Part shown: positions 1 to 64,000 of the stretch, in pieces
Position numbering within the stretch: position 1 is the stretch's first letter
Layout of the letters: the number at the start of each line of letters is the position of its first letter
Virus record (IMG/VR): IMGVR_UViG_3300044974_001280
Span: 62,001 to 126,000 of that record
Strand: one strand, 5' to 3'
Length of the DNA: 64,000 nucleotides
Notes under the pieces: generated by a model
What the model saw: the letters and a program-made list of their open reading frames with translations, nothing else
Database searches by the model: none
Told to the model about the DNA's origin: nothing
Program-made: the position numbers and the translations under genes

Positions 1-195
1 CTAGTCAGATTTGCCTTGTATCTGCCTTTGGAATGGAGAACAGGCAAAAAAATTCTTAAAGACACTTTTGGTCCTTTGCTCCCTTCTGCAATAATCGATA
101 GACCCAAGGAGGCCCTTAAAAATCCTTTAATCAAACAGGATAAAATCAAATACAGACTCTGGGTAGCGGATCTCTTTGAAAACAATCATATTTAA
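1..195 (+). CDS. 3' end of asparagine synthetase (AsnB)-like amidotransferase, truncated by window start
   Basis: Frame 1 reads LVRFALYLPLEWRTGKKILKDTFGPLLPSAIIDRPKEALKNP...HI* (TAA 193-195); ALxLP...KKILK..F..LLP..I..RPK is the typical Asn_synthase C-terminal signature. Not in the ORF track because it has no start. Confidence 0.65.
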   Translation, partial: LVRFALYLPLEWRTGKKILKDTFGPLLPSAIIDRPKEALKNPLIKQDKIKYRLWVADLFENNHI

Positions 196-206
196 AATCT
201 TTTGGA

Positions 207-214
207 GATATATA
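207..214 (+). promoter_or_regulatory. putative late promoter GATATATA
   Basis: Recurrent intergenic motif, 44 nt upstream of ATG 258; resembles the T4 late promoter TATAAATA. Confidence 0.6.
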
Positions 215-257
215 AGTCAGATGTTGCATCTACCTTATAAAAAACCAAAAGATTGTT

Positions 258-1001
258 ATGATTAAAAAGTTTTCTGAATTTAGAAATAGGGTCACACCAG
301 GTCCCGATGACCAACCTGAACTCAATGAAGGAATAGGAGATTGGCTAGGTCAAACCTTTGGCAGTATTTGGGGAGGAGCCAAGGATCTATTGACCAAAAA
401 AATAACAGCTCATCTGCTCAGTAAACTTGGTATCGAGGAGAATAGCATTTTCGCAGAGCTGGTGAGCAAATTCGTTCAGCAAATCCCAATCAGTGACTAT
501 TACGGTATTTTGTTCAATTCTAAACTGAACGCCAAATACTTGGCTCCCAAAATGGCTGAAGCGGCAATGGAATTTATTTCAGGCCAGGGTTACGATGGTA
601 TAGCTCAGTCTTTAGGTTTTAATCGTGATGGATTAATATACCAATTATTAAGGGAGACCTTCACTAACGAGGCAGCTAAATTGAATTTTAAAAAGAATTT
701 AGAAAATTTCTTCCTATCGGTGTTTCAAGGATTTCCATCCACTAGTGCGACTGAATTTGAAAAAAGTTTGACTAGTTCTGAAAAATCCGCCTTAACGAGG
801 CCTCTTCTTCAAACAGCCAAAGATAAAGGAATAAAGATGGATAAATCTGCTAGGGGAGAAGGAAATATTCTGACTAATTTCCTTACTAACATGCAGAATG
901 CTAACCAGGCTAACTCTGCCCAAATTGCATCTTCCTCAACCACTTACAATCAAGGTCTAACTGCTCAGCAGTATGAAGATTTAATAAAATTCAGATCTTA
1001 A
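258..1001 (+). CDS. hypothetical protein, probable head-internal protein
   Basis: 247-aa ORF; N-terminus MIKKFSEF...LNEG resembles T4 internal-protein capsid-targeting sequences. Confidence 0.55.
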   Translation: MIKKFSEFRNRVTPGPDDQPELNEGIGDWLGQTFGSIWGGAKDLLTKKITAHLLSKLGIEENSIFAELVSKFVQQIPISDYYGILFNSKLNAKYLAPKMAEAAMEFISGQGYDGIAQSLGFNRDGLIYQLLRETFTNEAAKLNFKKNLENFFLSVFQGFPSTSATEFEKSLTSSEKSALTRPLLQTAKDKGIKMDKSARGEGNILTNFLTNMQNANQANSAQIASSSTTYNQGLTAQQYEDLIKFRS

Positions 1002-1019
1002 AAATATAACCCCGAATTT

Positions 1020-1376
1020 ATGAACATTAACGACGTTGCCCAAAGAGAAATTTTAGATTTCAAACAGTTCAGAGGAAAGGTAATGGATGACACCTACAAA
1101 CCTTTCGATCCTCAGAATCAGAAGGACTCTTATTCTAGAACAGGACTGCACCCCATCAAAAGGGAACCTGCTTATGATTTCGTAGGGTACGCGGACGCCA
1201 TCTTTTCTCCTGACAAGGCTGGTATTGGCCTGCCTGGTTACAACGCAGGACAAAGCAGACAGTACATCAACGCTATCGGTGGTCCTGGTCTGGCACAAAC
1301 CCCTGCTACTAACGAGTCTGAAAATCAGGAAATTGACGAACCTATAATTTTAGGTCTCAGAGATTTTAGAGGCTAG
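1020..1376 (+). CDS. hypothetical protein
   Basis: 118-aa ORF in operon; similar motifs ILDFKQFRG and ILGLRDFRG at the two ends. Confidence 0.6.
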   Translation: MNINDVAQREILDFKQFRGKVMDDTYKPFDPQNQKDSYSRTGLHPIKREPAYDFVGYADAIFSPDKAGIGLPGYNAGQSRQYINAIGGPGLAQTPATNESENQEIDEPIILGLRDFRG

Positions 1377-1423
1377 GTTTGATTCAAGCCCGAAATTTTT
1401 TTTCATTCTGACGTAAGACGAGC

Positions 1424-2095
1424 ATGGAAAAAATTAGACTCGTTCACATTCTGACTGAATTAGATCACACAAGAGAAATAGCATCCGTAAATTCTCTATC
1501 GGTCTTGCCGAGTGTGGGAATAGAATACATTCAACAGGTAAATCAAAGATACACTGGTGACGATTGGAAGTTAGTTAAAGCTTTATCTCAAAATGAACAT
1601 ACCCGACACGGAGCAGGACATTATGGGGCTTTTCAATCTTTCAAGAAAGCCATTTTGGAAAATTTCACTCCTGATCTGGACGCCTTGATATTATGTGAGT
1701 GTGACTGCGTGCTTGAAGTATCCCCCGAGGCTTTCTTGATTAACGTTAAAAGAGGTTTAGAATTTTGTCAAACACACCAACTAAATTATTTTTCTTTGGG
1801 TGGGAGGTTTGCTTTAGGACATCTTCAATCTCCTATTTTAGAAACAGATCCCAGGTTCGAAGATTTTTACGTCACTAATAAAATTATTCTGGCCCATTGT
1901 ATAGTCTTAACCCCAATAGGCCGAGAATTTTATTTGAATGTACTGCAGGGAGATTCTTGGGACAGTCCAGATCTATGGTTTTTTGAAATCAATTGGAAGC
2001 ACGGCAATGATAGATTTGGTATTTCTTATGAGAGATCAGCCTTCCAGCATGAGGGACTTTCTCTCATTGATAACTGTTGGAAAGACTCACAATAA
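1424..2095 (+). CDS. glycosyltransferase, GT25-like (GT-A fold)
   Basis: GHYGAFQSFKKAI followed by ALILCECDC matches the GT25 pattern GxxGCxxSH...ALILEDD; later LAHCIVL and DLWF match the A-Y-hh and D-h segments. Confidence 0.55.
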   Translation: MEKIRLVHILTELDHTREIASVNSLSVLPSVGIEYIQQVNQRYTGDDWKLVKALSQNEHTRHGAGHYGAFQSFKKAILENFTPDLDALILCECDCVLEVSPEAFLINVKRGLEFCQTHQLNYFSLGGRFALGHLQSPILETDPRFEDFYVTNKIILAHCIVLTPIGREFYLNVLQGDSWDSPDLWFFEINWKHGNDRFGISYERSAFQHEGLSLIDNCWKDSQ

Positions 2096-2794
2096 CTCGA
2101 AATTTCTTTCGATCTCTTTTACGAAAAGATCTTTTGCAATTTTCAAGATACTAGACTCTGAACAAAAGTCGTCCAAAATTTCCATCACAGTCACTCTGGG
2201 TTTAGCTATGCTTCCGTTCGTCTCGAGTAGAATCTCATTAATGATGTATTCATAGGACAAAGAAAAATAGTTATTGTCCAGATCTATTTTCTTCATGATT
2301 ACTGCCTCTTGGGAAGAAATCTTGGCCTTAGACCAAAAGTGACAAAAGATCTCGTCAGTTGACATGTTTCTGATAATCAAAATTCCGCTATTGACGGGAT
2401 CTTTCTCTTTGTGAAAATTAAAGATCTTGATTTTATCTCTGATGTTATCCCAGAGAATAGATCCTATTTCCACATACCCATACAGGGATTCGAGAGCCTC
2501 GTTCACGATATGCAGGATCTGGTCTTTCTCGGTTGTTGTGTAATCCTCTCGATTGATCTCAGTCCAAATCTGATCTTGTCTGATCGATTTAACTGGAAGT
2601 TGTGGCTTCTCTTCCAGGAGCTGGCGAGCGAACTTGAGTTCACTTATCAAATCAAACACATTCTTGATAGCTGGATAGTAATCCTCCCTTTCTATATCTC
2701 TGTTAACTTGTTGGAGGAAATTCAGTAAAACGTATTGTTTGTGCTCAGTGTCAAAAGGTTTTGATAAAAACCAGGTAGATTCCAATAACTCCAT
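2087..2794 (-). CDS. conserved hypothetical protein, resembles a Bacteroidota uncharacterised family
   Basis: 235-aa ORF, TWF..PFDTEHKQYVLLNFLQQVN...YYP; upstream CATATATAAA on the minus strand; family resemblance from memory only. Confidence 0.6.
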   Translation of the reverse strand: MELLESTWFLSKPFDTEHKQYVLLNFLQQVNRDIEREDYYPAIKNVFDLISELKFARQLLEEKPQLPVKSIRQDQIWTEINREDYTTTEKDQILHIVNEALESLYGYVEIGSILWDNIRDKIKIFNFHKEKDPVNSGILIIRNMSTDEIFCHFWSKAKISSQEAVIMKKIDLDNNYFSLSYEYIINEILLETNGSIAKPRVTVMEILDDFCSESSILKIAKDLFVKEIERNFELL

Positions 2795-2855
2795 AATTTA
2801 TCTTTTTACTTCTGTTTATATATGCTGATTAAGATGAGAGTCTGATTTTCTCAGA

Positions 2856-2863
2856 GATATATA
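2856..2863 (+). promoter_or_regulatory. putative late promoter GATATATA
   Basis: Motif 30 nt upstream of ATG 2893; a divergent copy on the minus strand at about 2815-2824. Confidence 0.55.
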
Positions 2864-2892
2864 ACTCAGATCCAAAAATTTACCAGAAAGTT

Positions 2893-3327
2893 ATGAGAAT
2901 CCAAGATTATGGAAGCTATAGTGTCCAGAAGAATAAAAATTTTACCTCTGAGTTTACATTTACCTCGCAGTTGGGTTTTCTCGAGGTGAAAGTTATCAAC
3001 AGGCCGTCGGAGCTTCTTCAATACGATGATCTAGAATGTATTGTAGAATATGAAGCAGCGATTGAAAGAAAAAAAGAAGGGATCCAGGATCTAAATTTCA
3101 AGATTAATCTGATTGAGATGGAATTCAGAGTTGATGGCTATCCAGAGGACCCAGCAGAATATGATTTCGAAATTGTGCCTGGAGAAAATATAGATGCCAA
3201 ACTAGTTAAAATTCAGAAAGAAGAAATACTTATCCCCTCTAACCCCTCTTTTCTACTCTTGGATATGGGCAAATCTATGAGACCAGCCGATTTTAAAATG
3301 ACAGTGCACTTTGGAAAGAAAGACTAA
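2893..3327 (+). CDS. hypothetical protein
   Basis: 144-aa acidic ORF downstream of promoter motif. Confidence 0.6.
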   Translation: MRIQDYGSYSVQKNKNFTSEFTFTSQLGFLEVKVINRPSELLQYDDLECIVEYEAAIERKKEGIQDLNFKINLIEMEFRVDGYPEDPAEYDFEIVPGENIDAKLVKIQKEEILIPSNPSFLLLDMGKSMRPADFKMTVHFGKKD

Positions 3328-4213
3328 CAGGCTAATGCCTTTTTCTGAATACAATGAACTCTTCGAGTCCAATTCGGGCAGACGTCTGAATTTAGGCATA
3401 GTTGGACCTTTGGCCAATTGGTCTATGAAAATCCAGGCCTATCCAGAGCCTAATCATGGCATGATAGGTTATGCCATTCATGAAGACGAAATAGAATTTT
3501 CTTACAAGGATAAGAAGATGAAGGTTCCGAGCAAGTGCTGTCAGGTTAAGAAGAATAAAAATTCTTCCACTATCCATTTCCAGCCAGATCCCAGATGGAT
3601 TGGTCGTTCGGAAAACATAGAACTTCTGTCTGAATTTGCAGACACTTATCTTGAAGAGAAGCTGGGTGCAACGGCCAGAGAAGATGATTTGGTAGCAGGT
3701 GATATAGGCTTGGTCTTAGATTGTTTACACTTGGGGGACAGAGTATCGGAGTGTATATTGAAAAGACCTGGCCACTATGAAATTGAGTTGGCTGATGGTT
3801 CTCTGGTGGAGGTGAAGAAAAATACAGATTCTTTTTTTGACGACCTTAAATTTTATAAAGACTCGAACAAAAAAGAGTGGGACCTAAGATTGAAGAATGG
3901 ATCTGCCCATAAATCGATAGAATTCGTAACCCCCAAATGTCAATTAACAGAAACTGCAAAGACGTTTACCGAGCTTTTTGAAAAACCGATTGTTGCCTAT
4001 TTGATTTCCGTCATGTCCGAAAAAACTGATTCAGACCTGGCTGATCTGGCCCTAAATGATCTGAAAAAAACCATTAGAAGACCTCCTAAAGGGGACCAAA
4101 GATCGGCAGAATACAGAGATCATCAGAGACGGATAGAAGACACTCTCCAGGCCTTAACACACTCTTTTGACTTGCCAGACCTCCAAAGGTTGATCCAAAT
4201 TACCCGGAACTAG
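3311..4213 (+). CDS. hypothetical protein (alternative ATG start at 3335)
   Basis: 300-aa ORF; N-terminus RLMPFSEYNELFES resembles the capsid-targeting-like motif. Confidence 0.6.
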   Translation: MERKTNRLMPFSEYNELFESNSGRRLNLGIVGPLANWSMKIQAYPEPNHGMIGYAIHEDEIEFSYKDKKMKVPSKCCQVKKNKNSSTIHFQPDPRWIGRSENIELLSEFADTYLEEKLGATAREDDLVAGDIGLVLDCLHLGDRVSECILKRPGHYEIELADGSLVEVKKNTDSFFDDLKFYKDSNKKEWDLRLKNGSAHKSIEFVTPKCQLTETAKTFTELFEKPIVAYLISVMSEKTDSDLADLALNDLKKTIRRPPKGDQRSAEYRDHQRRIEDTLQALTHSFDLPDLQRLIQITRN

Positions 4214-4290
4214 AGGTAGAAACTTTCCGTCAACCTTTTCTATAAGAAACTAATCAATGAAATTCTTTAACGATCTTTCATAAGGAAAGA

Positions 4291-4935
4291 ATGAGCTGGA
4301 TTAAATCTTTATTTCGAAAAAAAAACACTATGCAGGAGTCTGAATCACTTCAAGAGTTAGAGAAAACCTATCAAGACAAGGATTTTCAATGGCTAAAAGG
4401 AGATAATATGGGAACCATAGAAAGGTACAAAGGTATCGTTTTAGACCCATCTCAAAATAAAACTTTCATTAATTTTCAATCTGGAGGACGCATCGACGTT
4501 CAGCTCGTAAGAGAATTTATGGACATTTTTCCGACTCAAAGAGTCGCTATCCAGGAAAATACCGCTCCTAAGATTCCTCAGATAGCATCTCCGGCAGTGG
4601 CTGAAAATCCAAATTCTTCCGGCAAAAACAAAAATGTAGTAACCCAGGTCAACCTGGAAAATTCACCGATATATACCTTGCTTCAGAAGCAAAAGCCCAA
4701 TTGGGTAAATGTAAATATAAGCTTAAAATTGAATTTACCAACCAAAACCCTCTATAACGTGCTATCTTCTTCTTTTGAGGATGCCGAAAAGGAAGTGGTA
4801 AATTTTGTGATTGAGGGATTGGAAATAGATGACATTAAGCAGGCTCTGGCTGATTCTATTTTGTCTTATTACGACAAGAAAAAAGGACCAACCTTGAATG
4901 AAAAAACGTATCAAGAAATCAATGACGGAGAATAA
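4291..4935 (+). CDS. hypothetical protein
   Basis: 214-aa ORF, two-domain look with a low-complexity linker. Confidence 0.6.
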   Translation: MSWIKSLFRKKNTMQESESLQELEKTYQDKDFQWLKGDNMGTIERYKGIVLDPSQNKTFINFQSGGRIDVQLVREFMDIFPTQRVAIQENTAPKIPQIASPAVAENPNSSGKNKNVVTQVNLENSPIYTLLQKQKPNWVNVNISLKLNLPTKTLYNVLSSSFEDAEKEVVNFVIEGLEIDDIKQALADSILSYYDKKKGPTLNEKTYQEINDGE

Positions 4936-5506
4936 AATTTTAGGAGAAACAGAATTCTTTCAATTTGTAGAAAGAGATTCCATGGCTGGACTGGTTCCCA
5001 AGTTCATGAATGTGGTGATCATGCCCTTTTTGTCAGACCCCCAGGGTTTGCCCATGTCGGTAGGAGTAATTGTTGAAAAAAACCCTTTCAGAGAAGGTAA
5101 TACAACCATGTGTCTGATTACTGGTAGTTCGGACGAAGCAGATCCTGATCTTTTGAGCACTGCCAAAAGAGAACTTAAAGAAGAGAGTGGTTTTGATGTG
5201 TCCGATAACGAGAGATGGTACTATCTGGGATCTGTTACTTCTTCCAAATTCGTAGACCATGAGCAGCCTTGTTTTGCAGTGGATGTGACAGAGATTACTA
5301 GAGGTAATCCCGAGCCCGACGGCAGCGAAAAGGAAGCTCAAATGGATTTTAAATTTATTTCTGCGAACGAGGTTGTCAAGGCCAAAGATATTTTCATTCC
5401 TGGCTTATTTTTAAAACTATTCAAGTACGTTTTAGGATTTGACATTCAGGACAAATCCACTAAACTAGATCTAAGTTCTCCAAAAGGTTATAAATTTTCA
5501 ATTTGA
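4922..5506 (+). CDS. Nudix hydrolase
   Basis: Nudix box variant GSSDEADPDLLSTAKRELKEESGF; ATG 4922 preferred over 4898 because it reduces the overlap. Confidence 0.85.
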   Translation: MTENKILGETEFFQFVERDSMAGLVPKFMNVVIMPFLSDPQGLPMSVGVIVEKNPFREGNTTMCLITGSSDEADPDLLSTAKRELKEESGFDVSDNERWYYLGSVTSSKFVDHEQPCFAVDVTEITRGNPEPDGSEKEAQMDFKFISANEVVKAKDIFIPGLFLKLFKYVLGFDIQDKSTKLDLSSPKGYKFSI

Positions 5507-5507
5507 T

Positions 5508-5840
5508 ATGAGTATTTCTAGAAAAGAAAGAAGGAAAGCCGCTCGTTCTTTAGGCTTGTTAAAGAATAAAGGGGACATAAATAGTTTCAGAGAAAGAGTT
5601 AGAAGATCTAACAATTTCGGCAATCAAATGCACATTTTACATTTAGAGAGAATGAGAAATCAAGAGTTGACAGCAGCATCTTCTTCCGAAGCTATAAGTG
5701 AGGAATCTGAAATTTTAGGACTGGCAAACTTTTCGAATCAGTCCCTTGAAAATATGAAATTTGATTTTCAAAACACAGATTACCTAACAAATTATGAAAT
5801 ATCTGCTTCTGCTTCAGAACCAGAATTGGAAAAAAAATAA
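5508..5840 (+). CDS. hypothetical protein
   Basis: 110-aa ORF with basic N-terminus (SRKERRK) and acidic C-terminus. Confidence 0.55.
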   Translation: MSISRKERRKAARSLGLLKNKGDINSFRERVRRSNNFGNQMHILHLERMRNQELTAASSSEAISEESEILGLANFSNQSLENMKFDFQNTDYLTNYEISASASEPELEKK

Positions 5841-5848
5841 AAATTAAG

Positions 5849-6169
5849 TTGGCCAGAGTTAAGTTTTTCCTGACCACCTATTCAGCCAAAGAAATAAAAA
5901 AAAAATTTGACTTTGAGCTGGATTTTCATGTTGTTGACATTCTGAAAATTGTCAGGGACTTGGGTTACAGTGTTAACTCTCTGTCTCAAGAATCCGAATT
6001 TATCATCAACCACGAAATTCAGAAGAAAATACTTCAAGGAATATATACAGACAGTATAAGTTATGTCCTGATTGTTCATAAAGAAATTAGTGAAATTTTT
6101 ATCGACAATCTAATTGAATTTTTGAACGGAATTGATCAAGATATAACATACACGATAGAATTGATTTAA
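5849..6169 (+). CDS. hypothetical protein
   Basis: 106-aa ORF (TTG start) filling the gap between neighbours. Confidence 0.5.
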   Translation: MARVKFFLTTYSAKEIKKKFDFELDFHVVDILKIVRDLGYSVNSLSQESEFIINHEIQKKILQGIYTDSISYVLIVHKEISEIFIDNLIEFLNGIDQDITYTIELI

Positions 6170-6186
6170 AAAAATTCTTTTGGTGA

Positions 6187-8169
6187 ATGTCTGGTTCTAC
6201 CACTCTTAATTTTACTCCTACCGCTGCCCAAACCCCGGGTAACACTCAATCTTTTTCAGCCACCCCTGGCTTTGTCAGACCTTATCCCTTTGGATCTGAA
6301 GAGTGGAGATATAAAAGTCTAGCTGCCGATGTTACCTCTAGATTTTCCAATCTAGGTTCGGTTGTTCCTGAGAAAGGGCCGACTGCTAGATCTCTATTTG
6401 CCCATGCAGCTAAATATGGTGCAACTTATGGCAAGTACAACCAGTTTCTTTTCTACTCTTTTAGTAACAACTCGAACGACTTCAGAGCGGAATATTACCA
6501 ATCCGAAACTGCCCAGTTCAATCCTAGAATTTCTTCCTTAGAATCTAAAAATCCTTCTGCCGGAGCTTTGGTGAAGGCAACTCAGCAGTTTATTTTTCAA
6601 AAAACACCAAACGATAAGAACGACAGCGGGCCTGCTGATAATACTGTTGCCCCTTCCCCCATCGTGGGAGGAGTAGCGGCTCCTTATTTTTGGAGTGATT
6701 TTCTGTATTGTAAATACTACGGAACCATTCCCAACAACTACATGATCACTCTTCGCAGATATCCTGCTCCTATGCGGGACAATCTGGATATTCCCAGTCA
6801 ATTAAAAGAATCTTCAATGTATGAAAAAGGAGTAGGAAGGCCCGTTGCCCAGGCGGTAACCTGGTGGGGTGGACAGACTGGAAACTCTTTAAATTCTATT
6901 ATTTCATTTTCTACAGGTTTAAATTGGGATTCAAAAACACAAGAAGAGATCTCAGACAACAAAGGATTCGATCAAGGTTTCTTCAAAACTGTGGTTGGAA
7001 GAGCTTTGGGCTCAGTTGCCGAGGGGGTAGCTGGAGATTTAGGACTTAATCTAGTGTCGGGGTTGGGCGATCTTTTAAACGTCATAGCCGCTTCTTCAGA
7101 GGGAGGAAATCAGCAGATAACTATGGCGAAAATTAACGCAGGCCTAAGAGATAAGTTTACGTCTGCCAATGGTCCTTTATCCGATTTTATTTTTACCCCT
7201 GTTGATACGGTCGATAAGACTTATTTCAGGGACAGGGGCTTGTCTTTTTCTGGCGGAGAGTATGGAGGAATTACCCTGAAATTTCACTATGAGCTTACCT
7301 CCCTCGGTCAAGTCAATACAAAAGCAGCGATGGTAGATATAATCGGCAACCTGCTGGCTTTGGGTACCAATTATGGAAATTTTTTGACCCCTGATGTCAG
7401 ATACGACAACACCTTCCCCGCCATTGGGTTTCCGGGAGGTGATGAAGGTTTAAGAAACTTTTATTCGGATCCTTTAAATTGGACTAAAACGGCTCTGAAA
7501 TATTTAGCGGATCCCAATGGAACTACCATGTCGGATCCCGAAAACCCTCTGGTTCAGCAATTTAAAAATTTTTCTAATCAGTTAGAGGGACAAGTGCAGC
7601 AATTGGCTTCCGCTTTGACCCAAACTTCCGGTGGAAATACGTTAGAAAATTTAAAGAAACAAGTAGACGGGCCTTTGGGTAATGTGCTGGCTTTTGCCTT
7701 GTCCGAAGACTTAATCGAAAAGATTCAGGTTCCTCTATCTCTTAAAACAGGTGCTCCTGTCGGAGAGTGGCATTTGGTAGTGGGTAATCCTATGAATCCT
7801 ATCGCCATGATAGGAAACCTCATTTGTTCTAACGTGACCATAGATTTTGGTGAAGTTTTAGGTCCTGATGATTTTCCAACCGAAATTACTGCTACCTTTG
7901 AACTTGACCACGGAAGAGATCGAGATAGGGGAGAAATTGAATCTATGTTCAACAGAGGGGACGGGAGATTGTATCAATCAACCCTGCCCACATACGCCAG
8001 TACTCAGTCTCTGGCCAGTCAGTCTAATGTTCTGGGTGAAAACATTCCTGTTTCCAATACGGATCCAACCCAGGCAAATCCCTTCCAATTAGTTTCTGGA
8101 ACCAATAGTGGGGGCCAACAAAATCCTGCTACTTTCAATGTTATCCCCCCAGTTTTACAGCCTCGTTAA
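6187..8169 (+). CDS. virion structural protein, probable baseplate/tail-tube junction (gp48/gp54-like)
   Basis: 660 aa; position immediately before gp53, hub and spike; C-terminal GNLICSNVTIDFG..LGPDDFPTEITATFEL resembles the tube-fold ending of gp48-type proteins. Confidence 0.45.
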   Translation: MSGSTTLNFTPTAAQTPGNTQSFSATPGFVRPYPFGSEEWRYKSLAADVTSRFSNLGSVVPEKGPTARSLFAHAAKYGATYGKYNQFLFYSFSNNSNDFRAEYYQSETAQFNPRISSLESKNPSAGALVKATQQFIFQKTPNDKNDSGPADNTVAPSPIVGGVAAPYFWSDFLYCKYYGTIPNNYMITLRRYPAPMRDNLDIPSQLKESSMYEKGVGRPVAQAVTWWGGQTGNSLNSIISFSTGLNWDSKTQEEISDNKGFDQGFFKTVVGRALGSVAEGVAGDLGLNLVSGLGDLLNVIAASSEGGNQQITMAKINAGLRDKFTSANGPLSDFIFTPVDTVDKTYFRDRGLSFSGGEYGGITLKFHYELTSLGQVNTKAAMVDIIGNLLALGTNYGNFLTPDVRYDNTFPAIGFPGGDEGLRNFYSDPLNWTKTALKYLADPNGTTMSDPENPLVQQFKNFSNQLEGQVQQLASALTQTSGGNTLENLKKQVDGPLGNVLAFALSEDLIEKIQVPLSLKTGAPVGEWHLVVGNPMNPIAMIGNLICSNVTIDFGEVLGPDDFPTEITATFELDHGRDRDRGEIESMFNRGDGRLYQSTLPTYASTQSLASQSNVLGENIPVSNTDPTQANPFQLVSGTNSGGQQNPATFNVIPPVLQPR

Positions 8170-8194
8170 TAAAAAAATGAACTCATAAAAACAG

Positions 8195-8782
8195 ATGTTA
8201 AATATAGATACTCTTGAAAGAAATAAAAGTATTTTCAATCCCAATAAAGATCTGCAAAATAACGGGATAGGAATTTGGGATCTAACCTCAAGTTCTATGG
8301 ATTTCACCAACATCAATTTGAAGTTGGAAAGATACTACACTTTGAGGGAAGAGTATCAAATGAGACCTGATCTATTGGCCTTGCAGGCCTACGGAAATTT
8401 AGCTTACACTGGTTCTTTGATGAAGGTTAATTTCATTTCGAATCCTTTTGCCATGCAGGAGGGCGATTTAATCGTGGTGCCGGTTGTAGATCAGATTGAA
8501 GCGACTTTTAATCTGAAACAAGCCACAATTCTCAAAGGCAACACTTCGGATAACCCCAACCAAAATTTCAGAGATGCTCAAGAACAAAAAAAATTCAGAA
8601 TTTCTAATTCCAGACAGCAGTTTTTAGAAAAAAGAAATGTCCCCAAGAATCCTCCAGCCCAGATTTTACCATCTAACATAGCCCAGGCTGAAGAAAGGCA
8701 GACAGTGAGAACCAATGTTGTGATTGGCTTAGCTCCTGACGTCAGCAATTCTTTGCCCAATCCTGCTGGTAATCCGAATTAG
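8195..8782 (+). CDS. baseplate wedge protein gp53-like (LysM-like)
   Basis: MRPDLLALQAYG....LMKVNFISNPFAMQEGDLIVVP is the gp53/LysM-like RPDxxAxxxYG...N.I.NP signature. Confidence 0.75.
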   Translation: MLNIDTLERNKSIFNPNKDLQNNGIGIWDLTSSSMDFTNINLKLERYYTLREEYQMRPDLLALQAYGNLAYTGSLMKVNFISNPFAMQEGDLIVVPVVDQIEATFNLKQATILKGNTSDNPNQNFRDAQEQKKFRISNSRQQFLEKRNVPKNPPAQILPSNIAQAEERQTVRTNVVIGLAPDVSNSLPNPAGNPN

Positions 8783-8794
8783 GACTAAAATCTT

Positions 8795-10294
8795 ATGGCA
8801 TCAGAATCTATTGTAATTAATAATTTCGCCCGACCCAGTCTGACCCTGGATGAGCTGGCTGTCCCCAATAGAAGTTCTCCGCCCAACGAGAATGTTTCTA
8901 TCTTAATGGACACTGACGAGAAATCTTTTGGAGGCTATCAGCCAGTTGTATTCATCAATGGTTCTTATGTAGAAAAATTTATTGAATCTTTTGAATTAGA
9001 CATGACTGGATTCATGCCTGTTTTAAGGTTCAAGTTTACTATGGAGGATCCCCTTTTTATTTCAGTAAACTACCCTAAAGACGGTGACGTTGTTTCTGTT
9101 TACCTGAGAAGCTGGGTTTCTGTGTACAAGCCTTTGAGAATGGATTTCAATGTGTTAAAAGTTCAATCTAGCCCTTCGGCCACTTATGAAGGTGAAGGAA
9201 TGACTTTCCAAGTTTTAGGAGAGACCAGAATTCCCAGGCTCTACAATGAGGTCTCTAAGGCTTTTAGAGGTAAAACATCCTATGAAACCCTTTTCGACGT
9301 GTCCCAAGAACTGGACCTAGGATTCTCGAGCAACGAAGCAGAGGTAACAGACGGAATGACTTGGATTTGTCCTAATATGTCCTACTACGATTTTATTCAA
9401 GAAGTTGTGAGCAGGTCATATAAGGACGACAGAAGTTTCTTTTTCTCTTTTATTGATTGTTACTACAACCTGAATTTCATCAATCTCAACAACCAATTGA
9501 CTGCTGATGATCCTCTTCAAACGGCTATGGTCATTCGAGGAATGGGCTCTAGAGAAACTGACGACACCTCTTTTCCAGGAACTGAATTGGTTGAATACGA
9601 GCTCCCTTTATTTCTCAACAACCAAAAAGGAAACAACGATTTGCCCTTTTTTATTACTGGCTACACCCTATTGTCGGATGCCGGCAACATTGCAAACAGA
9701 ACTGGTTACGTCCAGGAAGTACAATTTTGGGACGAGGGTTTAGAAGCCGAAGACCAGTTGGAGAAATACATTAAATACACCATTGAGAGTATCACAACTG
9801 AGAATGTGGGTGAAAACATGATTCTCCAAAAAGGAAGACCGAAAGAAAAAGATTATCAGAGGGAATACCGCAAAAACTGGTACGGGGTTCTGAATAATTT
9901 TGAGGACGGTGGGGTGCATCAAAATTTCATCCAGGCTCTAGCCCAAAACACCCTGAATCTAGAGGATGTAAGTAAGTTTGTGCTCCAGGTAAGGACTGTT
10001 TCTTACTATCCAGGGTTTTACAGAGGTATGGTGCTGCCGGTCGGCATCTACGTTAACAAGCAAGGTCTCAGGAAAGAAAATGTAGGGGTAAACGAAAATC
10101 AAAATCCAGAGCAATCAATCAATCCCGTTTTAGACACTTTTCTCTCTGGTGTTTATGTGCTAATCGGATTCCAGGTCAAATATGATCCTATCAATGGACT
10201 TTATATGCACTTGAATTTAACCAAGAGGGAATGGACACTAAACAGTGCTGGCCAGTTCCCGAAATTTTTTCCAATCAATTTCATTTCGGGATAA
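8795..10294 (+). CDS. baseplate hub protein (gp27/gpD-like)
   Basis: 499 aa between gp53 and spike; C-terminal LSGVYVLIGFQVKY...LNLTKR typical of hub proteins. Confidence 0.5.
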   Translation: MASESIVINNFARPSLTLDELAVPNRSSPPNENVSILMDTDEKSFGGYQPVVFINGSYVEKFIESFELDMTGFMPVLRFKFTMEDPLFISVNYPKDGDVVSVYLRSWVSVYKPLRMDFNVLKVQSSPSATYEGEGMTFQVLGETRIPRLYNEVSKAFRGKTSYETLFDVSQELDLGFSSNEAEVTDGMTWICPNMSYYDFIQEVVSRSYKDDRSFFFSFIDCYYNLNFINLNNQLTADDPLQTAMVIRGMGSRETDDTSFPGTELVEYELPLFLNNQKGNNDLPFFITGYTLLSDAGNIANRTGYVQEVQFWDEGLEAEDQLEKYIKYTIESITTENVGENMILQKGRPKEKDYQREYRKNWYGVLNNFEDGGVHQNFIQALAQNTLNLEDVSKFVLQVRTVSYYPGFYRGMVLPVGIYVNKQGLRKENVGVNENQNPEQSINPVLDTFLSGVYVLIGFQVKYDPINGLYMHLNLTKREWTLNSAGQFPKFFPINFISG

Positions 10295-10297
10295 ATA
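10290..10297 (+). promoter_or_regulatory. putative late promoter GATAAATA
   Basis: Overlaps the stop of the hub gene, 19 nt before ATG 10316; one mismatch to T4 TATAAATA. Confidence 0.55.
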
Positions 10298-10315
10298 CAA
10301 TAAGAAGAACTTACG

Positions 10316-12775
10316 ATGGGTATTCAGGCAACAGATAGAGACAGGACCCTTTTTCTGAAAGGGTTTAAACTTTCAGATCAAGGAAAAAACGAAGACCCTA
10401 CCTATTTAGGTTTTAAATTCGTTTTTGACTTTGGCACCTTGCCCGTCGATCCCACCTACGGTTGGGCCCCGAGTCCTTTGCTCAGAAAAAATAGCTACAC
10501 CTCCGGTAACGGAGCCTCTTTCGCCTCGGGTCTGGAAAATCCATTTGGCCAACCTCAATATGATTTTGGGGGATCTGGAGGACCAATTTATTATTCTGCC
10601 TATGAATATTTGCTGCAAAGAGAAGCTAATTTTGGTCCTTCAAACAGATTAAAAAGGGCTAATGCCTTACTGCAGTTTCAAGGTTTGTTGAACACTATTA
10701 ACACAAATTCACCTTGGTTTTTTCAGTCTATCACAGGGTTAGATTCCCTGAGCCAAGTCCCTATTTCTGGTTTTCAAACGGAAGAAGGATTTGATGATTT
10801 TAACACTCAAAGGACAGCAGGAAAAAAAATCGAGGTAACCTGTTTGGAATCCATCAACCTGAGAATTTCAGCTCTGGCCAATTTGTACAACCAGGCAGTT
10901 TTTGATGCCGATAATATGAGATGGCTGGTACCTCGCAATTTGCGTAAATTCACGATGTGGATTTTTGTGACCGAAATCCGGAATTTCTTTAAGACCTCTC
11001 GATTGACCGGCTCCTCTACGGTTTTAGCCACTCTTGATAATTTGAGTAACGTGCTGACAACCGATAGAAATCCAGGTTCTAACATTAAGACTACAGATTT
11101 ACCTGGCAACTATTCAGTGAACGGAATTGACTTTCAGCCCATAGAAAACATCTCAGGTAATCCTGGTAATTCTTTCACCAGTTTTGTATCAAATGTTTTT
11201 GGTCAATCGGGTTTACAAAATGATGTAGCTGCTTTTAGAAATCAGCAAGACCAAAGTGGTATTAAACCGGTTTTAGTTTACGAGTGTCAACAGTGTGAAT
11301 TCGACTTTAGTAACAGTACTCCTTTAAAATCTTCGGTGGATATGGGAAGTAGCAGCGCCGAACCGGAAGGACAGAGTTTTACTATCCATATTGGTAAAGT
11401 AAGAACCAAGAATCAATATCCTAACATCAGACAAGATAAAAAACCTTTGATTCTGGCAGACGGTGCGACTCAGGATCGTTCCTCTGTCGAAATCAGCGAT
11501 GATTCCCTCTCTGTAGAAGCTATTGCCTCTCTGGGGAATGAGTTGATTACCAATTTTACTTCGGCGGCTGTCAATGATTTAATCAATGAAGGAATCAATC
11601 AGTTCGTTTCCCCAGCCTTAGGTGGGATTAGTCAGGGATTACTAGGAAACATTTATTCATTCAATCCTTCGGAACTCGGTCGTCTGTTCGGCACAAACGG
11701 GTTTACCTTTAACGGGGCCCAAGATTTTCTAAATGGAGCGGCAGACGTGGGCATCGATAACATTTTCAAAGGAGACTTACCAAATCCCCAGAAATTAGGT
11801 CTAGGTGGACCTCCCCAGAGGGTTTATCCTCCTCTGTCTCCACCTGAGGACGTTTATCCTAGAGTGCCCGGAACTGATCAGGGGGTTCCCGATAGAGTCT
11901 ATCCAGCCCCGGGTGGGGATGTTTATTCAAACGTACCTGGAGCAGATCTAGGGGTTCCCGGCAGAGTTTACCCAGCCCCGGGTGGAGATGTTTATTCAAA
12001 CGTACCTGGAGCAGATCTAGGAGTTCCAGATAGAGTCTATCCAGCCCCGGGTGGAGATGTTTATTCAAACGTACCTGGAGCAGATCTAGGGGTTCCCGGC
12101 AGAGTTTATCCAGCCCCGGGTGGAGATGTTTATTCAAACGTACCTGGAGCAGATCTAGGAGTTCCAGATAGAGTCTATCCAGCCCCGGGTGGAGATGCTT
12201 ATTCAAACGTACCCGGAGCAGATCTAGGAGTTCCAGATAGAGTCTATCCAGCCCCGGGTGGTGATGTCTATCAAGATGTACCTGGAGCAGATCTAGGAGT
12301 TCCCGATCGGGTTTACCCAGCCCCGGGTGGTGATGTCTATCAAGATGTACCTGGAGCAGATCTAGGAGTTCCAGATAGAGTCTATCCAGTCCCGGATGGT
12401 GATGTCTATCAAGATGTACCTGGATCAGATCTAGGAGTCCCCGATCGGGTTTATTCTGCCCCTGCTATCAATGTCTATGAAGACCAAATAAATCCCAGTT
12501 CACTACAGCCGGAGAGGATTTATCAGCAAGAACTCCTACAAAACATTGCAGGGGAATTAAGATCTCCTGAAAATTCTTTTTCTCAACCACCAAGTCCGGT
12601 TTACGAATCCCCCAGATTTCAAACCCCCGTCGGAAATTTAGGTCAAATTTATCCCGTAACAGTTGGGGATTTTATCGTAGAACCCCCTCTAAATCTAGGG
12701 AACAATAAACCGGAGAACAAGTTTAATATTAGTTTAGGAACTTTTAATCCTCCACAGGAAGAAGTTGAACCTTAA
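10316..12775 (+). CDS. baseplate/tail-associated structural protein with C-terminal 23-aa Pro/Gly/Val repeats
   Basis: 819 aa; globular N-terminal ~370 aa (EDPTYLGF, PWFFQSITGL, IEVTCLES), then repeat tail; lies in the baseplate cluster. Confidence 0.55.
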   Translation: MGIQATDRDRTLFLKGFKLSDQGKNEDPTYLGFKFVFDFGTLPVDPTYGWAPSPLLRKNSYTSGNGASFASGLENPFGQPQYDFGGSGGPIYYSAYEYLLQREANFGPSNRLKRANALLQFQGLLNTINTNSPWFFQSITGLDSLSQVPISGFQTEEGFDDFNTQRTAGKKIEVTCLESINLRISALANLYNQAVFDADNMRWLVPRNLRKFTMWIFVTEIRNFFKTSRLTGSSTVLATLDNLSNVLTTDRNPGSNIKTTDLPGNYSVNGIDFQPIENISGNPGNSFTSFVSNVFGQSGLQNDVAAFRNQQDQSGIKPVLVYECQQCEFDFSNSTPLKSSVDMGSSSAEPEGQSFTIHIGKVRTKNQYPNIRQDKKPLILADGATQDRSSVEISDDSLSVEAIASLGNELITNFTSAAVNDLINEGINQFVSPALGGISQGLLGNIYSFNPSELGRLFGTNGFTFNGAQDFLNGAADVGIDNIFKGDLPNPQKLGLGGPPQRVYPPLSPPEDVYPRVPGTDQGVPDRVYPAPGGDVYSNVPGADLGVPGRVYPAPGGDVYSNVPGADLGVPDRVYPAPGGDVYSNVPGADLGVPGRVYPAPGGDVYSNVPGADLGVPDRVYPAPGGDAYSNVPGADLGVPDRVYPAPGGDVYQDVPGADLGVPDRVYPAPGGDVYQDVPGADLGVPDRVYPVPDGDVYQDVPGSDLGVPDRVYSAPAINVYEDQINPSSLQPERIYQQELLQNIAGELRSPENSFSQPPSPVYESPRFQTPVGNLGQIYPVTVGDFIVEPPLNLGNNKPENKFNISLGTFNPPQEEVEP
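11897..12449 (+). repeat. 69-bp coding tandem repeat (about 8 conserved copies plus degenerate flanks)
   Basis: CCAGCCCC recurs at 11903 and 11972 (period 69); encodes VYPAPGGDVY(SN/QD)VPGADLGVP(D/G)R. Confidence 0.95.
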
Positions 12776-12793
12776 AACCTTGAGTAATCACAC

Positions 12794-13462
12794 ATGGCAA
12801 ACCCCCGACTTTATTTAGGCCAGATAGTAGATATTGACGACCCTAGAAAATCTGGTCGAGCCCGAATCAGGGTTTTTGGATTATTTGATGGCTTGGAGCA
12901 TGAAGATATACCCTGGGCAAGTCAGATAAGCGGGGTTTCTTTTGGCAGGGGAGGAGCTGGAACCATCTCCATCCCAAAATTGGGATCTATAGTGGTAGTT
13001 CAGTTCGATGGTCAAAATTATTACAAGATGAATTACTACGGGGAGAAGGACTATGCCCAAGACATGCTGGACGAGATAGCAGATTCCTACGAGGGAGCAC
13101 AGGTCATCATGTATGACACCGAGGCTGAGCCTGGATCTTTAACCCTATTTTACACCAAAAAGAAAGGAGCTGTTTTCTCTTTGGGTGATGCCAAAATTCA
13201 ATTTGATACTCAGGATGGGGGCCAGCTTAGAGTAATTATCGAAATGGGTGGAGATCAAATTAGAATGGAGAATAACAAGGTGATCGTCAACTCCAATAAT
13301 ATTGAGCTGGGTGAAGCTGCGGCTCAGGCTCTCATTAAAGGTAACACTTTCCAAGCCTACTTTAATTCACACACCCATATTGGCAATCTGGGCGCTCCAA
13401 CTTCTCCTCCCGTAGTACCTTCTACTCCAGATCATCTATCCACAGTTTCTAAAACAAGATAA
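12794..13462 (+). CDS. baseplate central spike, gp5 N-terminal OB-fold / P2 gpV-like
   Basis: YLGQIVDIDDPRKSGRARIRVFG...IPWA...IPKLGSIVVVQF (gp5 OB fold); C-terminal FNSHTH (HxH apex motif). Confidence 0.85.
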   Translation: MANPRLYLGQIVDIDDPRKSGRARIRVFGLFDGLEHEDIPWASQISGVSFGRGGAGTISIPKLGSIVVVQFDGQNYYKMNYYGEKDYAQDMLDEIADSYEGAQVIMYDTEAEPGSLTLFYTKKKGAVFSLGDAKIQFDTQDGGQLRVIIEMGGDQIRMENNKVIVNSNNIELGEAAAQALIKGNTFQAYFNSHTHIGNLGAPTSPPVVPSTPDHLSTVSKTR

Positions 13463-13464
13463 AA

Positions 13465-16131
13465 ATGTCAGCTCTTCCAGATAGGATTTTATCTCCAGAG
13501 CAAGTTCAGCAGATCGTCGAAAAATCGCTGGAGACCTTCTCGAAAATAACAGGTCAAGATAACTTGAAAAGTTCTTCTCCTCAATTTTTAGGAATTGGGG
13601 TTTTGGTTTTTTTAGAAATTAAAACTTTTGAAAGAACCCTGGCCCTATTATTGTCTCCTCTGATTCTGGGCAATAAAATAGTTTCAGAAGCTTTAACCTT
13701 AGCTAGACCTCTTAGATTTATCAGAGAAAATTTGGGTCAAGTTCAAGAGATAATACAAAATCCGATTCAATTTGTCCTAGATGAAGGTATCAACGATAAT
13801 TTGAAAGATTTTCCCTTTCCGTTATATCTGTGGTGGAAAAAATCAGGTTCCCCTAACATCGAACTTTTAAATGGATTGATAGAAGAAAACTCAGAGCCCT
13901 CCGCATTACCAGAGAGTGAATTCAATTACACTTTGATAACAGGGGATTTTGAAAACCCAGCTCCTGGGTTTATAACTTCGTCGGATCCCGACCCTGCTAA
14001 TCTAACCTCGGTCAAGATCAGTTCTACTAGTATAAATCCAGATGAAAATCCACCTTTGAGTTTTCTACAGCCTGGGGACATCATTTCAATCGATGCTATA
14101 GGTTTTCAAACGGCCTATTCTGTCTCTGCCATCGAAGAACAACCCGGCTATTCTCTCTTGCTCCTGCAGAGGGTTGCCTCAAACTCTCAAGATCTTCCGG
14201 CCACAGACAGAACTGTTTATTCCCCCAATACTCAAAGCTCCTCGATTCGGATCAATCGCAGAATTTCTTTTCGTAGATTTTTAACACCCGAAGGCACCAT
14301 TATTGTTCCTTTCAGTGAACTTGGAATTTTGTTTCCTCTGGTCAGAGACATCTCCCTTGAGATTGGAAATTTCGATAAACTGTCTCCGGACAACCCTTCC
14401 CGTCTTTTGATCGATTTTTTTGAAACCAGAAGTGGTTTAGATTTCAATAAGGTACTTCTAGATATGTCCAAGGGAATTTACCCGGAGATAGATTTGGAGG
14501 CTTTACAGAATGGAGACGAGCTTGAATTTTATAAACAGCAACTCGTCTCTGTGGTTAAATTAGTGGATCTAGGCATTCAGAATCCTTTTTTCTTGGTCAA
14601 AATCATTCTAAATTATTTTGTACTTCTTGCGTTACCTTTCAAGGCCTTAGTTGGAGCCATGTCCCTAGTTGGGCAGAAAATTTTGAACCCTGTTGCTCTT
14701 ATTCAATTTGTCTTCGAAAATTTGGCCGACCCTGGAAAATTTTTCTGCAAAATTCTAGGTCAGTCTTTTATTGATTTTCTTCAGCCCTTGATCGAGCCAC
14801 AGATTCCTGCTGATATCGGGTGGAAAAATTTAGTTCAAGACCCCAATGATTCCAACAAAGGTTTTCTACCTCTTTTTACTGATCTGGTGTGTGGTGACTA
14901 TCAGAGAAAATTATCTCAATATCAGCCCAATGAAGCTTTTTTTGCCCAACAGGGAGCTACGCCAACGTCTCCTGAACCCAATCCAAGTATTCAATTGGAT
15001 TACACCAAGACCGATGATTTTATTCCTTCGGCTGGAGAAATTTCATACGGGGCTTCATCCTTAGCTGAAGTTACGACTTTCAGGGTCAGTACTTCCACTT
15101 CAAACGTGGATTCAAGTACTGCATATTTGCTTTCCTTAAAACCAGGGGATCAATTTTATCTGTCCACTTCGGAGGGTTTCCAGTATTATAGGCTGCAAAA
15201 TAGAACTCTGGTCTCCGGGGAGCAAGCAACTTTCTTTGAACTGAACGTTACCCCAATTTCAGAATCTGTTGTTCTGGAACAAAGATTAGCGGGTTTTAGA
15301 AGCACTGTCGCTCCAACGGGGATAAGTTCAGAACTTCAGGCTTCTTTAAACATCGATAACCCGGATCGAGAATTTTTGTTTATTATAGAAAATTATCTTC
15401 CGCCTAGAGCTATTTTTATCTGGGATGGGATTAAAGGAGTCCTAAGTTTGGCCATAGGGCTGGCAAATACCTCTCCGGCCTTAATCCGAACCATCCTGTC
15501 TGAACTTATCAAATCATCAGGATCTGAACAAATCTCTAGTCCTACGAACGTTTCTGCTTCTCTGGTTGCCTCTTTGATCAACACCAATAGGTTGAATGAT
15601 AGAGGGAATTATGAATCGAACGAGGACCGAGATGCGGCCCGAGAATTTCTTTATGAGTTAGTCGTCCAGAATGGTCCTGACGTTGGTGGATTCATCCAAA
15701 GGTATTTTTCTGATTTGCAACAGTCCAGAACAGAGGAGGGTTTACCAACTGTTGTTTATAAATCCGAGTTAACTCCACCTCAGGCCAATGAACTTTTAAA
15801 GTCCACGTATTCTCTGTCTCAATTGGGAGAACACATCGAGGTTTTGACCCGAATTCTGTATGAATTAACTCCCTATGATAGACCTGGAGATCTCATTCCT
15901 AAATCAACTCCTTTACCGACTGTTTATGCTGTATCTGACCAGGGACTGAGGTATGTTCTGGCAGAAGGGAGTCTTTGGAGAGCCTTTGAAATCTGGAATT
16001 TACTGACAGCAGGAGTGCTTGATCAAACAGAGAACAGAGTTCAGGTGGGCGCTTTCAGACAAGCCGTCCTAAATAATCTGAAATTTATCAATGAAGTTCT
16101 GCTGCCCAAGATTTTTGAAGTTGAGAGTTAA
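13465..16131 (+). CDS. large hypothetical protein with internal duplication and hydrophobic helices
   Basis: 888 aa directly after the spike gene; two helical+beta units (LSFLQPGDII / LLSLKPGDQF). Confidence 0.6.
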   Translation: MSALPDRILSPEQVQQIVEKSLETFSKITGQDNLKSSSPQFLGIGVLVFLEIKTFERTLALLLSPLILGNKIVSEALTLARPLRFIRENLGQVQEIIQNPIQFVLDEGINDNLKDFPFPLYLWWKKSGSPNIELLNGLIEENSEPSALPESEFNYTLITGDFENPAPGFITSSDPDPANLTSVKISSTSINPDENPPLSFLQPGDIISIDAIGFQTAYSVSAIEEQPGYSLLLLQRVASNSQDLPATDRTVYSPNTQSSSIRINRRISFRRFLTPEGTIIVPFSELGILFPLVRDISLEIGNFDKLSPDNPSRLLIDFFETRSGLDFNKVLLDMSKGIYPEIDLEALQNGDELEFYKQQLVSVVKLVDLGIQNPFFLVKIILNYFVLLALPFKALVGAMSLVGQKILNPVALIQFVFENLADPGKFFCKILGQSFIDFLQPLIEPQIPADIGWKNLVQDPNDSNKGFLPLFTDLVCGDYQRKLSQYQPNEAFFAQQGATPTSPEPNPSIQLDYTKTDDFIPSAGEISYGASSLAEVTTFRVSTSTSNVDSSTAYLLSLKPGDQFYLSTSEGFQYYRLQNRTLVSGEQATFFELNVTPISESVVLEQRLAGFRSTVAPTGISSELQASLNIDNPDREFLFIIENYLPPRAIFIWDGIKGVLSLAIGLANTSPALIRTILSELIKSSGSEQISSPTNVSASLVASLINTNRLNDRGNYESNEDRDAAREFLYELVVQNGPDVGGFIQRYFSDLQQSRTEEGLPTVVYKSELTPPQANELLKSTYSLSQLGEHIEVLTRILYELTPYDRPGDLIPKSTPLPTVYAVSDQGLRYVLAEGSLWRAFEIWNLLTAGVLDQTENRVQVGAFRQAVLNNLKFINEVLLPKIFEVES

Positions 16132-16142
16132 TTTTCATTGAG

Positions 16143-16150
16143 GATATATA
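16143..16150 (+). promoter_or_regulatory. putative late promoter GATATATA
   Basis: Motif 26 nt upstream of the S1-like gene. Confidence 0.55.
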
Positions 16151-16175
16151 GAGCGTCATTTTAAACTCTTATCTA

Positions 16176-17339
16176 ATGAATTCTATTTTCGAACTCAAAA
16201 AAATCGAAGTTCCATTTTTTGACTGGTCCATTCCCAATAAATTCAAGGTGAACCAGAAATTAAAAACACACAAAGACTGTAAGGTCTATTGTCATGCCCC
16301 TTATGCCGAAGAGCTTTATCGACACATGATGGGTTCTGTCTCGGGGGTCAATGCAGGAAAAGACCTCGTCCCTGGCAATCTTTACGAATGCCGTGTTTTC
16401 TTAGTAACTGAAACCCACGCCTTGGCTCAGACCAGGGCAGGTCAAACCGTGTATATCGATCTTAAGAAGGAGGACAAAGATGCCCACAGATTGGGTATCT
16501 CGGGTATTGATTTTACCGTGGGTACCGACATTCAAGCCACCGTACGTCAAATTGGCCCCTCTTACTACGGCTCTGTGGTAGAAAGCTACATCCAAGGTCT
16601 CAAGGCAGAGTTTTTCGATCAAATCAAGAAAGAGAGTATTGCCTACGAGGCCAAAGTTGAATCTGTCAATAAAGGAGGTTACATCGTTGATGTAAACGGT
16701 ATTAAGTGTTTTCTGCCTGGGTCTTTAGCTGCTGCTAACAAGATCACCGACTTCGATGCCTACATCGGAAAAACTTTTCACGTCATGATCGATGGCTATG
16801 TTCAAGAAAAGGACATATTTGTTGTTTCTTACAAAAAATACATTCAAAAGATCATGGATCAAAAGATCCAAGAACTAGATCTGATGAAAAAATATAAGGG
16901 GCACGTCACTGGTACTTCGGCCTTTGGAGTCTTTGTTGAGTGGGAAGAAATCTACACGGGATTGATTCATAAAACAGAATTCGAGAATCAGATTGTGATA
17001 GGGTTTAAACCAGGAGACGAGATAGAGTTTTACATCAAAGAAATCAAGGATGACAATAAGGTTACCTTGACTTTTGGAGAACCTATTGAAAAAACCAAAA
17101 AAGTTTACGAGCTCAAAAAGAATGTTGACGAGGGAGTGGCCGAAGTTATCACCGCCTTGGTCAAATACCGCAGAAAGAACGGAGCCTTGATAGAATTAGT
17201 ACAAGAAGGTTTATTGGCTATGATTCCTCAGGACAAACTGGGAAAAGAGAGCAAAAACATGAAGACCGGAGATGAAATTCAAGTTAAGGTTTATGCCGTT
17301 GATCCTGTGATGAATAAAATTTACGCCATGCCAGCCTAA
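16176..17339 (+). CDS. rpsA: ribosomal protein bS1-like multi-S1-domain protein
   Basis: EAKVESVNKGGYIVDVNGIKCFLPGSL...VVSYKK (bS1 domain-2 type), KGHVTGTSAFGVFVE...TGLIHKTEF (domain-3 type) and further OB repeats (GDEIQVKVYAVD); about 4 S1 domains in 387 aa. Confidence 0.8.
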   Translation: MNSIFELKKIEVPFFDWSIPNKFKVNQKLKTHKDCKVYCHAPYAEELYRHMMGSVSGVNAGKDLVPGNLYECRVFLVTETHALAQTRAGQTVYIDLKKEDKDAHRLGISGIDFTVGTDIQATVRQIGPSYYGSVVESYIQGLKAEFFDQIKKESIAYEAKVESVNKGGYIVDVNGIKCFLPGSLAAANKITDFDAYIGKTFHVMIDGYVQEKDIFVVSYKKYIQKIMDQKIQELDLMKKYKGHVTGTSAFGVFVEWEEIYTGLIHKTEFENQIVIGFKPGDEIEFYIKEIKDDNKVTLTFGEPIEKTKKVYELKKNVDEGVAEVITALVKYRRKNGALIELVQEGLLAMIPQDKLGKESKNMKTGDEIQVKVYAVDPVMNKIYAMPA

Positions 17340-18730
17340 TGAATTCGCACTTCCAGAAGGCCCAGGCTCTAACCTCGGTCGTTTTAGGTTTTGAATTTGA
17401 GTTTTACTCCGAGATGACTCGGGGAAGAATAGTTGAATCACTGTCGAAGGAGCTGGGCAAAAAAGTTCAGCTCTCTTCTAAATATCATTCTAAAATACCG
17501 GTTACTTCCTCGAGTTTTAAATTGGAACCCGATTATTCAGGAGGTAATAACATGAACGAATTGATCACAGGTCCCTTGCCCTATTCAGAAGCTATTCCCA
17601 TTTTAATCAAGACCCTCAGATGGATAGACGCCCATGGCTGGACCACAGATAAATGTGCCTTTCAGTTCTCTATCAGTTTTGACCCTCGAAACAGAGCCCT
17701 GGAAAAAATTGAAAAACTAGATAGACTGAAATTCATCCTGGGGATTGATGAGGGAGTCATCTATTCTCAATTCGGCAATCGGACTGGCAATGTTTATGCC
17801 AAATCAATCAAAAAAATCGTGCCCAGAAATAGGTTTTCTATTTTAGAGAACATTTCTAGCATAGATCCCAAACTCTTTAAAACCCCCGATGAAAAATATT
17901 ACGGAGCTAATTTTTCCAAACTGCCCAAAGGCTACTTGGAAATCAGATATCTAGGAGGCACGGACTACGAAAAGAAAATCCCGGCCATCCGAGAAGTTGT
18001 CGATTACGTGTCACTATTTCTCCATGACATCTTGTCTGGCAAAAGAGGATACACTCGTCAGGATCTGGAAAAACTCCAGGAGATGATGAGACAACACACA
18101 AAGGTGGTCAAAAGCTTTTCTAATCCAGATTCTTTCTTCTCCAATTTTCCGGATTTTCACGTCCTGATCGATCTCAAGGGCTACGAGGAAAACGTTAAAA
18201 CCTACTGGTCCCACATCAGAGAGAAGATTTTTGATCTCATCGTAGAAGGAGGAGTGACCTCTTGTTTCTTTAATTACGACACCTCCATCGGTCGATTTCA
18301 GATTAAGGATGCCAAGAGCAGGAATGGATTGATTATCAAAGATCTGGACATCTTCGACTCCTCCTTTAAAAATGCGAAACTTGAAAATTGCAAAATTTAC
18401 AGCTGTCAAATCAAGGACGCAGAGCTGCATAACTGCGAGTTGATGACCAGCTCTAAGATCAAAGATTCTAAATTTCAGAATTCTATTGCCAACTACGGCA
18501 ACCTCTTGGAGGATTGCTACATCGACTGTCCCGGTCAAAACATCGACTGCCAGATCAAAGGAGGTATTCTCAGAAATGGTGATCTGGGCAGAAATGCTCT
18601 GGTGAGTGAGCAGACCCAGAAGGTGAAGGATTTCAACGACATCAGAAATAATCGCTTTATTACCGATTCCAGGCTCAAAAATCTGAACGATCCGGTGAAG
18701 AAAATCAGATTCAAAAATATCAACTACTGA
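17339..18730 (+). CDS. putative amidoligase (COOH-NH2 ligase / Amidoligase_2-like) with C-terminal pentapeptide-like repeats
   Basis: LGFEFEF, FKLEPDYS, ELITGPL, KYYGANF, YLEIRYLGG follow the amidoligase motif order; tail NAKLENCKIYSCQIKDAELHNCEL has 5-residue periodicity; TAATG overlap with the S1 gene. Confidence 0.6.
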   Translation: MNSHFQKAQALTSVVLGFEFEFYSEMTRGRIVESLSKELGKKVQLSSKYHSKIPVTSSSFKLEPDYSGGNNMNELITGPLPYSEAIPILIKTLRWIDAHGWTTDKCAFQFSISFDPRNRALEKIEKLDRLKFILGIDEGVIYSQFGNRTGNVYAKSIKKIVPRNRFSILENISSIDPKLFKTPDEKYYGANFSKLPKGYLEIRYLGGTDYEKKIPAIREVVDYVSLFLHDILSGKRGYTRQDLEKLQEMMRQHTKVVKSFSNPDSFFSNFPDFHVLIDLKGYEENVKTYWSHIREKIFDLIVEGGVTSCFFNYDTSIGRFQIKDAKSRNGLIIKDLDIFDSSFKNAKLENCKIYSCQIKDAELHNCELMTSSKIKDSKFQNSIANYGNLLEDCYIDCPGQNIDCQIKGGILRNGDLGRNALVSEQTQKVKDFNDIRNNRFITDSRLKNLNDPVKKIRFKNINY

Positions 18731-18731
18731 C

Positions 18732-19514
18732 ATGACTCTAGAAGAACTAATTCAGGAAATCAAGGACGATTTATCGGTCAGTTGCTCTCTGCCCTACAAC
18801 CTTAACGACCAGGAGATTCAAAGGATTATCAGAAGAGCCAAAGCTTGGATGTATGATAATTACCAGTATGCGGTGGAGAAAAGGTACTTCGTGCTCGGGG
18901 GAGCTTTCTTTCAAACTCCCCAGTTTAGAAACACTAGACAGGTTCAGTTGCCTGATAAAATAGTGACAGTTTTTGACGTCAGAGAAACCAACGGCAACGG
19001 TATCTCAGGCAATCCAGATAAAGATTTCGGGGATTCTAAATTGATTGGCTCCGAGTTGCTGCTGTCCCCCTTTACTGGGGACAATCTGGTCTACAGAACT
19101 GTCATGTATTCTTATTTTGACTTGGCTCGGGCTTATCTATTACCGACTTACGCCTTTAACTGGAATAAGAACACCAAGAAATTGACAATTTTAGGCAGGG
19201 ACCCGGTCAGGGGAAATAATAGTTCTTCACCCCAGAGTAACGCCGGCTATAACCTGACTCAGGCGGTAGTGGTAAGCTGCTTCGTGGCCATCGAAGACTA
19301 CGAACTTTTTTCCGACGAACTATTTATCAGATATTGCCGAGCCCAAGCCAAAAATTCTCTGGTCAAACTTCTGAGCGCCTTTGACTATAACCTGCCGGGG
19401 GGAGTTAGAGTTAACACTCAAGCTCTGTCTGCTGAAGCTCAAGCAGAGATGACTGAGGTGATGGCAATGATAAATGGGGAAAATTCGACGAGTTATTTTT
19501 TGCAATGGAGTTAA
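18732..19514 (+). CDS. neck protein gp13-like
   Basis: LNDQEIQRIIRRA.....Y...E and FIRYCRAQAK......FDYNLPGGVRVN...L..EA match the T4 gp13 family (LPGG motif). Confidence 0.75.
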   Translation: MTLEELIQEIKDDLSVSCSLPYNLNDQEIQRIIRRAKAWMYDNYQYAVEKRYFVLGGAFFQTPQFRNTRQVQLPDKIVTVFDVRETNGNGISGNPDKDFGDSKLIGSELLLSPFTGDNLVYRTVMYSYFDLARAYLLPTYAFNWNKNTKKLTILGRDPVRGNNSSSPQSNAGYNLTQAVVVSCFVAIEDYELFSDELFIRYCRAQAKNSLVKLLSAFDYNLPGGVRVNTQALSAEAQAEMTEVMAMINGENSTSYFLQWS

Positions 19515-19624
19515 CTTATTAATAGGTATTTAACATATATGTCAATCGAGTTTTGGATCTATGACGAAAAGGGCAACAAATCTGTGAAATAGAACACATC
19601 CTTTTTTCCTCCTAATTCAATCGG

Positions 19625-19632
19625 GATATATA
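19625..19632 (+). promoter_or_regulatory. putative late promoter GATATATA
   Basis: Motif 17 nt upstream of gp25 ATG. Confidence 0.55.
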
Positions 19633-19648
19633 AGGGGAATTCTTCCCC

Positions 19649-20020
19649 ATGATAGAAATTTACAACAGAGATCCCGAAGACCCTAACTACAAGTCAGATG
19701 TTCTGGAAATTACAGATCCGATTGAGATCTGTATTGGTCAGCTAAAAATGATGCTGCTGACCAACAAGGGAGAGGTGCTAGGAGATCCTTCTTTTGGATT
19801 GGGCTTGGAAGAATTGGTCTTCACAATGGGTCTTTCTCAGAAGACCTTGACCGATGAAATAGATCGGCACATCCGTAATTACGTGCCCCTTTTCAACCAG
19901 TTGGGGGGATATTTTACCGTTGATTTTTACCTGGGGACTGCAAGAGACATAGTTTTTCTGAATTTTTTCATTCCCAGTTATGGTGGCAAGAGTCCATTGG
20001 TAACTCTAAAAGTAACTTAA
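19649..20020 (+). CDS. baseplate wedge subunit gp25-like
   Basis: QLKMMLLTNKGEVLGDPSFGLGLEELVF is the gp25/GPW signature. Confidence 0.85.
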   Translation: MIEIYNRDPEDPNYKSDVLEITDPIEICIGQLKMMLLTNKGEVLGDPSFGLGLEELVFTMGLSQKTLTDEIDRHIRNYVPLFNQLGGYFTVDFYLGTARDIVFLNFFIPSYGGKSPLVTLKVT

Positions 20021-20027
20021 AACAAAA

Positions 20028-21758
20028 ATGGCAAGCAATATATTTCAGAAGAACAATATTCTTATTCGGGGTCTGTTAAACGACACGTACAATTTTCTCC
20101 AGTTGACCTACAGTCAAACCCGAAACGTTTTCACGGTTGCCTCTGCCTGGGGTCAAATCCTTTTCGTGTTAGAAAACATCTCCCAACTGATCCTGTACTT
20201 TATCGAGGACTCTATCACCGAGTTGAACATCTATCAGGCAACGAGGGATTATTCCGTCAAAAGTTTGGCCCGGATAGCAGGATACGATCCGGCTAGAGGT
20301 ATGGCAGCACAGGGAGAAGTAGCTGTTTCCTGGAATCTAAAAGGGACTGATGTGGGAGGAGCGGCAGTTCTTTTATCAGGTCGTCCTAGAATCCAGTGTG
20401 AGCAGAACGGACAGATCTACACCCTGATCCTCAATGGGCCTTCAGTCAAGGTTCCCCTGTCTAGAGGTTCTACTTTTGCCTTTAAAATTGTCCAGGGTTC
20501 CTTTATCACCAACACTTTCACGGGAACCGGAGCCGCCCTGCAAAGTTACAATATCTATTCTAAATCGGGCACTTTAATCGACCAGTTTTACGTGGACGTT
20601 TTTGTCAACGATGTGCCCTGGAAGAAATATTTCTCTCTGTACGATATTCCTTTAAATGGCAGGGGATTTCTTTGTCGGTCTGGCATCACCGAGGGGATAG
20701 ACATTTACTTCGGGAACGGCAACTTCGGGCAGCCTCCTTTAAGGGGTAGTTTGATTCGGGTCGAATTTTTGCAAACCTCTGGTTTTACCGGCAATATTAA
20801 ATCGAGACGAGATCTGCAATTGACTTATAGATTTTTGGACTCTGGAACGGATCTCTTCGGGAGAGAAGTTAATCTGAATGATTATCTGACCATAGCAGGA
20901 GTTATCGATCCCTCTTTCGGTTCTGATCCAGAACCGGTGGCTTTAACTCGCCTGGTAGCTCCTAAAACCTCGAGAGCTTTCGTGTTTGCCAATGCAGAAA
21001 ATTACGAGATCTACCTGCAAAGATTCAACCTCTTTTCCCAAATTCAGGCTTTCAGCACCTTCGGAGATCAGTTTTTGGACGATGACAATGTGGTGTACCT
21101 TTTTCTGATCCCGAATGTGACTGTGGATTTGCTACTGGGACAAGACTATTTCGATGTGCCTGCCGAAAATTTTGTGCTGAGTCAATCCCAAAAACTAAGG
21201 ATTCTCAATTTACTGGAGGACTCGGGTCAAATGCTGGCCACAACTGTTGTGAAGATTCTGGATCCTCAAATTCAAAACTTTGTTGGCAACCTGATTTTAT
21301 CGATCTTTGAGGGTTATGATCCAGAGATCATTCAGGACAAATGTAGAACTGCTATCTCGGAATACTTCTTGAATCTGAAGAGAAGAGACAGAATTCCCAA
21401 ATCTGACATTATTGCCATTGTGGAAGGGATTGAAGGGGTTGACTCTGTTTCTTTCTACTTCGTAGGGCAGGCCAACGAGGAGTACCATGCCTCGGTTGAT
21501 AATTTACCAAATGTTTCCACTGCCCAATTAAATCGGTTAATAGGTCTAGATGTTTATGGAGACATTATTATCAATTCAGGAGAACTGATCCTGATGAGGG
21601 GTGGGTGGACAGATCGCTACGGCACGACTTATGAGGTTGGCATTGTTCCGGGTAAGCCCTCTGCCCTGAATATAAACATCTCCTCGATCAATCCTAGAAA
21701 TTTATCAAATCAGCTCAATTCAGAAGAGAGAGCTAGAATTATAGCCCAAAATAGATAA
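20028..21758 (+). CDS. baseplate wedge subunit gp6-like
   Basis: ATRDYSVKSLARIAGYDP, IYFGNGNFGQPP..GS.I.V.FL.TSG..GN, GSDPE....R..AP; follows gp25. Confidence 0.85.
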   Translation: MASNIFQKNNILIRGLLNDTYNFLQLTYSQTRNVFTVASAWGQILFVLENISQLILYFIEDSITELNIYQATRDYSVKSLARIAGYDPARGMAAQGEVAVSWNLKGTDVGGAAVLLSGRPRIQCEQNGQIYTLILNGPSVKVPLSRGSTFAFKIVQGSFITNTFTGTGAALQSYNIYSKSGTLIDQFYVDVFVNDVPWKKYFSLYDIPLNGRGFLCRSGITEGIDIYFGNGNFGQPPLRGSLIRVEFLQTSGFTGNIKSRRDLQLTYRFLDSGTDLFGREVNLNDYLTIAGVIDPSFGSDPEPVALTRLVAPKTSRAFVFANAENYEIYLQRFNLFSQIQAFSTFGDQFLDDDNVVYLFLIPNVTVDLLLGQDYFDVPAENFVLSQSQKLRILNLLEDSGQMLATTVVKILDPQIQNFVGNLILSIFEGYDPEIIQDKCRTAISEYFLNLKRRDRIPKSDIIAIVEGIEGVDSVSFYFVGQANEEYHASVDNLPNVSTAQLNRLIGLDVYGDIIINSGELILMRGGWTDRYGTTYEVGIVPGKPSALNINISSINPRNLSNQLNSEERARIIAQNR

Positions 21759-21759
21759 A

Positions 21760-22290
21760 ATGGCTCAAGACTTTTCCCCCTATTTTCCTCGGGACTCTGT
21801 TGAATCCTATACCCAGAGCGGATTGAAATTTAAATCCACTACTCCCTCTTTTGAAACAACCACCGATCTGTACCTTTCTCCTCTGAAAGCTCAGGAAAGG
21901 TCCTACAATCTAGGATGCAGTGGTTATAGAACAGCTATCACAAATTCGGTAGGACAAGTTCAGTACGCTCCTTGCACCAGCTTCTCCGAGTATCAGACTA
22001 TCATGAACCAAATGACAACGGTCAACAAGGCCCGAAGATGGTACGAGTTTGATCCACTGGAAACAATCAACGGGATTGAATCCTCGATCAATGATATCAC
22101 CTACGAAGGATTTAACTACAAAGAACAGCTGTTTGAAAGAACCATGTCGAACGTACTGTTTAAAGATCCCACCAAAAATTTGATTCTAAATTATTTTCAA
22201 CGGGTTGTTTTTGCCCTGATCGAAAACGTGAAACAGATTCGTAATTATTTTAACTATACGGTTCCGTACAACAATAGGAGAGTTTTCTAA
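21760..22290 (+). CDS. hypothetical baseplate-cluster protein
   Basis: 176-aa ORF tightly packed between gp6 and gp7-like genes; small Cys motif GCSG...YAPC. Confidence 0.6.
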   Translation: MAQDFSPYFPRDSVESYTQSGLKFKSTTPSFETTTDLYLSPLKAQERSYNLGCSGYRTAITNSVGQVQYAPCTSFSEYQTIMNQMTTVNKARRWYEFDPLETINGIESSINDITYEGFNYKEQLFERTMSNVLFKDPTKNLILNYFQRVVFALIENVKQIRNYFNYTVPYNNRRVF

Positions 22291-22292
22291 CT

Positions 22293-25200
22293 ATGGCAAA
22301 TCTGAATCTTAAATTTTTCAATAAAAGAGGCCAGCCCCTTAATTTAATTTATGTGGGACCAACCGGCTCTAGCCAGTTAGACACGATCTTTAGATACTCG
22401 GCCAATTCCACTACCTCCCTCCCCACCAACGGAACCTTTTCTCTACTCGATCTATCAACAGGTTCTATTTACCTGAATGTGACGGACCTAAGTGGTTACA
22501 ATATTACTAGCTGGGTCTCTTCTGTGCAGGAATCGCTCACCTCAGGAGCTAAAGTTAATCTGACCCTCTCGTACGCTCCTGCCCAGACCCTGCTCTGCAC
22601 TCTGTCTGCCGCCAGCCTGGCTGGGTCTATCGTCACTCTAACTGTGGCCCAGACCATCGGATCTCCTTTTATTTCTTCGGGGACTCCGGTTACCTTTACC
22701 ACAACCTACCAGAATTTGCCAGGTGGTTATTTTTCGGGAAATGTCTATTTTGATGAAATTTCGGCCGGTCTATATGAGAACGAGCAAATCTTCGTGGTCC
22801 AAGAATTCTACGATCCCTCAACCAATCAACCCTTTTTAGGGTTTCCCCACACGGGTGCTACTGGTTCCTCCTCTAATCCCCTGTGGAGAACTCGGTGGGA
22901 AAACAACACCTACGGTAACGTAGATGTAACCGAAATTATTTTCACCTACCAAATAGTCGATAATGATCCTGAAATCGGAGGCTCCCCTTCGATTCTAAAC
23001 TATCAGAACATAGTCATTCCTGTGATTAAGGATTCTCAGGACTATCTGGTGAACGGTCTTGTGTACACCGATGAGAACTCCACTCCCTCCCGAGCCCTTC
23101 AGGTGAACGTAGCCATCAATTCTGGCAATCTGGCGGCCAATGTCTACGAAAGAAAATTGATTATAGAAGACATCACGTACGGGATTACTGCTCCTCAAAA
23201 AATAGCTGAAATTCTTTTCTATGGCCAAATCATAGCCGAGGATTCAAGACTTGATGTTTTGACCCAAAATTTGGGCAGGGCTTTCTTTGGTTCCGACTCG
23301 GTCATCCTCCGAGATCACGATCCCTTCGAGATTCTGCCCAACTACGTTGAGATCAACGAGAAGAGAAAAGAGTTAATGGTGGCGGGGGAGGATATTTTTC
23401 CCTATATCGGAAGTTATAGGGGTTTGATTGGAGCTTTGAAATTTTTTGGTTATCAGGATTTGAGGATCAAAGAGTACTGGCTCAATTTGAATTACGGTCA
23501 GGTGTCCCTGCAGCCCCTGCAGCAGAACCAAATCTTTTTAAACAACAATTACGTTACTCCCTTCCCCAATCAACAAAGCCTGATTGCGGACGTTCTGGAG
23601 AACGAAAATAGTGGTAAATACAGACTAGTTCAGACCTGGGGACCAAATGAGGATGGGGAGTATGTGCTGGATGTTGCCAGCGAGGCAACTCTGGTTCCCT
23701 CTAGAACTTACAAAAAAACCTCGTTATTCGGTCTGTACTACGATTTGGTCACCACGACGGATCAGGTTGATCCCTATGGCTATCCTATTGTTCAAGAAAC
23801 CTTCCTCTTTACCCAGGAGGAAGTGCTCCTAAAACTTTTTGCTCTCAAGGAAAGACTGAAACAAAGTTACCTGCCTCTTAATGCCAGAATAGTGGATATC
23901 ACTGGAGAGGGCGTTTATTACAATGTGTACAACACCAGAGAATGGACCGATTTCATGGACCGCACCGACGTCGAATCGGGCAACAATTTTGATTTCATTG
24001 TCAATCCGGACTTTGGTTTCCTAGAGGATCTCAGAGCTTTTGGAGTCAGAGAAAATCCAGCCGGAATTCAGGCTCCTGCCAATTACGAAGACGTGATCGA
24101 TATTGAGGTTTACGTTGTTGGTGGAACTGGTGATGCCTTTAGGTTTGTGTCTGCTGCTGGAACTCCGGCTTCCCTGTTTTCTGCTTCTGGTTTTAATCCC
24201 AATTTGACCCTATTCGAAGGCAAAAGCTACAACTTCAATCTAGTTACCTCTGGTTTTGATTTTTTCATTACCACCGATAGTGGATTAACCGAGGTTGATC
24301 CTTTGGGCGTCGTCAATAATGGAGCAGTAGGAGGCCCACTAACGCTGAAGGTCAATCCTCAGGAACAGAACACACTCTACTACTTCTCGAGCGTCAACAC
24401 AGCTAGATTAAATGGCTCCATCTCGATCCAGCCCGATTCAGTCTCTGACTTGGGCAATATCATCCCCCCTTTAGTTAACAATCAACAGTACACCTCCTCC
24501 CAGAACACTTCTCTGCTGACTGCGATTTCGAATTTTTACTTCTTGAAAGAAAACGGCAAAGTAGTTCAATTGGGGGATGGTCTGACGGATCCTGTTTCTT
24601 ACCTGAATCCCACGACCGGTGAGCCCTACGAGAATCCCCTGGGCATGCCTCTGATTTTAGAACTGGTGGTAGATCGATGGGCGTGGGATGAGATGGGTCA
24701 AAACTGGAACGATCTGAGTCTACCCTCATACACAAGCCAACAGGCAGCCCTGACCTGGGGAACTATCGATTTTTCCGCCTATAATGAAGTCGAATGGATC
24801 ATCCAGAAATCTTCGACCCAATCGGGATCTGGTTATTCTTTTTCATTCAGGGGATTTGTGGCTGATTACTACAAACTTGCTCATTTCGTACCCTACACCG
24901 GGGAATACGAGGTTACTTGTCTTCTCTACGATGCCTTCAATTTTGTGAATCGGAGAATAGTTAAAACTGCCTTGACCGTTGCTCCAAAAGAGATCACGAT
25001 TGATGCCTGGACGAGATACAGAGAGAATGAGATCTACCTCTGGGATCAAACCATCAGAAGTTGGGATGCCTATCAGTCTATCTGGGAATATCCTGCCGAA
25101 GGCCAAACCTATGACGAATTGACTCGAGAAATTCCTGCTGCCGTTTTAGATTTTGCCGTCTATGGTAACAACGCCAACCAGGGTCAAAACCTACAGGTTC

Positions 25201-26363
25201 AGGCGACGATTCCTGCAGTTGGAGCTTCTGGAAGCTTTGTTTTGAACCAGAATATTCTCCCCGTGAGTGCTGCCTATTCTCTGTACATTTCGGGTAGCCA
25301 GTATGGGTTCATGAACATCTTTACCTCACAGCCCCATGGATTTCAGGCGGGGTCTCAGGTTTATCTGGCTGGTTTCATGCCCGAATTGAACTACAGTTGG
25401 GACGTCATCATTCCTTCTGGTTCAACAGGATACAATTTTCAAATTCCCTATATTCTGGGTGCTACTGCAGGAGTGGGGCTGACTGGAGGCACTGGCTCTG
25501 TCTCTGGAGCTACGGCCTACTACGTGGACCCTTCTTATTGGACCAATCAAAGGGTCACAGGTCAATCCGAAATCTCTGTTACTGTCAACGGCAGAGAAAT
25601 AGGTGCAACAAGCGGAGGGTCCAATCTTCAAGCCACGGTCAGTGCCCTTATCGAAACGATCAACTCGGTCGTGACACAGCCAGATTATTTTGCCCAGTGT
25701 CCAGCACCTGATGCTTCCCCAGCCCAAATCACGATCACCTCGGACGTCGATTCCGGTAACATCGGAAACGGAGATATTCTCTCTGTTTCTGTTAATGGCT
25801 CCCTAATTCTGGTCAGTTCTGATTCTCAACTGACAGGGGGTGCAACAGCCTCGACTGATTACGTCTCTTGGGATCCTCTGAGTGGTCAATTCCCGGTCGA
25901 GGCTCTCAAATACTATGGCACCAAAAATTTGACCTGGGACACATTTAATCAATCAATCTGGGACGAAGCCTATGCCCACGGTTGGTATAATTTCGAATAT
26001 CAGAACGGTTGGTTGGGTGGATTTGAGATCCACTCTGTTAAAGTCGGGGACCACCTTAAAATCTCAACAGGGGCTGAACCCTATCCTTTCCCAGTTGGTG
26101 TGACTTTTGGTGGAACTGGGACCAGTGGCTCTTTGACTTTGGCTTCCGCAGCCGAACAGCTTAATTCCTCCCCTGATCCTAGTATCACCAACTTCTATTA
26201 CCGGGTGATGCCTTCAAATTATGCTGGATCTTTAACAACCGTCGGCCCAGTTGATGTTGTTTTGACCTCTTTCGCAGCCACGGGTGGAACTGGAAGCGTG
26301 CCCCCGACAGCTCCTCCCGTCTGCGTGCCCGAACCACTGATGAATATCCCTATTTTAATTTGA
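22293..26363 (+). CDS. large baseplate wedge protein, gp7-like
   Basis: 1356 aa after gp6; IFPYIGSYRGLIGALKFFG...IKEYW resembles the gp7/P2 gpI (K/I)G(T/S)xxG motif; PKD-like YTGEYEVTCLLYDAFN; Trp-repeat segments. Confidence 0.55.
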   Translation: MANLNLKFFNKRGQPLNLIYVGPTGSSQLDTIFRYSANSTTSLPTNGTFSLLDLSTGSIYLNVTDLSGYNITSWVSSVQESLTSGAKVNLTLSYAPAQTLLCTLSAASLAGSIVTLTVAQTIGSPFISSGTPVTFTTTYQNLPGGYFSGNVYFDEISAGLYENEQIFVVQEFYDPSTNQPFLGFPHTGATGSSSNPLWRTRWENNTYGNVDVTEIIFTYQIVDNDPEIGGSPSILNYQNIVIPVIKDSQDYLVNGLVYTDENSTPSRALQVNVAINSGNLAANVYERKLIIEDITYGITAPQKIAEILFYGQIIAEDSRLDVLTQNLGRAFFGSDSVILRDHDPFEILPNYVEINEKRKELMVAGEDIFPYIGSYRGLIGALKFFGYQDLRIKEYWLNLNYGQVSLQPLQQNQIFLNNNYVTPFPNQQSLIADVLENENSGKYRLVQTWGPNEDGEYVLDVASEATLVPSRTYKKTSLFGLYYDLVTTTDQVDPYGYPIVQETFLFTQEEVLLKLFALKERLKQSYLPLNARIVDITGEGVYYNVYNTREWTDFMDRTDVESGNNFDFIVNPDFGFLEDLRAFGVRENPAGIQAPANYEDVIDIEVYVVGGTGDAFRFVSAAGTPASLFSASGFNPNLTLFEGKSYNFNLVTSGFDFFITTDSGLTEVDPLGVVNNGAVGGPLTLKVNPQEQNTLYYFSSVNTARLNGSISIQPDSVSDLGNIIPPLVNNQQYTSSQNTSLLTAISNFYFLKENGKVVQLGDGLTDPVSYLNPTTGEPYENPLGMPLILELVVDRWAWDEMGQNWNDLSLPSYTSQQAALTWGTIDFSAYNEVEWIIQKSSTQSGSGYSFSFRGFVADYYKLAHFVPYTGEYEVTCLLYDAFNFVNRRIVKTALTVAPKEITIDAWTRYRENEIYLWDQTIRSWDAYQSIWEYPAEGQTYDELTREIPAAVLDFAVYGNNANQGQNLQVQATIPAVGASGSFVLNQNILPVSAAYSLYISGSQYGFMNIFTSQPHGFQAGSQVYLAGFMPELNYSWDVIIPSGSTGYNFQIPYILGATAGVGLTGGTGSVSGATAYYVDPSYWTNQRVTGQSEISVTVNGREIGATSGGSNLQATVSALIETINSVVTQPDYFAQCPAPDASPAQITITSDVDSGNIGNGDILSVSVNGSLILVSSDSQLTGGATASTDYVSWDPLSGQFPVEALKYYGTKNLTWDTFNQSIWDEAYAHGWYNFEYQNGWLGGFEIHSVKVGDHLKISTGAEPYPFPVGVTFGGTGTSGSLTLASAAEQLNSSPDPSITNFYYRVMPSNYAGSLTTVGPVDVVLTSFAATGGTGSVPPTAPPVCVPEPLMNIPILI

Positions 26364-26387
26364 ACAAGACATAAAAAGTAAGAAAAA

Positions 26388-29300
26388 ATGGCATTTTACA
26401 TTCTAGAAGCCGCCACAGATTCGGCAGAAAATATTTGGGCAGTAGGAAGAGATCTATCCCTGTTCAACGGCCAGGATTGGGAGTATTTCAATTCTTCCAA
26501 CTCGGTGGTTCCTGACAATTCTCCCTACTACCTAGATACGAGAACTATCTCAATCGACGAGTATGACGTTAAATGGGTAGGTTGCGCTATTGCTCCTAGT
26601 ACGTCACAAGTTTTGGTTTTCAGTGTTGCCAATACGGATGCTGCCACTGGGTCAAATTGGACCCTATCTGACTTTAACCTGCCTCCCGGGGGTCTCTGGG
26701 AGGTGGGGGAAATCTATGCCAGTCCTTATGGAGATGAGGTTTTAGCTTACATTACGGGCCTTAACGGAGGAGCTGGAACGGGAGCAACTTGCACTCCTGG
26801 CATTACAGGTGGTTATCTCTGGAGGTACAACAAGGTTCTTCAGGAGTGGTCAGAGGTGGCACCCGGGTACATCTGGCCAACAATCTATGAGATTGCAGCG
26901 AAAGGGCTGGATGGGGTAAATTGGGAGTATTATCTTGCCACTTCAGATGGTCTACAAATTATTCCACCAGGAACTTTGGACTATGAAGTTCTACAGGATG
27001 GCACATTTTTTTTGCCTGGCTTGAAGAAACTCAATCCCTATAATTCATCTGTCCCCACCAGTCAGGTGTATTCTATTTCTTTTGACGAGAATGGGAATTA
27101 TTGGTTAGGAACAGACAGTGGATTAACTTACTGGGATGGGAAAAAATTTTATAACTGGACGGTTCCCCTTAATAACTCCGTGACTAAAGTTACTTCTAGA
27201 CCCTATGGTCATGTTTTTTTTAGATGTGGCGATCCCTTCTTTGATCTTTCTTTGTCTGATGGCTTTTTTCATTTTAACGGTGACAGTTTCAGTCAATTTA
27301 ACACTGGAAATTCCGCTCTTCCCAGCGATAGGGTAGTTGATTTGCTGTTGGTCCATAACAAAGTTGAAAAAAACGGGCTCTCGGTTTATCCCAACGACCT
27401 CTGGGTAGTGAATGGTAATAACGTTACCCTCTTCGATTATAATTTACCCCATGTCTACGCCAGCAGCAATTACACAGGAACTACAGGCTGGAATTTTCTA
27501 TACTACACTCCTGGGTCAACCGGAGCAACAACCGATGCTGCAAACCTCCCCAAAACACAAAGATACGATTGGGTTTATCCTTCTTGGCAAGGCTATGATA
27601 ACCAAAAAATTGTCTTAAATCATCCTGGAATGGATCCAAGAAGTCTCTTCCTGACGACAAACTTTAAGGATCTAGCAAACGGGCAGGCCGAGAATCAAAA
27701 TTATTGGAACTGGGGATCTGTCCCAACTTACGACCAGAGTTTGACGGCCGGAAGAATTCCTTCTTCGGATTGGGTTGTCGGTATAACAGGGAGCTCATCC
27801 CCCTTTTTAACTCAGCCCTCTATCAGCTTAACTGCAACAACGAGGTATTCCCATTTGAATGTAGTTGGAGGTTTCATGATTGGTGAAAATGCCTACTTGG
27901 GTGCTTCAAGTAACACTGAAGATTTTGTTTTGCAAAACACTAATGATACCTCATTCTTTCCTGGAAATGAATTCATGGGTTTTTTATCTTTTTACACAGA
28001 TGGTGGACAGGTTCAAGGAGCAATTCCTTTTAGGGGTGCCAATACCAAGATCTTAGATGTAAAAAGATCTTTTGATGGAAAAACTGTTTACGCCTTAGGG
28101 ATCTATAATTATTTTTTAGAAGCTGGTAAATTTACTTGGGGCTCTTCTTATCCAACGGCAGGAGGAATGTCAGTCACTGGAGTGACAGGTCCCACTGGTG
28201 GGCCCATTGGATTTAGCAATATGGCCTCACCCGGTGCAACTTCTGATTACAGCTACCCTTGGATCCTGAATGCACCAACCTCAGCTACCTCGGGTTTATA
28301 CATTCCTGATTTTTCTGTTGTTAATGATACCACTGCTTTTTTCATAGCTGAAATCGATTATGAAATAGGCAATCAAATTAGCTATGGCGGCATTGATTTT
28401 TCCTCTGAAACTGCATCCGAAGTTTTTTGTCTCAAAAAATTCAGGTATTTTCCTGGTGCCAGTTCAGATTATGATACTCAAACCGGAGGCCCAACTGGTT
28501 ATTTTCCATCGGGTGTTAATTACCCCGGTACTGCCTCTTTGGCGGTGGGTGAAAATTCAATTAGAATCATGGGGAATATCCAAGGTGGGTTTGCAACTTT
28601 GGCAAGGGACTATGAAAATATTTTAGATGCTCCATCCTGCCCTTCTTTCTTCTTCAGTAGTATTTCAGGAGGTTCTTATACTAACAGCTCTTTTGTTTTG
28701 GAATTAAACGAAGATTTTTCTTTGAGAGGAGTTCAAACGATCGGCATGACTGGTCCTAATTCCTATACCGATACTATCAGTACCGTTCCCAATGCCCAGA
28801 CTTTTCTACTGTCAGGAACTTCAACCAGCGATGTTAGCTACGGGAATCTCAATTTGACCCACCCCAATCCAGGTTTTTGTTTCCCGTGGATACTTCTGTC
28901 TCTTCCTTCTTTCACTGGTATTACTGGTTCTTTCATCAGCAATCATACTTCTAATGGTTCTTCTTTTCCCAGCTGGAGGCCTACGATAGGCACATTCTCG
29001 AGCGATTCTTCCTATTACGCTGGTTTTATCTATACCGGGAATGCAATCACTACTTCAGGAAGCACTTCTTTGACTTTTGAAGGAGCTTCGGGAGCACTTT
29101 CCGTCGGTCTTTTGTCCATCTCTCCCGGTGGAATAGTAAGACAGGAATCTTCTTATGAAATACTACCTTCCTCCTACCAGGCGGTTGATTCCTCTTTTCT
29201 GAGTGGTGTTCAGGGTCTCAGTACAGGAGATAGTTATTACCTGAGTGTTTTTTATCCAACTGTGCCTGGAGTAACGGGAGGGGGAAATCACATTTTTAAA

Positions 29301-30056
29301 AGATCTATCTCAGGAACTTATGTTGATGAATTTTCCACTGTTTCTTTGGATAGTTCAACGGTCCAATCTCCTCTTGTTTTTTCAGTCTATCCAAATTTAG
29401 ATCTGTTCCTAGCAGGTTCCGTAACAGGTCAAACCGGACCAACTGGACTTCCATATCCCCCTCTGGATGGATTTCCTTTTGTTTCTTTTTCTGAGAGCTA
29501 TAAGGCACCCAAAGGGATAGATCTAGGTAACATTATTTCTAGAGCTGGGTCCGGAGCTTGGACCTGGGCCGATGTTCATAATTCAGAGAGAGATTTATAC
29601 GTGCCCATGCTTTCCACTGTTTTCTTTTCAAACTACGGATCCCAAATTTTCGGAAAACAAAATAACAGATGGGTGCTGACCGACGCCAGAAATGGGAATG
29701 TTATTCTGGATGTTAAATTCACCCCTTATTTTATTTACACCTTTACCTCCTCGGGCTACTACAGTTTACAAAACACTGTTGAAGATGCTGCCGGCAACAT
29801 TTACGAAATTTCAAAACCTGCTTTCATCAAGGTTGTAAACCAATCAATTCCTAGAGCCGATGACCCTAACCCTTTGCTGGTAAATTCCGCCGACTATGGA
29901 TACATTAAACCCTCCAAAGAATTACAAAACCAGATTTGGGAACTCAATCAGGATCTTCTAGAAGAACAGATAGTTATCAGAAGAGAAAGCGCCATTCCTT
30001 TTGGCTCGGGACTGGTCATTAAAAGTGATGCTAATTCAACTTTTAGGGAAACCTAA
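26388..30056 (+). CDS. tail/baseplate-associated beta-propeller protein (Reg_prop-like blades, C-terminal PKD-like)
   Basis: YFNSSNSVVPDN, VYSISFDENGNYWLGTDSGLTYWDG, FNTGNSALPSDRV are two-component-regulator-propeller-type blades; YTFTSSGYYSLQNTVEDAAGN is PKD-like. Confidence 0.6.
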   Translation: MAFYILEAATDSAENIWAVGRDLSLFNGQDWEYFNSSNSVVPDNSPYYLDTRTISIDEYDVKWVGCAIAPSTSQVLVFSVANTDAATGSNWTLSDFNLPPGGLWEVGEIYASPYGDEVLAYITGLNGGAGTGATCTPGITGGYLWRYNKVLQEWSEVAPGYIWPTIYEIAAKGLDGVNWEYYLATSDGLQIIPPGTLDYEVLQDGTFFLPGLKKLNPYNSSVPTSQVYSISFDENGNYWLGTDSGLTYWDGKKFYNWTVPLNNSVTKVTSRPYGHVFFRCGDPFFDLSLSDGFFHFNGDSFSQFNTGNSALPSDRVVDLLLVHNKVEKNGLSVYPNDLWVVNGNNVTLFDYNLPHVYASSNYTGTTGWNFLYYTPGSTGATTDAANLPKTQRYDWVYPSWQGYDNQKIVLNHPGMDPRSLFLTTNFKDLANGQAENQNYWNWGSVPTYDQSLTAGRIPSSDWVVGITGSSSPFLTQPSISLTATTRYSHLNVVGGFMIGENAYLGASSNTEDFVLQNTNDTSFFPGNEFMGFLSFYTDGGQVQGAIPFRGANTKILDVKRSFDGKTVYALGIYNYFLEAGKFTWGSSYPTAGGMSVTGVTGPTGGPIGFSNMASPGATSDYSYPWILNAPTSATSGLYIPDFSVVNDTTAFFIAEIDYEIGNQISYGGIDFSSETASEVFCLKKFRYFPGASSDYDTQTGGPTGYFPSGVNYPGTASLAVGENSIRIMGNIQGGFATLARDYENILDAPSCPSFFFSSISGGSYTNSSFVLELNEDFSLRGVQTIGMTGPNSYTDTISTVPNAQTFLLSGTSTSDVSYGNLNLTHPNPGFCFPWILLSLPSFTGITGSFISNHTSNGSSFPSWRPTIGTFSSDSSYYAGFIYTGNAITTSGSTSLTFEGASGALSVGLLSISPGGIVRQESSYEILPSSYQAVDSSFLSGVQGLSTGDSYYLSVFYPTVPGVTGGGNHIFKRSISGTYVDEFSTVSLDSSTVQSPLVFSVYPNLDLFLAGSVTGQTGPTGLPYPPLDGFPFVSFSESYKAPKGIDLGNIISRAGSGAWTWADVHNSERDLYVPMLSTVFFSNYGSQIFGKQNNRWVLTDARNGNVILDVKFTPYFIYTFTSSGYYSLQNTVEDAAGNIYEISKPAFIKVVNQSIPRADDPNPLLVNSADYGYIKPSKELQNQIWELNQDLLEEQIVIRRESAIPFGSGLVIKSDANSTFRET

Positions 30057-30757
30057 AATTTTCCTTTGTTACTTCCGGTTCCTCCAGTTCCCCGGTACTT
30101 CCATTCCTCGTATCTTTTGACGATTTCTTTTAGAATTTTACTTCTGACGATGTCATCATCTGTAAAGACGAATTCTCCTACCCCCTCTACATCTCTTACC
30201 ATATCTACGAACATGGGCAAAGCAACTTTCTCGTATGAGATGTCGTGCTGAGTTACGTCCCCTGCTAGTAGAACTTTAGAATCGTTGCCCAGTCTAGAAA
30301 CATAAAGCATGAGTTGCTTCATATCACAATTTTGAGCCTCATCCAGAATCATCATGGATTTATCAAAGGTTGCTCCCCTGAGATAGGCTAGAGGTCTAAA
30401 TTCAATCTGCTTTTCAATGAAAAGCTGAGCTAATTTTTCTTTGGAAATGATTTTTTCCATGGTGATCAGAAAACTTTCCATGTAGGGACCTATTTTATCG
30501 TTGACGTCTCCTGGTAAAGAACCTAGTTTTTCCCCTGATTCCTGGATCGGCTTAGTGAAAATAATTCTTTCAATCTCAGATTTCTGTAAAAGCTTCAAGG
30601 CTGTGTAACAGGCAGAAAATGTTTTAGAAGTTCCTGCAGGTCCCCAACAAAAGGTTATGGTGTTGTGGATGATGGTGTCAGAGTAGAGTTTTTGCTTAGG
30701 AGAAAGAGAAATATCTCTAAAATCTTTGTTAACGAGTTTTGATTTTCCGATGGGCAT
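30053..30757 (-). CDS. phoH: PhoH-like ATPase
   Basis: GPAGTSKT Walker A, EKLGSLPGD, PLAYLRGATF, ILDEAQN, SRLG, GDVTQHD. Confidence 0.95.
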   Translation of the reverse strand: MPIGKSKLVNKDFRDISLSPKQKLYSDTIIHNTITFCWGPAGTSKTFSACYTALKLLQKSEIERIIFTKPIQESGEKLGSLPGDVNDKIGPYMESFLITMEKIISKEKLAQLFIEKQIEFRPLAYLRGATFDKSMMILDEAQNCDMKQLMLYVSRLGNDSKVLLAGDVTQHDISYEKVALPMFVDMVRDVEGVGEFVFTDDDIVRSKILKEIVKRYEEWKYRGTGGTGSNKGKF

Positions 30758-30779
30758 TTTTGAGTGTTAAAAAATAGTA

Positions 30780-30791
30780 GGATATATATCC
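30780..30791. promoter_or_regulatory. palindromic GGATATATATCC, putative bidirectional promoter
   Basis: 12-bp perfect palindrome carrying GATATATA on both strands, midway between divergent starts 30757 (-) and 30817 (+). Confidence 0.55.
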
Positions 30792-30816
30792 AAAACAAAT
30801 ACAATAAAAAAAGACC

Positions 30817-31713
30817 ATGTCAACAGTAAGTACAACTTCAATCCTAGGTTCTGATTCCATTTCAGCTTCCAGAATCACCATTAACTCTAATTTTCTGCTG
30901 CTGGAAAATTGGATTAATCAATATGTGAATGTTTTTGGGGTTGATTCAACCAACGGAATCCTAGATTTATCAGCAGCTTCTACCGGCAGGATTTCCGCCA
31001 AAACAGGAAGATTTGATCAACTGACCATCCCTGCCGGAGGCACTGGTTTGGCTCAGATCAATTCCAGTGGGATTGGACAATTTGTTGGGGTTTCTACAGC
31101 TACTTTGACAGCCAGCGGGGTCACTACATTTTCTGGTCCCTTCACTTCGTCAAACACAGCCACTTTTAATTCTACAACCAACCTATTCGGGTCGACCTCA
31201 CTGAATAACGCCTTTATCATCCTTAGCAGCGGTCATTTTGTGGGACAAAACACCACCTATGCCACTGGAGCTACTGCAGGAACTCCTTTCGCAGCAAGTA
31301 GTGTTGGAGGAGGTGGAAGATCTAGTTCTTTAGCAGTTCCTTATCAAATAACAGGGACAGAAGACATTATCTATGCTGATTGCAGTAGTGGTTGGTTTAT
31401 GACAGTAGGTACTACAGGTAGCACTGTTTCTAATTTAACCGCGGGAACCCGAATCACTATCGTAAATACTGATAATTCTGGGGGTTTTATTGCAACAGGA
31501 CTTCAAAATTCCGGAGCTTATTATACTGGATTTAACACAGATTCAAGTTACGGCGGGTTTCCCGTTTCAAGTCCTAGTTCTGGTATAGCCTGCGATGCTG
31601 GTTACCCTTATCAATCTTCTATCACTTTACAATGGGAACCTAGAATTGCACAAGGGACAGGAACTGAAGAAGGATCTTGGGTGGTATTGTCAGCAACCAA
31701 TATGACCTGGTAA
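30817..31713 (+). CDS. short fibre-like structural protein with gp9/gp10-like N-terminal motif
   Basis: ILGSDSISASRITINSNF N-terminus; Ser/Thr/Gly-rich beta-strand body; C-terminal SITLQW...WVVL knob-like ending. Confidence 0.55.
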   Translation: MSTVSTTSILGSDSISASRITINSNFLLLENWINQYVNVFGVDSTNGILDLSAASTGRISAKTGRFDQLTIPAGGTGLAQINSSGIGQFVGVSTATLTASGVTTFSGPFTSSNTATFNSTTNLFGSTSLNNAFIILSSGHFVGQNTTYATGATAGTPFAASSVGGGGRSSSLAVPYQITGTEDIIYADCSSGWFMTVGTTGSTVSNLTAGTRITIVNTDNSGGFIATGLQNSGAYYTGFNTDSSYGGFPVSSPSSGIACDAGYPYQSSITLQWEPRIAQGTGTEEGSWVVLSATNMTW

Positions 31714-31734
31714 CCAAGGAATTAAAAAAACAAC

Positions 31735-33948
31735 ATGGCCAAAACCCCATTTATCAGACCTCTCCAAACTCAGGGTGGAACCTTCTATGCCTTTTCATCA
31801 GCTGCCGAGGATCTTTCTTTTACCTTCAATAATTCAATCAACAAATTCAAATTTTCGAAATTTGCCCTGCTGAACATTCCCCAGATAAATTCGGGGGATC
31901 CTTTAGGTAATTCTTTGAAATTGAATGCTCCCGATAGTGCCTTCATTGATAAGGCCACGAACGCACAAGAGATAATCACCACGAATCAGAATGTCAATTT
32001 TTCACAGAGCTTTCAATCCTATTGTTTGAATTTAGAAACAACGATTTTAAGTGGATCTGATTATGATTCCACCCTGAAGCAAAACGTTTCTGAACGGGTC
32101 TTTTGGAAGTGGTTGAAGGAGCTAGGAGGTATTCGATTCCAGCCTGCCGCTTCTTCCCAGGTAGTTTCATCATTAGATCAAAACACAGTAGTTACGATCA
32201 ACAATTTACCAGTTACTCAAAAAAGATACGTAGAAGGTGACCCATCAGGAGGAACTGGTTCTTTCGGTTTAACTGGTGCCACTTACAATAGGGTGGTTCA
32301 ATACATTGGGAATTTAGATATAGTTAATTCAGTTAAAAATAACAATAACACCTATTCAGAAGTGTATGTGCTCGTTCCTACTCGAGACGGTAACACTCCT
32401 ACGGTCCTATTTAAGAACGTCGTGGACAGTAATTACCCCATGGATTATTCATGGACTAATAATCCAGCGGACCCCTTAAATGATGAATATTTAACTGGCA
32501 GAGCTTATGATGAACTGAATCCCAGCGGATTGACCAACCTAGCCATTTTCGACGAAGATGTGTTGGGTCAACCCCAAGTGACATATACTGATACTTCTAA
32601 CGGAGCTACTGGAGATGGCAACTGGTATGCACCTCGGGCAATTGCAGACACATATTTCACTGATGCAACCTTTACTGATCCAACCGCCCAGATTCTTGAA
32701 AAATCATATCAAGGAGCTTCTTCAGGGAATGGCTATCAAAAGTATGTCAGAACTTTATTGGATTCGATTGGAATAGATTTTGATCCTAGTTCCTATAAAC
32801 AGATAGTAGATGATCCAGCTATTTCGACTTTAGAAGAATTTAATGCGACTTCTTTGTCTAGTGATTTTTCATTTAATGCTGTTTTAATATACTATGATGT
32901 TTATGATCCTGCCTTTCCGGCAGATTCTGCTACCAATCTTTACGGCGTTCTGTTTCTAGATGATGTTCAGCCCACGGGGGCTGGAACCGATGAAATACCA
33001 GGTTTCAAAAAATACAAGCCCAACCCTGTTACCAAGTTGAACGGTAATTCTTATGGTTTAAAGCTGAATATCAAATTTGACGTTGATATAGACCAAACCG
33101 GGGTTGAACAAGCAATCAATGATTATTCTCCCTTTTCACTAAGTATGTTCATGGATGCGGTGAATGTCCTTCAAGACGCTTCTGCCACCCTTAACAACAC
33201 GGCAGCTATTTATGCTTCTCTGGAAGACCGTGTCAATGCCCTAGAAAATCTGGTGTTGTCCTCAGAAACGACTTTTACTTTTGATCGCAGAATTTCACAA
33301 CTAGAAAATGCACTAGCAGCTAATCAGGCCCTTTTTAACAACACTCAGGCCGTCATGGGCTTAATAAATCAGAACTACGAGTTAATCAGAGCCATAATCA
33401 ACAACGAGACCTCCGTTGAGATTTCTTACAATTTAGATTTGATTCGACAAGGTAGTGGCATTATTGTGGACCGGTCAGTTCCAAACGAACTCAGAATTAT
33501 CAACGATAATCAGGATTACAATGTTGGTCCTCAAAATGGCACTGTTACTCTTCAGAATTTATCTCCCAATACGATTCAGCTTCAGACCTTCGGTAACTAC
33601 CTCAAACACGTTAACAACGGCGTGCCTATCAACCTATCTCAAGATTTGGTGATCAGAATTGATGATTATACTCTGACAAATTGGAAAAGAGGTCAGCTCA
33701 TGAGATTCTCTTTTGGAGACCAGATAGTTCCTGGCGATTACAACGTTACCTTCTTGACCAATGCGGTAGGAAACTTCCCTCTCAGTAATCCAACTAGGGT
33801 TCCATATTCGACCCTTATCATTTCTCTGGTGAATAGTGATTTTGCTAGTCAAGATTATAAACCGGTCATAGATATAGTGTGTGTCGATCCTAACAATTTG
33901 ATTTTCCAAGCGGACATTGTCGGTAGAAGTTTCACAAATAACCCATAA
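31735..33948 (+). CDS. virion structural protein (tail/baseplate associated), central coiled coil
   Basis: 737 aa in the structural operon; LEDRVNALENL...RISQLENAL heptads. Confidence 0.55.
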   Translation: MAKTPFIRPLQTQGGTFYAFSSAAEDLSFTFNNSINKFKFSKFALLNIPQINSGDPLGNSLKLNAPDSAFIDKATNAQEIITTNQNVNFSQSFQSYCLNLETTILSGSDYDSTLKQNVSERVFWKWLKELGGIRFQPAASSQVVSSLDQNTVVTINNLPVTQKRYVEGDPSGGTGSFGLTGATYNRVVQYIGNLDIVNSVKNNNNTYSEVYVLVPTRDGNTPTVLFKNVVDSNYPMDYSWTNNPADPLNDEYLTGRAYDELNPSGLTNLAIFDEDVLGQPQVTYTDTSNGATGDGNWYAPRAIADTYFTDATFTDPTAQILEKSYQGASSGNGYQKYVRTLLDSIGIDFDPSSYKQIVDDPAISTLEEFNATSLSSDFSFNAVLIYYDVYDPAFPADSATNLYGVLFLDDVQPTGAGTDEIPGFKKYKPNPVTKLNGNSYGLKLNIKFDVDIDQTGVEQAINDYSPFSLSMFMDAVNVLQDASATLNNTAAIYASLEDRVNALENLVLSSETTFTFDRRISQLENALAANQALFNNTQAVMGLINQNYELIRAIINNETSVEISYNLDLIRQGSGIIVDRSVPNELRIINDNQDYNVGPQNGTVTLQNLSPNTIQLQTFGNYLKHVNNGVPINLSQDLVIRIDDYTLTNWKRGQLMRFSFGDQIVPGDYNVTFLTNAVGNFPLSNPTRVPYSTLIISLVNSDFASQDYKPVIDIVCVDPNNLIFQADIVGRSFTNNP

Positions 33949-33965
33949 AATACAGAGAAAATAGT

Positions 33966-36900
33966 ATGGCAGGTACTCAAAATAGTGTCAGTTCTCTGGT
34001 AGCTCAGTTTCTTAGGCTCCAGAAAAACTCGATTGAAATCATCAATGGTCTTAACGAGGTTGCAACCTCCACTAACGACACAGTTCAAATAGAAATGTTG
34101 GACGAGGCTGGATTTCCCAGCAACGTTTCAATTCCGGCCTATGGTTATTTAAGGAGCCAGATCCAGAGACTAGATTCCAACATTCAGTCCTTGGCTGGGC
34201 TTGGCGATAATTTCTCAACGGTCAGAAACCCTGATGGGACTTATTCACAAATCTACAAATCAGAACCTCTCAGAGATCCAACCCCTCTGGTAAACTTACA
34301 AGTACCCAGCACTTTTTCTGCCAGGGACAACTGGTTTTTTGAAAGTTTTCTTTCTCCTTTACTCTACATCAGTCTGGACGTAACTGGGCAAATACCCGAT
34401 GACGCAGATCGAATTTTGGTGAAGAGAATCATCGCCAACACCGACACGGATGATAAAAAAGCCTATTTTGACACCAATCTGAAAGGAAGAAATGAAATTT
34501 CAGAACAAAATTTTATTTCAGAACTCACCGGAGCAGGCATCAATTATTTTGTGGACGAGGACATAATTCCACTGCCTCTTCGCACTATTAGAAATCAGGG
34601 CTCGTTTGGGGTTCTTTCTTTTTACGATGACACTGTTAGTACAACAGATGCTAACGGTCAGACTGTACAAGAAACGAGAAGGAATTACAAACTTAACTCT
34701 GTTCAGTACACCGATACCAGTACGGGAGTTCAAAACGGTAGAACTTTAAATGTCGGGAATGTTTTATTAACCTCAGATGGCACTAGATACGAGATTACTT
34801 CTATTAACATCAGTCAAACTTCGGTCCAACTTAAAAGAATTTCTGGCTATCAGCCTGTTCAAATAGGTAATAACTCCTTGAGCCTATTGTCTACCCAGTT
34901 CAATGCACGATTTGTAGACGTCAACGTTGGTTACGATGAGAGGCAAGGTGTTTTCTTTAAAAAGATCGACGACAATTACAATATAGTTGCTTCTAACTGG
35001 TCCCCTGGCATTGTTTTTTTCAGCAATGAACTCAGAATCAATACCACCAGCGGGGTTCAGACTCTCGAACAATTTTATTTGACCTCGGTGGCAGATCTGG
35101 GGCAGCAGCTACTGGCGATGGCAAAAGAGAAAAAAATCTCGGCCGTGAGCGGCCTCGTGCCGGAACCCCCTAGTATTGTAAACAGTAATTTCAAAGTTGT
35201 TCAGATTAACACTCAGCTAACCCAAGGCACCGATATTCAAACTCTGAATCAAAAGGTGGCTTTAAAAGCAACCCTCCAAAGTGAAATAGCTCAGCTCGAT
35301 ACGGCGATCAACACCAATCGAGCACAGATTAATAGTTTGAGTACTACCTCTGTAACTCCATTCTCTAAGACTTCAGGCAACAGTTTAACATCCTCAATCG
35401 ATACCAGTCTGAGAACAACAACCCAAAATTCTCAAGCTCTAACAGCCAACCTAAACTCTTTAACCCAACAAAGAGTTCAAAAACAGCAACTGTTGGCTTC
35501 TGTTGTTAGCGACATTAACACCCTATCTACAAGTACCCCTCAACTAACTGTAGATCCAAAGTATAGGGTAAGGGGATTTTGGGCTATTCCTCCTCCCAGA
35601 ATCAATCCTTCGACAGGGTCTCAACAAGTTATCCAATTTATTATAGAATACCGTTATTTATCAGATTCTGGTATTTCTCCGGCTGTTCAACAAATTAATT
35701 TCCTAGATAACAACGGTCAACAGAAAACAGGCTCCTTTAGTAATTGGAACAGAGTTATTACAGACATAAGAACAAAAATTTATGATCCTAACACTGGCAC
35801 TTATACCTGGGCTCCTGAATTAACTGATGATGCAGATGCCAACAACATTAACCAATTGGATATTCCTATCACCAGCGGAGAACAAGTGGAAATTAGAATT
35901 AAATCAGTTTCAGAGGCAGGATGGCCAGACAACCCCTTAACTTCCGACTGGTCAGATAGTGTTATCATCGGATTTCCTGCCGATGCCAGCACCCAAAACA
36001 CGGCTGCTGCGGTAACAACTAATTTAAAAGACGAGGCTGTTTTGGCAATCCAACAGGATTTGTCTTCTAAAGGTCTAGACAATCTGTTGTCAAGACAGTT
36101 CACTGCTGGATCAAAAGTTTTTGTTTTGGATACTCCTGCAATTGCAAGTGGATTTTACGACTCGAACGGAAATCCAGTCGACTTGTTTCAGAAATTAACA
36201 GATCTCCAGAATGAGATCGTTTCACTAAGAGCAACGATTGAAAGAAGTGTTGGCGTTCTTGAGGTTCAAATTGTAGATTCTGCAGGAAACAGCCAAATTA
36301 TTACAAGTGGGCAAACTATCAAACTTAATGCAGGTTACACTAACCAAATTTTTACTAGTCCTCTTACTTCTGATGCAGGAAAAATCGCTTCTTCTATTTA
36401 TCAGCTTAAATTGATTAACACAGCAGCTGGAATTCTAGAACTTTCTTCGGTTGTGCCAGGTGGACTTAACACAGTTGCTGGCTCTTCTACAACTTACTCT
36501 CTGCCAGAAGGTTACAATCAGAGTCTGAGGTACGGTGAAATTGGTATTTCTATTACATCACTAACTCCAGCCGATATTATTCCTCCTGGATCTACCGGCA
36601 ACGCCAACGATGAGTCTTTCCAGCAGCTTAGACAAGCTGCCCCTTATATGTCGGGTAACGCCAACAGCCAGTTTATTTACCCCAGATGGAAAAGTGTCGG
36701 TCTAGATCAGGATCTGTATGTTAGCACGCAGCCCTATTCAGCGGGTTACAATTACCAAGGAAATGGCCAGGGTCTACCACAGAATGGCTCATCCTTGATT
36801 CCCTATGACCCTTCCGTGTCCACTGTCCCTACAGCTTCAGGCACAGGTCCGGCGGTTTGGAATGGTAATTATACTGGCTCTACGGGTAGTTATGCGGGAG

Positions 36901-37541
36901 TTGGCGGTGGCTATCTGAGCGAATTTTGTATTCATAAAGATCACCCAGCTTTGGTGACAGGTCAAACTTTTACTAATTTAGTTAAACCCAATTTTGCCGG
37001 TGGTGTGGTAGTGTACCCGGCCTTCAGACAATCCGATTATTTCTATTATGATGCGAATCTACCCAACTACTGGAAGCAGATTTCATACAGTCCGGTTACA
37101 GATGATTTTGTACAGGGACCTACTGCTACTAGAGAAGATTCTATGTTTCCTTTAAAGTGGGGTTTTGAAAGTTCTGATGAATGGCTGATTGGCAGATATA
37201 GTTGTGGCTCTTATTTCTTTTTAGGTCCCGTAACTTCATCCGTAGTTCAGGTTCAAGGTTCAACTTCTTTGGCATTCCAGCCAGTCCAGCAGGGTTCAAA
37301 TAATGCCATTATTATCCCTATTATCTTTCAATTTAGGACAACTGATAAGTTAGGTTATATTGGTGGATTTAGGGCAGATGGTAATCCAACCAATATTGTT
37401 TATACAAAAAAAATGGGCATTGATATTCAGGTAAAAAATCAAAGTCCTTTTTCTTTCGATCTAGAAGCGACAGGAAAATACAAGAATGACACCCTTTCTT
37501 CTCCTAATTTCTCTTCGCAAGGTGGTTTGAACGTTGGATAA
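33966..37541 (+). CDS. large virion structural protein with coiled coils and FN3-like segment
   Basis: 1191 aa; heptad segments; VEIRIKSVSEAG...SDWS is an FN3-like C-terminal strand. Confidence 0.55.
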   Translation: MAGTQNSVSSLVAQFLRLQKNSIEIINGLNEVATSTNDTVQIEMLDEAGFPSNVSIPAYGYLRSQIQRLDSNIQSLAGLGDNFSTVRNPDGTYSQIYKSEPLRDPTPLVNLQVPSTFSARDNWFFESFLSPLLYISLDVTGQIPDDADRILVKRIIANTDTDDKKAYFDTNLKGRNEISEQNFISELTGAGINYFVDEDIIPLPLRTIRNQGSFGVLSFYDDTVSTTDANGQTVQETRRNYKLNSVQYTDTSTGVQNGRTLNVGNVLLTSDGTRYEITSINISQTSVQLKRISGYQPVQIGNNSLSLLSTQFNARFVDVNVGYDERQGVFFKKIDDNYNIVASNWSPGIVFFSNELRINTTSGVQTLEQFYLTSVADLGQQLLAMAKEKKISAVSGLVPEPPSIVNSNFKVVQINTQLTQGTDIQTLNQKVALKATLQSEIAQLDTAINTNRAQINSLSTTSVTPFSKTSGNSLTSSIDTSLRTTTQNSQALTANLNSLTQQRVQKQQLLASVVSDINTLSTSTPQLTVDPKYRVRGFWAIPPPRINPSTGSQQVIQFIIEYRYLSDSGISPAVQQINFLDNNGQQKTGSFSNWNRVITDIRTKIYDPNTGTYTWAPELTDDADANNINQLDIPITSGEQVEIRIKSVSEAGWPDNPLTSDWSDSVIIGFPADASTQNTAAAVTTNLKDEAVLAIQQDLSSKGLDNLLSRQFTAGSKVFVLDTPAIASGFYDSNGNPVDLFQKLTDLQNEIVSLRATIERSVGVLEVQIVDSAGNSQIITSGQTIKLNAGYTNQIFTSPLTSDAGKIASSIYQLKLINTAAGILELSSVVPGGLNTVAGSSTTYSLPEGYNQSLRYGEIGISITSLTPADIIPPGSTGNANDESFQQLRQAAPYMSGNANSQFIYPRWKSVGLDQDLYVSTQPYSAGYNYQGNGQGLPQNGSSLIPYDPSVSTVPTASGTGPAVWNGNYTGSTGSYAGVGGGYLSEFCIHKDHPALVTGQTFTNLVKPNFAGGVVVYPAFRQSDYFYYDANLPNYWKQISYSPVTDDFVQGPTATREDSMFPLKWGFESSDEWLIGRYSCGSYFFLGPVTSSVVQVQGSTSLAFQPVQQGSNNAIIIPIIFQFRTTDKLGYIGGFRADGNPTNIVYTKKMGIDIQVKNQSPFSFDLEATGKYKNDTLSSPNFSSQGGLNVG

Positions 37542-37544
37542 ATA
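37537..37544 (+). promoter_or_regulatory. putative late promoter GATAAATA
   Basis: Overlaps the upstream stop, 47 nt before the giant ORF. Confidence 0.5.
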
Positions 37545-37590
37545 GAGAGTAGATTAAACAGAATGATAGAGTTACTAAACCAGAATCTAA

Positions 37591-40500
37591 ATGCCAAATT
37601 GTTATAATTACTTAGTAAGTCAGGTAGGTTTACAAGCAGCAACTTATGATTACCAAGATTGTGTTGATGGGTCAACCGAACAACTTAATGTGGGAGCGGG
37701 TGCAACCGCTTCAATTTGTGCTATAGAAAATTCTGTTTTATTTATTATTGGTGAAGAAGGTGGGGTCTCACAAGAAAGCTCTTGTGGTTCGATTACCCCA
37801 ACTCCCACCCCCTCTATTACTCCCACCCCTACGCCTACACCATCGGTAACGAGTACCGTGACTCCAACCCCTACTCCAACTCCGTGTCTTACTTCGGCTC
37901 CTTGTTATGTCTATGAATATGAAAATTTCGACAATTTTTCAGTTGATCTAGAAAGTTGTTCCTGCCGACAGGAAGTTCTAAGCTTTGGACCTGACCAAGG
38001 ACTTACAGGGGGAACAGGATCTTTTGGTTTTTTTATAGGGGTAGCCCAGCCTGAAGTAAAAGGAGGAACGGCCGATTTCATCGGATCCACGGGACCCATT
38101 CAGAACAGTGTTGTCCCCGAAGATGCATGTTACTGCATGCAAGTTGTTAACATCTCTTACACCCAAACAGGATTTATTTCTTATACGGGTTGTAACAATC
38201 TGACAATATCAACGACGCTCAGCCCTAGAACAAGGATTCAGGTTTGTTATAAGGGGATCAATGCTGCTTTTAATGTAATTCCTGTCCCTGGATATAATTC
38301 AGGTTGTTGGAATACCGTAGTAGGATGTTCCCCAGGGGGTTTTTGTGGTTTTGAATGTAGATGTTATGAGTACAACAACACAACGGGAAATACTATTGCT
38401 GTCAATTATATTGATTGTGAAGGTGCAGTTCAAGCCATTGATCTTTCCACAGGTGATTCGGGAAGGTTGTGTGCCCGGGCAATTGTAGATAACGTTTCTA
38501 TTTTTACTAATGCCACTACTTGCGGATACAACAATTCTGCTCCTCTTTGTACAGGAGGAGTCTGTCCTACTCCTACTCCTACCCCAACCCCCACCCAGAC
38601 TCCTACCAACACTCAGACCCCCACCAATACTCAGACCCCCACCAATACTCAGACCCCTACCAACACCCCGACTCCTACCAACACCCAGACTCCTACCAAC
38701 ACTCAGACCCCCACCAATACTCAGACCCCTACCAACACCCCGACTCCTACCAGCACCCAGACTCCTACCAACACTCAGACTCCTACCAACACTCAGACTC
38801 CTACCAACACTCCAACCTCGAGCGTTACCCCTACCAACACCCAGACTCCTACCAACACCCAGACCCCTACCAACACCCAGACCCCTACCAACACCCAGAC
38901 TCCTACCAACACCCAGACCCCCACCAATACTCAGACCCCTACCAACACCCAGACTCCTACCAACACCCAGACTCCTACCAACACCCAGACTCCTACCAAC
39001 ACCCAGACTCCTAACTCAACCCCTTCTCAAACACCTAGCGTTACGCCCAGCGTAACTCCTACTGTTACCCCTACCAACACCCAGACCCCTACCAACACCC
39101 AGACCCCCACCAATACTCAGACCCCTACCAACACCCAGACTCCTACCAACACCCAGACCCCTACCAACACCCAGACTCCTACCAAAACTCCAACAAACAC
39201 CCCCACAAAAACCCCTAATAACACACCATCACAAACACCAAGCGTCACCCCAACCAATTCACCCACCCCTTCAAATACTCCAACTGTTTCTCCTTCCCCT
39301 GCCGGATCCACTGGATGTCCTCCTCAAGACATTTCTTGGAGTTTTTGGAATTTAAATAATATATTTGATAGGGTAGGTAGATTTTATGAAAATAACAATA
39401 CGGGGAACAGTCAGATTGCCACTGTTACCGTTTCGTCCACTCAACCCAACACTTCCTATTATAATGTTACAAATACCCCATATTTTGCTTTACTTTGTCC
39501 TAAAAATCCCCAGCTGACTGAAGCTTTGGGCCTGAATGTAAATCAGGTAACGGGAACGGAAGTATACACTTTCACTTTCGATAGACCAGTTACGGATCCT
39601 TCTCTAGCAATTTACTCTCTTGGAAGTGGAGGAACAACGGGAGTTGCTCAATTCACCAGTAACTTAGAAATTGTCTGTGTTCTGCAGGACCCAACCCTCT
39701 CTTTCCCATTAACTAAAACTGGTCCTAACGAAGTAACGGGAAATGAAAGTTTTGGAACTATTTATTTTCCAGGTACTCACACATCTATAAGTGTATCGAT
39801 AACTAATGCAATGGCTGTTAATTTCGTTTGGGGTATTTGCACTCAGGAACCCCCACCTTGTGAAGTTGATCTGATTATTGCATACGACATTTCAGTTTCA
39901 GCTGGCACTAACACCCCATACAATGGATCAATCATTGCAGAAAGACTAGTTTCTCTCCAGATAGTCAATAATTTTATCAATGAAATAAATTCGGGTAAAG
40001 TAAGAGTTGCAGCTTATTCTTGGTCAGATGTGTCTCCTGACCCCCAAATTCAGCCTTCTCTGAACAGTTTGCAGTTTTCATCTAATTATAACCAGATCTA
40101 TAATTATTTCTGCCAACAGTCGGTTTCTTATCCTTCCTGTCTGGACTATTCAGGGGTTTCTTTTCCTGGTGGTACCAATCCAGGATTGGGGATTAATACA
40201 GCTATTAGCCTGGCAACTTCCTATGGTAGACCCAATGCCAAGAAAGTTCTTGTTTTAATAGTTGATGGAAATCCGAGTACAAATCCTAGTTCACCTAATG
40301 CTTATCTTTTACAGCAAGCTACACTTTTCAAACAGTTGTCTCTTTATGGCATGCCTGGAACTTCAGAGATAGTTGTCATTGGAGTTGGTGGGAATTCTGA
40401 TGATCCAAATTTTACTGCTTGTTCGGTTAGCATTTCAGGAATTCCTACAGATTTGTGCTATTCATCTGCCTTATATTCCCAAGTTGCTTCCAATGACCCA

Positions 40501-43500
40501 ATCACAGGGAATCCAATGATGATCAACCTGGTGGGTCCAGGCCCAGGTCCTTCTTCCATCCAAAGTCTTTATAACAATACCCCAGGCCTACAAACTATTT
40601 ACAACGCCGCTCTTCAAGCTACTAATTTTATCTGCCCCAATAGCCCCTGTACTCAGGCTAATCTTTTCGTCAATGGGGATTTTCAAAATTCTGTAGCTTC
40701 CCAAACGGGTGGTTCTGTAGTAGGTTGGTCCCTTAGCAACGTGGATGTTAGAAGCATTAGATCAGCTTATTTTCCTAATTTCTTTGGCCCGAATTCAGAC
40801 AACGTCTTTATTAATTTATCCTCCTGTGCAGCCTTTGGGACCGTTCAACAAGCTTTAACACTCACTCCTGGTACTGTCTATATTTTAAGTTATAACATTG
40901 GCGCTAATAAACAAAATCTTGCTGACAATTCTTCGAGAACTGTTCAGGTTAGACTAAATGGGACTTTGTTATCCACTAATAACATACTCCCTAGTGCAGT
41001 AATCGGGACTACTTCCAATAACCCTTTCTTTGATTTTGGATGGGAAACTAAATCTGTTATTTTTACTGCTACCCAAATTTCAAATACTATCCAATTTAGG
41101 GGAAGCTCTCCAAATACTTGTTTCGGACCGGTTTTAGATAATGTTTGCTTGGTTGAGTCCAGTGCTTATCCAGTTCCATCCCCCACTCAGACTCCCTCAC
41201 AAACACCAACTCCCAGCATAACCCCGACAAACACCCCAACTCCTTCTACCACACCAATCATTTGTAATTGCTATAATTACTATAATGATAATGATCCGTG
41301 TCCACTTCCTGTAGTTGCCTGGTCCACTAAGCCTCTATCTGATCTGGGCCCTGGCGATTTTATTTATAACACCCCGAATTTAGCAGATCCTTTTAGCAAC
41401 TCTGCCAATTCTTTTTATGCTTTTGGACAGGACCCGTGTGATTTAGAGCCCCGCTGGCTTTTGCTAGGAACTGCATCGTCGGGACAAATTTCACTGTCTG
41501 GTGTTTGTGATGTTACCCCAACTCCAACCCCCTCCTCAACTCCAACCCCAACTCCTTCCGTATCTGACAATTTAGGAGTGTATACGGTGTTCATGAATAT
41601 CGAAGGGGCTTCGAGTGAGTCTTTTTCAGGAGAACCTGAAATACCAGGACCTACTCAAACCGCTAGTTCAACCCCAACCCCGAGTATCACCGCTTCTCCA
41701 ACCCCAACTTCGAGCGAGACCCCAACTCTAACTCCAACCCCAACGGAGACTGGAACCCCGACTCCAACCCCAAGTGAAACTGCTACTCAAACTCCAACCC
41801 CGAGCGAAACTGGTACCCCGACTCCAACTCCAACTAATAGTTTAACCCCTTCTGAATCTGCAACTCCTTCTCCAACCCCTACCCCAACGGTTACCCCTAC
41901 TGTATCCCCTACTCTTTCTCCTGTTGGTACTTGGTATCCCTTATACGGTAGGGGTAACGGGTACATCACTAGCCAACAAGCCTGTGATGCACATCTAATA
42001 GGTGAGCCTTGCGAGGTTTCATATGCCGATTGCGATCCCTCGGTAAATTTTGTTTCATTTTCTGTGCTTCCGGGGGAAAGTGGAACTTTCTGTGCCCAGT
42101 GGATAGTTTCAGATCCTTGTGATATAGTTTCACAGCAAGGAGGATGCACCAATCCTGGAGGAACTGGGTATATTTGCGCACCTCCTCCTACCCCTACTTT
42201 AACTTCTACTAGTCCTGCCCCTTGTTGTATAACTGCTAATAAATTCATTTCTCCACCCTTTCCTAATAACGTTTTTCCTAGTACAAGTTGGTTGTATAGA
42301 TCAATTAATTGGAATGGTGTTACTATTACAGCTTCAACTACAACACCTAATGCACTGAGAATCGCGGCACCCGAACCTACTTACGGTTGCGACATTCAGC
42401 AAATTATTTTCGATTCCTATAATAACAAATATTCAGGATTGATCGATACTTTCTACTCTTCGCCGGTTAATGCTAATTATACCCTGAATTTCAGCCAACC
42501 AATTTCTACAATTACTTTAAGGATTTTGTACCTTAGTGTAGATGAAAACAGTAATTCAGAGTTTATCTATTTTACAACAAACACTGGAACTCCTAGTCTA
42601 GAACCAGTTATTTGGTGCGGTGATAGATCAAGTTTTGAAATAGGAACCAATGTAAACGGTAGCTATATAAAAAATCTCTTAACAACCGTTCCTGGCAATT
42701 ATGACGATGAGGTTTCTCTGGTTGTGGAAATTAAGAACCCCTTGGGCTTCTCAAGCCTAACCTTAACTAATGTTTGGCCACCTAATCCAGGCAGCAGCAG
42801 TCCAGCGGGAGTTGGTTTTGATATTTGTGAGTGCTCAAACCCTACTGCCACTGTAACCCCGAGTGTCACCCCTACTAACACCCCGACACCTAGTATCACT
42901 CCTACTAACTCCCCAACCCCTAGCATTACTCCTTCTATTAGTGTAACACCGAGCGTCACCCCTACTAACACCCCGACTCCGAGTATCACTCCTACTAACA
43001 CCCCGACCCCGAGTATCACTCCTACTAACACCCCGACCCCGAGTATCACTCCTACTAATACTCCGACCCCTAGTACCACCCCTACCAACACACCAACCCC
43101 GAGTATCACCCCTACCAACACACCAACCCCGAGTATCACCCCTACTAGCACCCCGACCCCGAGTGTTACCCCGAGTGTTACCCCTACTCCTATTATTTAC
43201 GATTGTATCAGATGGTGTATCGCAAACACAAATTCGTATCCCGTTACTATCACTGTTACCAGATGCGATGGCACTTCACAACCTTTTTCCCTTTCTGCTT
43301 TTTCTGAAATCTGCAATATCTGCCTCAGAAATGTGACCACCATTGCGGGTGTTATAGCAACCGATACAGGTAGACTTTGCACTTTCTTACCCAAACTTTT
43401 TGATTACAATTCTTCCTTTGGAGTTCTAAGAACAAATCCAAAATTAACAGGAAATGTGAAATTAACACTGGACTCTAATGGTTCAGTTTGGATGAATTCA

Positions 43501-46500
43501 ATGGATGCAAATCCAGTTCTTAGCGATCAAAGATTCAAAAAATACCGAGTTTCGGGACAAAACGCCTATTCTAAAGATCTGTACAGATTCTTCATGAACG
43601 GAACCGTGCCAGAAAATGTTATTTTTGAAGTTGCAAAACTTACTGATGGGGAGGACCGGCCAGTGGAAGGCTTTAGCTCTCAGTACGATTTCTTCTATGG
43701 CTCTGGTGCCTCTACACTTGTTGATAGAAATTACAACGAGAATTTCCGGTACTTCCAGCCATTGTGGTTGCGGGATGAGATTCCAGATTTCTTTGTCATC
43801 TTTAAAATCCCGGGGCCTTTGAGTTATCCGTATTCGACAAACCAAACCGAAATTCTGAGCGGGACCCAGTACAAAATTATTCAAGACGTCAATTCACCTG
43901 ATCCTTTTGTCATCTCTTATGGGGTTGATAATTTTGCCCGGCCTATTTTGTATAGGGCTGGAGAATTTATGGTTGGAAATTCTGTTTACTCAACCTACGA
44001 AATTGTATCAGGATCTGGTAAAGTTGTGCTAATGAACGAGACTCTTTTCCAGCCTGAAGTTGATGACGTTAATTCATACTTCAACAGTAAAATCCTTCCA
44101 AACGCGGCTGCTATAGCAACTTTTGATCTTCGAGAGGACACCGTTATAGGTAAATATATTAGATCTATCATTAACGATCCTGGATTTTCTTCAGCTCCTT
44201 TGGATTTCTCCTATCAGCTTAATGCCTTTACTTACTACCAAGGAGTAGATATCAAAACAGGTAGTTATAGTAAAAAAGGGGAGTTGATGTACGATTTCTT
44301 GATTTCCAACAACTCCACCCCCCAGATAGATTTCGAGAATTATGTGACAGGAGGTTTTGAGAGAAATGGGATCATAATTCCCAATTTATTGAATTTAGAA
44401 TTTCTCTTTAATGATCCTGATTCTGATTTATATTCCATCAACAGATATTTTGGTCTGTATGTTTCCAGAAATGATTTAGGAAGTTTTAAATTGAATGGAG
44501 ATTTCTTCTATCAATATCGTAACCTGTCCGGCAACAACAATCTACCTAAACCTTCCACCAATAATGTCGGATATGCTAGTAGTACTGACCCTAATTATTT
44601 GAGTAGCACGACCGGAGTCAGACTTTTCTATCAAGAGGCAAATTCTTGGATTCCTGGCTCCTATGATGTAAATGTTTTAGAGCCACAGAAGCTTTTCTAT
44701 ATCACCGATAAAAACGACAAATTTTATTCCCTCCTCAGAAATGAAAATTACGATTCCACCACCCAAACTTGGTCCAACAACACCCCGGTAAGTGGTCAAT
44801 TCGGACCTCTTTTGCCTTCTGGTAATTTCGGAACTGAGTCGAATATGGAAATGAAATCCGGTAATTTAGTTGTGTTCAATAGGCAACTAAATCTACTTGA
44901 TTTTACCGGCCCCAATGAAAGAATAGGTGGTTTTTCGGGTTTTTTACCTGAATCTTCCGGTCACGCCAACATTAATATCCAGTTTTTATCAACTTTTAAT
45001 AGCAGTACTCCAGTTACCTTCAAGATCATTTGGCCGAATGGAACTAGAGGACCTTTAAATGAAAAATACGACCTGATTCAATCTTCCTTATTGGGAGGCA
45101 GCGTTCTCAATTGGCAGGCTGGAAGTTCTTATAACAACGGCAACACCCACTATTTCAATTTCTCTCAGGGCCAAACGTCCCAAGTCGCATCTTCGTTTGT
45201 TCAATGTGTTCTCTCCATCAGCAGCACTATCTGGGATTCTGCTAATTCTGACAATAACGCTATCATTAGAGCCAGAAACAGCGGAGCGAATTACAACACA
45301 GATTTTAAGATTGCAGTCTTTTCTGACTATGATTCTTTTGAGTCTTCTTATGCCGGAATTTGGTCCAGCACGGCCGGCTATTCCGCAGGTCAAATTGTCT
45401 CCTATTTTAATGTCTACTACACAGCTTCTTCTGCCATTACAGCCCCAAGTTCCGGCAACACGAATCCTCCTCCTACGGAGGATAACACTTGGCAAAATTA
45501 CTTCACCTTTACAACTTCAGGTCTGATTAAAATTGAGAACTATGACGTTTCAGCTTTAGATAGAAATCTGAATTTCGTTGGTGGTACTGATTTCTCTAAA
45601 TCTAGAGTTGCCTTTTCAATCAACGAGAAAGATAAAATTACCCCTGGCAAATGGATCGAAGTGGAAGGAGGTAGGGGAGTGGTAGGTTCCGTTTCTAGAA
45701 TTTCCTCGGTTACCAGATACGTCGACCGTCCAATCTACAATAATAATCCCTCCTTGACTTCGGGCACCGTGACTGAATTCAGGGGCTACAATGAATTTTT
45801 GGTCGCAAGTTTGGAAGATACTAAAGCTATTATCAGCCTGGGTAGTGATGGCAATTTCAATGTTTGGGATGTAGCTACTCTCTACTCAGGTGCTTTCAGT
45901 TTCTTCGATCTGAAAGATTTTGACTACGATTTTCTATCCTCTAAATACGGAGAAACACCAACCCCTGAATTCCATCGATATTTCCAACTTGTTCCTGATC
46001 AACCTGGTCAAATCGTAGAGGGTGTAAAATACATCGTAAGGAGTGGTGAAATACTGGTTGATAAAGGTTCACCCACGGAGAGGATTTTAGGCCCAGGCTC
46101 TGCCTTTATTGGCACTACGGTCAACTATTTCCAGGATATATTATTCTCTGAAACTGGAACTCTTTCTGTCGTGTATCCAGCAGTTTTCAGCCAGGTTGGT
46201 TGGGTAGACCCTCAGACCCCCTACCCTACAACAATTGTCCCCGAGCAAAATCTGAACTCGTTTGAGGGTTTTTACGGAATTCAATCCATCTCTAACGAAA
46301 TGCCGATCCCAAATCCTCTTGAAAAGGCAGAGTTATTTGAATATGGTAAGCTTGAAACAGAATACCAGTATCTCTGGGAAAACTTCACCCAGACCCGGGC
46401 CAATTTTTCTAGAATAGTGCCTTTCGTGAACAAATGGGGATTCTTAGGTGGCACCGACGCCAGGGGCAATGTTTACAGACTGAATTCTTCTCCTGCATTC

Positions 46501-48927
46501 AGCCCCACCAATTTTTCCCCTAGTTTTCAGAAAGAAAGCCCAGATCCTCGATATCTGACCCACGAGTGGTTGATTCTTCAGGGGGTTCCTCCTCAGTTCC
46601 CAATTGATGATATTTCAAAACAGAAAAGTTATCTGCCGGGCGAGGTTGATTTTCAGAAATTGCGTAGTGGCAATCCTAATTACGCCCTGTACTTTAATTC
46701 ATTCTTTACTGTCTCAACCGCAGATTATCCAGCTCCCTACTACAGCCTGAAATATCAGGGGTACGAATACTTTAGCAACCTCAATTTCAATTATGCCACC
46801 GGTTTTTATGAAACGGTCTTTAGGGGAGTAAAGATAGTACTGAAGAAAAGAAGCAGTGTTACGAACCCCAAATCAGAGCTTGAAAAATACATTATCAACT
46901 ACAGAGGGTATGAAAATTACAATTTCTCTGCCATCCTCAAAGTTGTGCCGGAGGATGATTCTGAAATCCAAAGTCCAGTTAGGTATGAGTTTATTGAAAA
47001 CGTGCAACAAAAATGTGTCCTCTTGGTAGTGTACGTCGTCATTAAAGATTACAGAGCTTTACCTTTGGGGTCGACTGGAGGAACTGGAGGAACACCCTAC
47101 CTGGATTATCTGCTGATGTATTGCATGAGTGACAAGAAAGAGGCCACGGACGTTGGAACAACAGGAGCTACGGGTCCTACTGGATCACCTCTCTACGATA
47201 TTGCTGATATCAAGTTGTCTGCGGCCTTGAATCTCTCCACTACTTCAGACAGTTCAGTTACTCTATTTTCTAATTCTGGAAAAATCTTCACCATTGAAAA
47301 TCCAGATTTTGACACCGATTTAAGAGAAGAGATCAATTTGTTTTACCCAATAGGATCTACCGGGTCCGTCTCCGATACCGGACCTGGTAGTTTCTACGTC
47401 CCCAGTCAGTCTTACACTTACCCCTGGCCAGTTGGAAGATCCCAAAATTTAGTTGATTTTCAAGCTATCGAGCCAGGAGCCTATGAATTCCAAATTCCCT
47501 TTGCGTTCTCCTCGCCAGTTACAATCCCAGTAGGACCAAGATCAGCCTACGCTAATTATCCAGTTTTTCAAGTAGACGGGGGAGAAGATTATTTCGACTT
47601 TATTCTAAAAAGAATTTCCCTATCCCAAATTTATTTGCGTGTTAATAACGAAAGCCCCTATATTAGTTATACTACTTACGATTGGGATCCGATTGCTGAA
47701 AGTACCCTGGTTTCTCAGAATTCTTTTCAAGTTTCTTTTACTGAGCCAACTGCTCTCTATAAACCAACTGGCTTATATCCAGTCAAGAGCTACGAAGGGC
47801 CTCAAACTCTAGGCACTAGTGTTGTTACCAGTTATCAGATTGAAAACGGTGGTTCCGAGCTGGCCAGTGATATTTTAAGGTATGGAGGCGCATACGAACC
47901 TTTGTTTAAGAAGGTGCTCAGATTCAAGGGTGATAAAACGGATTCAATCTCCGGCAACCCAGGGGCAGACATTACTTTCAGAAACTGTACCTTTGCCCCC
48001 GAGCAAGAAGGATTTGGTCTCATAGAAAATCTGGCTTTTTCTAAAGTCTCTCTGGATCAAAATATTCTTCAGGCTTCTCAGAATTTGCCACAAGGACCGG
48101 TGTTTCCTTTAGTGGGTCAATCACCAATTTCCTACAAGAATTTCTCAGTCTTCCTTTCCAGCTGGGATCCTGGCTACTACAATCTTTGGACCTCGGCTAC
48201 AACCCAGAATCCAGTTGCCGGAACTAGATCGATGAAGGAGAACAAAAGTTTTCTGGGTTCAAAGATGATGCAGACCCCCTACACTGTTACCATCTACACT
48301 TTCATCACTCTAGAACTGGTGAGAACATCAGGCAACACCAATGTCGATGCGATTAACACTCAGGCGGTTGCCGCGGTTCCTGCCATTCAAAATTTAAACC
48401 CCTCCACTTCTAACACTGGGGTAGGACAATTAGGAAATTATCTCAGTAATGTTGATTTACCCGTTTTCGATCAAGACATCTTCCCCCAAGTGGAAATCTT
48501 CTGGCAAAGGAACGAAATTTCCAACACCGTCATCGGTTCTATCAGATTGGATAGGATCTTAAGAAGGTATCTGTTAAATTCCGGGGTTAGCCAGGTTTTC
48601 GTCGACAACATGGTGAGCGAGTTTGGATTGGGGAATCCCAACAGCATCTACGACGATATCAACACCTACATTGACCAGAATATAGTTCCTATCTACGAAG
48701 GGATTACTTTTGATCTGTTTGTCAAGAAGACAGGAGAGGCGTTAACAACAACTGAATTATTGGTAAGAGGAGATCTTATTAATCCAGATCGGATCAGATA
48801 TGGTTACTATCAACAAAATAACTACAGATTAACTAAAATCACCGATTTGATTTACTCTTTCGAATATCCTCTAACGGTCGGTCAAAATTATTCCTTGACT
48901 TTCTCCTTCAGAATCCAGAAAATTTAA
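37591..48927 (+). CDS. giant modular adhesin/tail-fibre-like structural protein
   Basis: 3778 aa: repeated Cys modules (CYxY..YxDC..C), Thr/Pro linkers, vWA domain (DISVS MIDAS, GGTN, LIVDG; about 39865-40635), DUF642/CBM-like domain (NLFVNGDF...FGPVLDNV; about 40657-41160), CBM5/12-like [15 protein letters not shown] (45361-45495), non-repetitive C-terminal ~1840 aa from about 43396. Confidence 0.75.
38566..39300 (+). repeat. 18-bp coding tandem repeat, mucin-like (TPTNTQ)n
   Basis: ACTCCTACCAACACCCAG-type units repeated more than 25 times with synonymous variation and interruptions. Confidence 0.95.
42856..43191 (+). repeat. 30-bp coding tandem repeat ([10 protein letters not shown])n
   Basis: CCTACTAACACCCCGACCCCGAGTATCACT-type units recurring with period 30. 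Confidence 0.9.
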
Positions 48928-48941
48928 TTTTTAAGAGTCTG

Positions 48942-48949
48942 AATATATA
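48942..48949 (+). promoter_or_regulatory. putative late promoter variant AATATATA
   Basis: GAATATATACAG 19 nt before ATG 48968; the same 12-mer occurs at 53312 and 6039. Confidence 0.5.
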
Positions 48950-48967
48950 CAGAAAGACATTCTTCCC

Positions 48968-50452
48968 ATGCCTACTTTGAACATTCTTAATCTAAATCTG
49001 GGGGATTCCCAAGAAGATATCAGGAACAAGGTTAATGCAAACTTTGAGTCCTTGATCCAAAATGGAGGTGGACCCCAAGGTCTGCAAGGAGAGATTGGAC
49101 CTCAAGGTCCAGTAGGTCCTCAGGGACCTCAGGGTGATCCTGGTCAGCAAGGACTGAGGGGAACTCGTTGGTATGTTCAACCCTCGTTTCCGGCGGGTGG
49201 AACTTCCGATCCCGTAATTGAAGGTGATTATTGGGTAGACACTTTCAATCAGAATTCTATTTTTGAGTACACTGCAGCAGGATGGACAGATACAGGGTTC
49301 GATCTTCAATCCACGGAGGTCTTTACTACTTTAGTCGGAATTTCAGGCCCGAGTGGTTCTAAGAATGCGGTCGTTTTCAACTCCCCTTTTCCTAATTTAA
49401 ACACCCTAGTTTTAAGCGATGCGGTGTCGGTGCCCCAAACCACCAATCCCACCTATGCGAAACTTCTGATCTCAACCAACTCGTCCTCTGATTACCCTCT
49501 CCTGGAATTTTCGAAAACCAACGCCACTGGAGCTGGTACACCACAGGACTACAACAGACACCCACAATTTAGGTGGTTAAACCCCAGCTCTTCCAACTAT
49601 AATTTGCTGTTTACTGTTCCTCAAGACAGCATGGAATTCAGAGCAGGAGGCTCGATGCTAGTTCAAAGCTCCGCCTCTTCCCTTCAGTTTTCTTCAGCCA
49701 ATACTTTGTCTTTAACCTCGGCTGCAACTATGACTGTTACCTCGGCCTCGGTCATGAATTTTTCATCAGGTTCCCAGCCGATGAATTTCAGTTCTCAGAA
49801 CTACAATCTTTCATCATCCTCTTTGAGTTTATCTGTGCCTCTGAGTTTGACCTCCAGTGCAAGTGGCTATGCCATGACTTTTAACAACTCCGGTTCAGGA
49901 TCAGGTCTCTTGTTATCAGGAACATCGACCAGCACTAGTCAGTTTTTGGCCAATTTTGCCTCAGGGGGATCCAGTAAATTCTCAGTTAGGGCGGATGGAA
50001 AGATTTTCGTGTCTCAATTAGGATCTGCTTTTAGATCTCTTTCCTCTACCTATGATAATTCTGCGACTATCTCCGCCACAACTTACTATTATTGGTATTT
50101 GGGAACAAATATTATCCAGACTGGAAACCTTCTTCTTTTCGATACTTCTTCCTCTCCTTCAGATAAGGGACTAGCCCTTCCTGTCGGGGGTACCGTCTCT
50201 AATAGCTGGACTCAGTATCTAGGAAATTATGAATCTATCCAATTAAGAGTTATTAGTACAAACTCGAACAATTTGGTCAAAAGTGTTGCTTTGTGGACAG
50301 GCTCAGGAACCATTAATGCGGGTTCTAACACGGCGGCTACTTTTGCCAGTGGTCAAAGTTTTGTCGATTTCACCATCATTAGGCTCTCTTCCGATACTGA
50401 TTATCAAGTTTATTATTCAACCTGTGGTGGACTCTGCGGTAAATTAGCATAA
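48968..50452 (+). CDS. tail fibre-like protein with short collagen segment
   Basis: LGDSQEDIRNKVNANF attachment motif, (Gly-X-Y) run GPQGLQGEIGPQGPVGPQGPQGDPGQQGLRG, Ser-rich beta region. Confidence 0.7.
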   Translation: MPTLNILNLNLGDSQEDIRNKVNANFESLIQNGGGPQGLQGEIGPQGPVGPQGPQGDPGQQGLRGTRWYVQPSFPAGGTSDPVIEGDYWVDTFNQNSIFEYTAAGWTDTGFDLQSTEVFTTLVGISGPSGSKNAVVFNSPFPNLNTLVLSDAVSVPQTTNPTYAKLLISTNSSSDYPLLEFSKTNATGAGTPQDYNRHPQFRWLNPSSSNYNLLFTVPQDSMEFRAGGSMLVQSSASSLQFSSANTLSLTSAATMTVTSASVMNFSSGSQPMNFSSQNYNLSSSSLSLSVPLSLTSSASGYAMTFNNSGSGSGLLLSGTSTSTSQFLANFASGGSSKFSVRADGKIFVSQLGSAFRSLSSTYDNSATISATTYYYWYLGTNIIQTGNLLLFDTSSSPSDKGLALPVGGTVSNSWTQYLGNYESIQLRVISTNSNNLVKSVALWTGSGTINAGSNTAATFASGQSFVDFTIIRLSSDTDYQVYYSTCGGLCGKLA

Positions 50453-50453
50453 C

Positions 50454-52562
50454 ATGTCTTTCAATTCAAAATACATTTTTCCAGGGGACGACAAGAACGA
50501 AATCCTGTCCAAGATTAATTCTAATTTTGCCCAAATCTATTTTAATGCGATAGGAAGTCCAGGACCGTTGGGAGAATTTGGACCCACGGGTATGATTGGA
50601 CCTGTGGGATTAGACGGTTTACCTGGAGCGACAGGTTCGCCTGCAGCAAGGTGGTTTTTTTCTCCTGAGCCCCCATTATCCACAGAATCTTCAACTGATG
50701 ACATCTGGGTTAATATTGGGATCACTGGATTTCAAAGTGTCTATTTCTATGATGGCACCAATTGGGTTGATACTGGAGAAAGTATTCTGCAGGACTCTGA
50801 ATTTGAAGCAATCACCGGAGTATCGGGACCAGGTGGAAGCACAACTCATAATAGCATTGTCTTCCCAGGACCTTCGGCCTCTGATTACAGCCTAGTTATT
50901 TCTGATGCTGTTGGAACTACCTCCAATGTCAATCCGAACCTCTCGAAACTAATGGTAAGTACGGCTCCTGTGGTTAATATAAAAGTTGGTTCTTTTTTGG
51001 CAGGAGGGGTTGTTTTTTATGTTAATCCTGCTGGTAATGGGGGTTTGGTCTGTGCGCCAAACAACCTGAATACTACTTATGCTTGGGGATGCGCTGGAAC
51101 TAATATTTCTGGTACATCTTCAGCCTTAGGTACAGGAGCAGCAAATACAAATTTGATTTTATTTGGGTGTGCTACTAGACCTATTGCCGCCAGCGTCTGT
51201 GCAGATCTTTCTCTTAATGGATTTTCCGACTGGTATCTTCCTAGTTACGATGAAATGTTTTTAATGTATCAAGAACTACAGCCTTTAGACCCTGCTTCTT
51301 TTGCTGGTACTTTTTGGACAAGTACACAGTTAAACCCCGGACTGGCTAGTGTTTTAAATTTTGGTGTCTCAGGATTTTCAAATAAATCAAATTCCAGACT
51401 GGTGAGGCCAGTAAGAACTTTTACATTAAATGACATTGGAACTGTTCAATATCCGATTTTAGGGTTCGATAAAACCTTTGTAGGATCTGTCTCCATTCCA
51501 TCTTTTAATTGGACTGTTCCAACTGCAGAATCTTATGATATCACTTTTAGCAATCCGGGAGAAACTAGAATTTTATTAGGAACTACTGGTAGTTTTTCTG
51601 CTACCGGGGGATCTGGGGAATCTGTGATACTAGCCGGCAATACTTTTGTGCAACTGACTTCTCAAAATCAAATCACTTTTGAATCTTCTACGGGAGCCAC
51701 TGGCAGCTTGACCCTGGCTACACCCTCTACGATTTTGATGAATTCTGCTAACAAGATACTGACTAGTAACAGTTTGTCGTATCAGAATCTGGCCGATTCA
51801 TCCGGTCTGACCGCAGATGCCAGCACCTTGATCGACGTCTCGGGAAATCAGGGATTGAATATTCAAATTTTAGGTTCTTCGACCGGAACCCCTATTTATA
51901 CTTTTAGAAATCCTGCGGGGTATAGAATTTTAGAAAGTAGAAGCAACAATCTAACGATGATTGGTGAAACTGGCCCCTCTGGTTCCGCTTCTGGCTGCCT
52001 AGTGAAGAAAATAGATGTTGTTGATTCATATAGTCTGAATGGAAGAAGCGGAAGCCAATTTTCTGCTAATGGATTTTTGAATAATTATGCTTCATTAGAA
52101 ATAAATGGTAATAATTCTGATGTTATTTGTATTAAGGCTTATTACGCATACTTGTTAACTCCAGATGCAAACACTCCCACCGCAAACGGAGAATACTATT
52201 CCATTTATTTACAGTTAAGTGGGTTTCAAAATATTACAACAGTTGATCCTGTAAATCCTGGTATGGGTATTTCTTTTTCTAATACATCAAGGAGAATTTT
52301 CGACATTTTTCTAGAGGATGAGTCGGGAATTTGGCCGTCTGGCTACATATCTTTTGGTGGCATTAGAACTGTTTATGCAGGTGGAAGTTCCTCTGTATCT
52401 ATTAGTAATTCATCTTTCAGATGCTACCATATTAGATTAATTTTTATAAACAACGAGTCTATCTTTTATCAGTTTAACTATTCGGGCACTGCCAATAGAT
52501 GCGGTTATATCCCTTATGTTTATACCAATCCAGTTTCTGGAGGGGGCGGAATTGGTAGCTAA
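50454..52562 (+). CDS. tail fibre-like paralogue with collagen segment and inserted DUF1566 (Lcl/CLec-like) domain
   Basis: PGDDKNEILSKINSNF, collagen run, then GGVVFYV...GFSDWYLPSYDEM...FWTST...VRPVRTF (about 50976-51422). Confidence 0.75.
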   Translation: MSFNSKYIFPGDDKNEILSKINSNFAQIYFNAIGSPGPLGEFGPTGMIGPVGLDGLPGATGSPAARWFFSPEPPLSTESSTDDIWVNIGITGFQSVYFYDGTNWVDTGESILQDSEFEAITGVSGPGGSTTHNSIVFPGPSASDYSLVISDAVGTTSNVNPNLSKLMVSTAPVVNIKVGSFLAGGVVFYVNPAGNGGLVCAPNNLNTTYAWGCAGTNISGTSSALGTGAANTNLILFGCATRPIAASVCADLSLNGFSDWYLPSYDEMFLMYQELQPLDPASFAGTFWTSTQLNPGLASVLNFGVSGFSNKSNSRLVRPVRTFTLNDIGTVQYPILGFDKTFVGSVSIPSFNWTVPTAESYDITFSNPGETRILLGTTGSFSATGGSGESVILAGNTFVQLTSQNQITFESSTGATGSLTLATPSTILMNSANKILTSNSLSYQNLADSSGLTADASTLIDVSGNQGLNIQILGSSTGTPIYTFRNPAGYRILESRSNNLTMIGETGPSGSASGCLVKKIDVVDSYSLNGRSGSQFSANGFLNNYASLEINGNNSDVICIKAYYAYLLTPDANTPTANGEYYSIYLQLSGFQNITTVDPVNPGMGISFSNTSRRIFDIFLEDESGIWPSGYISFGGIRTVYAGGSSSVSISNSSFRCYHIRLIFINNESIFYQFNYSGTANRCGYIPYVYTNPVSGGGGIGS

Positions 52563-52571
52563 TTTTTTGTT

Positions 52572-53285
52572 GTGGAAAAAATTTTTTACGAAGAAGGAAA
52601 GGAATTCAGGTATCAAATAGGGGAGGTAATCACCACTTGGCCTTGGCCCATGCTAACTTACGCATCCGCTAGAGAATTTTTATTAGATCCTGATTGTCAG
52701 CAAATTTTTTCTAAATATCAAAACGTCTATATTTACGGGCATTTCCTGTGGAAAAATTTTCAGACGTGGGATCTTGATTTGGGTTTGGCCTGTGATTTTA
52801 ATATCGCGGATTGGTCACGAATTTCTGCAGATCTCCACAAGCTTTACAATCTAGCTCTAAATAGACACTGTCTTCTCGTGGATATCACTGTTTCACATCT
52901 CAATGTTGCCTGTCTTTTACCAACCAAATCCGATCTAGTTGAACACAATCAAAACACACCAGCTTCTGAATGGAATTTTCCCAGAATTAGCCCGCCCCTG
53001 CAGGGAAAATATTCCCATAAATATGTAAAAATAAGCAGAATGGAAAAAAAGATAGGGGACACAATTCAAGTTTTTGATTATAGAGATTCCCCCCGAACTG
53101 CACAAAAAACTTCCCTCTTATTTGGTGAACATCTGGTTATGATTGATTTTTCTGAAGTTGATTTACACGATAAAATCATCAAAAGGATAGCAAATTCTGA
53201 AAAAAATCTTCTGATCAATTTCATGACAGTTTCTGATTTTTTAAGTCTAACCGAACTAGAATTTATTCAGATCCAGAATTACTGA
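52572..53285 (+). CDS. putative Pol-beta-superfamily nucleotidyltransferase-like protein
   Basis: VYIYGHF.....TWDLDLGL (hG...DhDh) and later LLVDITV (third Asp); GTG start. Confidence 0.45.
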   Translation: MEKIFYEEGKEFRYQIGEVITTWPWPMLTYASAREFLLDPDCQQIFSKYQNVYIYGHFLWKNFQTWDLDLGLACDFNIADWSRISADLHKLYNLALNRHCLLVDITVSHLNVACLLPTKSDLVEHNQNTPASEWNFPRISPPLQGKYSHKYVKISRMEKKIGDTIQVFDYRDSPRTAQKTSLLFGEHLVMIDFSEVDLHDKIIKRIANSEKNLLINFMTVSDFLSLTELEFIQIQNY

Positions 53286-53312
53286 CCCCGTAGTTCGTTT
53301 TTTTCTGGACCG

Positions 53313-53320
53313 AATATATA
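53313..53320 (+). promoter_or_regulatory. putative late promoter variant AATATATA
   Basis: 22 nt before ATG 53342. Confidence 0.5.
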
Positions 53321-53341
53321 CAGAGGATTTAAATTTTTTTT

Positions 53342-53587
53342 ATGCAAACCCCTTTGACCCAAGATGAAATGATCTCGGCAGAAGATCTAAAAATACAATT
53401 CTCTAGAGTGTTAGAAGACATCTCTATTGTGGATGGTAAAATCAAGAATCTTCAAACAGAGGCGGGTCATCTCCTGACCAAACTTGAAAATTTAAGAAAT
53501 TCAGAAAAAGCTTTTATGACCAGATTGTCCGATAAATATGGATCGGGTGCTTTGGAACCCTTCAAATTAATCTATCACCGTGAATAA
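53342..53587 (+). CDS. small coiled-coil hypothetical protein
   Basis: 81 aa, heptads ending LSDKYGSGAL. Confidence 0.6.
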   Translation: MQTPLTQDEMISAEDLKIQFSRVLEDISIVDGKIKNLQTEAGHLLTKLENLRNSEKAFMTRLSDKYGSGALEPFKLIYHRE

Positions 53588-54407
53588 AATAGAATCCGGA
53601 TCTAACACAGTCGTTGTATCTTTATTTTTCTTCATTTTGCTTCTTCTAGCAGGTCTTTTTTTGCTGAGACAATACGAATTGACCCAAGAAGCAGAACAAG
53701 AAGCTGCCCGAAACTACAATAATTATTTAGCGAAGCAAGATTCGGTTCGTATTCTCAGCTCTTCTTTCGGGAGTGTGCTGGCAGAAAAATCTGCTCTCAA
53801 ACTGAAATACGATGAATTATCTCAGGATAATAAAGATCTGATAGACAGACTAGAGCTGGCGAATAATAAAAAGCCAAGCGTTATTATTCAAACGGAAGTA
53901 GTTTACAGAGATACCGGAATTTCGGTACCCACTTCAACAATTATCAGAGACAGCACAAAACAGCTAGTCTTCAAACACCAACCGAAATTACCTGGTAATA
54001 ACTTTCTCTCCCTCACAGGACAAATCCCTTATCGCATAGTGACAGATTCAGTCCTTAACCCGGATGGTTCATATCAACTGAATTTCAGACTTGTTTCTCA
54101 GCCCGTTGTTTTGAATTTTGAGCAAAAAATTGATCTAGTCACTGGTCTTTATACTGATCCAAAAACAGGAAGAGTTTATGTCAGGGCAACCACAGATTTT
54201 CCGGGAATCAGTTTCTCCGATCTACAAGCTCTGGAGATGATTGACGATTCTGCTACTCGTCAAGCTCTCAAAAAAGCCAGAAAAAAGTTTGGGGTGGGGA
54301 TAAATTTTGGTTGGTCGATAGCAGCAGGAAGAAGCGGTTATATCATGGGCCCAGGTATCACTGTCGGACTGACCTACACCCCAACCTTCCTCCAATTCGG
54401 GAGATAA
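53580..54407 (+). CDS. membrane-anchored coiled-coil protein, possible spanin-like lysis protein
   Basis: N-terminal TM (VVVSLFFFILLLLAGLFLL), coiled coil, C-terminal amphipathic hairpin KKFGVGINFGW...GPGITVGLTY. Confidence 0.5.
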   Translation: MNKIESGSNTVVVSLFFFILLLLAGLFLLRQYELTQEAEQEAARNYNNYLAKQDSVRILSSSFGSVLAEKSALKLKYDELSQDNKDLIDRLELANNKKPSVIIQTEVVYRDTGISVPTSTIIRDSTKQLVFKHQPKLPGNNFLSLTGQIPYRIVTDSVLNPDGSYQLNFRLVSQPVVLNFEQKIDLVTGLYTDPKTGRVYVRATTDFPGISFSDLQALEMIDDSATRQALKKARKKFGVGINFGWSIAAGRSGYIMGPGITVGLTYTPTFLQFGR

Positions 54408-54410
54408 ATA
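54403..54410 (+). promoter_or_regulatory. putative late promoter GATAAATA
   Basis: 12 nt before ATG 54422. Confidence 0.5.
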
Positions 54411-54421
54411 TAATAATCTAC

Positions 54422-56947
54422 ATGGCCTTTACCACAACTTCTAAGTACGTTCAGCTCACCCCTTATTTGGTGCTGGAATACATGTATGCTGACCAACCTA
54501 ATCCGGAAACCTACAATGTTAACAGTGGTAACCCGACAGTTTCTTTCAACAAGTTAATTAACGGTATTTTGGAGTACAAGGGATCACCCATGAACGATGT
54601 TCAGATTTACAACTGGGATGAAAACTATAGCGTGACCCAGAATACATCTTTAGACAGTGTTGTTCAAGTATCGGAAAATTCTTTTATTTCTCTGAATCCC
54701 AATTTGATTGTTCCTTACAACGACTTCAACCCTAAATTAACACCTACTGCCGACCTGCCTATAGTTTTTCCTTCGGACATCTCGGTTGTTTATGACTCTG
54801 TGAGGTACCACATTCTCCAGGGTTACAATCTAGAAAACATCGATGGTCTGGTGCTAAGTATTGCATATCTAGGTCAAGATGGTAGCTATGTCACTTTCTC
54901 TCAGGTTCAACTGAGCTCGGGTAATGCACAAAACTACACTTTCAACCCAGTTCCTTTAACTATCGGTTCGAATATTTACAACAAGTACTTTGAGATCAAG
55001 ATCCCCTCTTTTGTGGATATGAACAATCAGTTTTCCGTCGCCTCTGCCCAGAATAAACCCAACACTTTGGCAGGAAAAACCAGTAAAAACGGCCAGGGAT
55101 ATGTCAATGGAGCCCCAATGAGAATCAACGTGTGGCAAATTTTAGACACAACCCAGGTCAACGGATACAATAAACTTGGTTCAAACCTTTATGCAACTTT
55201 GTCTCTTGAAACTGAAGACCCGTTTAAAAATGTGGGTGCCTATATTGCTCCAGCCGACACGGGGGATTTCTTCGAGTATTTTGCCACCGACGATGGAGGC
55301 TTCATTGAAAATTTTATTCTCTTTCAAAATTCTATTGGCAATCAATACTACATCGATCACAAGATTGAGACCATTGAACAAATTGGAGCTGCTCTTCTGA
55401 TAACCGACAATTTTTCAACCCTTCAGACAACTGCCTACGACCTACCTCTCCTTTACAGACCCATTGTCAGAAACTCAGCCCTTGCTTCCAGTTTTACCCT
55501 TAGATACACCATGACCCTGGTCAACAGTCTAAATCAAACGAGACTAGTCAGAATAGCAACCTACACTTCTAACGATCCTGCCAAATACGGAACCTATATT
55601 GCTCCCCTTCAACTTTCGATCTATCCTCAAACTCAAAAGATCTACAATAAACTAGCCACCCAATCTAATATTGCTGTTCCTGCAAATACTATTGCACCCC
55701 AAGAGATCATTAAATATCAGAATGTGTTTTTTGAAAGGAATCTGGTTAACACCACTCTGACAAATCTGGTGGTTAAGGGAAACATCATCACACAGGCAGA
55801 TGCTGGTGCCACTGACGGTCTAGCCTATGGTTTAGGACAGGCCTACGTTACCATCCTGCCTTTTGACAACTACTACAAATTCACTTTTTTCAAGAAAAAT
55901 CCCGATGGCACAACTGATCTAATTGATCTCACCTCCTCGGGCACTTTTAAACTTGTTTTTATAGACAACCAGAACAATAAACTTTTTGCTCCTTCCATCT
56001 CAGACAAAAATCTGGCCAATTCCGCCAGAGGTGAGTTGGCATTTAAGTTGGATCAAAGTCTGGCAACTCAGGTTTTAACTTTCAGCAATCGAAGATTTTA
56101 CATCTCAAATCAGCCCATTCAAGCTGAAACCAACACTGTGCTAGGTCAAAACGCAGTTCCAAAATTGACAGGTATTAAAAACAAGTTGGCCAAAAAATCT
56201 CTTGCCCTAGGCAATTCTATTTCCGATATTCAACTGGCAGCAACTGAGGTTGTGAATGCCAACACAAATCTAGGTACCGCCAGGATTTCTGCTAATTCTG
56301 CTTCCGTCCTGTACTATGGCAATTGGCTGAAGGATGGTGAACCACTTCCAACCCCAGGTATCACCGGTCAAAATGTTGTTCAAGATTCTATTCTGTTGCA
56401 AAAGAACCCTCAGATTTCAATTGGGGGATCTAATCCAAATGAGAGTGCGTCAGTGGTACAGAACAGCAAGAGTTCTTGGCAAAACTTTGCCCCTGCGGCA
56501 GGGACCGATTCAAGCACAGCAACTTCTTCTAACACAGGAGGGCAAAACACCACTGGTTCCGCTAATTCGCTTTCTGTCTTGGGCCTGGCAGCTTTTAAAT
56601 CGGCTATTGCTTCTGATGTTCAGGGTAAGATCTCTCTTGGCTGGACCACGGCAGAAATTATTGATTATTTCCTCAACCCCGGAGCAGCTGGATTCCAAAT
56701 TTACTCTGGCATTACAAAACAGATCTTTACTGATGCGGTCACCGGTATTTTCAACAATTTTGATCTGGCCCTGCTGAATGAATATGGCAATACAGGAGGG
56801 GGTAGAACAAACGGAGGTCCAGCCTCCGGAGGAGGTAGTACCACCAATCAAAGCGGGCAGGATAGCGGCAGCGCATCTCCTGCCTTTCCTCCTTCGAGCG
56901 GCGGATCCCCTAGGCCCAGACCCGATAGGGGATTAGGAACTTTATAA
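54422..56947 (+). CDS. large hypothetical (probable virion) protein
   Basis: ORF 54311-56947; ATG 54422 (MAFTTTSKY) preferred because it follows the promoter motif and avoids overlap; low-complexity Gly/Ser C-terminus. Confidence 0.6.
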   Translation: MAFTTTSKYVQLTPYLVLEYMYADQPNPETYNVNSGNPTVSFNKLINGILEYKGSPMNDVQIYNWDENYSVTQNTSLDSVVQVSENSFISLNPNLIVPYNDFNPKLTPTADLPIVFPSDISVVYDSVRYHILQGYNLENIDGLVLSIAYLGQDGSYVTFSQVQLSSGNAQNYTFNPVPLTIGSNIYNKYFEIKIPSFVDMNNQFSVASAQNKPNTLAGKTSKNGQGYVNGAPMRINVWQILDTTQVNGYNKLGSNLYATLSLETEDPFKNVGAYIAPADTGDFFEYFATDDGGFIENFILFQNSIGNQYYIDHKIETIEQIGAALLITDNFSTLQTTAYDLPLLYRPIVRNSALASSFTLRYTMTLVNSLNQTRLVRIATYTSNDPAKYGTYIAPLQLSIYPQTQKIYNKLATQSNIAVPANTIAPQEIIKYQNVFFERNLVNTTLTNLVVKGNIITQADAGATDGLAYGLGQAYVTILPFDNYYKFTFFKKNPDGTTDLIDLTSSGTFKLVFIDNQNNKLFAPSISDKNLANSARGELAFKLDQSLATQVLTFSNRRFYISNQPIQAETNTVLGQNAVPKLTGIKNKLAKKSLALGNSISDIQLAATEVVNANTNLGTARISANSASVLYYGNWLKDGEPLPTPGITGQNVVQDSILLQKNPQISIGGSNPNESASVVQNSKSSWQNFAPAAGTDSSTATSSNTGGQNTTGSANSLSVLGLAAFKSAIASDVQGKISLGWTTAEIIDYFLNPGAAGFQIYSGITKQIFTDAVTGIFNNFDLALLNEYGNTGGGRTNGGPASGGGSTTNQSGQDSGSASPAFPPSSGGSPRPRPDRGLGTL

Positions 56948-56956
56948 TTCATTAAC

Positions 56957-57517
56957 ATGGCGATACTAAATGTCAGATCGAATAGTTTTTATTTCAATTT
57001 CCCGAAAGGATTTTTTCCCGGCTCGGTAGAGACCAAGTGGGTTGATTATCTGAAAAAACAGCCCACCCCCTACGATACCCTGACCTCTTATATGAACAGC
57101 AGTATTCAATCTGTCTCTTTTCCGACCATGAACATTGATTTAGTGTCACAAACCAGAAATCTCGGCAAACAGATTAATTACCAGAGTGCAACCCCTGTGC
57201 AGGATTTATTCTCCAGAGATTTCTCTGTTTCTTTTAGGATCAGTGAAGGATTTGTGAATTACTTTATCATGTTGGAAACTGTCTTAGATAAACTGGCCTT
57301 TCAAAACGATGCCCTGTTCACTCCTATCTTACCTCTTCGAATCTTAGATAATGAGGGGGGAGTAGTTATTTCAGTTCTTTTTAAAGAAGTAACTCTTACC
57401 TCAGTCAACAACATTGATTTAAATTACACCGCTAATGCCCCTACAGTTTCAACTTTTACCGTGGGCTTTAAATGTAATTTTATGGAACTGAATTCAGAAG
57501 TCCAGAAAACAAATTAG
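56957..57517 (+). CDS. tail tube-fold protein (gp19/gp3-like tail completion)
   Basis: 186 aa; IQSVSFP...FSVSFRISE...NY...LRILDN.G....VLFKEV.LTS...IDLNY...TFTVGF follows the tube/terminator fold pattern. Confidence 0.5.
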   Translation: MAILNVRSNSFYFNFPKGFFPGSVETKWVDYLKKQPTPYDTLTSYMNSSIQSVSFPTMNIDLVSQTRNLGKQINYQSATPVQDLFSRDFSVSFRISEGFVNYFIMLETVLDKLAFQNDALFTPILPLRILDNEGGVVISVLFKEVTLTSVNNIDLNYTANAPTVSTFTVGFKCNFMELNSEVQKTN

Positions 57518-57524
57518 ATATATA
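57517..57524 (+). promoter_or_regulatory. putative late promoter GATATATA
   Basis: 19 nt before ATG 57543. Confidence 0.55.
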
Positions 57525-57542
57525 AGTAAAACAAACACATCC

Positions 57543-57788
57543 ATGAAAAAATTCTCAGAACTAGCCAGAGTAAATGAAATGAAATACGGTCAGCCGATGT
57601 ACGGGGAAAGTGACCTGAAGCAGCATATGAAAAATCTTCTAGTTGCCGCCTCGGGTAACGATCAAAGGGTCTTAAATGATATAGTGGATTGTCTTACTGA
57701 TGAGCAGATGAAAAAATGCTACGATAATTTGGTGAAAGTTTATAATTACACGGGTAAAGTTGGGGAAGCAGTCCCAGCAAACCTTTAA
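57543..57788 (+). CDS. small hypothetical protein, probable head-internal protein
   Basis: MKKFSELARVNE N-terminus, close to the T4 CTS MKTYQEFIAE pattern. Confidence 0.55.
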   Translation: MKKFSELARVNEMKYGQPMYGESDLKQHMKNLLVAASGNDQRVLNDIVDCLTDEQMKKCYDNLVKVYNYTGKVGEAVPANL

Positions 57789-57798
57789 ATCTGTTTAG

Positions 57799-58485
57799 GT
57801 GTCCAATCCAATTTACGTTGGGATAGATTTTTCTCTTAATTCCCCTGCCTATTGTTTGTATAAAAATGGCAACTACAGTTGGCTGTCTATTACTAGATCA
57901 GATAGAACCCAGCAATCTCTTATTAAATCCGCAATCAAACCCTATTCTGTCTTAGAGCAAATGCCTGATGTGCATTTGCTTTTTTTGAATAAATTGTCAT
58001 TTCCTGATTCTTATCCGGAAAAAGAAAGAGCAAAGATGCAGAACTACATCCAAATTGTAGACACCCTGTGGCATCATCTTATTTCTCAGTTAGAGCCTGA
58101 AGATGAACTAGTGATTGCGATGGAGGGTTTGAGCTTTGCCTCTAACGGAAATTCGTTAATTGATATTTCTATGGCTACGGCCCTACTCAGAGAAAGAATA
58201 ATCACGAGGACTGGCTTCGACAACTTTTATGTTTATTCTCCTACTGCCATTAAAAAATATGCCTATAAGGGAAACTGTAAAAAAGACGAGCTCTATCATG
58301 CCCTGTTAGAAAAAAGAGATCTTGAGACTGGTCTGAACAATTTCTTAGATACATTGAGAGCAGGAGCTTCCACTTGGATCTCATCCAGTAAGGTAGTTCA
58401 AAAGCCTCTCGATGATCTAATCGATGCCACCTGGATCTGTCTATACCTCATGTCATCAGAAAAAAAATTTTCAAAGGATATATAA
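57799..58485 (+). CDS. RuvC-like (RNase H fold) nuclease / Holliday junction resolvase
   Basis: YVGIDFSLNSPA, IAMEGLSF, SPTAIKKYA.KGN.KKD, DDLIDA give the D-E-D-D catalytic set. Confidence 0.75.
   Translation: MSNPIYVGIDFSLNSPAYCLYKNGNYSWLSITRSDRTQQSLIKSAIKPYSVLEQMPDVHLLFLNKLSFPDSYPEKERAKMQNYIQIVDTLWHHLISQLEPEDELVIAMEGLSFASNGNSLIDISMATALLRERIITRTGFDNFYVYSPTAIKKYAYKGNCKKDELYHALLEKRDLETGLNNFLDTLRAGASTWISSSKVVQKPLDDLIDATWICLYLMSSEKKFSKDI
58477..58484 (+). promoter_or_regulatory. putative late promoter GATATATA
   Basis: Overlaps the RuvC-like stop, upstream of gp32. Confidence 0.45.
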
Positions 58486-58550
58486 AAAGGGGTGAAACTT
58501 TTTATTATTCTCTCCATTAAAAGATCAAACTTAAAAAAATTAAAGAAATT

Positions 58551-59549
58551 ATGGAAAATTTAGACATTTTTAATTTAGATTTGGACAATTTTATTACGAA
58601 ATCTAAGGAAAAAGAGGGCAAGGACCTTGAATTCTACAAGCCTTACCCAGAATCAGGTAAAGATGGAGTCTACAAATCTCTCATCAGATTTTTACCCAAT
58701 CAGGCAGATCCTGCCAAATCCAAGATCCACAAATATTATGTGTATTTGACCGATCCAAAAACTGGCGAGGGATTTTCAGTTGACTGTCCATCAACGGTGG
58801 GTAAAAAATCCATCTTAAAAGATATTTTCTGGAAGCTCAAGAATTCACATTCTGCAGCCGATCAGGAATTGGCCAAAGGGTTCAGTCGAAAGGAAGATTA
58901 CTATTCCTTGATTCAAGTTGTTCAGGACAAGAACAATCCAGATCTTGAAGGTAAAATCATGATCTTCAAATTTGGCAAAAAATTAAATGAAACTCTGGAG
59001 GCCCAATTAAAACCCGAATACGGAGAACCCTGTAATCCATTTGATCTGTTTGGAGGTAAACTCTTCTCTGTTCACTCTAGAAAAGTTGGGGAGTGGAACA
59101 ACTACGATCTTTGTTCTTTTGTAGGTGATAAATGTCCTATTGAAATCAATGGCAGAAAAATGAAGAAAACACCGGAAGATATGAGGGTGATCCTTGAATA
59201 CCTGGAAACAGGTCCTAAGAATCTTACCGCCTTCGATTATAGAGAGTGGGACGAGGACACAACTCAAAGGGTAATGAATGTCATTAAAAACACAGTACCC
59301 GATGGAAGGTTAGTCAACGAAATCTTGGCTGGTGTTAACAAATCAGATTCTAAAAGTTCTGGAGGTGGATATTCGGTCCCTACAGCTTCCCCTGTTTACC
59401 AGCCTACGACGAACGACATTTTTGAAGAAGCTTCTTCAACCTCGGTGGGCAAAAGTCCAGAACCCGAAGAAAAGACTAAAGCAGGAATCAAGAGACCATC
59501 TTCACCTGTCTCTGCTTCCACTTTGGATGATCTTTACGCAGATCTTTAA
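58551..59549 (+). CDS. single-stranded DNA-binding protein gp32-like
   Basis: LIRFLP, DCPSTVG, VVQDKNNPDLEGKIMIFKFGKKL, NPFDLFGG, NYD; acidic tail TLDDLYADL. Confidence 0.9.
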   Translation: MENLDIFNLDLDNFITKSKEKEGKDLEFYKPYPESGKDGVYKSLIRFLPNQADPAKSKIHKYYVYLTDPKTGEGFSVDCPSTVGKKSILKDIFWKLKNSHSAADQELAKGFSRKEDYYSLIQVVQDKNNPDLEGKIMIFKFGKKLNETLEAQLKPEYGEPCNPFDLFGGKLFSVHSRKVGEWNNYDLCSFVGDKCPIEINGRKMKKTPEDMRVILEYLETGPKNLTAFDYREWDEDTTQRVMNVIKNTVPDGRLVNEILAGVNKSDSKSSGGGYSVPTASPVYQPTTNDIFEEASSTSVGKSPEPEEKTKAGIKRPSSPVSASTLDDLYADL

Positions 59550-59567
59550 TTTTTAATGTGTTGGGGT

Positions 59568-59602
59568 AAGAGGAGAACCTGGGGAGGTTCTCCTCTTTTT
59601 TT
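59568..59602 (+). terminator. Rho-independent terminator after gp32
   Basis: 13-bp stem AAGAGGAGAACCT / AGGTTCTCCTCTT, GGGG loop, followed by a T-run. Confidence 0.85.
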
Positions 59603-59616
59603 AATTTACAGGATCT

Positions 59617-60681
59617 ATGGAACTAGAAAGAATTAAATCTCTGATTGGACATTCACTCCATAATGCCTTTCCGGGTGAAGGTGGAAAACAGAAAATTTTT
59701 CAAGCCGGTAATAGATTAAATTTTTCTTGTCCCTATTGTGGTGATAGTGACGATGCCAGAAAGAAAAGAGGCAATTTTTACACCAACACTTTTGCCTACA
59801 AATGTTACAACGGAGGATGTGGGGTTTTCAAAGATGGGTACGCTTTTTTTCGCGATTTTGGAGTGGCCTCAGATTTGACTCAAGAAGAAAAAAAAGATAT
59901 TCTAGATATCATTAGAGAAAATAAAGAAAAAAGAAAAACTTTATATGGTTCTTTTGATTTTTCTCTGCTTTTCAATCTTGATTTCAAGAAATATGTCATT
60001 TCCCGAAAGGAATTGATGAAAAGACTTTCTCTAGTGGAAGTAGAAGGTTCTCAAGTCGAATCATATTTACGCCGTAGGAATCAGCCTACAGATCACAGAT
60101 TTGCCTGGGACCCTAAACAGGAGAGATTATTTCTATTTAATTTGACCAATCATAATGAGGTGGTGGGTCTCCAATTGAGAAACATGTCCCTGCAAAAGGG
60201 GGGATCTAAATATTACACTTACAAGTTGTCCGGCATTTGGGAAAAGCTTTTAGGGGTTAGAGATGTCGAGTTCTTGAAACAATGCACAAAGATAGATCCA
60301 GTTTCCCATGTGTTCAACCTCTTTCAGGTTTCTTTTGACCACACCATCACCATCTTCGAGGGGCCAATGGATGCCTGGCTTTGGAAGAATTCAGTTGCCC
60401 TTTGCTCCGTAGAAAACAAATTTCCTTTCGAGTTTGATGATGTCCGATATTGGTATGACTGGGATGATGCAGGCAGAAGGAAAACATCGGAGCTTCTGAC
60501 GCAAGGACATTCTGTTTTTAACTGGAAAAAATTTCTGGAAGAAAATTCTATACCTGAAAATAGAAAATGGGATTTGAATGATCTAGTTAATTATTTGAGA
60601 GAAAAATCAATTAAAATAAAAAGATTCGATGGATACTTTACCTCCGAGGTACTAGATCTAGTTTCGTTCGTTACAACTTAA
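59617..60681 (+). CDS. DNA primase gp61-like
   Basis: Zn ribbon LNFSCPYCGDS...YKCYNGGC; TOPRIM IFEGPMDA, YDWDDAG, WDLND. Confidence 0.9.
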   Translation: MELERIKSLIGHSLHNAFPGEGGKQKIFQAGNRLNFSCPYCGDSDDARKKRGNFYTNTFAYKCYNGGCGVFKDGYAFFRDFGVASDLTQEEKKDILDIIRENKEKRKTLYGSFDFSLLFNLDFKKYVISRKELMKRLSLVEVEGSQVESYLRRRNQPTDHRFAWDPKQERLFLFNLTNHNEVVGLQLRNMSLQKGGSKYYTYKLSGIWEKLLGVRDVEFLKQCTKIDPVSHVFNLFQVSFDHTITIFEGPMDAWLWKNSVALCSVENKFPFEFDDVRYWYDWDDAGRRKTSELLTQGHSVFNWKKFLEENSIPENRKWDLNDLVNYLREKSIKIKRFDGYFTSEVLDLVSFVTT

Positions 60682-60884
60682 TGTTCATCAACTACACACC
60701 AGAGGAGAAACCAAAATCACCTCCCAAACTAAAATTTCCTTGTACCTTGCACGAGGTTCAAGATCTGGACAATTTAGAAAACATTGAAGAAAACTTTCAA
60801 ATGCCAAAACCTGTCAAAAAAGTAAATCGCTGCCAGATGGTAGAGCTAGGAAAAAATAAAAAGAGCAAAGGAGGCTTATTTTAA
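60681..60884 (+). CDS. small hypothetical protein
   Basis: 67 aa, TAATG-coupled to primase. Confidence 0.5.
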   Translation: MFINYTPEEKPKSPPKLKFPCTLHEVQDLDNLENIEENFQMPKPVKKVNRCQMVELGKNKKSKGGLF

Positions 60885-60888
60885 CACT

Positions 60889-61329
60889 ATGTCGTCAGAA
60901 AAAGATTTTGTCAAACTATTCGAAGAGGAAAGAGCCGATTGGAGAGAAAAAATTCAGGGGATTTCGTTCAGTCTTAAAAACATTCATACCGTGGCGGAAG
61001 CCCAGATCGATCTTTTTACTACTCGACAAATCCTGATTGAATATGGCTTTAAGTTAGCAACCATCGTTACCAAACTGTCCTCCAAAGAAAGACAGGAGAG
61101 GGCTAGAAAAATGAAGGATTACCAGGAGAACAAAGATGTTCGGTATGGTTCTAATGATTTAAAAACAATGATAGAGGGTGAGGTGGCCGAGATTAATCAG
61201 AAAATTGAACTAGTTGAGGGCCATAGAAAATATATTGATCAAACAGTTCAAACTGTAGACCATATGCTATATGGGATCCGTCAAAGAATAGCCTTGGAAG
61301 ATTACCTCAGGGGTAATACAATCAAATAA
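60889..61329 (+). CDS. uvsY: UvsY-like recombination mediator
   Basis: 146-aa helical protein directly before UvsW; RYGSNDLKTMIEG...LYGIRQRIALEDY parallels the T4 UvsY C-terminal half. Confidence 0.65.
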   Translation: MSSEKDFVKLFEEERADWREKIQGISFSLKNIHTVAEAQIDLFTTRQILIEYGFKLATIVTKLSSKERQERARKMKDYQENKDVRYGSNDLKTMIEGEVAEINQKIELVEGHRKYIDQTVQTVDHMLYGIRQRIALEDYLRGNTIK

Positions 61330-61338
61330 GGAAAAGAC

Positions 61339-62862
61339 ATGTTAAAATTTTTAGTGTCAGATGATAAACAATGGTTGTTACTGAATTCTTTGACCCCTGA
61401 AGTCGAAAAAAAGCAGGTTGAGATTTCTCTGACCCGAAAGGTAAACAATTGGTTCTTTCATCCCTTGGTAAAGAAAAAACTGTGGGATGGTTCCATCAGT
61501 TTCGTCGATAAAAGAGGACCGGTGTGGAAAGTTCCAACGGGTCTTTGGATGGAGATTCATAAATTAGGAAAAGAATACGGTTACGAGGTGGAGATTGAGG
61601 GACTGGAGGACCTTATTTTTTCAGACCTGACACTGGAGGAATTTACCTCTTGGGTCAATGAATTTTTTGCCAATAAGGAGATGAAACCCAGGGACTACCA
61701 GATTGAGGCAGCCTGGAAGATTGTTAAATTTAGGTATTCTGTGTCGGAGATAGCAACCTCTTCGGGTAAGACACTGATTGCCTTCATGATTTTTGCCTTT
61801 CTCAAGCAGAGGGGCATGATAAAAAAGTTTTTAATTGTAGTTCCTAGTACTAACCTTGTGTTTCAGGGCAATGACGATTTCATTGACTACGGGATCGATG
61901 AATTGGGGGTTAAGATCCAACAGATAGGAGGAGGCAGTAAAATGAGAGAAGGCTGCGATCTGATCATTGGCACCTTTCAATCTCTGGTCAAGCAGGAAAA
62001 GGAATTTTTCGAGGACGTGGATGCTGTTTTTGTGGACGAGTGTCACCATTCCAATTCAGTTTCCATCAAAAAAATTCTATCCAAATGCATGCACACGGGG
62101 TGGAGATTTGGTCTAACCGGAACCTTGACCAATCGGTCTTCTGCCGATCACCTGACCATCCAGCAGTATCTGGGCCCCGTGTTGGTCGAGATCTCTCCTG
62201 ATTTTCTTTTTCGGAACGACCACGCCACCCCTGTTTCTATTAAGGTTGTGATCCTCGATTGGCTAGATCAGGAGATCAAGGATAAACTTGCCCAGTTGAA
62301 ATTCTCTGCCCAGAATTTAGAGGGCAACGACATCTACAACATCGAAAGAAAATTGGTGATAGAGAGTGAAAAAAGAATTTCATATATCGTTGATTTTATT
62401 TCGAAAACATCCAAGAACTCCCTGGTGCTTTTTCAGTCCGTAAAGGATGAATACGGAAAGCAAATCTGGAATAGACTGAGAGAAATAGATAGTACGAAAG
62501 AGGTTTTCTACGTGGATGGAGACACTGATGAAAAATTAAGGGAGGAATACAAAGAGAGAATGAAGGACGGAGAAAATAAGATTCTGGTAGCAACCTTTGG
62601 TACATTTTCAACTGGAATTTCGATCAACAATCTTCATAACATTTTCTTGGTTGAATCATACAAAAGCGAGGTTTTGATCAAGCAAAGTCTGGGCAGGGGT
62701 ATGAGAAAAATGGAGGGCAAGGAGAAAGTGAACGTAATCGATTTTGTGGATGACTTTTCTACTCCTAAATACCTTAACTACCTGATGAAACACGGGGACG
62801 TTCGAATGCAAATTTATAAGAAAGAGAAATTCAAATACAAAGTCTTCAAGGTTAAATTGTGA
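61339..62862 (+). CDS. uvsW: UvsW-like SF2 DNA helicase
   Basis: PRDYQ, ATSSGKT, VDECH, FGLTGT, ATFGTFSTGISINNLHNI, KQSLGRGMR. Confidence 0.92.
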   Translation: MLKFLVSDDKQWLLLNSLTPEVEKKQVEISLTRKVNNWFFHPLVKKKLWDGSISFVDKRGPVWKVPTGLWMEIHKLGKEYGYEVEIEGLEDLIFSDLTLEEFTSWVNEFFANKEMKPRDYQIEAAWKIVKFRYSVSEIATSSGKTLIAFMIFAFLKQRGMIKKFLIVVPSTNLVFQGNDDFIDYGIDELGVKIQQIGGGSKMREGCDLIIGTFQSLVKQEKEFFEDVDAVFVDECHHSNSVSIKKILSKCMHTGWRFGLTGTLTNRSSADHLTIQQYLGPVLVEISPDFLFRNDHATPVSIKVVILDWLDQEIKDKLAQLKFSAQNLEGNDIYNIERKLVIESEKRISYIVDFISKTSKNSLVLFQSVKDEYGKQIWNRLREIDSTKEVFYVDGDTDEKLREEYKERMKDGENKILVATFGTFSTGISINNLHNIFLVESYKSEVLIKQSLGRGMRKMEGKEKVNVIDFVDDFSTPKYLNYLMKHGDVRMQIYKKEKFKYKVFKVKL

Positions 62863-62871
62863 ACAAGTTGG

Positions 62872-62879
62872 GATATATA
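62872..62879 (+). promoter_or_regulatory. putative late promoter GATATATA
   Basis: 19 nt before ATG 62898. Confidence 0.55.
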
Positions 62880-62897
62880 AATCAAAAAATCAGATTT

Positions 62898-63452
62898 ATG
62901 ACTCCCAGATTAAAAAACTTTTCCATGTTTTCTGAGGCAATAAACAGAGAAAGAAGCAGGTTTAGATCCAATTTTGATAAAGAGGACGATTGGAGTAAGT
63001 TCGAAGAAATAGAGAGAAGGATAGAGGATCGATATTCAAGAAAAGAATCGGAAACGGGAATTGGTGAATTTTCAGATTCGGGAGCCAGAGCAAGATTTCA
63101 AGCTATGGCAGAAGATCCGAGTGGAGCTCCGCTAAGATTGGTCCGAATGGGCCTGTCCCTTGTTCAGAAGGTGGCTAAATCTATTGTTGATGTTTTTAAA
63201 ATGCCTTTTAGAGGTGGGGATTCTCTGGAGAGTCTTAAGAGACAAAAGAAAGATATGCTAGAAAAATGGGGTGAAACCATTACAAAAAGTGGCAGAAACA
63301 CAAGAGAAGACTATGAGGATTTCTATAGTAGAGCCTACGATAGTGGCAGAAGAACATTTGGAGATGATTTTGATCTAGATTCTCCCAGCTCTGAAGAAGG
63401 CAGGGTGTATTCAAGTTACATTAAAGGGGCCAGAAGATTTTACGATATTTGA
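62898..63452 (+). CDS. hypothetical protein, probable head-internal protein
   Basis: ATG 62898 (MTPRLKNFSMFSEAINRE) preferred over GTG 62859; highly charged. Confidence 0.55.
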   Translation: MTPRLKNFSMFSEAINRERSRFRSNFDKEDDWSKFEEIERRIEDRYSRKESETGIGEFSDSGARARFQAMAEDPSGAPLRLVRMGLSLVQKVAKSIVDVFKMPFRGGDSLESLKRQKKDMLEKWGETITKSGRNTREDYEDFYSRAYDSGRRTFGDDFDLDSPSSEEGRVYSSYIKGARRFYDI

Positions 63453-63454
63453 GC

Positions 63455-64000
63455 ATGATTTATACCTACACACAATATATGGAATTAAATGAAGGAGGGG
63501 CTGCTATTGGCAGTTCTAGAAAGATCCGAGAGGATGAAGTGGCCAAAACTTTGACCCACTTAGGGGAAGCCCTTTTTCCCTTGCTGGGCGATGGAAAATT
63601 AAACAGGGACTTTTTGCTCATTGGCAGCATTGGAAAAAAAGAAAGTCCAGATGACACTTCCGGGGACGTGGATTTGGGAGTTTCTAAACCCTTCCTGGCC
63701 CAAAAATGGGGTGTTCCTGAATCCAAGGTGTTGGATGTAATGACCGAGAAACTGAAGGACCAACTCCCCGACATTTTGGGTTACAAACCGGAGATCAAAA
63801 TGTTTAAAGGGATCAACATAGTCAGCGTTGAATGGCCCATTGAGGGGAACATCAAGAACGGCACGGTTCAACTTGATCTGATTCCAATTGCGGATATGGA
63901 TTGGGCTAAATTTATTTTTTACTCCCCGGACCAGAGAAAAAAAGAATCCAAGTATAAATCTGCCCACAGGAATTGGCTTTTCCAGGCCATTCTTTCGGCC
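63455..64000 (+). CDS. Pol-beta-superfamily nucleotidyltransferase, truncated by window end
   Basis: Manually translated open frame MIYTYTQYMELNEGGAAIG...LLIGSIGKKESPDDTSGDVDLGV...VQLDLI...SAHRNWLFQAILSA; hGS-x(n)-DhDh plus third Asp; no stop in window so absent from the ORF track. Confidence 0.75.
   Translation, partial: MIYTYTQYMELNEGGAAIGSSRKIREDEVAKTLTHLGEALFPLLGDGKLNRDFLLIGSIGKKESPDDTSGDVDLGVSKPFLAQKWGVPESKVLDVMTEKLKDQLPDILGYKPEIKMFKGINIVSVEWPIEGNIKNGTVQLDLIPIADMDWAKFIFYSPDQRKKESKYKSAHRNWLFQAILSA

What the first reader, a model, noticed from the sequence alone, without database searches (positions are those of the whole stretch)
37591..43400. 1900-aa eukaryote-style adhesin (mucin linkers, disulfide modules, vWA, CBM-like) grafted onto a phage structural protein
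Seen: the N-terminal half is beads-on-a-string, with at least 5 Cys modules (CYxY..YxxC..C), two related beta-sandwiches (YTFTFDRPV / YTLNFSQPI), a vWA domain with intact DxSxS, a DUF642-like domain and several Thr/Pro stalks. It switches abruptly at about 43396 ([22 protein letters not shown]) to non-repetitive sequence. Many paired Cys in a cytoplasmically assembled virion imply post-lysis oxidation or a dedicated oxidase. Inference: a long flexible capture filament with slippage-tunable reach.
Basis: partly seen in the sequence, partly recalled or inferred. Interest (0 to 1): 0.6.

Follow-up and report, generated by a model that had tools for sequence, protein, structure and literature searches.

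The report
Giant phage protein with fused adhesin arm
A lake-water jumbo phage makes one 3,778-residue protein. A conserved protein from its tail-gene block carries an extra 1,935-residue, linker-separated string of binding-type domains, which close relatives lack or encode as a separate neighbouring gene.

Summary

- **N-terminal arm, aa 1-1934.** It holds six related Cys modules plus a seventh partial one, a confident beta-sandwich, a vWA domain with DxSxS/GGT/DG, a DUF642 CBM-like jelly roll, a second all-new module, and six Thr/Pro linkers totalling 596 aa. 60 of the 64 Cys lie here.
- **Core, from aa ~1935.** 73 of 79 IMG/VR loci have no extension.
- **How the graft arose.** In one relative, Cys modules, sandwich and vWA form a separate gene, followed by a DUF642-linker-core gene. 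Here, and in a second lineage (L097), they form one frame, under purifying selection (dN/dS 0.12-0.23).
- **Assembly.** Five independent assemblies agree. One has four more TPTNTQ units.
- **Not supported.** 'Eukaryote-style' origin, a dedicated oxidase (only a WCGPC thioredoxin was found), and kinship of the two sandwiches.
- **Untested.** Virion location and binding.

Best reading: a long flexible adhesin arm on a tail-module protein. This is a new variant of phage surface-displayed binding domains.

The parts
37591..48927 (+). Whole ORF, 3,778 aa (P0001): N-terminal adhesin-like arm plus conserved core.
   Evidence: It is identical in IMG/VR contig L013/L079.
37591..37767 (+). Cys module m1 (aa 1-59).
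37768..37908 (+). Thr/Pro linker 1 (aa 60-106).
37909..38547 (+). Cys modules m2-m4 (aa 107-319). All 18 Cys of aa 99-326 are conserved in relative P0123 at 55% identity. m4 is modelled at pLDDT 86-91.
38548..39324 (+). Thr/Pro linker 2 (aa 320-578). It contains the 18-bp array 38581-39185 (about 30 TPTNTQ units). One assembly (L014) has 72 nt more, starting at 39117.
39325..39849 (+). Beta-sandwich 1 (aa 579-753), all-beta, pLDDT 84-96. Conserved motif TFTFSxPVTxPxLAIxSLG ... FPGTHTSI.
39859..40650 (+). vWA domain (aa ~757-1020) with MIDAS residues D765/S767/S769, T861 and D892.
   Evidence: The model is poor here.
40651..41154 (+). DUF642 / CBM-like jelly roll (aa 1021-1188). Its first residues ([10 protein letters not shown]) correspond to the start codon region of a separate gene in relatives L004 and L006, so this is the fusion joint.
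41155..41268 (+). Thr/Pro linker 3 (aa 1189-1226).
41269..41490 (+). Module m6 (aa 1227-1300). It shares only the CxCYxY start with the Cys modules; the fold is unknown.
41491..41934 (+). Linkers 4 and 5 (aa 1301-1448) around a 20-aa island ([11 protein letters not shown]...) that is also present in the linker of P0009. Holds the 30-bp array 41657-41828.
41935..42228 (+). Cys module m7 region (aa 1449-1546).
42229..42831 (+). It has no family hit. Language-model features resemble secreted actinobacterial ~200-aa proteins, which is a lead only.
42832..43203 (+). Thr/Pro linker 6 (aa 1748-1871), with the 30-bp array 42856-43172.
43204..43392 (+). Cys module m9 (aa 1872-1934), directly abutting the core. 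It is 93% identical in L097 (dN/dS 0.04).
43393..48927 (+). Conserved core (aa 1935-3778), the family of ~1,840-aa jumbo-phage proteins (phrog_31887). It starts with the invariant [15 protein letters not shown] motif.
45340..45507 (+). CBM5/12-like (chitin-binding-type) subdomain inside the core (aa ~2584-2639).
   Evidence: Pfam 17.4 bits against a cut-off of 26.2. VIA Z 5-5.8, 28-33% identity.
33966..37541 (+). Conserved upstream partner gene (1,191 aa, phrog_29329). It always directly precedes the core or the adhesin gene in relatives.

Best explanation
The gene encodes a conserved large protein of the tail/baseplate-fibre gene block of a Bacteroidota-type jumbo phage. Its N-terminus has been extended, in frame, by an accessory adhesin gene.

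Shown:
- The core family normally starts at the [15 protein letters not shown] motif.
- In one relative lineage the Cys modules, beta-sandwich and vWA form a stand-alone gene just upstream of a DUF642-linker-core gene.
- In this phage and a sister lineage the stop and start between them are gone, and more modules lie between DUF642 and the core.
- The modules are under purifying selection but evolve far faster than the core.
- Linker arrays change length.

Inferred:
- Each copy of the core in the virion carries a flexible arm. Taking roughly 0.25-0.3 nm per linker residue, my own figure and not a tool result, 596 linker residues plus about twelve small domains could reach on the order of 150-200 nm.
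- The vWA metal site, the CBM-like jelly roll and the other modules would make weak, multivalent first contacts with polysaccharide or protein on the host envelope or its slime. This would raise the encounter rate before the ordinary fibres commit.
- The Cys-rich modules most likely become rigid by oxidation once the virion is released into oxic lake water, since no phage oxidase was found.
For: - One frame, in five IMG/VR assemblies and in Logan contigs of four runs.
- It is the only Thr/Pro-linker ORF in the 230-kb genome, and depth is even across pieces.
- Core homologues are ~1,840 aa and start at the switch. 73 of 79 IMG/VR loci have at most 23 aa before it.
- Synteny of 737-aa gene, 1,191-aa gene, core and collagen-like fibre genes is kept in P0003's contig and in the 462-kb phage LR756500.
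- A baseplate wedge gene lies upstream and tail-fibre-like genes lie downstream.
- Split state in relatives: L006 (1,192-aa gene | P0123 | 70-nt gap | DUF642-linker...) and L004 (stop TAA, 2 nt, ATG in another frame).
- Second fused lineage: L097 is collinear, with modules 61-76% and core 91% identical.
- dN/dS is 0.12-0.23 for modules against 0.03 for the core.
- Domain identities: DUF642/CBM fold and vWA with MIDAS.
- All 18 Cys of m2-m4 are conserved at 55% identity.
- Length variation of linkers.
- Relatives of this clade (PTm1/PTm5) carry hair-like fibres, and such decorations are proposed to aid attachment (PMC13282480, PMC7824862).
Against: - No evidence here that the core is in the virion. 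The 1,200-aa model has no PDB match at E<=1e-3, and the best VIA hit (Z 8.5) is only a common decoration domain. Profile searches of PDB sequences are blank.
- In PTm1 the homologue lies near neck and portal genes, not near tail fibres, so the site on the particle is open.
- No ligand is known for any module.
- The vWA model is of low confidence, and the Pfam score is just below cut-off.
- Disulfides are assumed. CxC/CxxC patterns could bind metal instead.
- The +72-nt allele comes from short-read assemblies, which can miscount repeats.
- Polarity (fusion or fission) is not resolved.
Confidence: 0.55

Rival explanations
1. Assembly artefact or two genes: the N-terminal half is wrongly joined to the core through shared Thr/Pro repeats, or is a separate gene hidden by a sequencing error.
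For: Logan short-read contigs do not bridge 38621-39156 or 43008-43116. Other contigs in the same lakes enter identical Thr/Pro words from different flanks (loose ends). In relatives L006 and L004 the adhesin part really is a separate gene.
Against: - IMG/VR contigs from other samples span everything. L013/L079 are identical over 20.7 kb, L014/L015 differ only by 72 nt in-frame, and L035 runs from 38706 to 55007 at 100% identity.
- L097, a diverged lineage, keeps one frame of at least 3,656 aa in the same order.
- The vWA-DUF642 joint lies inside identical contigs of three runs.
- No other Thr/Pro gene exists in the genome.
- dN/dS is below 0.25 throughout.
Confidence: 0.03
2. The arm is real and on the virion, but it serves to stick to non-host material such as algal or cyanobacterial mucilage, particles or biofilm matrix. 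This would hold the phage where hosts live (a Hoc/mucus-type strategy) rather than bind the host directly.
For: CBM-like and vWA domains are generic matrix binders. A CBM5/12-like chitin-binding-type subdomain sits in the core itself. Other family members insert different surface-type domains (Fib_succ_major, DUF285) at the N-terminus or at internal hot spots. Most relatives manage without the arm, so it is accessory.
Against: Nothing distinguishes the two targets with these data. Fast evolution of the modules (61-76% against 91% for the core) fits an arms race with a host surface at least as well.
Confidence: 0.25
3. The arm has no binding role. It is a steric or hydrodynamic 'hair' (anti-aggregation, protection from grazers or enzymes, altered diffusion), or an assembly aid removed by proteolysis before the virion matures.
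For: Almost a third of the arm is low-complexity linker. Jumbo phages process many structural proteins, as stated in review PMC13282480. No ligand is known.
Against: Folded modules are conserved under purifying selection with all Cys kept. MIDAS residues are intact. Domains of this kind are binding domains wherever they have been studied. No protease site was tested.
Confidence: 0.1
4. The conserved Cys do not form disulfides. They coordinate metal ions (zinc-knuckle-like), so the modules fold in the reducing cytoplasm without any oxidation step.
For: CxC and CxxC spacings occur in m2, m3, m4, m6 and m9. The protein is made in the cytoplasm. No oxidase gene was found.
Against: Cys counts per module are mostly even (4, 4, 6, 8, 6). 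There are no accompanying conserved His. The modules are beta-rich, like extracellular disulfide domains. None of this is decisive.
Confidence: 0.25

Closest known systems
Uncharacterised ~1,000-1,850-aa proteins of Bacteroidota-type jumbo and huge phages (phrog_31887; Tenacibaculum phage PTm1 ORF-295 BBI90687.1, PTm5, pT24, Lak phages, LR756500)
   Same: The core aa 1935-3778 is homologous. There are at least 237 word-search hits at 46-70% identity, tblastn hits, BFVD fold hits at E 1e-16 to 9e-51, and the same neighbours.
   Different: These start at the KLFDYNSSF motif. None carries the 1,935-aa arm, and the longest other member found is 2,393 aa. Their function is unknown.
Displayed accessory binding domains on phage virions (T4 Hoc and the Ig-like/CBM decorations of tail and head proteins) and the hair-like fibres of 'hairy' jumbo phages (PTm1, CBB, Y3, Atu_ph07)
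   Same: An accessory, dispensable, surface-type binding module is added to a structural protein. The proposed role is to enhance attachment (PMC7824862, PMC13282480).
   Different: Here there are about twelve unlike modules in series on Thr/Pro linkers, very rich in Cys, on one polypeptide. The genes for the hairs of the cited phages are not assigned to this family by any result here.
Bacterial modular surface adhesins and glycanases with Pro/Thr linkers (CBM-linker-domain architecture; choice-of-anchor C/DUF642; BatB-type vWA)
   Same: Same domain types and the same beads-on-a-string layout.
   Different: No signal peptide or cell anchor. The 'anchor' is a phage protein. The Cys modules and beta-sandwich 1 have no named family.
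P0123 / P0009 gene pair of a related lake phage (L006, L004)
   Same: Cys modules m2-m4 are 50-55% identical, sandwich plus vWA 34-42%, DUF642 45%, and the core 68%. The position after the 1,191-aa gene is the same.
   Different: These are two genes (stop, 2-70 nt, new start). P0123 ends in DUF285 repeats in L006. There are no m6-m9 modules between DUF642 and the core.

Membership tests
von Willebrand factor A domain (PF00092) | Score at or above Pfam's gathering threshold | tested here: inconclusive
   23.0 bits against a cut-off of 23.8 for aa 745-1025. The homologous domain of P0123 carries a precomputed PF00092 hit. The 3-sequence profile hits collagen VI alpha-3 at E 5e-4 and BatB 3ibs at E 1.3e-3.
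von Willebrand factor A domain (PF00092) | MIDAS residues DxSxS ... T ... D | tested here: met
   D765-I-S767-V-S769, T861 in GGTN, and D892 in LIVDG. DxSxS and DG align to the BatB motifs.
von Willebrand factor A domain (PF00092) | Alpha/beta Rossmann-like fold | tested here: inconclusive
   The model has pLDDT below 50 over aa 754-1021. Helices and strands alternate, but no fold match was obtained.
DUF642 (PF04862) / CBM-type beta-jelly roll | Pfam gathering threshold, and a jelly-roll fold covering the domain | tested here: met
   33.9 bits against a cut-off of 27. VIA Z 13.8 (rmsd 2.6, 130 aligned) to CBM61 2xom, and Z 12.8-13.5 to CBM4, CBM16 and CBM22, over model residues 1021-1190.
DUF642 (PF04862) / CBM-type beta-jelly roll | Binds carbohydrate | not testable with these tools
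   No ligand assay is possible. A shared fold does not show function.
Choice-of-anchor C (TIGR04362) | NCBIfam cut-off | tested here: not met
   55.3 bits against a cut-off of 120. Related, but not a member.
Eukaryotic mucin-type adhesin | Nearest relatives eukaryotic; O-glycosylated Ser/Thr/Pro tracts | tested here: not met
   135 hits in 1.84 billion representatives. All strong ones are unnamed metagenome or phage proteins. The one eukaryotic hit sums 11 weak vWA stretches. Glycosylation is not testable.
Phage tail-fibre / baseplate structural protein (for the core) | Lies in the structural gene block with conserved fibre-like neighbours | tested here: met
   A baseplate wedge gene (phrog_219) lies upstream and collagen-repeat tail-fibre-like genes lie downstream. 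The synteny is conserved in two relatives.
Phage tail-fibre / baseplate structural protein (for the core) | Sequence or fold match to a structural protein of known position | tested here: not met
   There is no PDB sequence hit and no Foldseek PDB hit at E<=1e-3. The best VIA hit, Z 8.5, is a generic insertion domain of sheath, nozzle and FliD proteins.
Phage tail-fibre / baseplate structural protein (for the core) | Detected in purified virions | not testable with these tools
   No proteome was available. The PTm1 paper (Kawato 2020) is not in the held library.
CBM5/12 chitin-binding module (PF02839), subdomain in the core | Pfam cut-off / fold match | tested here: inconclusive
   17.4 bits against a cut-off of 26.2. 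VIA Z 5.1-5.8 at 28-33% identity over about 46-51 residues. Family member P0072 has a precomputed PF02839 hit.

The most novel reading that the evidence does not exclude
The split and fused states are a natural 'Rosetta stone'. In relatives, the stand-alone adhesin protein (P0123-like) would dock non-covalently at the N-terminus of the core. The core family would then be the hitherto unidentified anchor of the hair-like appendages seen on PTm1-type jumbo phages. In this phage the hair has become a single polypeptide that could reach more than 150 nm (my estimate). Its Cys modules would stay soft in the reducing cell and lock by oxidation only after lysis, giving an adhesin that is armed by the environment.
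Probability: 0.15. Interest if true: 0.7.

Novelty: new variant of a known kind. Interest (0 to 1): 0.5.

Why it matters
Jumbo phages with hairs and extra fibres are known from micrographs, but the genes and the logic behind these appendages are mostly unassigned. This locus gives a concrete, widespread scaffold family: at least 326 IMG/VR stretches encode a relative. Its N-terminus and two internal sites accept foreign binding domains.

The locus also preserves three evolutionary states side by side: bare, with a neighbouring adhesin gene, and fused. That makes domain display on large phages experimentally approachable. It offers new Cys-rich modules and a beta-sandwich family without names. 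It also provides a natural case for asking how cytoplasm-made, Cys-rich extracellular-type domains mature on a virion.

Tried and rejected
- **Whole-protein Pfam scan.** It gave only a low-complexity 'Cementoin' hit and a weak VWA hit, so domain-wise scans were needed.
- **Word search with aa 574-1192.** Blank. The big representative search was then run and gave 135 hits.
- **tblastn of aa 98-1192 against 50,697 GenBank phages.** No match. Megablast of 19 kb: no match.
- **phmmer of the vWA against PDB.** Blank.
- **Kinship of the two sandwiches.** hhalign of the sandwich-1 profile against aa 1540-1750 gave probability 1.4%, so kinship is rejected as unsupported.
- **Fold of aa 1-1192.** Only m4, sandwich 1 and DUF642 are confident. 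m1-m3 and the vWA are not, so I make no fold claim for them.
- **Fold of core aa 1940-3139.** pLDDT 65.6, with no informative PDB match.
- **ESM Atlas feature searches.** Leads only: 0.86 for the Cys modules, 0.95 for m8.
- **Promoter and terminator scans.** Not above shuffles. There is no in-frame ATG near the core start that would give a short form.
- **Erv1 family search.** Uninformative, because its control was silent.
- **Joint 38590->41821 in two runs.** It has only 22 matching letters on one side and 26 foreign letters between, so I treat it as another Thr/Pro gene, not a deletion allele.
- **P0125/L007.** It shares sandwich 1 but sits in an unrelated context.

Full report
**What is there**

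The window is bases 62001-126000 of a 230,445-bp IMG/VR virus record, about 85% complete. Genes are tightly packed on one strand. They include a baseplate wedge homologue, collagen-repeat tail-fibre-like proteins, a gp32-type SSB, a primase and a helicase.

The helicase and the protein studied here are closest to the 462-kb phage LR756500, the Lak phages of Prevotella and Tenacibaculum phages PTm1/PTm5. I therefore infer a jumbo myovirus of a freshwater Bacteroidota host.

The finding lies in one ORF, 37591-48927 (+), of 3,778 aa (P0001).

**Anatomy of the N-terminal 1,934 aa**

- **Linkers.** Six Thr/Pro/Ser linkers total 596 aa and separate folded modules. At DNA level three of them are tandem arrays: 18 bp x 33.6, 30 bp x 5.7 and 30 bp x 10.6. 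Array 1 encodes about 30 TPTNTQ units, with up to four identical 18-mers in a row.
- **Cysteines.** 60 of 64 Cys lie in this half. The genome average is 1.08% Cys.
- **Cys modules.** Six modules of 65-75 aa share the pattern CxCYxY ... YxDC ... C(A/S). Pairwise BLAST gives m4-m7 E 8.6e-6 and m4-m9 E 0.009. An HMM built from them finds all six and nothing else in the genome. A seventh, m6, shares only the first motif.
- **Sandwich 1 (aa 579-753).** It is confidently all-beta, with pLDDT 84-96. It belongs to an unnamed family with the motif TFTFSxPVTxPxLAIxSLG...FPGTHTSI.
- **vWA (aa ~757-1020).** It misses Pfam's threshold by 0.8 bit. It has DISVS, GGT and VDG in the canonical places. As a three-sequence profile it hits collagen VI and the Bacteroides BatB vWA with those motifs aligned.
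- **DUF642 (aa 1021-1188).** It passes Pfam's threshold. Its model matches carbohydrate-binding jelly rolls at Z up to 13.8 over the whole domain.
- **Module m8 (aa 1547-1747).** It has no family.

**The switch**

From aa 1935 the sequence is a member of a large family. At least 237 word-search hits were found, nearly all 1,815-1,860 aa long and 46-70% identical over the full 1,839 aa. At least 326 IMG/VR stretches encode a relative.

P0003 (70% identical) begins four residues before the KLFDYNSSF motif. PTm1 ORF-295 and the LR756500 ORF match from their residues 3 and 8.

The 79 IMG/VR loci that were read break down as follows:
- 73 have 9-23 aa before the match.
- Two are cut off.
- The four extended ones are this same phage.

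Among proteins of 2,078-6,611 aa only six relatives exist, the longest 2,393 aa. The arm is therefore a rare addition. The family also accepts inserts at two internal sites, near aa 2390-2420 and aa 3186-3230.

**How the arm was acquired**

P0003's contig has exactly the window's gene order, but with a bare 1,849-aa core 30 nt after the 1,191-aa gene.

In L006 the same 1,192-aa gene (80% identical) is followed by:
- P0123, a separate 1,560-aa ORF with Cys modules (50-55% identical to aa 99-325, all 18 Cys kept), a long linker, a Cys module, sandwich 1, vWA and DUF285 repeats;
- then 70 nt of spacer;
- then a gene that starts with DUF642 and a Thr/Pro linker.

In L004 the upstream ORF ends just after the vWA. 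There is a TAA stop, 2 nt, and an ATG in another frame that opens P0009, which is DUF642, a linker and the core, 2,245 aa in all.

In the window the end of the vWA runs straight into [10 protein letters not shown], the counterpart of P0009's MSNLIINGDFQ. The window ORF therefore equals the two genes of the relatives joined at the start codon of the second, with m6-m9 added between DUF642 and the core. Whether fusion or fission came first is not resolved.

**Is it real?**

- Twenty lake-water runs hold at least 86% of the words of 37501-43500.
- Logan contigs of four runs are identical to the window. They bridge the upstream gene into the ORF, the vWA-DUF642 joint, and the last linker through m9 into the core. 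They break inside arrays 1 and 3.
- IMG/VR contigs from other samples close those gaps. L013/L079 (177 kb) are identical over 20.7 kb. L035 runs from 38706 to 55007 and L031 from 41678 to 55007, both at 100% identity.
- L014/L015 (150 kb) differ by one substitution and by 72 extra nt, four more TPTNTQ units.
- L097, a 202-kb contig of a different lineage, has the same fused order in one frame of at least 3,656 aa. Modules are 61-76% identical and the core is 91% identical. Linker 2 is 160 aa instead of 259 aa.
- Between the two lineages dN/dS is 0.12-0.23 for the modules, 0.04 for m9, 0.03 for the core and 0.02 for the upstream gene.
- No other ORF in the genome has Thr/Pro linkers.

Misassembly and pseudogene readings are therefore very unlikely.

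**What the core is**

Its role is inferred, not shown. It sits in the baseplate and fibre block, with conserved neighbours.

The model of aa 1940-3139 (pLDDT 65.6) has no PDB match at E<=1e-3. It matches only uncharacterised phage proteins in BFVD. The best VIA match (Z 8.5) is a decoration domain common to sheath, nozzle and flagellar cap proteins. That domain carries a small CBM5/12-like insert.

In PTm1 the homologue lies by the neck and portal genes. PTm1 is known for hair-like capsid fibres (PMC13282480, PMC7824862). This is a lead for where such proteins sit, nothing more.

**Redox question**

The genome encodes a classical WCGPC thioredoxin and a ribonucleotide reductase. It has no DsbA or glutaredoxin, and the Erv1 search was uninformative. 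No dedicated oxidase is evident.

Strict conservation and mostly even numbers of Cys fit disulfides formed after release. Metal binding is not excluded.

**Verdict**

The 'graft' is real and its origin can be traced to a neighbouring accessory gene.

The most likely function is a long, flexible, multivalent adhesin arm on a tail-module protein, with linker lengths that drift by repeat gain and loss. 'Eukaryote-style', a dedicated oxidase and sandwich kinship are not supported.

It is a new and extreme variant of the known practice of displaying binding domains on phage particles.

Noticed in passing
G000:C1:35507-37111 and 37117-38742 (outside the window): Two adjacent portal-protein paralogues. 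Both match the PTm1 portal, at E 3e-60 and 7e-53.
   Followed up: no
L012 = G000:C1:724-4878 (outside the window): A 1,384-aa ORF with 52 Cys (3.8%). It has no Pfam family and no copy of the arm's Cys module.
   Followed up: partly
window 16176-17339 and 17339-18730: An S1 RNA-binding-domain protein, and an amidoligase_2 plus pentapeptide-repeat protein, sit inside the structural gene block.
   Followed up: no
window 30053-30757 (-): A lone minus-strand gene in the block. Its counterpart in P0003's contig carries PhoH.
   Followed up: no
window 48968-50452 and 50454-52562: Two tail-fibre-like proteins with collagen-type repeats near the N-terminus. Their different C-terminal domains give weak DUF4082 and Lcl_C hits.
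   Followed up: no
Core family: P0268, P0041/P0048/P0055, P0099, P0269: Besides the N-terminus, the family has two internal insertion hot spots. Near aa 2390-2420 of P0001 there is a 110-aa insert in several members and a 550-aa Cys-rich insert with Fib_succ_major in P0268. A second site lies near aa 3186-3230. P0269 has a different 295-aa N-terminal extension.
   Followed up: partly
window 38566-38569, 41518-41844 and 42967-43001 (loose ends in runs X5, X8, X12, X13): Contigs in the same lake samples share Thr/Pro-coding words with the arrays but continue into unrelated sequence. Other Thr/Pro-linker genes or module variants therefore co-occur.
   Followed up: no
window 37591-38547 compared with L097: Synonymous divergence of m1-m4 (dS 0.57-0.76) is much lower than that of the core and the upstream gene (dS 1.7-1.8). 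This hints that the first modules were exchanged between the two lineages more recently. Sandwich 1 is the most diverged module at 39% identity, though my segment limits are approximate.
   Followed up: partly
L005:601-1095 (-) = near G000:C1:163000: A 164-aa ORF made almost entirely of Asp/Glu runs lies next to the thioredoxin gene.
   Followed up: no
L098 (JACCDW011427967.1): A third lineage. A 1,192-aa gene is followed by a stretch encoding Cys modules 49% identical to m2-m4, cut off by the end of the contig. Its state (split or fused) is unknown.
   Followed up: partly

Follow-up and report, generated by a model that had tools for sequence, protein, structure and literature searches.

A leader-tagged, predicted PolX-like nucleotidyltransferase encoded by an uncultured lake jumbo phage

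Short N-terminal tags that load otherwise unrelated proteins into the capsid are known from phage T4. The internal proteins IPII and IPIII begin with the capsid targeting sequence MKTYQEFIAE, which is cut by the gp21 protease, and other gp21-processed cargo includes Alt. In T4, targeting depends on residues 4 and 7 of the tag and processing on residues 8 and 10 (PMC9026906). Catalytic proteins carried in the head and delivered with the DNA are represented by T4 Alt and by the virion RNA polymerases of phages N4 and phiKZ (PMC9026906); these differ in fold and chemistry from the enzyme considered here. To our knowledge no packaged PolX-like nucleotidyltransferase has been described, and literature searches found none. 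The closest structural precedent for a minimal viral enzyme of this type is African swine fever virus (ASFV) DNA polymerase X, a 174-residue family-X polymerase composed of palm plus thumb, without 8-kDa lyase or fingers domains. It is a repair-type enzyme that works with a viral ligase.

The locus analyzed here lies at the end of a 64,000-nt stretch of DNA (hereafter, the window; positions 62,001 to 126,000 of the 230-kb phage record). A sequence-only reading had proposed that an open reading frame at 63455-64000, missed by the ORF track, encodes a nucleotidyltransferase with an intact GS...DVD...D triad. It also proposed that a likely packaging tag with a Glu cleavage site precedes this triad, and that the enzyme is packaged and delivered at infection to modify host targets or to counter tRNA- or nucleotide-based defences, by analogy with T4 Alt. 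We examined the gene, its relatives and its genomic context to determine which of these proposals hold.

A conserved gene with a predicted family-X polymerase fold

The observation itself proved correct. The frame starts 2 nt after the TGA of the upstream gene and runs off the end of the window, which explains why an ORF track would miss it, and in the phage record it continues to give a protein of 310 aa (Table 1). The motifs are where the sequence-only reading had placed them. The family has 338 metagenomic members at E ≤ 0.001, none of them named, and conservation was assessed in an alignment of 21 diverse homologues (47-92% identity). The hG[GS] motif, the DxD on the next strand and a third carboxylate on a later strand of the same sheet are invariant, as expected for the Pol-beta-like nucleotidyltransferase superfamily.

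Table 1. Features of the locus, in window numbering, with conservation in the alignment of 21 homologues.
Position	Strand	Feature	Invariant residues and remarks
62872-62879	+	GATATATA, late-promoter-like motif	18 nt upstream of the ATG of the upstream gene
62898-63452	+	Upstream partner gene g102, 184 aa, no known family	39% charged residues; leader of the same kind (MTPRLKNFSMFSEAINRE...)
63455-64000	+	First 182 codons of the 310-codon PolX-like nucleotidyltransferase gene	Continues to 64387 beyond the window (C1:125455-126387 in the phage record)
63455-63493	+	13-residue leader M1-E13, MIYTYTQYMELNE; aromatic pair spaced by three residues, then L-N-E	E13 and the following G14 and G15; predicted protease cut after Glu13
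63623-63640	+	G57-S58-I-G60-K61-K62, hG[GS] nucleotide-binding motif of the Pol-beta fold (G57-S58, 63623-63628)	G57, S58, G60, K61, K62
63659-63679	+	S69-G70-D71-V72-D73-L-G75, first two catalytic carboxylates, DxD (D71-V72-D73, 63665-63673)	S69, G70, D71, D73, G75; TSGDIDV in Atu_ph07 gp65
63866-63886	+	V138-Q-L-D141-L-I-P144, strand with the third catalytic carboxylate (D141, 63875-63877)	V138, Q139, D141, I143, P144; VQCDLM in Atu_ph07 gp65
63944-63979	+	E164-S-K-Y-K-S-A-H-R-N-W-L175, most conserved block of the family, in the loop and helix after the palm (thumb-like part)	E164, S165, Y167 through L175

Sequence searches did not place the protein in a described family. Scans of Pfam (no hit at E ≤ 1, including the PolX palm and thumb models PF14792 and PF14791 and the PolyA_pol and tRNA_NucTransf models), PHROGs and NCBIfam returned no hits for the enzyme. 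A search of the PDB with the single sequence gave nothing, and a search with the family profile found no PolX chain and only a chance hit, GMP reductase at E 0.73. Language-model leads to PolX were weak (0.85 and 0.76). Among cultured phages, tblastn found only Lak phages and the Sinorhizobium phage Phosso, at about 26% identity.

An AlphaFold model (pLDDT 89.5) was more informative. More than 40 solved nucleotidyltransferases match the palm, model residues about 25-155, at Z 5-9.4, and the top 8 hits by VIA-align are all family-X DNA polymerases (Z 8.9-9.4, 164-186 aligned residues, model residues about 21-260). These include pol beta residues 144-335 and the whole of ASFV Pol X (PDB 5hr9; Z 9.3, 164 residues, rmsd 3.4, 19% identity), and Foldseek also places PolX first. 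Other nucleotidyltransferases score Z ≤ 7.9 over about 100 residues of palm only. D141 lies on strand 137-145, and the most conserved block (Table 1), with a helix at 169-182, falls inside the stretch that aligns with the PolX palm and thumb. Only one helix (26-43) precedes the GS motif; like ASFV Pol X, the protein has no 8-kDa (dRP lyase) or helix-hairpin-helix fingers domain, and the two have the same GS...DxD...D catalytic layout. In contrast to ASFV Pol X, it is 310 aa long, with insertions, an N-terminal leader and an extra C-terminal helical domain (about 261-304), and the two share no detectable sequence similarity. The PolX link rests on a predicted structure, and polymerase activity would be an inference from it. 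Of the head, neck, body and tail architecture of CCA-adding enzymes, only the head (palm) matches (Z 5.5-5.8, about 98 residues). CD-NTases, OAS1 and MenT appear at Z 5.7-6.5; the CD-NTase/cGAS-OAS matches are restricted to about 100 residues of palm, apart from one long, poor alignment (8gjw, Z 6.4, rmsd 8.3).

A recurrent N-terminal leader and its genomic context

To determine whether the leader is more than chance, we built a 9-column profile only from homologues in other phages. It reaches ≥10 bits in 12/279 other N-termini of this genome, against 7/4481 internal windows, and with composition-matched shuffles of the N-termini the count is 13 observed against 0.76 ± 0.88 (maximum 4 in 500). 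Two of the profile hits, g41 and g11, were rejected as false positives: orthologues of g41 start at its residue 22, and the g11 match is the first strand of a cytidylyltransferase fold. The result was replicated in two complete related genomes, in which [FYW]xx[FYW].{0,4}[LIVM]NE occurs in the first 30 aa of 14/348 proteins against 3/2296 internal windows, and of 10/484 against 7/2944. In the most distant genome tested, however, profile enrichment was weak under composition-matched shuffles (5 against 1.2, maximum 7). Orthologues at 29-64% identity keep the leader. The carriers, at least a dozen otherwise unrelated proteins, include an adenylate kinase, in which the leader is an extension before profile position 3, a RimK-like ATP-grasp ligase, a lysozyme-domain protein and a peptidoglycan-binding protein.

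The leader has the general form M-K/R-x-hydrophobic-x-x-F/Y-x-x-F/Y ... hydrophobic-N/x-E, over roughly 13-18 residues. In the structural model it forms a separate helix at residues 5-12, with pLDDT <50 at residues 12-14. Three leaderless lineages begin at the residue after the predicted cut (LNE/GG, the slash marking the cut): the Phosso, Lak-B2 and Agrobacterium jumbo phage Atu_ph07 homologues start MGGNAF, MSGMAIK and MGGRAF, respectively, and Glu13 is invariant only where the leader exists. The mature domain thus occurs without the tag. Short-form family leaders (...GFSDFLNE/GG) place aromatic residues at P7 and P4, Leu at P3 and Glu at P1, and the spacing of the T4 tag, with aromatic residues three apart followed directly by hydrophobic-x-Glu, is present in these and in several carriers (FSDFLIE, FSDYILE, FCNFLNE). 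The protein studied here has two extra residues between the aromatic pair and L-x-E, the consensus (MKxIxxFxxF..LNE) differs from that of T4, and the strict T4 pattern [FYW]xx[FYW][ILVM]xE is not enriched at N-termini of this genome (4/280, p 0.25). The T4 sequence scores only 3.5 bits with the family profile. The resemblance is architectural only, and we do not claim homology of the tags.

The machinery that such a tag would need is encoded in the same genome. We identified a T4-type prohead protease (Peptidase_S77, 36 bits; phrog_207, 1e-37; S77 protease domain at C1:51463-53493), a gp23-type capsid protein (Gp23, 132 bits) and a gp55-like sigma factor ORF. The N-terminus of the capsid protein has a conserved ...HYHSLNE/SA.

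The late-promoter-like motif GATATATA occurs as 10 exact copies in the window against 1.47 expected. Genome-wide there are 47 copies, 32 of them within 50 nt upstream of an ORF start on the same strand, and it precedes the head-closure, tail-tube and prohead-protease genes. Sigma-70 promoter and terminator scans of the locus were at chance level. The upstream gene, g102, has no Pfam, PHROG or NCBIfam hit; its leader scores 11.6 bits with the profile, and its orthologues start with leaders such as MRIKKFDSFVSESLNE. A homologue of g102 lies directly upstream of the enzyme gene in 63/76 loci, a motif of this kind precedes the orthologous upstream gene in 51/52 distinct related loci, and we count the two-gene cassette as conserved in 51 of 52 loci. 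Leader and promoter motif are associated in two genomes (odds ratio about 6, p about 0.002), but not significantly in the most distant genome tested. An RNA-library contig bridges the junction of the two genes, although metatranscriptome contigs can neither show a transcription start nor prove expression. The wider neighbourhood is the replication and recombination module (gp32, primase, UvsY, helicase, PolB, RNR) and not a structural operon; in T4, some recombination genes also have late promoters.

A second neighbour, g105, is syntenic in 69/76 loci. Both g105 and Atu_ph07 gp66, the gene next to gp65, give weak, full-length hits to Pfam RNA_ligase (E 0.002-0.003), with an EK[ML]DGS motif. 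These hits are below the Pfam cut-off, an AlphaFold model of the N-terminal 450 residues of g105 was too poor for a fold search (pLDDT 56.6), its profile found no ligase in the PDB, and hhalign of g105 against gp66 was weak (probability 15%). The designation ligase-like rests on the sub-threshold hits and motifs only.

Atu_ph07 gp65 (AUZ94877.1) belongs to a different, Rak2-like lineage and is about 27% identical to the enzyme, but it is a true full-length homologue (hhalign probability 97.9%, E 5e-13, 251 columns; BFVD TM 0.70-0.77) with the same catalytic motifs. It was detected in purified particles by ESI-MS/MS, with 10 unique peptides and 36.8% coverage. This homologue has no leader, and it comes from a PEG-purified preparation whose list includes RNR, a RecA-like protein, SSB and terminase. 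Atu_ph07 gp54-64, checked as possible paralogues of the enzyme, are not.

Interpretation and alternatives

We interpret the gene as encoding a divergent, minimal Pol-beta-fold nucleotidyltransferase whose catalytic core resembles the palm plus thumb of family-X polymerases, most like ASFV Pol X. In this view it is a core gene of a clade of uncultured freshwater and marine jumbo T4-like phages, distantly related to Lak phages, and the second cistron of a conserved two-gene unit that would be driven by the late-type promoter. As with the T4 capsid targeting sequence, the leader would dock the protein into the prohead core, the gp21-type protease would remove it after Glu13, and the mature enzyme, starting GGAAI..., would stay in the head and enter the cell with the DNA. 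There it would most likely add nucleotides to 3′-OH ends of nucleic acid, in gap filling or end repair, probably with the neighbouring RNA-ligase-like protein. Our data establish the gene and its conservation, the triad, the fold class, the recurrence and conservation of the leader, the late-type motif, and the presence of protease and capsid genes; targeting, cleavage, ejection, nucleotidyl transfer and its substrate are inferred, with no proteomic, N-terminal or biochemical data for this phage. We regard the complete scheme as about as likely as not.

The interpretation offered by the sequence-only reading is thus partly supported. Assignment to the Pol-beta superfamily, a genuine shared N-terminal signal ending in a hydrophobic-x-Glu site, and a location with another tagged protein in a unit preceded by a late-promoter-like motif all held, and the protease and the distant virion-associated homologue are consistent with packaging, which remains an inference for this protein. 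The fold, however, is closest to family-X polymerases and not to CCA-adding enzymes, CD-NTases or AMPylators, and a nucleic-acid 3′-end substrate is therefore more likely than host-protein modification as by T4 Alt. That reading had named an ordinary DNA polymerase X or similar as an outcome that would count against it, and this condition is half fulfilled: the protein is PolX-like in fold, but it matches no PolX Pfam model and lacks the 8-kDa and fingers domains.

A possible but less likely alternative is that the protein is a cytoplasmic, late-phase repair enzyme which, with the ligase-like protein, tidies nicks and gaps in replicated DNA before packaging, the leader being some other signal, such as recruitment to a replication or packaging site or controlled turnover. 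The conserved order helicase, g102, enzyme, ligase-like within the replication and recombination module fits this view, as do the outgroup homologues that work without any leader, the weak profile score of the T4 tag and the presence of the leader on a housekeeping-type adenylate kinase, an odd capsid cargo; the carriers include enzymes not known as T4 head cargo. On the other hand, the leader ends in the form cut by T4-type proteases, with an invariant Glu13, several carriers lie right after the capsid gene (g53, g54, g59, g63) or have lysozyme or peptidoglycan-binding domains typical of ejected proteins, and the Atu_ph07 homologue was found in particles.

Whether or not the enzyme is packaged, its substrate could be RNA, for example the 3′ ends of tRNAs damaged by host anticodon or CCA-targeting nucleases, to be resealed by the adjacent RNA-ligase-like protein. 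The RNA_ligase hits and the resemblance of the palm to terminal uridylyl and poly(A) transferases (Z 7-7.9) point in this direction, but the region after the palm aligns with the PolX thumb and not with the central domains of TUTases, PAPs or CCA-adding enzymes, and with the ligase fold unconfirmed we consider this doubtful. A signalling-nucleotide synthase (CD-NTase or OAS-like), a protein AMPylator or a small-molecule nucleotidyltransferase acting on host targets is very unlikely. Such enzymes share the Pol-beta-type palm, but these matches rank below every PolX hit, no defence or anti-defence family was found in Pfam, PHROGs or NCBIfam, and the conserved partner is ligase-like and not a cyclic-nucleotide effector or sponge. 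Equally remote is initiation at a second ATG at codon 9 (MELNEGG...), where one public gene call starts and from which one close relative is recorded, so that the aromatic part of the leader would not be made in this phage. The 8 residues before it fit the conserved family leader, most homologues have no Met at that position yet keep an open, conserved extension of 12 or more residues, and all 115 homologues with an EGG motif in the first 45 residues extend at least 12 residues upstream of it. The spacing of the first ATG from the upstream stop also matches the coupled arrangement seen in 52 loci.

A broader reading, which we advance tentatively and consider somewhat less likely than not, is that a whole clade of uncultured jumbo phages, related to Lak phages and likely infecting Bacteroidota-type hosts, uses a T4-like capsid-targeting leader to load an enzymatic toolkit into the head for co-injection. 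The toolkit would include the PolX-like nucleotidyltransferase, the adenylate kinase, the RimK-like glutamate ligase, lysozyme and peptidoglycan-binding proteins, and several unknowns. If so, the ejected proteome of these phages could be read directly from sequence, and the first packaged DNA-polymerase-X-like enzyme would be among its members.

Proteins that phages inject with their DNA act before any phage gene is expressed and so matter in the contest with host defences, yet they are usually found only by proteomics of cultured phages. Here a short, sequence-readable tag marks roughly 12 to 18 proteins per genome in phages that nobody has cultured, together with a T4-type protease and a late-promoter-like motif. 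If the tag is a capsid-targeting propeptide, it gives a way to predict ejected proteins from metagenomes, it extends the T4 targeting system far beyond the T-even phages, and it shows that a minimal PolX-like enzyme, paired with a ligase-like protein, can be virion cargo, which would suggest repair or end-processing of the incoming genome, or of host RNA, at the moment of entry. The leader could also serve as a packaging tag for engineering such phages.

A conserved gene with a predicted PolX-like fold

The virus record, of which the window is bases 62001-126000, is 230,445 bp long and is estimated to be 85% complete; the phage is from lake water and is present in at least 18 metagenomes. The open reading frame in question starts two bases after the TGA of the preceding gene and runs off the end of the window. 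In the full record, for which no alternative genetic code was used, it comprises 310 codons (see the table of coordinates). The sequence-only reading had pointed to a leader and to the catalytic motifs of a nucleotidyltransferase, and this observation held, since leader M1-E13, G57-S58, D71-V72-D73 and D141 are all present. A word-indexed search found 338 relatives at E<=0.001, all of them unnamed, about 301-315 aa long and from aquatic metagenomes, many on contigs of 100-430 kb. In 21 diverse members the catalytic residues, K61-K62, E13-G14-G15, and E164, S165 and Y167-L175 of the block E164-S-K-Y-K-S-A-H-R-N-W-L175 are invariant. The gene is real and under selection.

Searches of Pfam, PHROG, NCBIfam and PDB sequences returned no match. 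An AlphaFold model built from the family alignment is confident (pLDDT 89.5, pTM 0.84), and when it was compared with 48,161 solved chains the eight best matches were all family-X DNA polymerases: TdT, ASFV Pol X, Leishmania and human pol beta, pol lambda, and Thermus PolX. These score Z 8.9-9.4 with 164-186 aligned residues spanning model residues about 21-260, which corresponds to palm plus thumb (pol beta 144-335, and the whole 174-residue ASFV enzyme). Terminal uridylyl and poly(A) transferases, CD-NTases, OAS, MenT and CCA-adding enzymes follow at Z <=7.9 and match only about 100 residues of the common palm. Foldseek gives the same order. There is no 8-kDa or fingers domain, since only one helix precedes the GS motif, and an extra helical domain follows residue 260. 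In predicted-structure libraries the fold recurs in uncharacterised phage proteins, where it is sometimes fused to a PD-(D/E)xK nuclease or to a cytidylyltransferase-like domain. We therefore refer to the protein as a PolX-like minimal nucleotidyltransferase; by sequence criteria it is not a member of family X.

Coordinates of the features discussed (C1, the phage record; L001, L002, L006, L007 and L130, stretches with their own numbering; e, window-equivalent position beyond the window end)
Feature	Window	Record	Stretch
GATATATA motif	207-214, 2856-2863, 4668-4675, 16143-16150, 19625-19632, 57517-57524, 58477-58484, 62872-62879
GATATATA motif, as the palindrome GATATATATC	30781-30790
PolX-like nucleotidyltransferase gene, from ATG	63455-64387e
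143-aa ORF overlapping the end of the enzyme gene	64371-64802e		L001:2472-2903
g105, 649-aa ligase-like core protein, two genes downstream of the enzyme gene		C1:126811-128760	L002:811-2760
Leader protein with PG_binding_1 domain (447 aa)		C1:129650-130993
Family-B DNA polymerase hit (467-aa ORF)		C1:136807-138210	L002:10807-12210
Ribonucleotide reductase small subunit		C1:138834-140114	L002:12834-14114
Adenylate kinase with leader		C1:141865-142497	L002:15865-16497
Leader protein with T4-lysozyme-type domain (293 aa)		C1:146126-147007 (- strand)
RimK-family alpha-L-glutamate ligase with leader		C1:161302-162768	L007:16302-17768
gp55-like ORF (119 aa)		C1:34564-34923
S77 prohead protease ORF (676 aa)		C1:51463-53493	L006
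Capsid protein		C1:53520-55241	L006
Atu_ph07 gp54-gp63 paralogues		MF403008: 41844-50592	L130

A shared N-terminal leader and its boundary

The family consensus before the invariant E-G-G is [K/R]-[I/V/L]-x-x-[F/Y]-x-x-[F/Y]-x-x-[L/I]-[F/N]-E, and some members have a shorter form, such as ...GFSDFLNE/GG (here and below the slash marks the predicted cut). To determine whether this leader is a shared signal, we built a 9-column profile from other phages' members only and used it to scan the genome. The profile reached >=10 bits in 12 of 279 N-termini, as opposed to 7 of 4481 internal windows; with composition-matched shuffles 13 were observed against 0.76 +/- 0.88 (maximum 4 in 500). We then examined two complete related genomes, G002 (270 kb) and G004 (374 kb). 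The pattern of an aromatic pair plus hydrophobic-N-E occurred in the first 30 residues of 14/348 proteins in G002, against 3/2296 internal windows (p 1e-16), and of 10/484 proteins in G004, against 7/2944 (p 4e-7). Orthologues that are only 29-64% identical in the body keep the leader.

The carriers include g102, the gene just upstream of the enzyme gene, two genes right after the capsid gene (g53, g54) and three more nearby (g59, g60, g63). An adenylate kinase, whose match to the kinase profile begins only at residue about 24, carries a leader extension of about 22 residues (MDLVKNFSDFLIE/RELPD...); a GATATATA motif ends 4 nt before its ATG and its orthologue in G002 keeps the leader. It is an unexpected candidate for capsid cargo. 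A RimK-family alpha-L-glutamate ligase, above the NCBIfam cut-off, has a leader (...VLNFCNFLNE/S), a late-type promoter and a C-terminal retropepsin/Zn-protease-like tail. If it is ejected, it could glutamylate a host protein such as ribosomal protein S6. Two further carriers, one with a T4-lysozyme-type domain and one with a C-terminal PG_binding_1 domain, are plausible ejected cell-wall enzymes.

Three distant lineages lack the leader, and in each the homologue begins at the GG that follows Glu13: MGGNAF... in Sinorhizobium phage Phosso, MSGMAIK... in Prevotella phage Lak-B2, and MGGRAF... in gp65 of Agrobacterium phage Atu_ph07. For Atu_ph07 gp65, hhalign gives a probability of 97.9% and E 5e-13 over 251 columns. 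The GGxA motif thus belongs to the enzyme, while Glu13 is invariant only where the leader exists, and this fits a P1 residue of a protease site. In the model the leader is a separate helix (residues 5-12), joined to the body by the only low-confidence residues, 12-14.

We next asked whether the leader could be a capsid-targeting propeptide. T4 IPII and IPIII begin MKTYQEFIAE; targeting is stated to depend mainly on residues 4 and 7 and processing on residues 8 and 10, with T4-type proteases cutting after Glu following a short motif (PMC9026906). The short-form leaders have the same layout, with an aromatic residue at P7 and P4, Leu at P3 and Glu at P1. However, the T4 tag scores only 3.5 bits with the family profile, the strict T4 spacing is not enriched in this genome, and in the present protein two extra residues separate the aromatic pair from L-N-E. 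The similarity is one of architecture, not demonstrable homology.

In favour of a capsid-targeting propeptide, T4-type head-maturation genes are also present. The phage encodes a Peptidase_S77 protease, a Gp23-type capsid protein and a gp55-like late sigma factor, the last being an ORF with weak similarity to T4 gp55 (E 6.8e-5, 27% identity over residues 45-133). The S77 prohead protease domain (residues 12-226) is the N-terminus of its ORF, and the long C-terminal part may be a fused scaffold. The capsid protein has a conserved ...HYHSLNE/SA near its N-terminus in all three genomes. Its closest relatives are Lak megaphages (about 43% identity), other huge metagenomic phages, and phages of Flavobacterium, Tenacibaculum, Chryseobacterium and Sphingomonas.

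The late-type unit and its neighbourhood

GATATATA occurs 47 times in the genome, and 32 copies lie within 50 nt upstream of an ORF start on the same strand. It precedes the head-closure, tail-tube and protease genes, with the capsid gene following the protease gene directly, and it is likewise enriched upstream of genes in both related genomes. It is therefore probably the late promoter of this clade (that of T4 is TATAAATA). The palindromic copy serves two divergent genes, and the last copy in the window lies 18 nt before the ATG of g102. Across 52 distinct related loci, 51 have such a motif before the upstream gene, that gene starts with a leader, none has the motif directly before the enzyme gene, and the start of the enzyme lies within -29 to +11 nt of the upstream stop. 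Leader and motif are associated in this genome and in G002 (odds ratio about 6, p about 0.002), but not in G004. An RNA-library contig spans the g102/enzyme junction, although contigs cannot prove transcription.

The sequence-only reading placed the gene in a late operon with another tagged protein, and in this respect its interpretation is supported in part: it holds for the two-gene unit, but the wider neighbourhood is the replication and recombination module, with gp32, primase, UvsY, a helicase, then PolB, RNR and others. The family-B DNA polymerase hit covers the exonuclease domain and only the first third of the polymerase domain, and the polymerase may be split into two genes, as reported for Atu_ph07. 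The small subunit of ribonucleotide reductase has an N-terminal ATP-cone, an arrangement found in Flavobacteriia NrdB, which may hint at the host. The 143-aa ORF that overlaps the end of the enzyme gene is present in only 19 of 76 related loci, and is a variable insertion between the enzyme gene and the ligase-like gene g105.

A homologue listed among virion proteins, and interpretation

To take advantage of a cultured phage, Atu_ph07 gp numbers were mapped to GenBank proteins using gp18 (tRNA nucleotidyltransferase), gp20 (internalin) and gp70 (primase/helicase) as anchors, checked against molecular weights. This identifies gp65 as AUZ94877.1. Supplementary Table S5 of the published study lists gp65 among virion proteins, at 32.16 kDa with 10 unique peptides and 36.8% coverage (PMC6102473). 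The particles were PEG-purified, however, the list also includes RNR, a RecA-like protein, SSB and terminase, and gp65 has no leader. Atu_ph07 gp54-gp63 are paralogues that all begin M[R/K]W[E/H/Q/D]QL[T/N]E (gp63 begins MRLFQLLE), and all are in the published virion proteome. This looks like a second, different CTS-like leader ending in L-x-E, which the paper does not mention.

The neighbour of gp65, gp66, and g105 both give weak full-length hits to Pfam RNA_ligase (E 0.002-0.003, below the cut-off) and share an EK[ML]DGS motif. In g105 the ligase-like motifs (EKMDGS, EGIVFRF) lie in the N-terminal part, and the C-terminal part is an NMN-adenylyltransferase-like cytidylyltransferase domain, a domain type also seen in the structure-library fusions described earlier. 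g105 follows the enzyme gene in 69 of 76 loci. Attempts to confirm the fold of g105 did not succeed, and its designation as ligase-like is tentative.

Taken together, our analysis establishes a conserved PolX-like nucleotidyltransferase gene with an intact triad, its fold class resting on a predicted structure; a recurrent and evolutionarily maintained N-terminal leader; leaderless homologues that begin at the residue after Glu13, the predicted cut; a conserved late-type two-gene unit; and T4-type head-maturation machinery in the same genome. What the leader and the enzyme do is inferred from these data, and the main rival explanation is a cytoplasmic late repair enzyme whose leader serves another purpose. 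In the interpretation inferred here, the leader would target the protein to the prohead and be cut after Glu13, and the enzyme would travel in the head, be ejected, and act on nucleic-acid 3′ ends together with its ligase-like neighbour.
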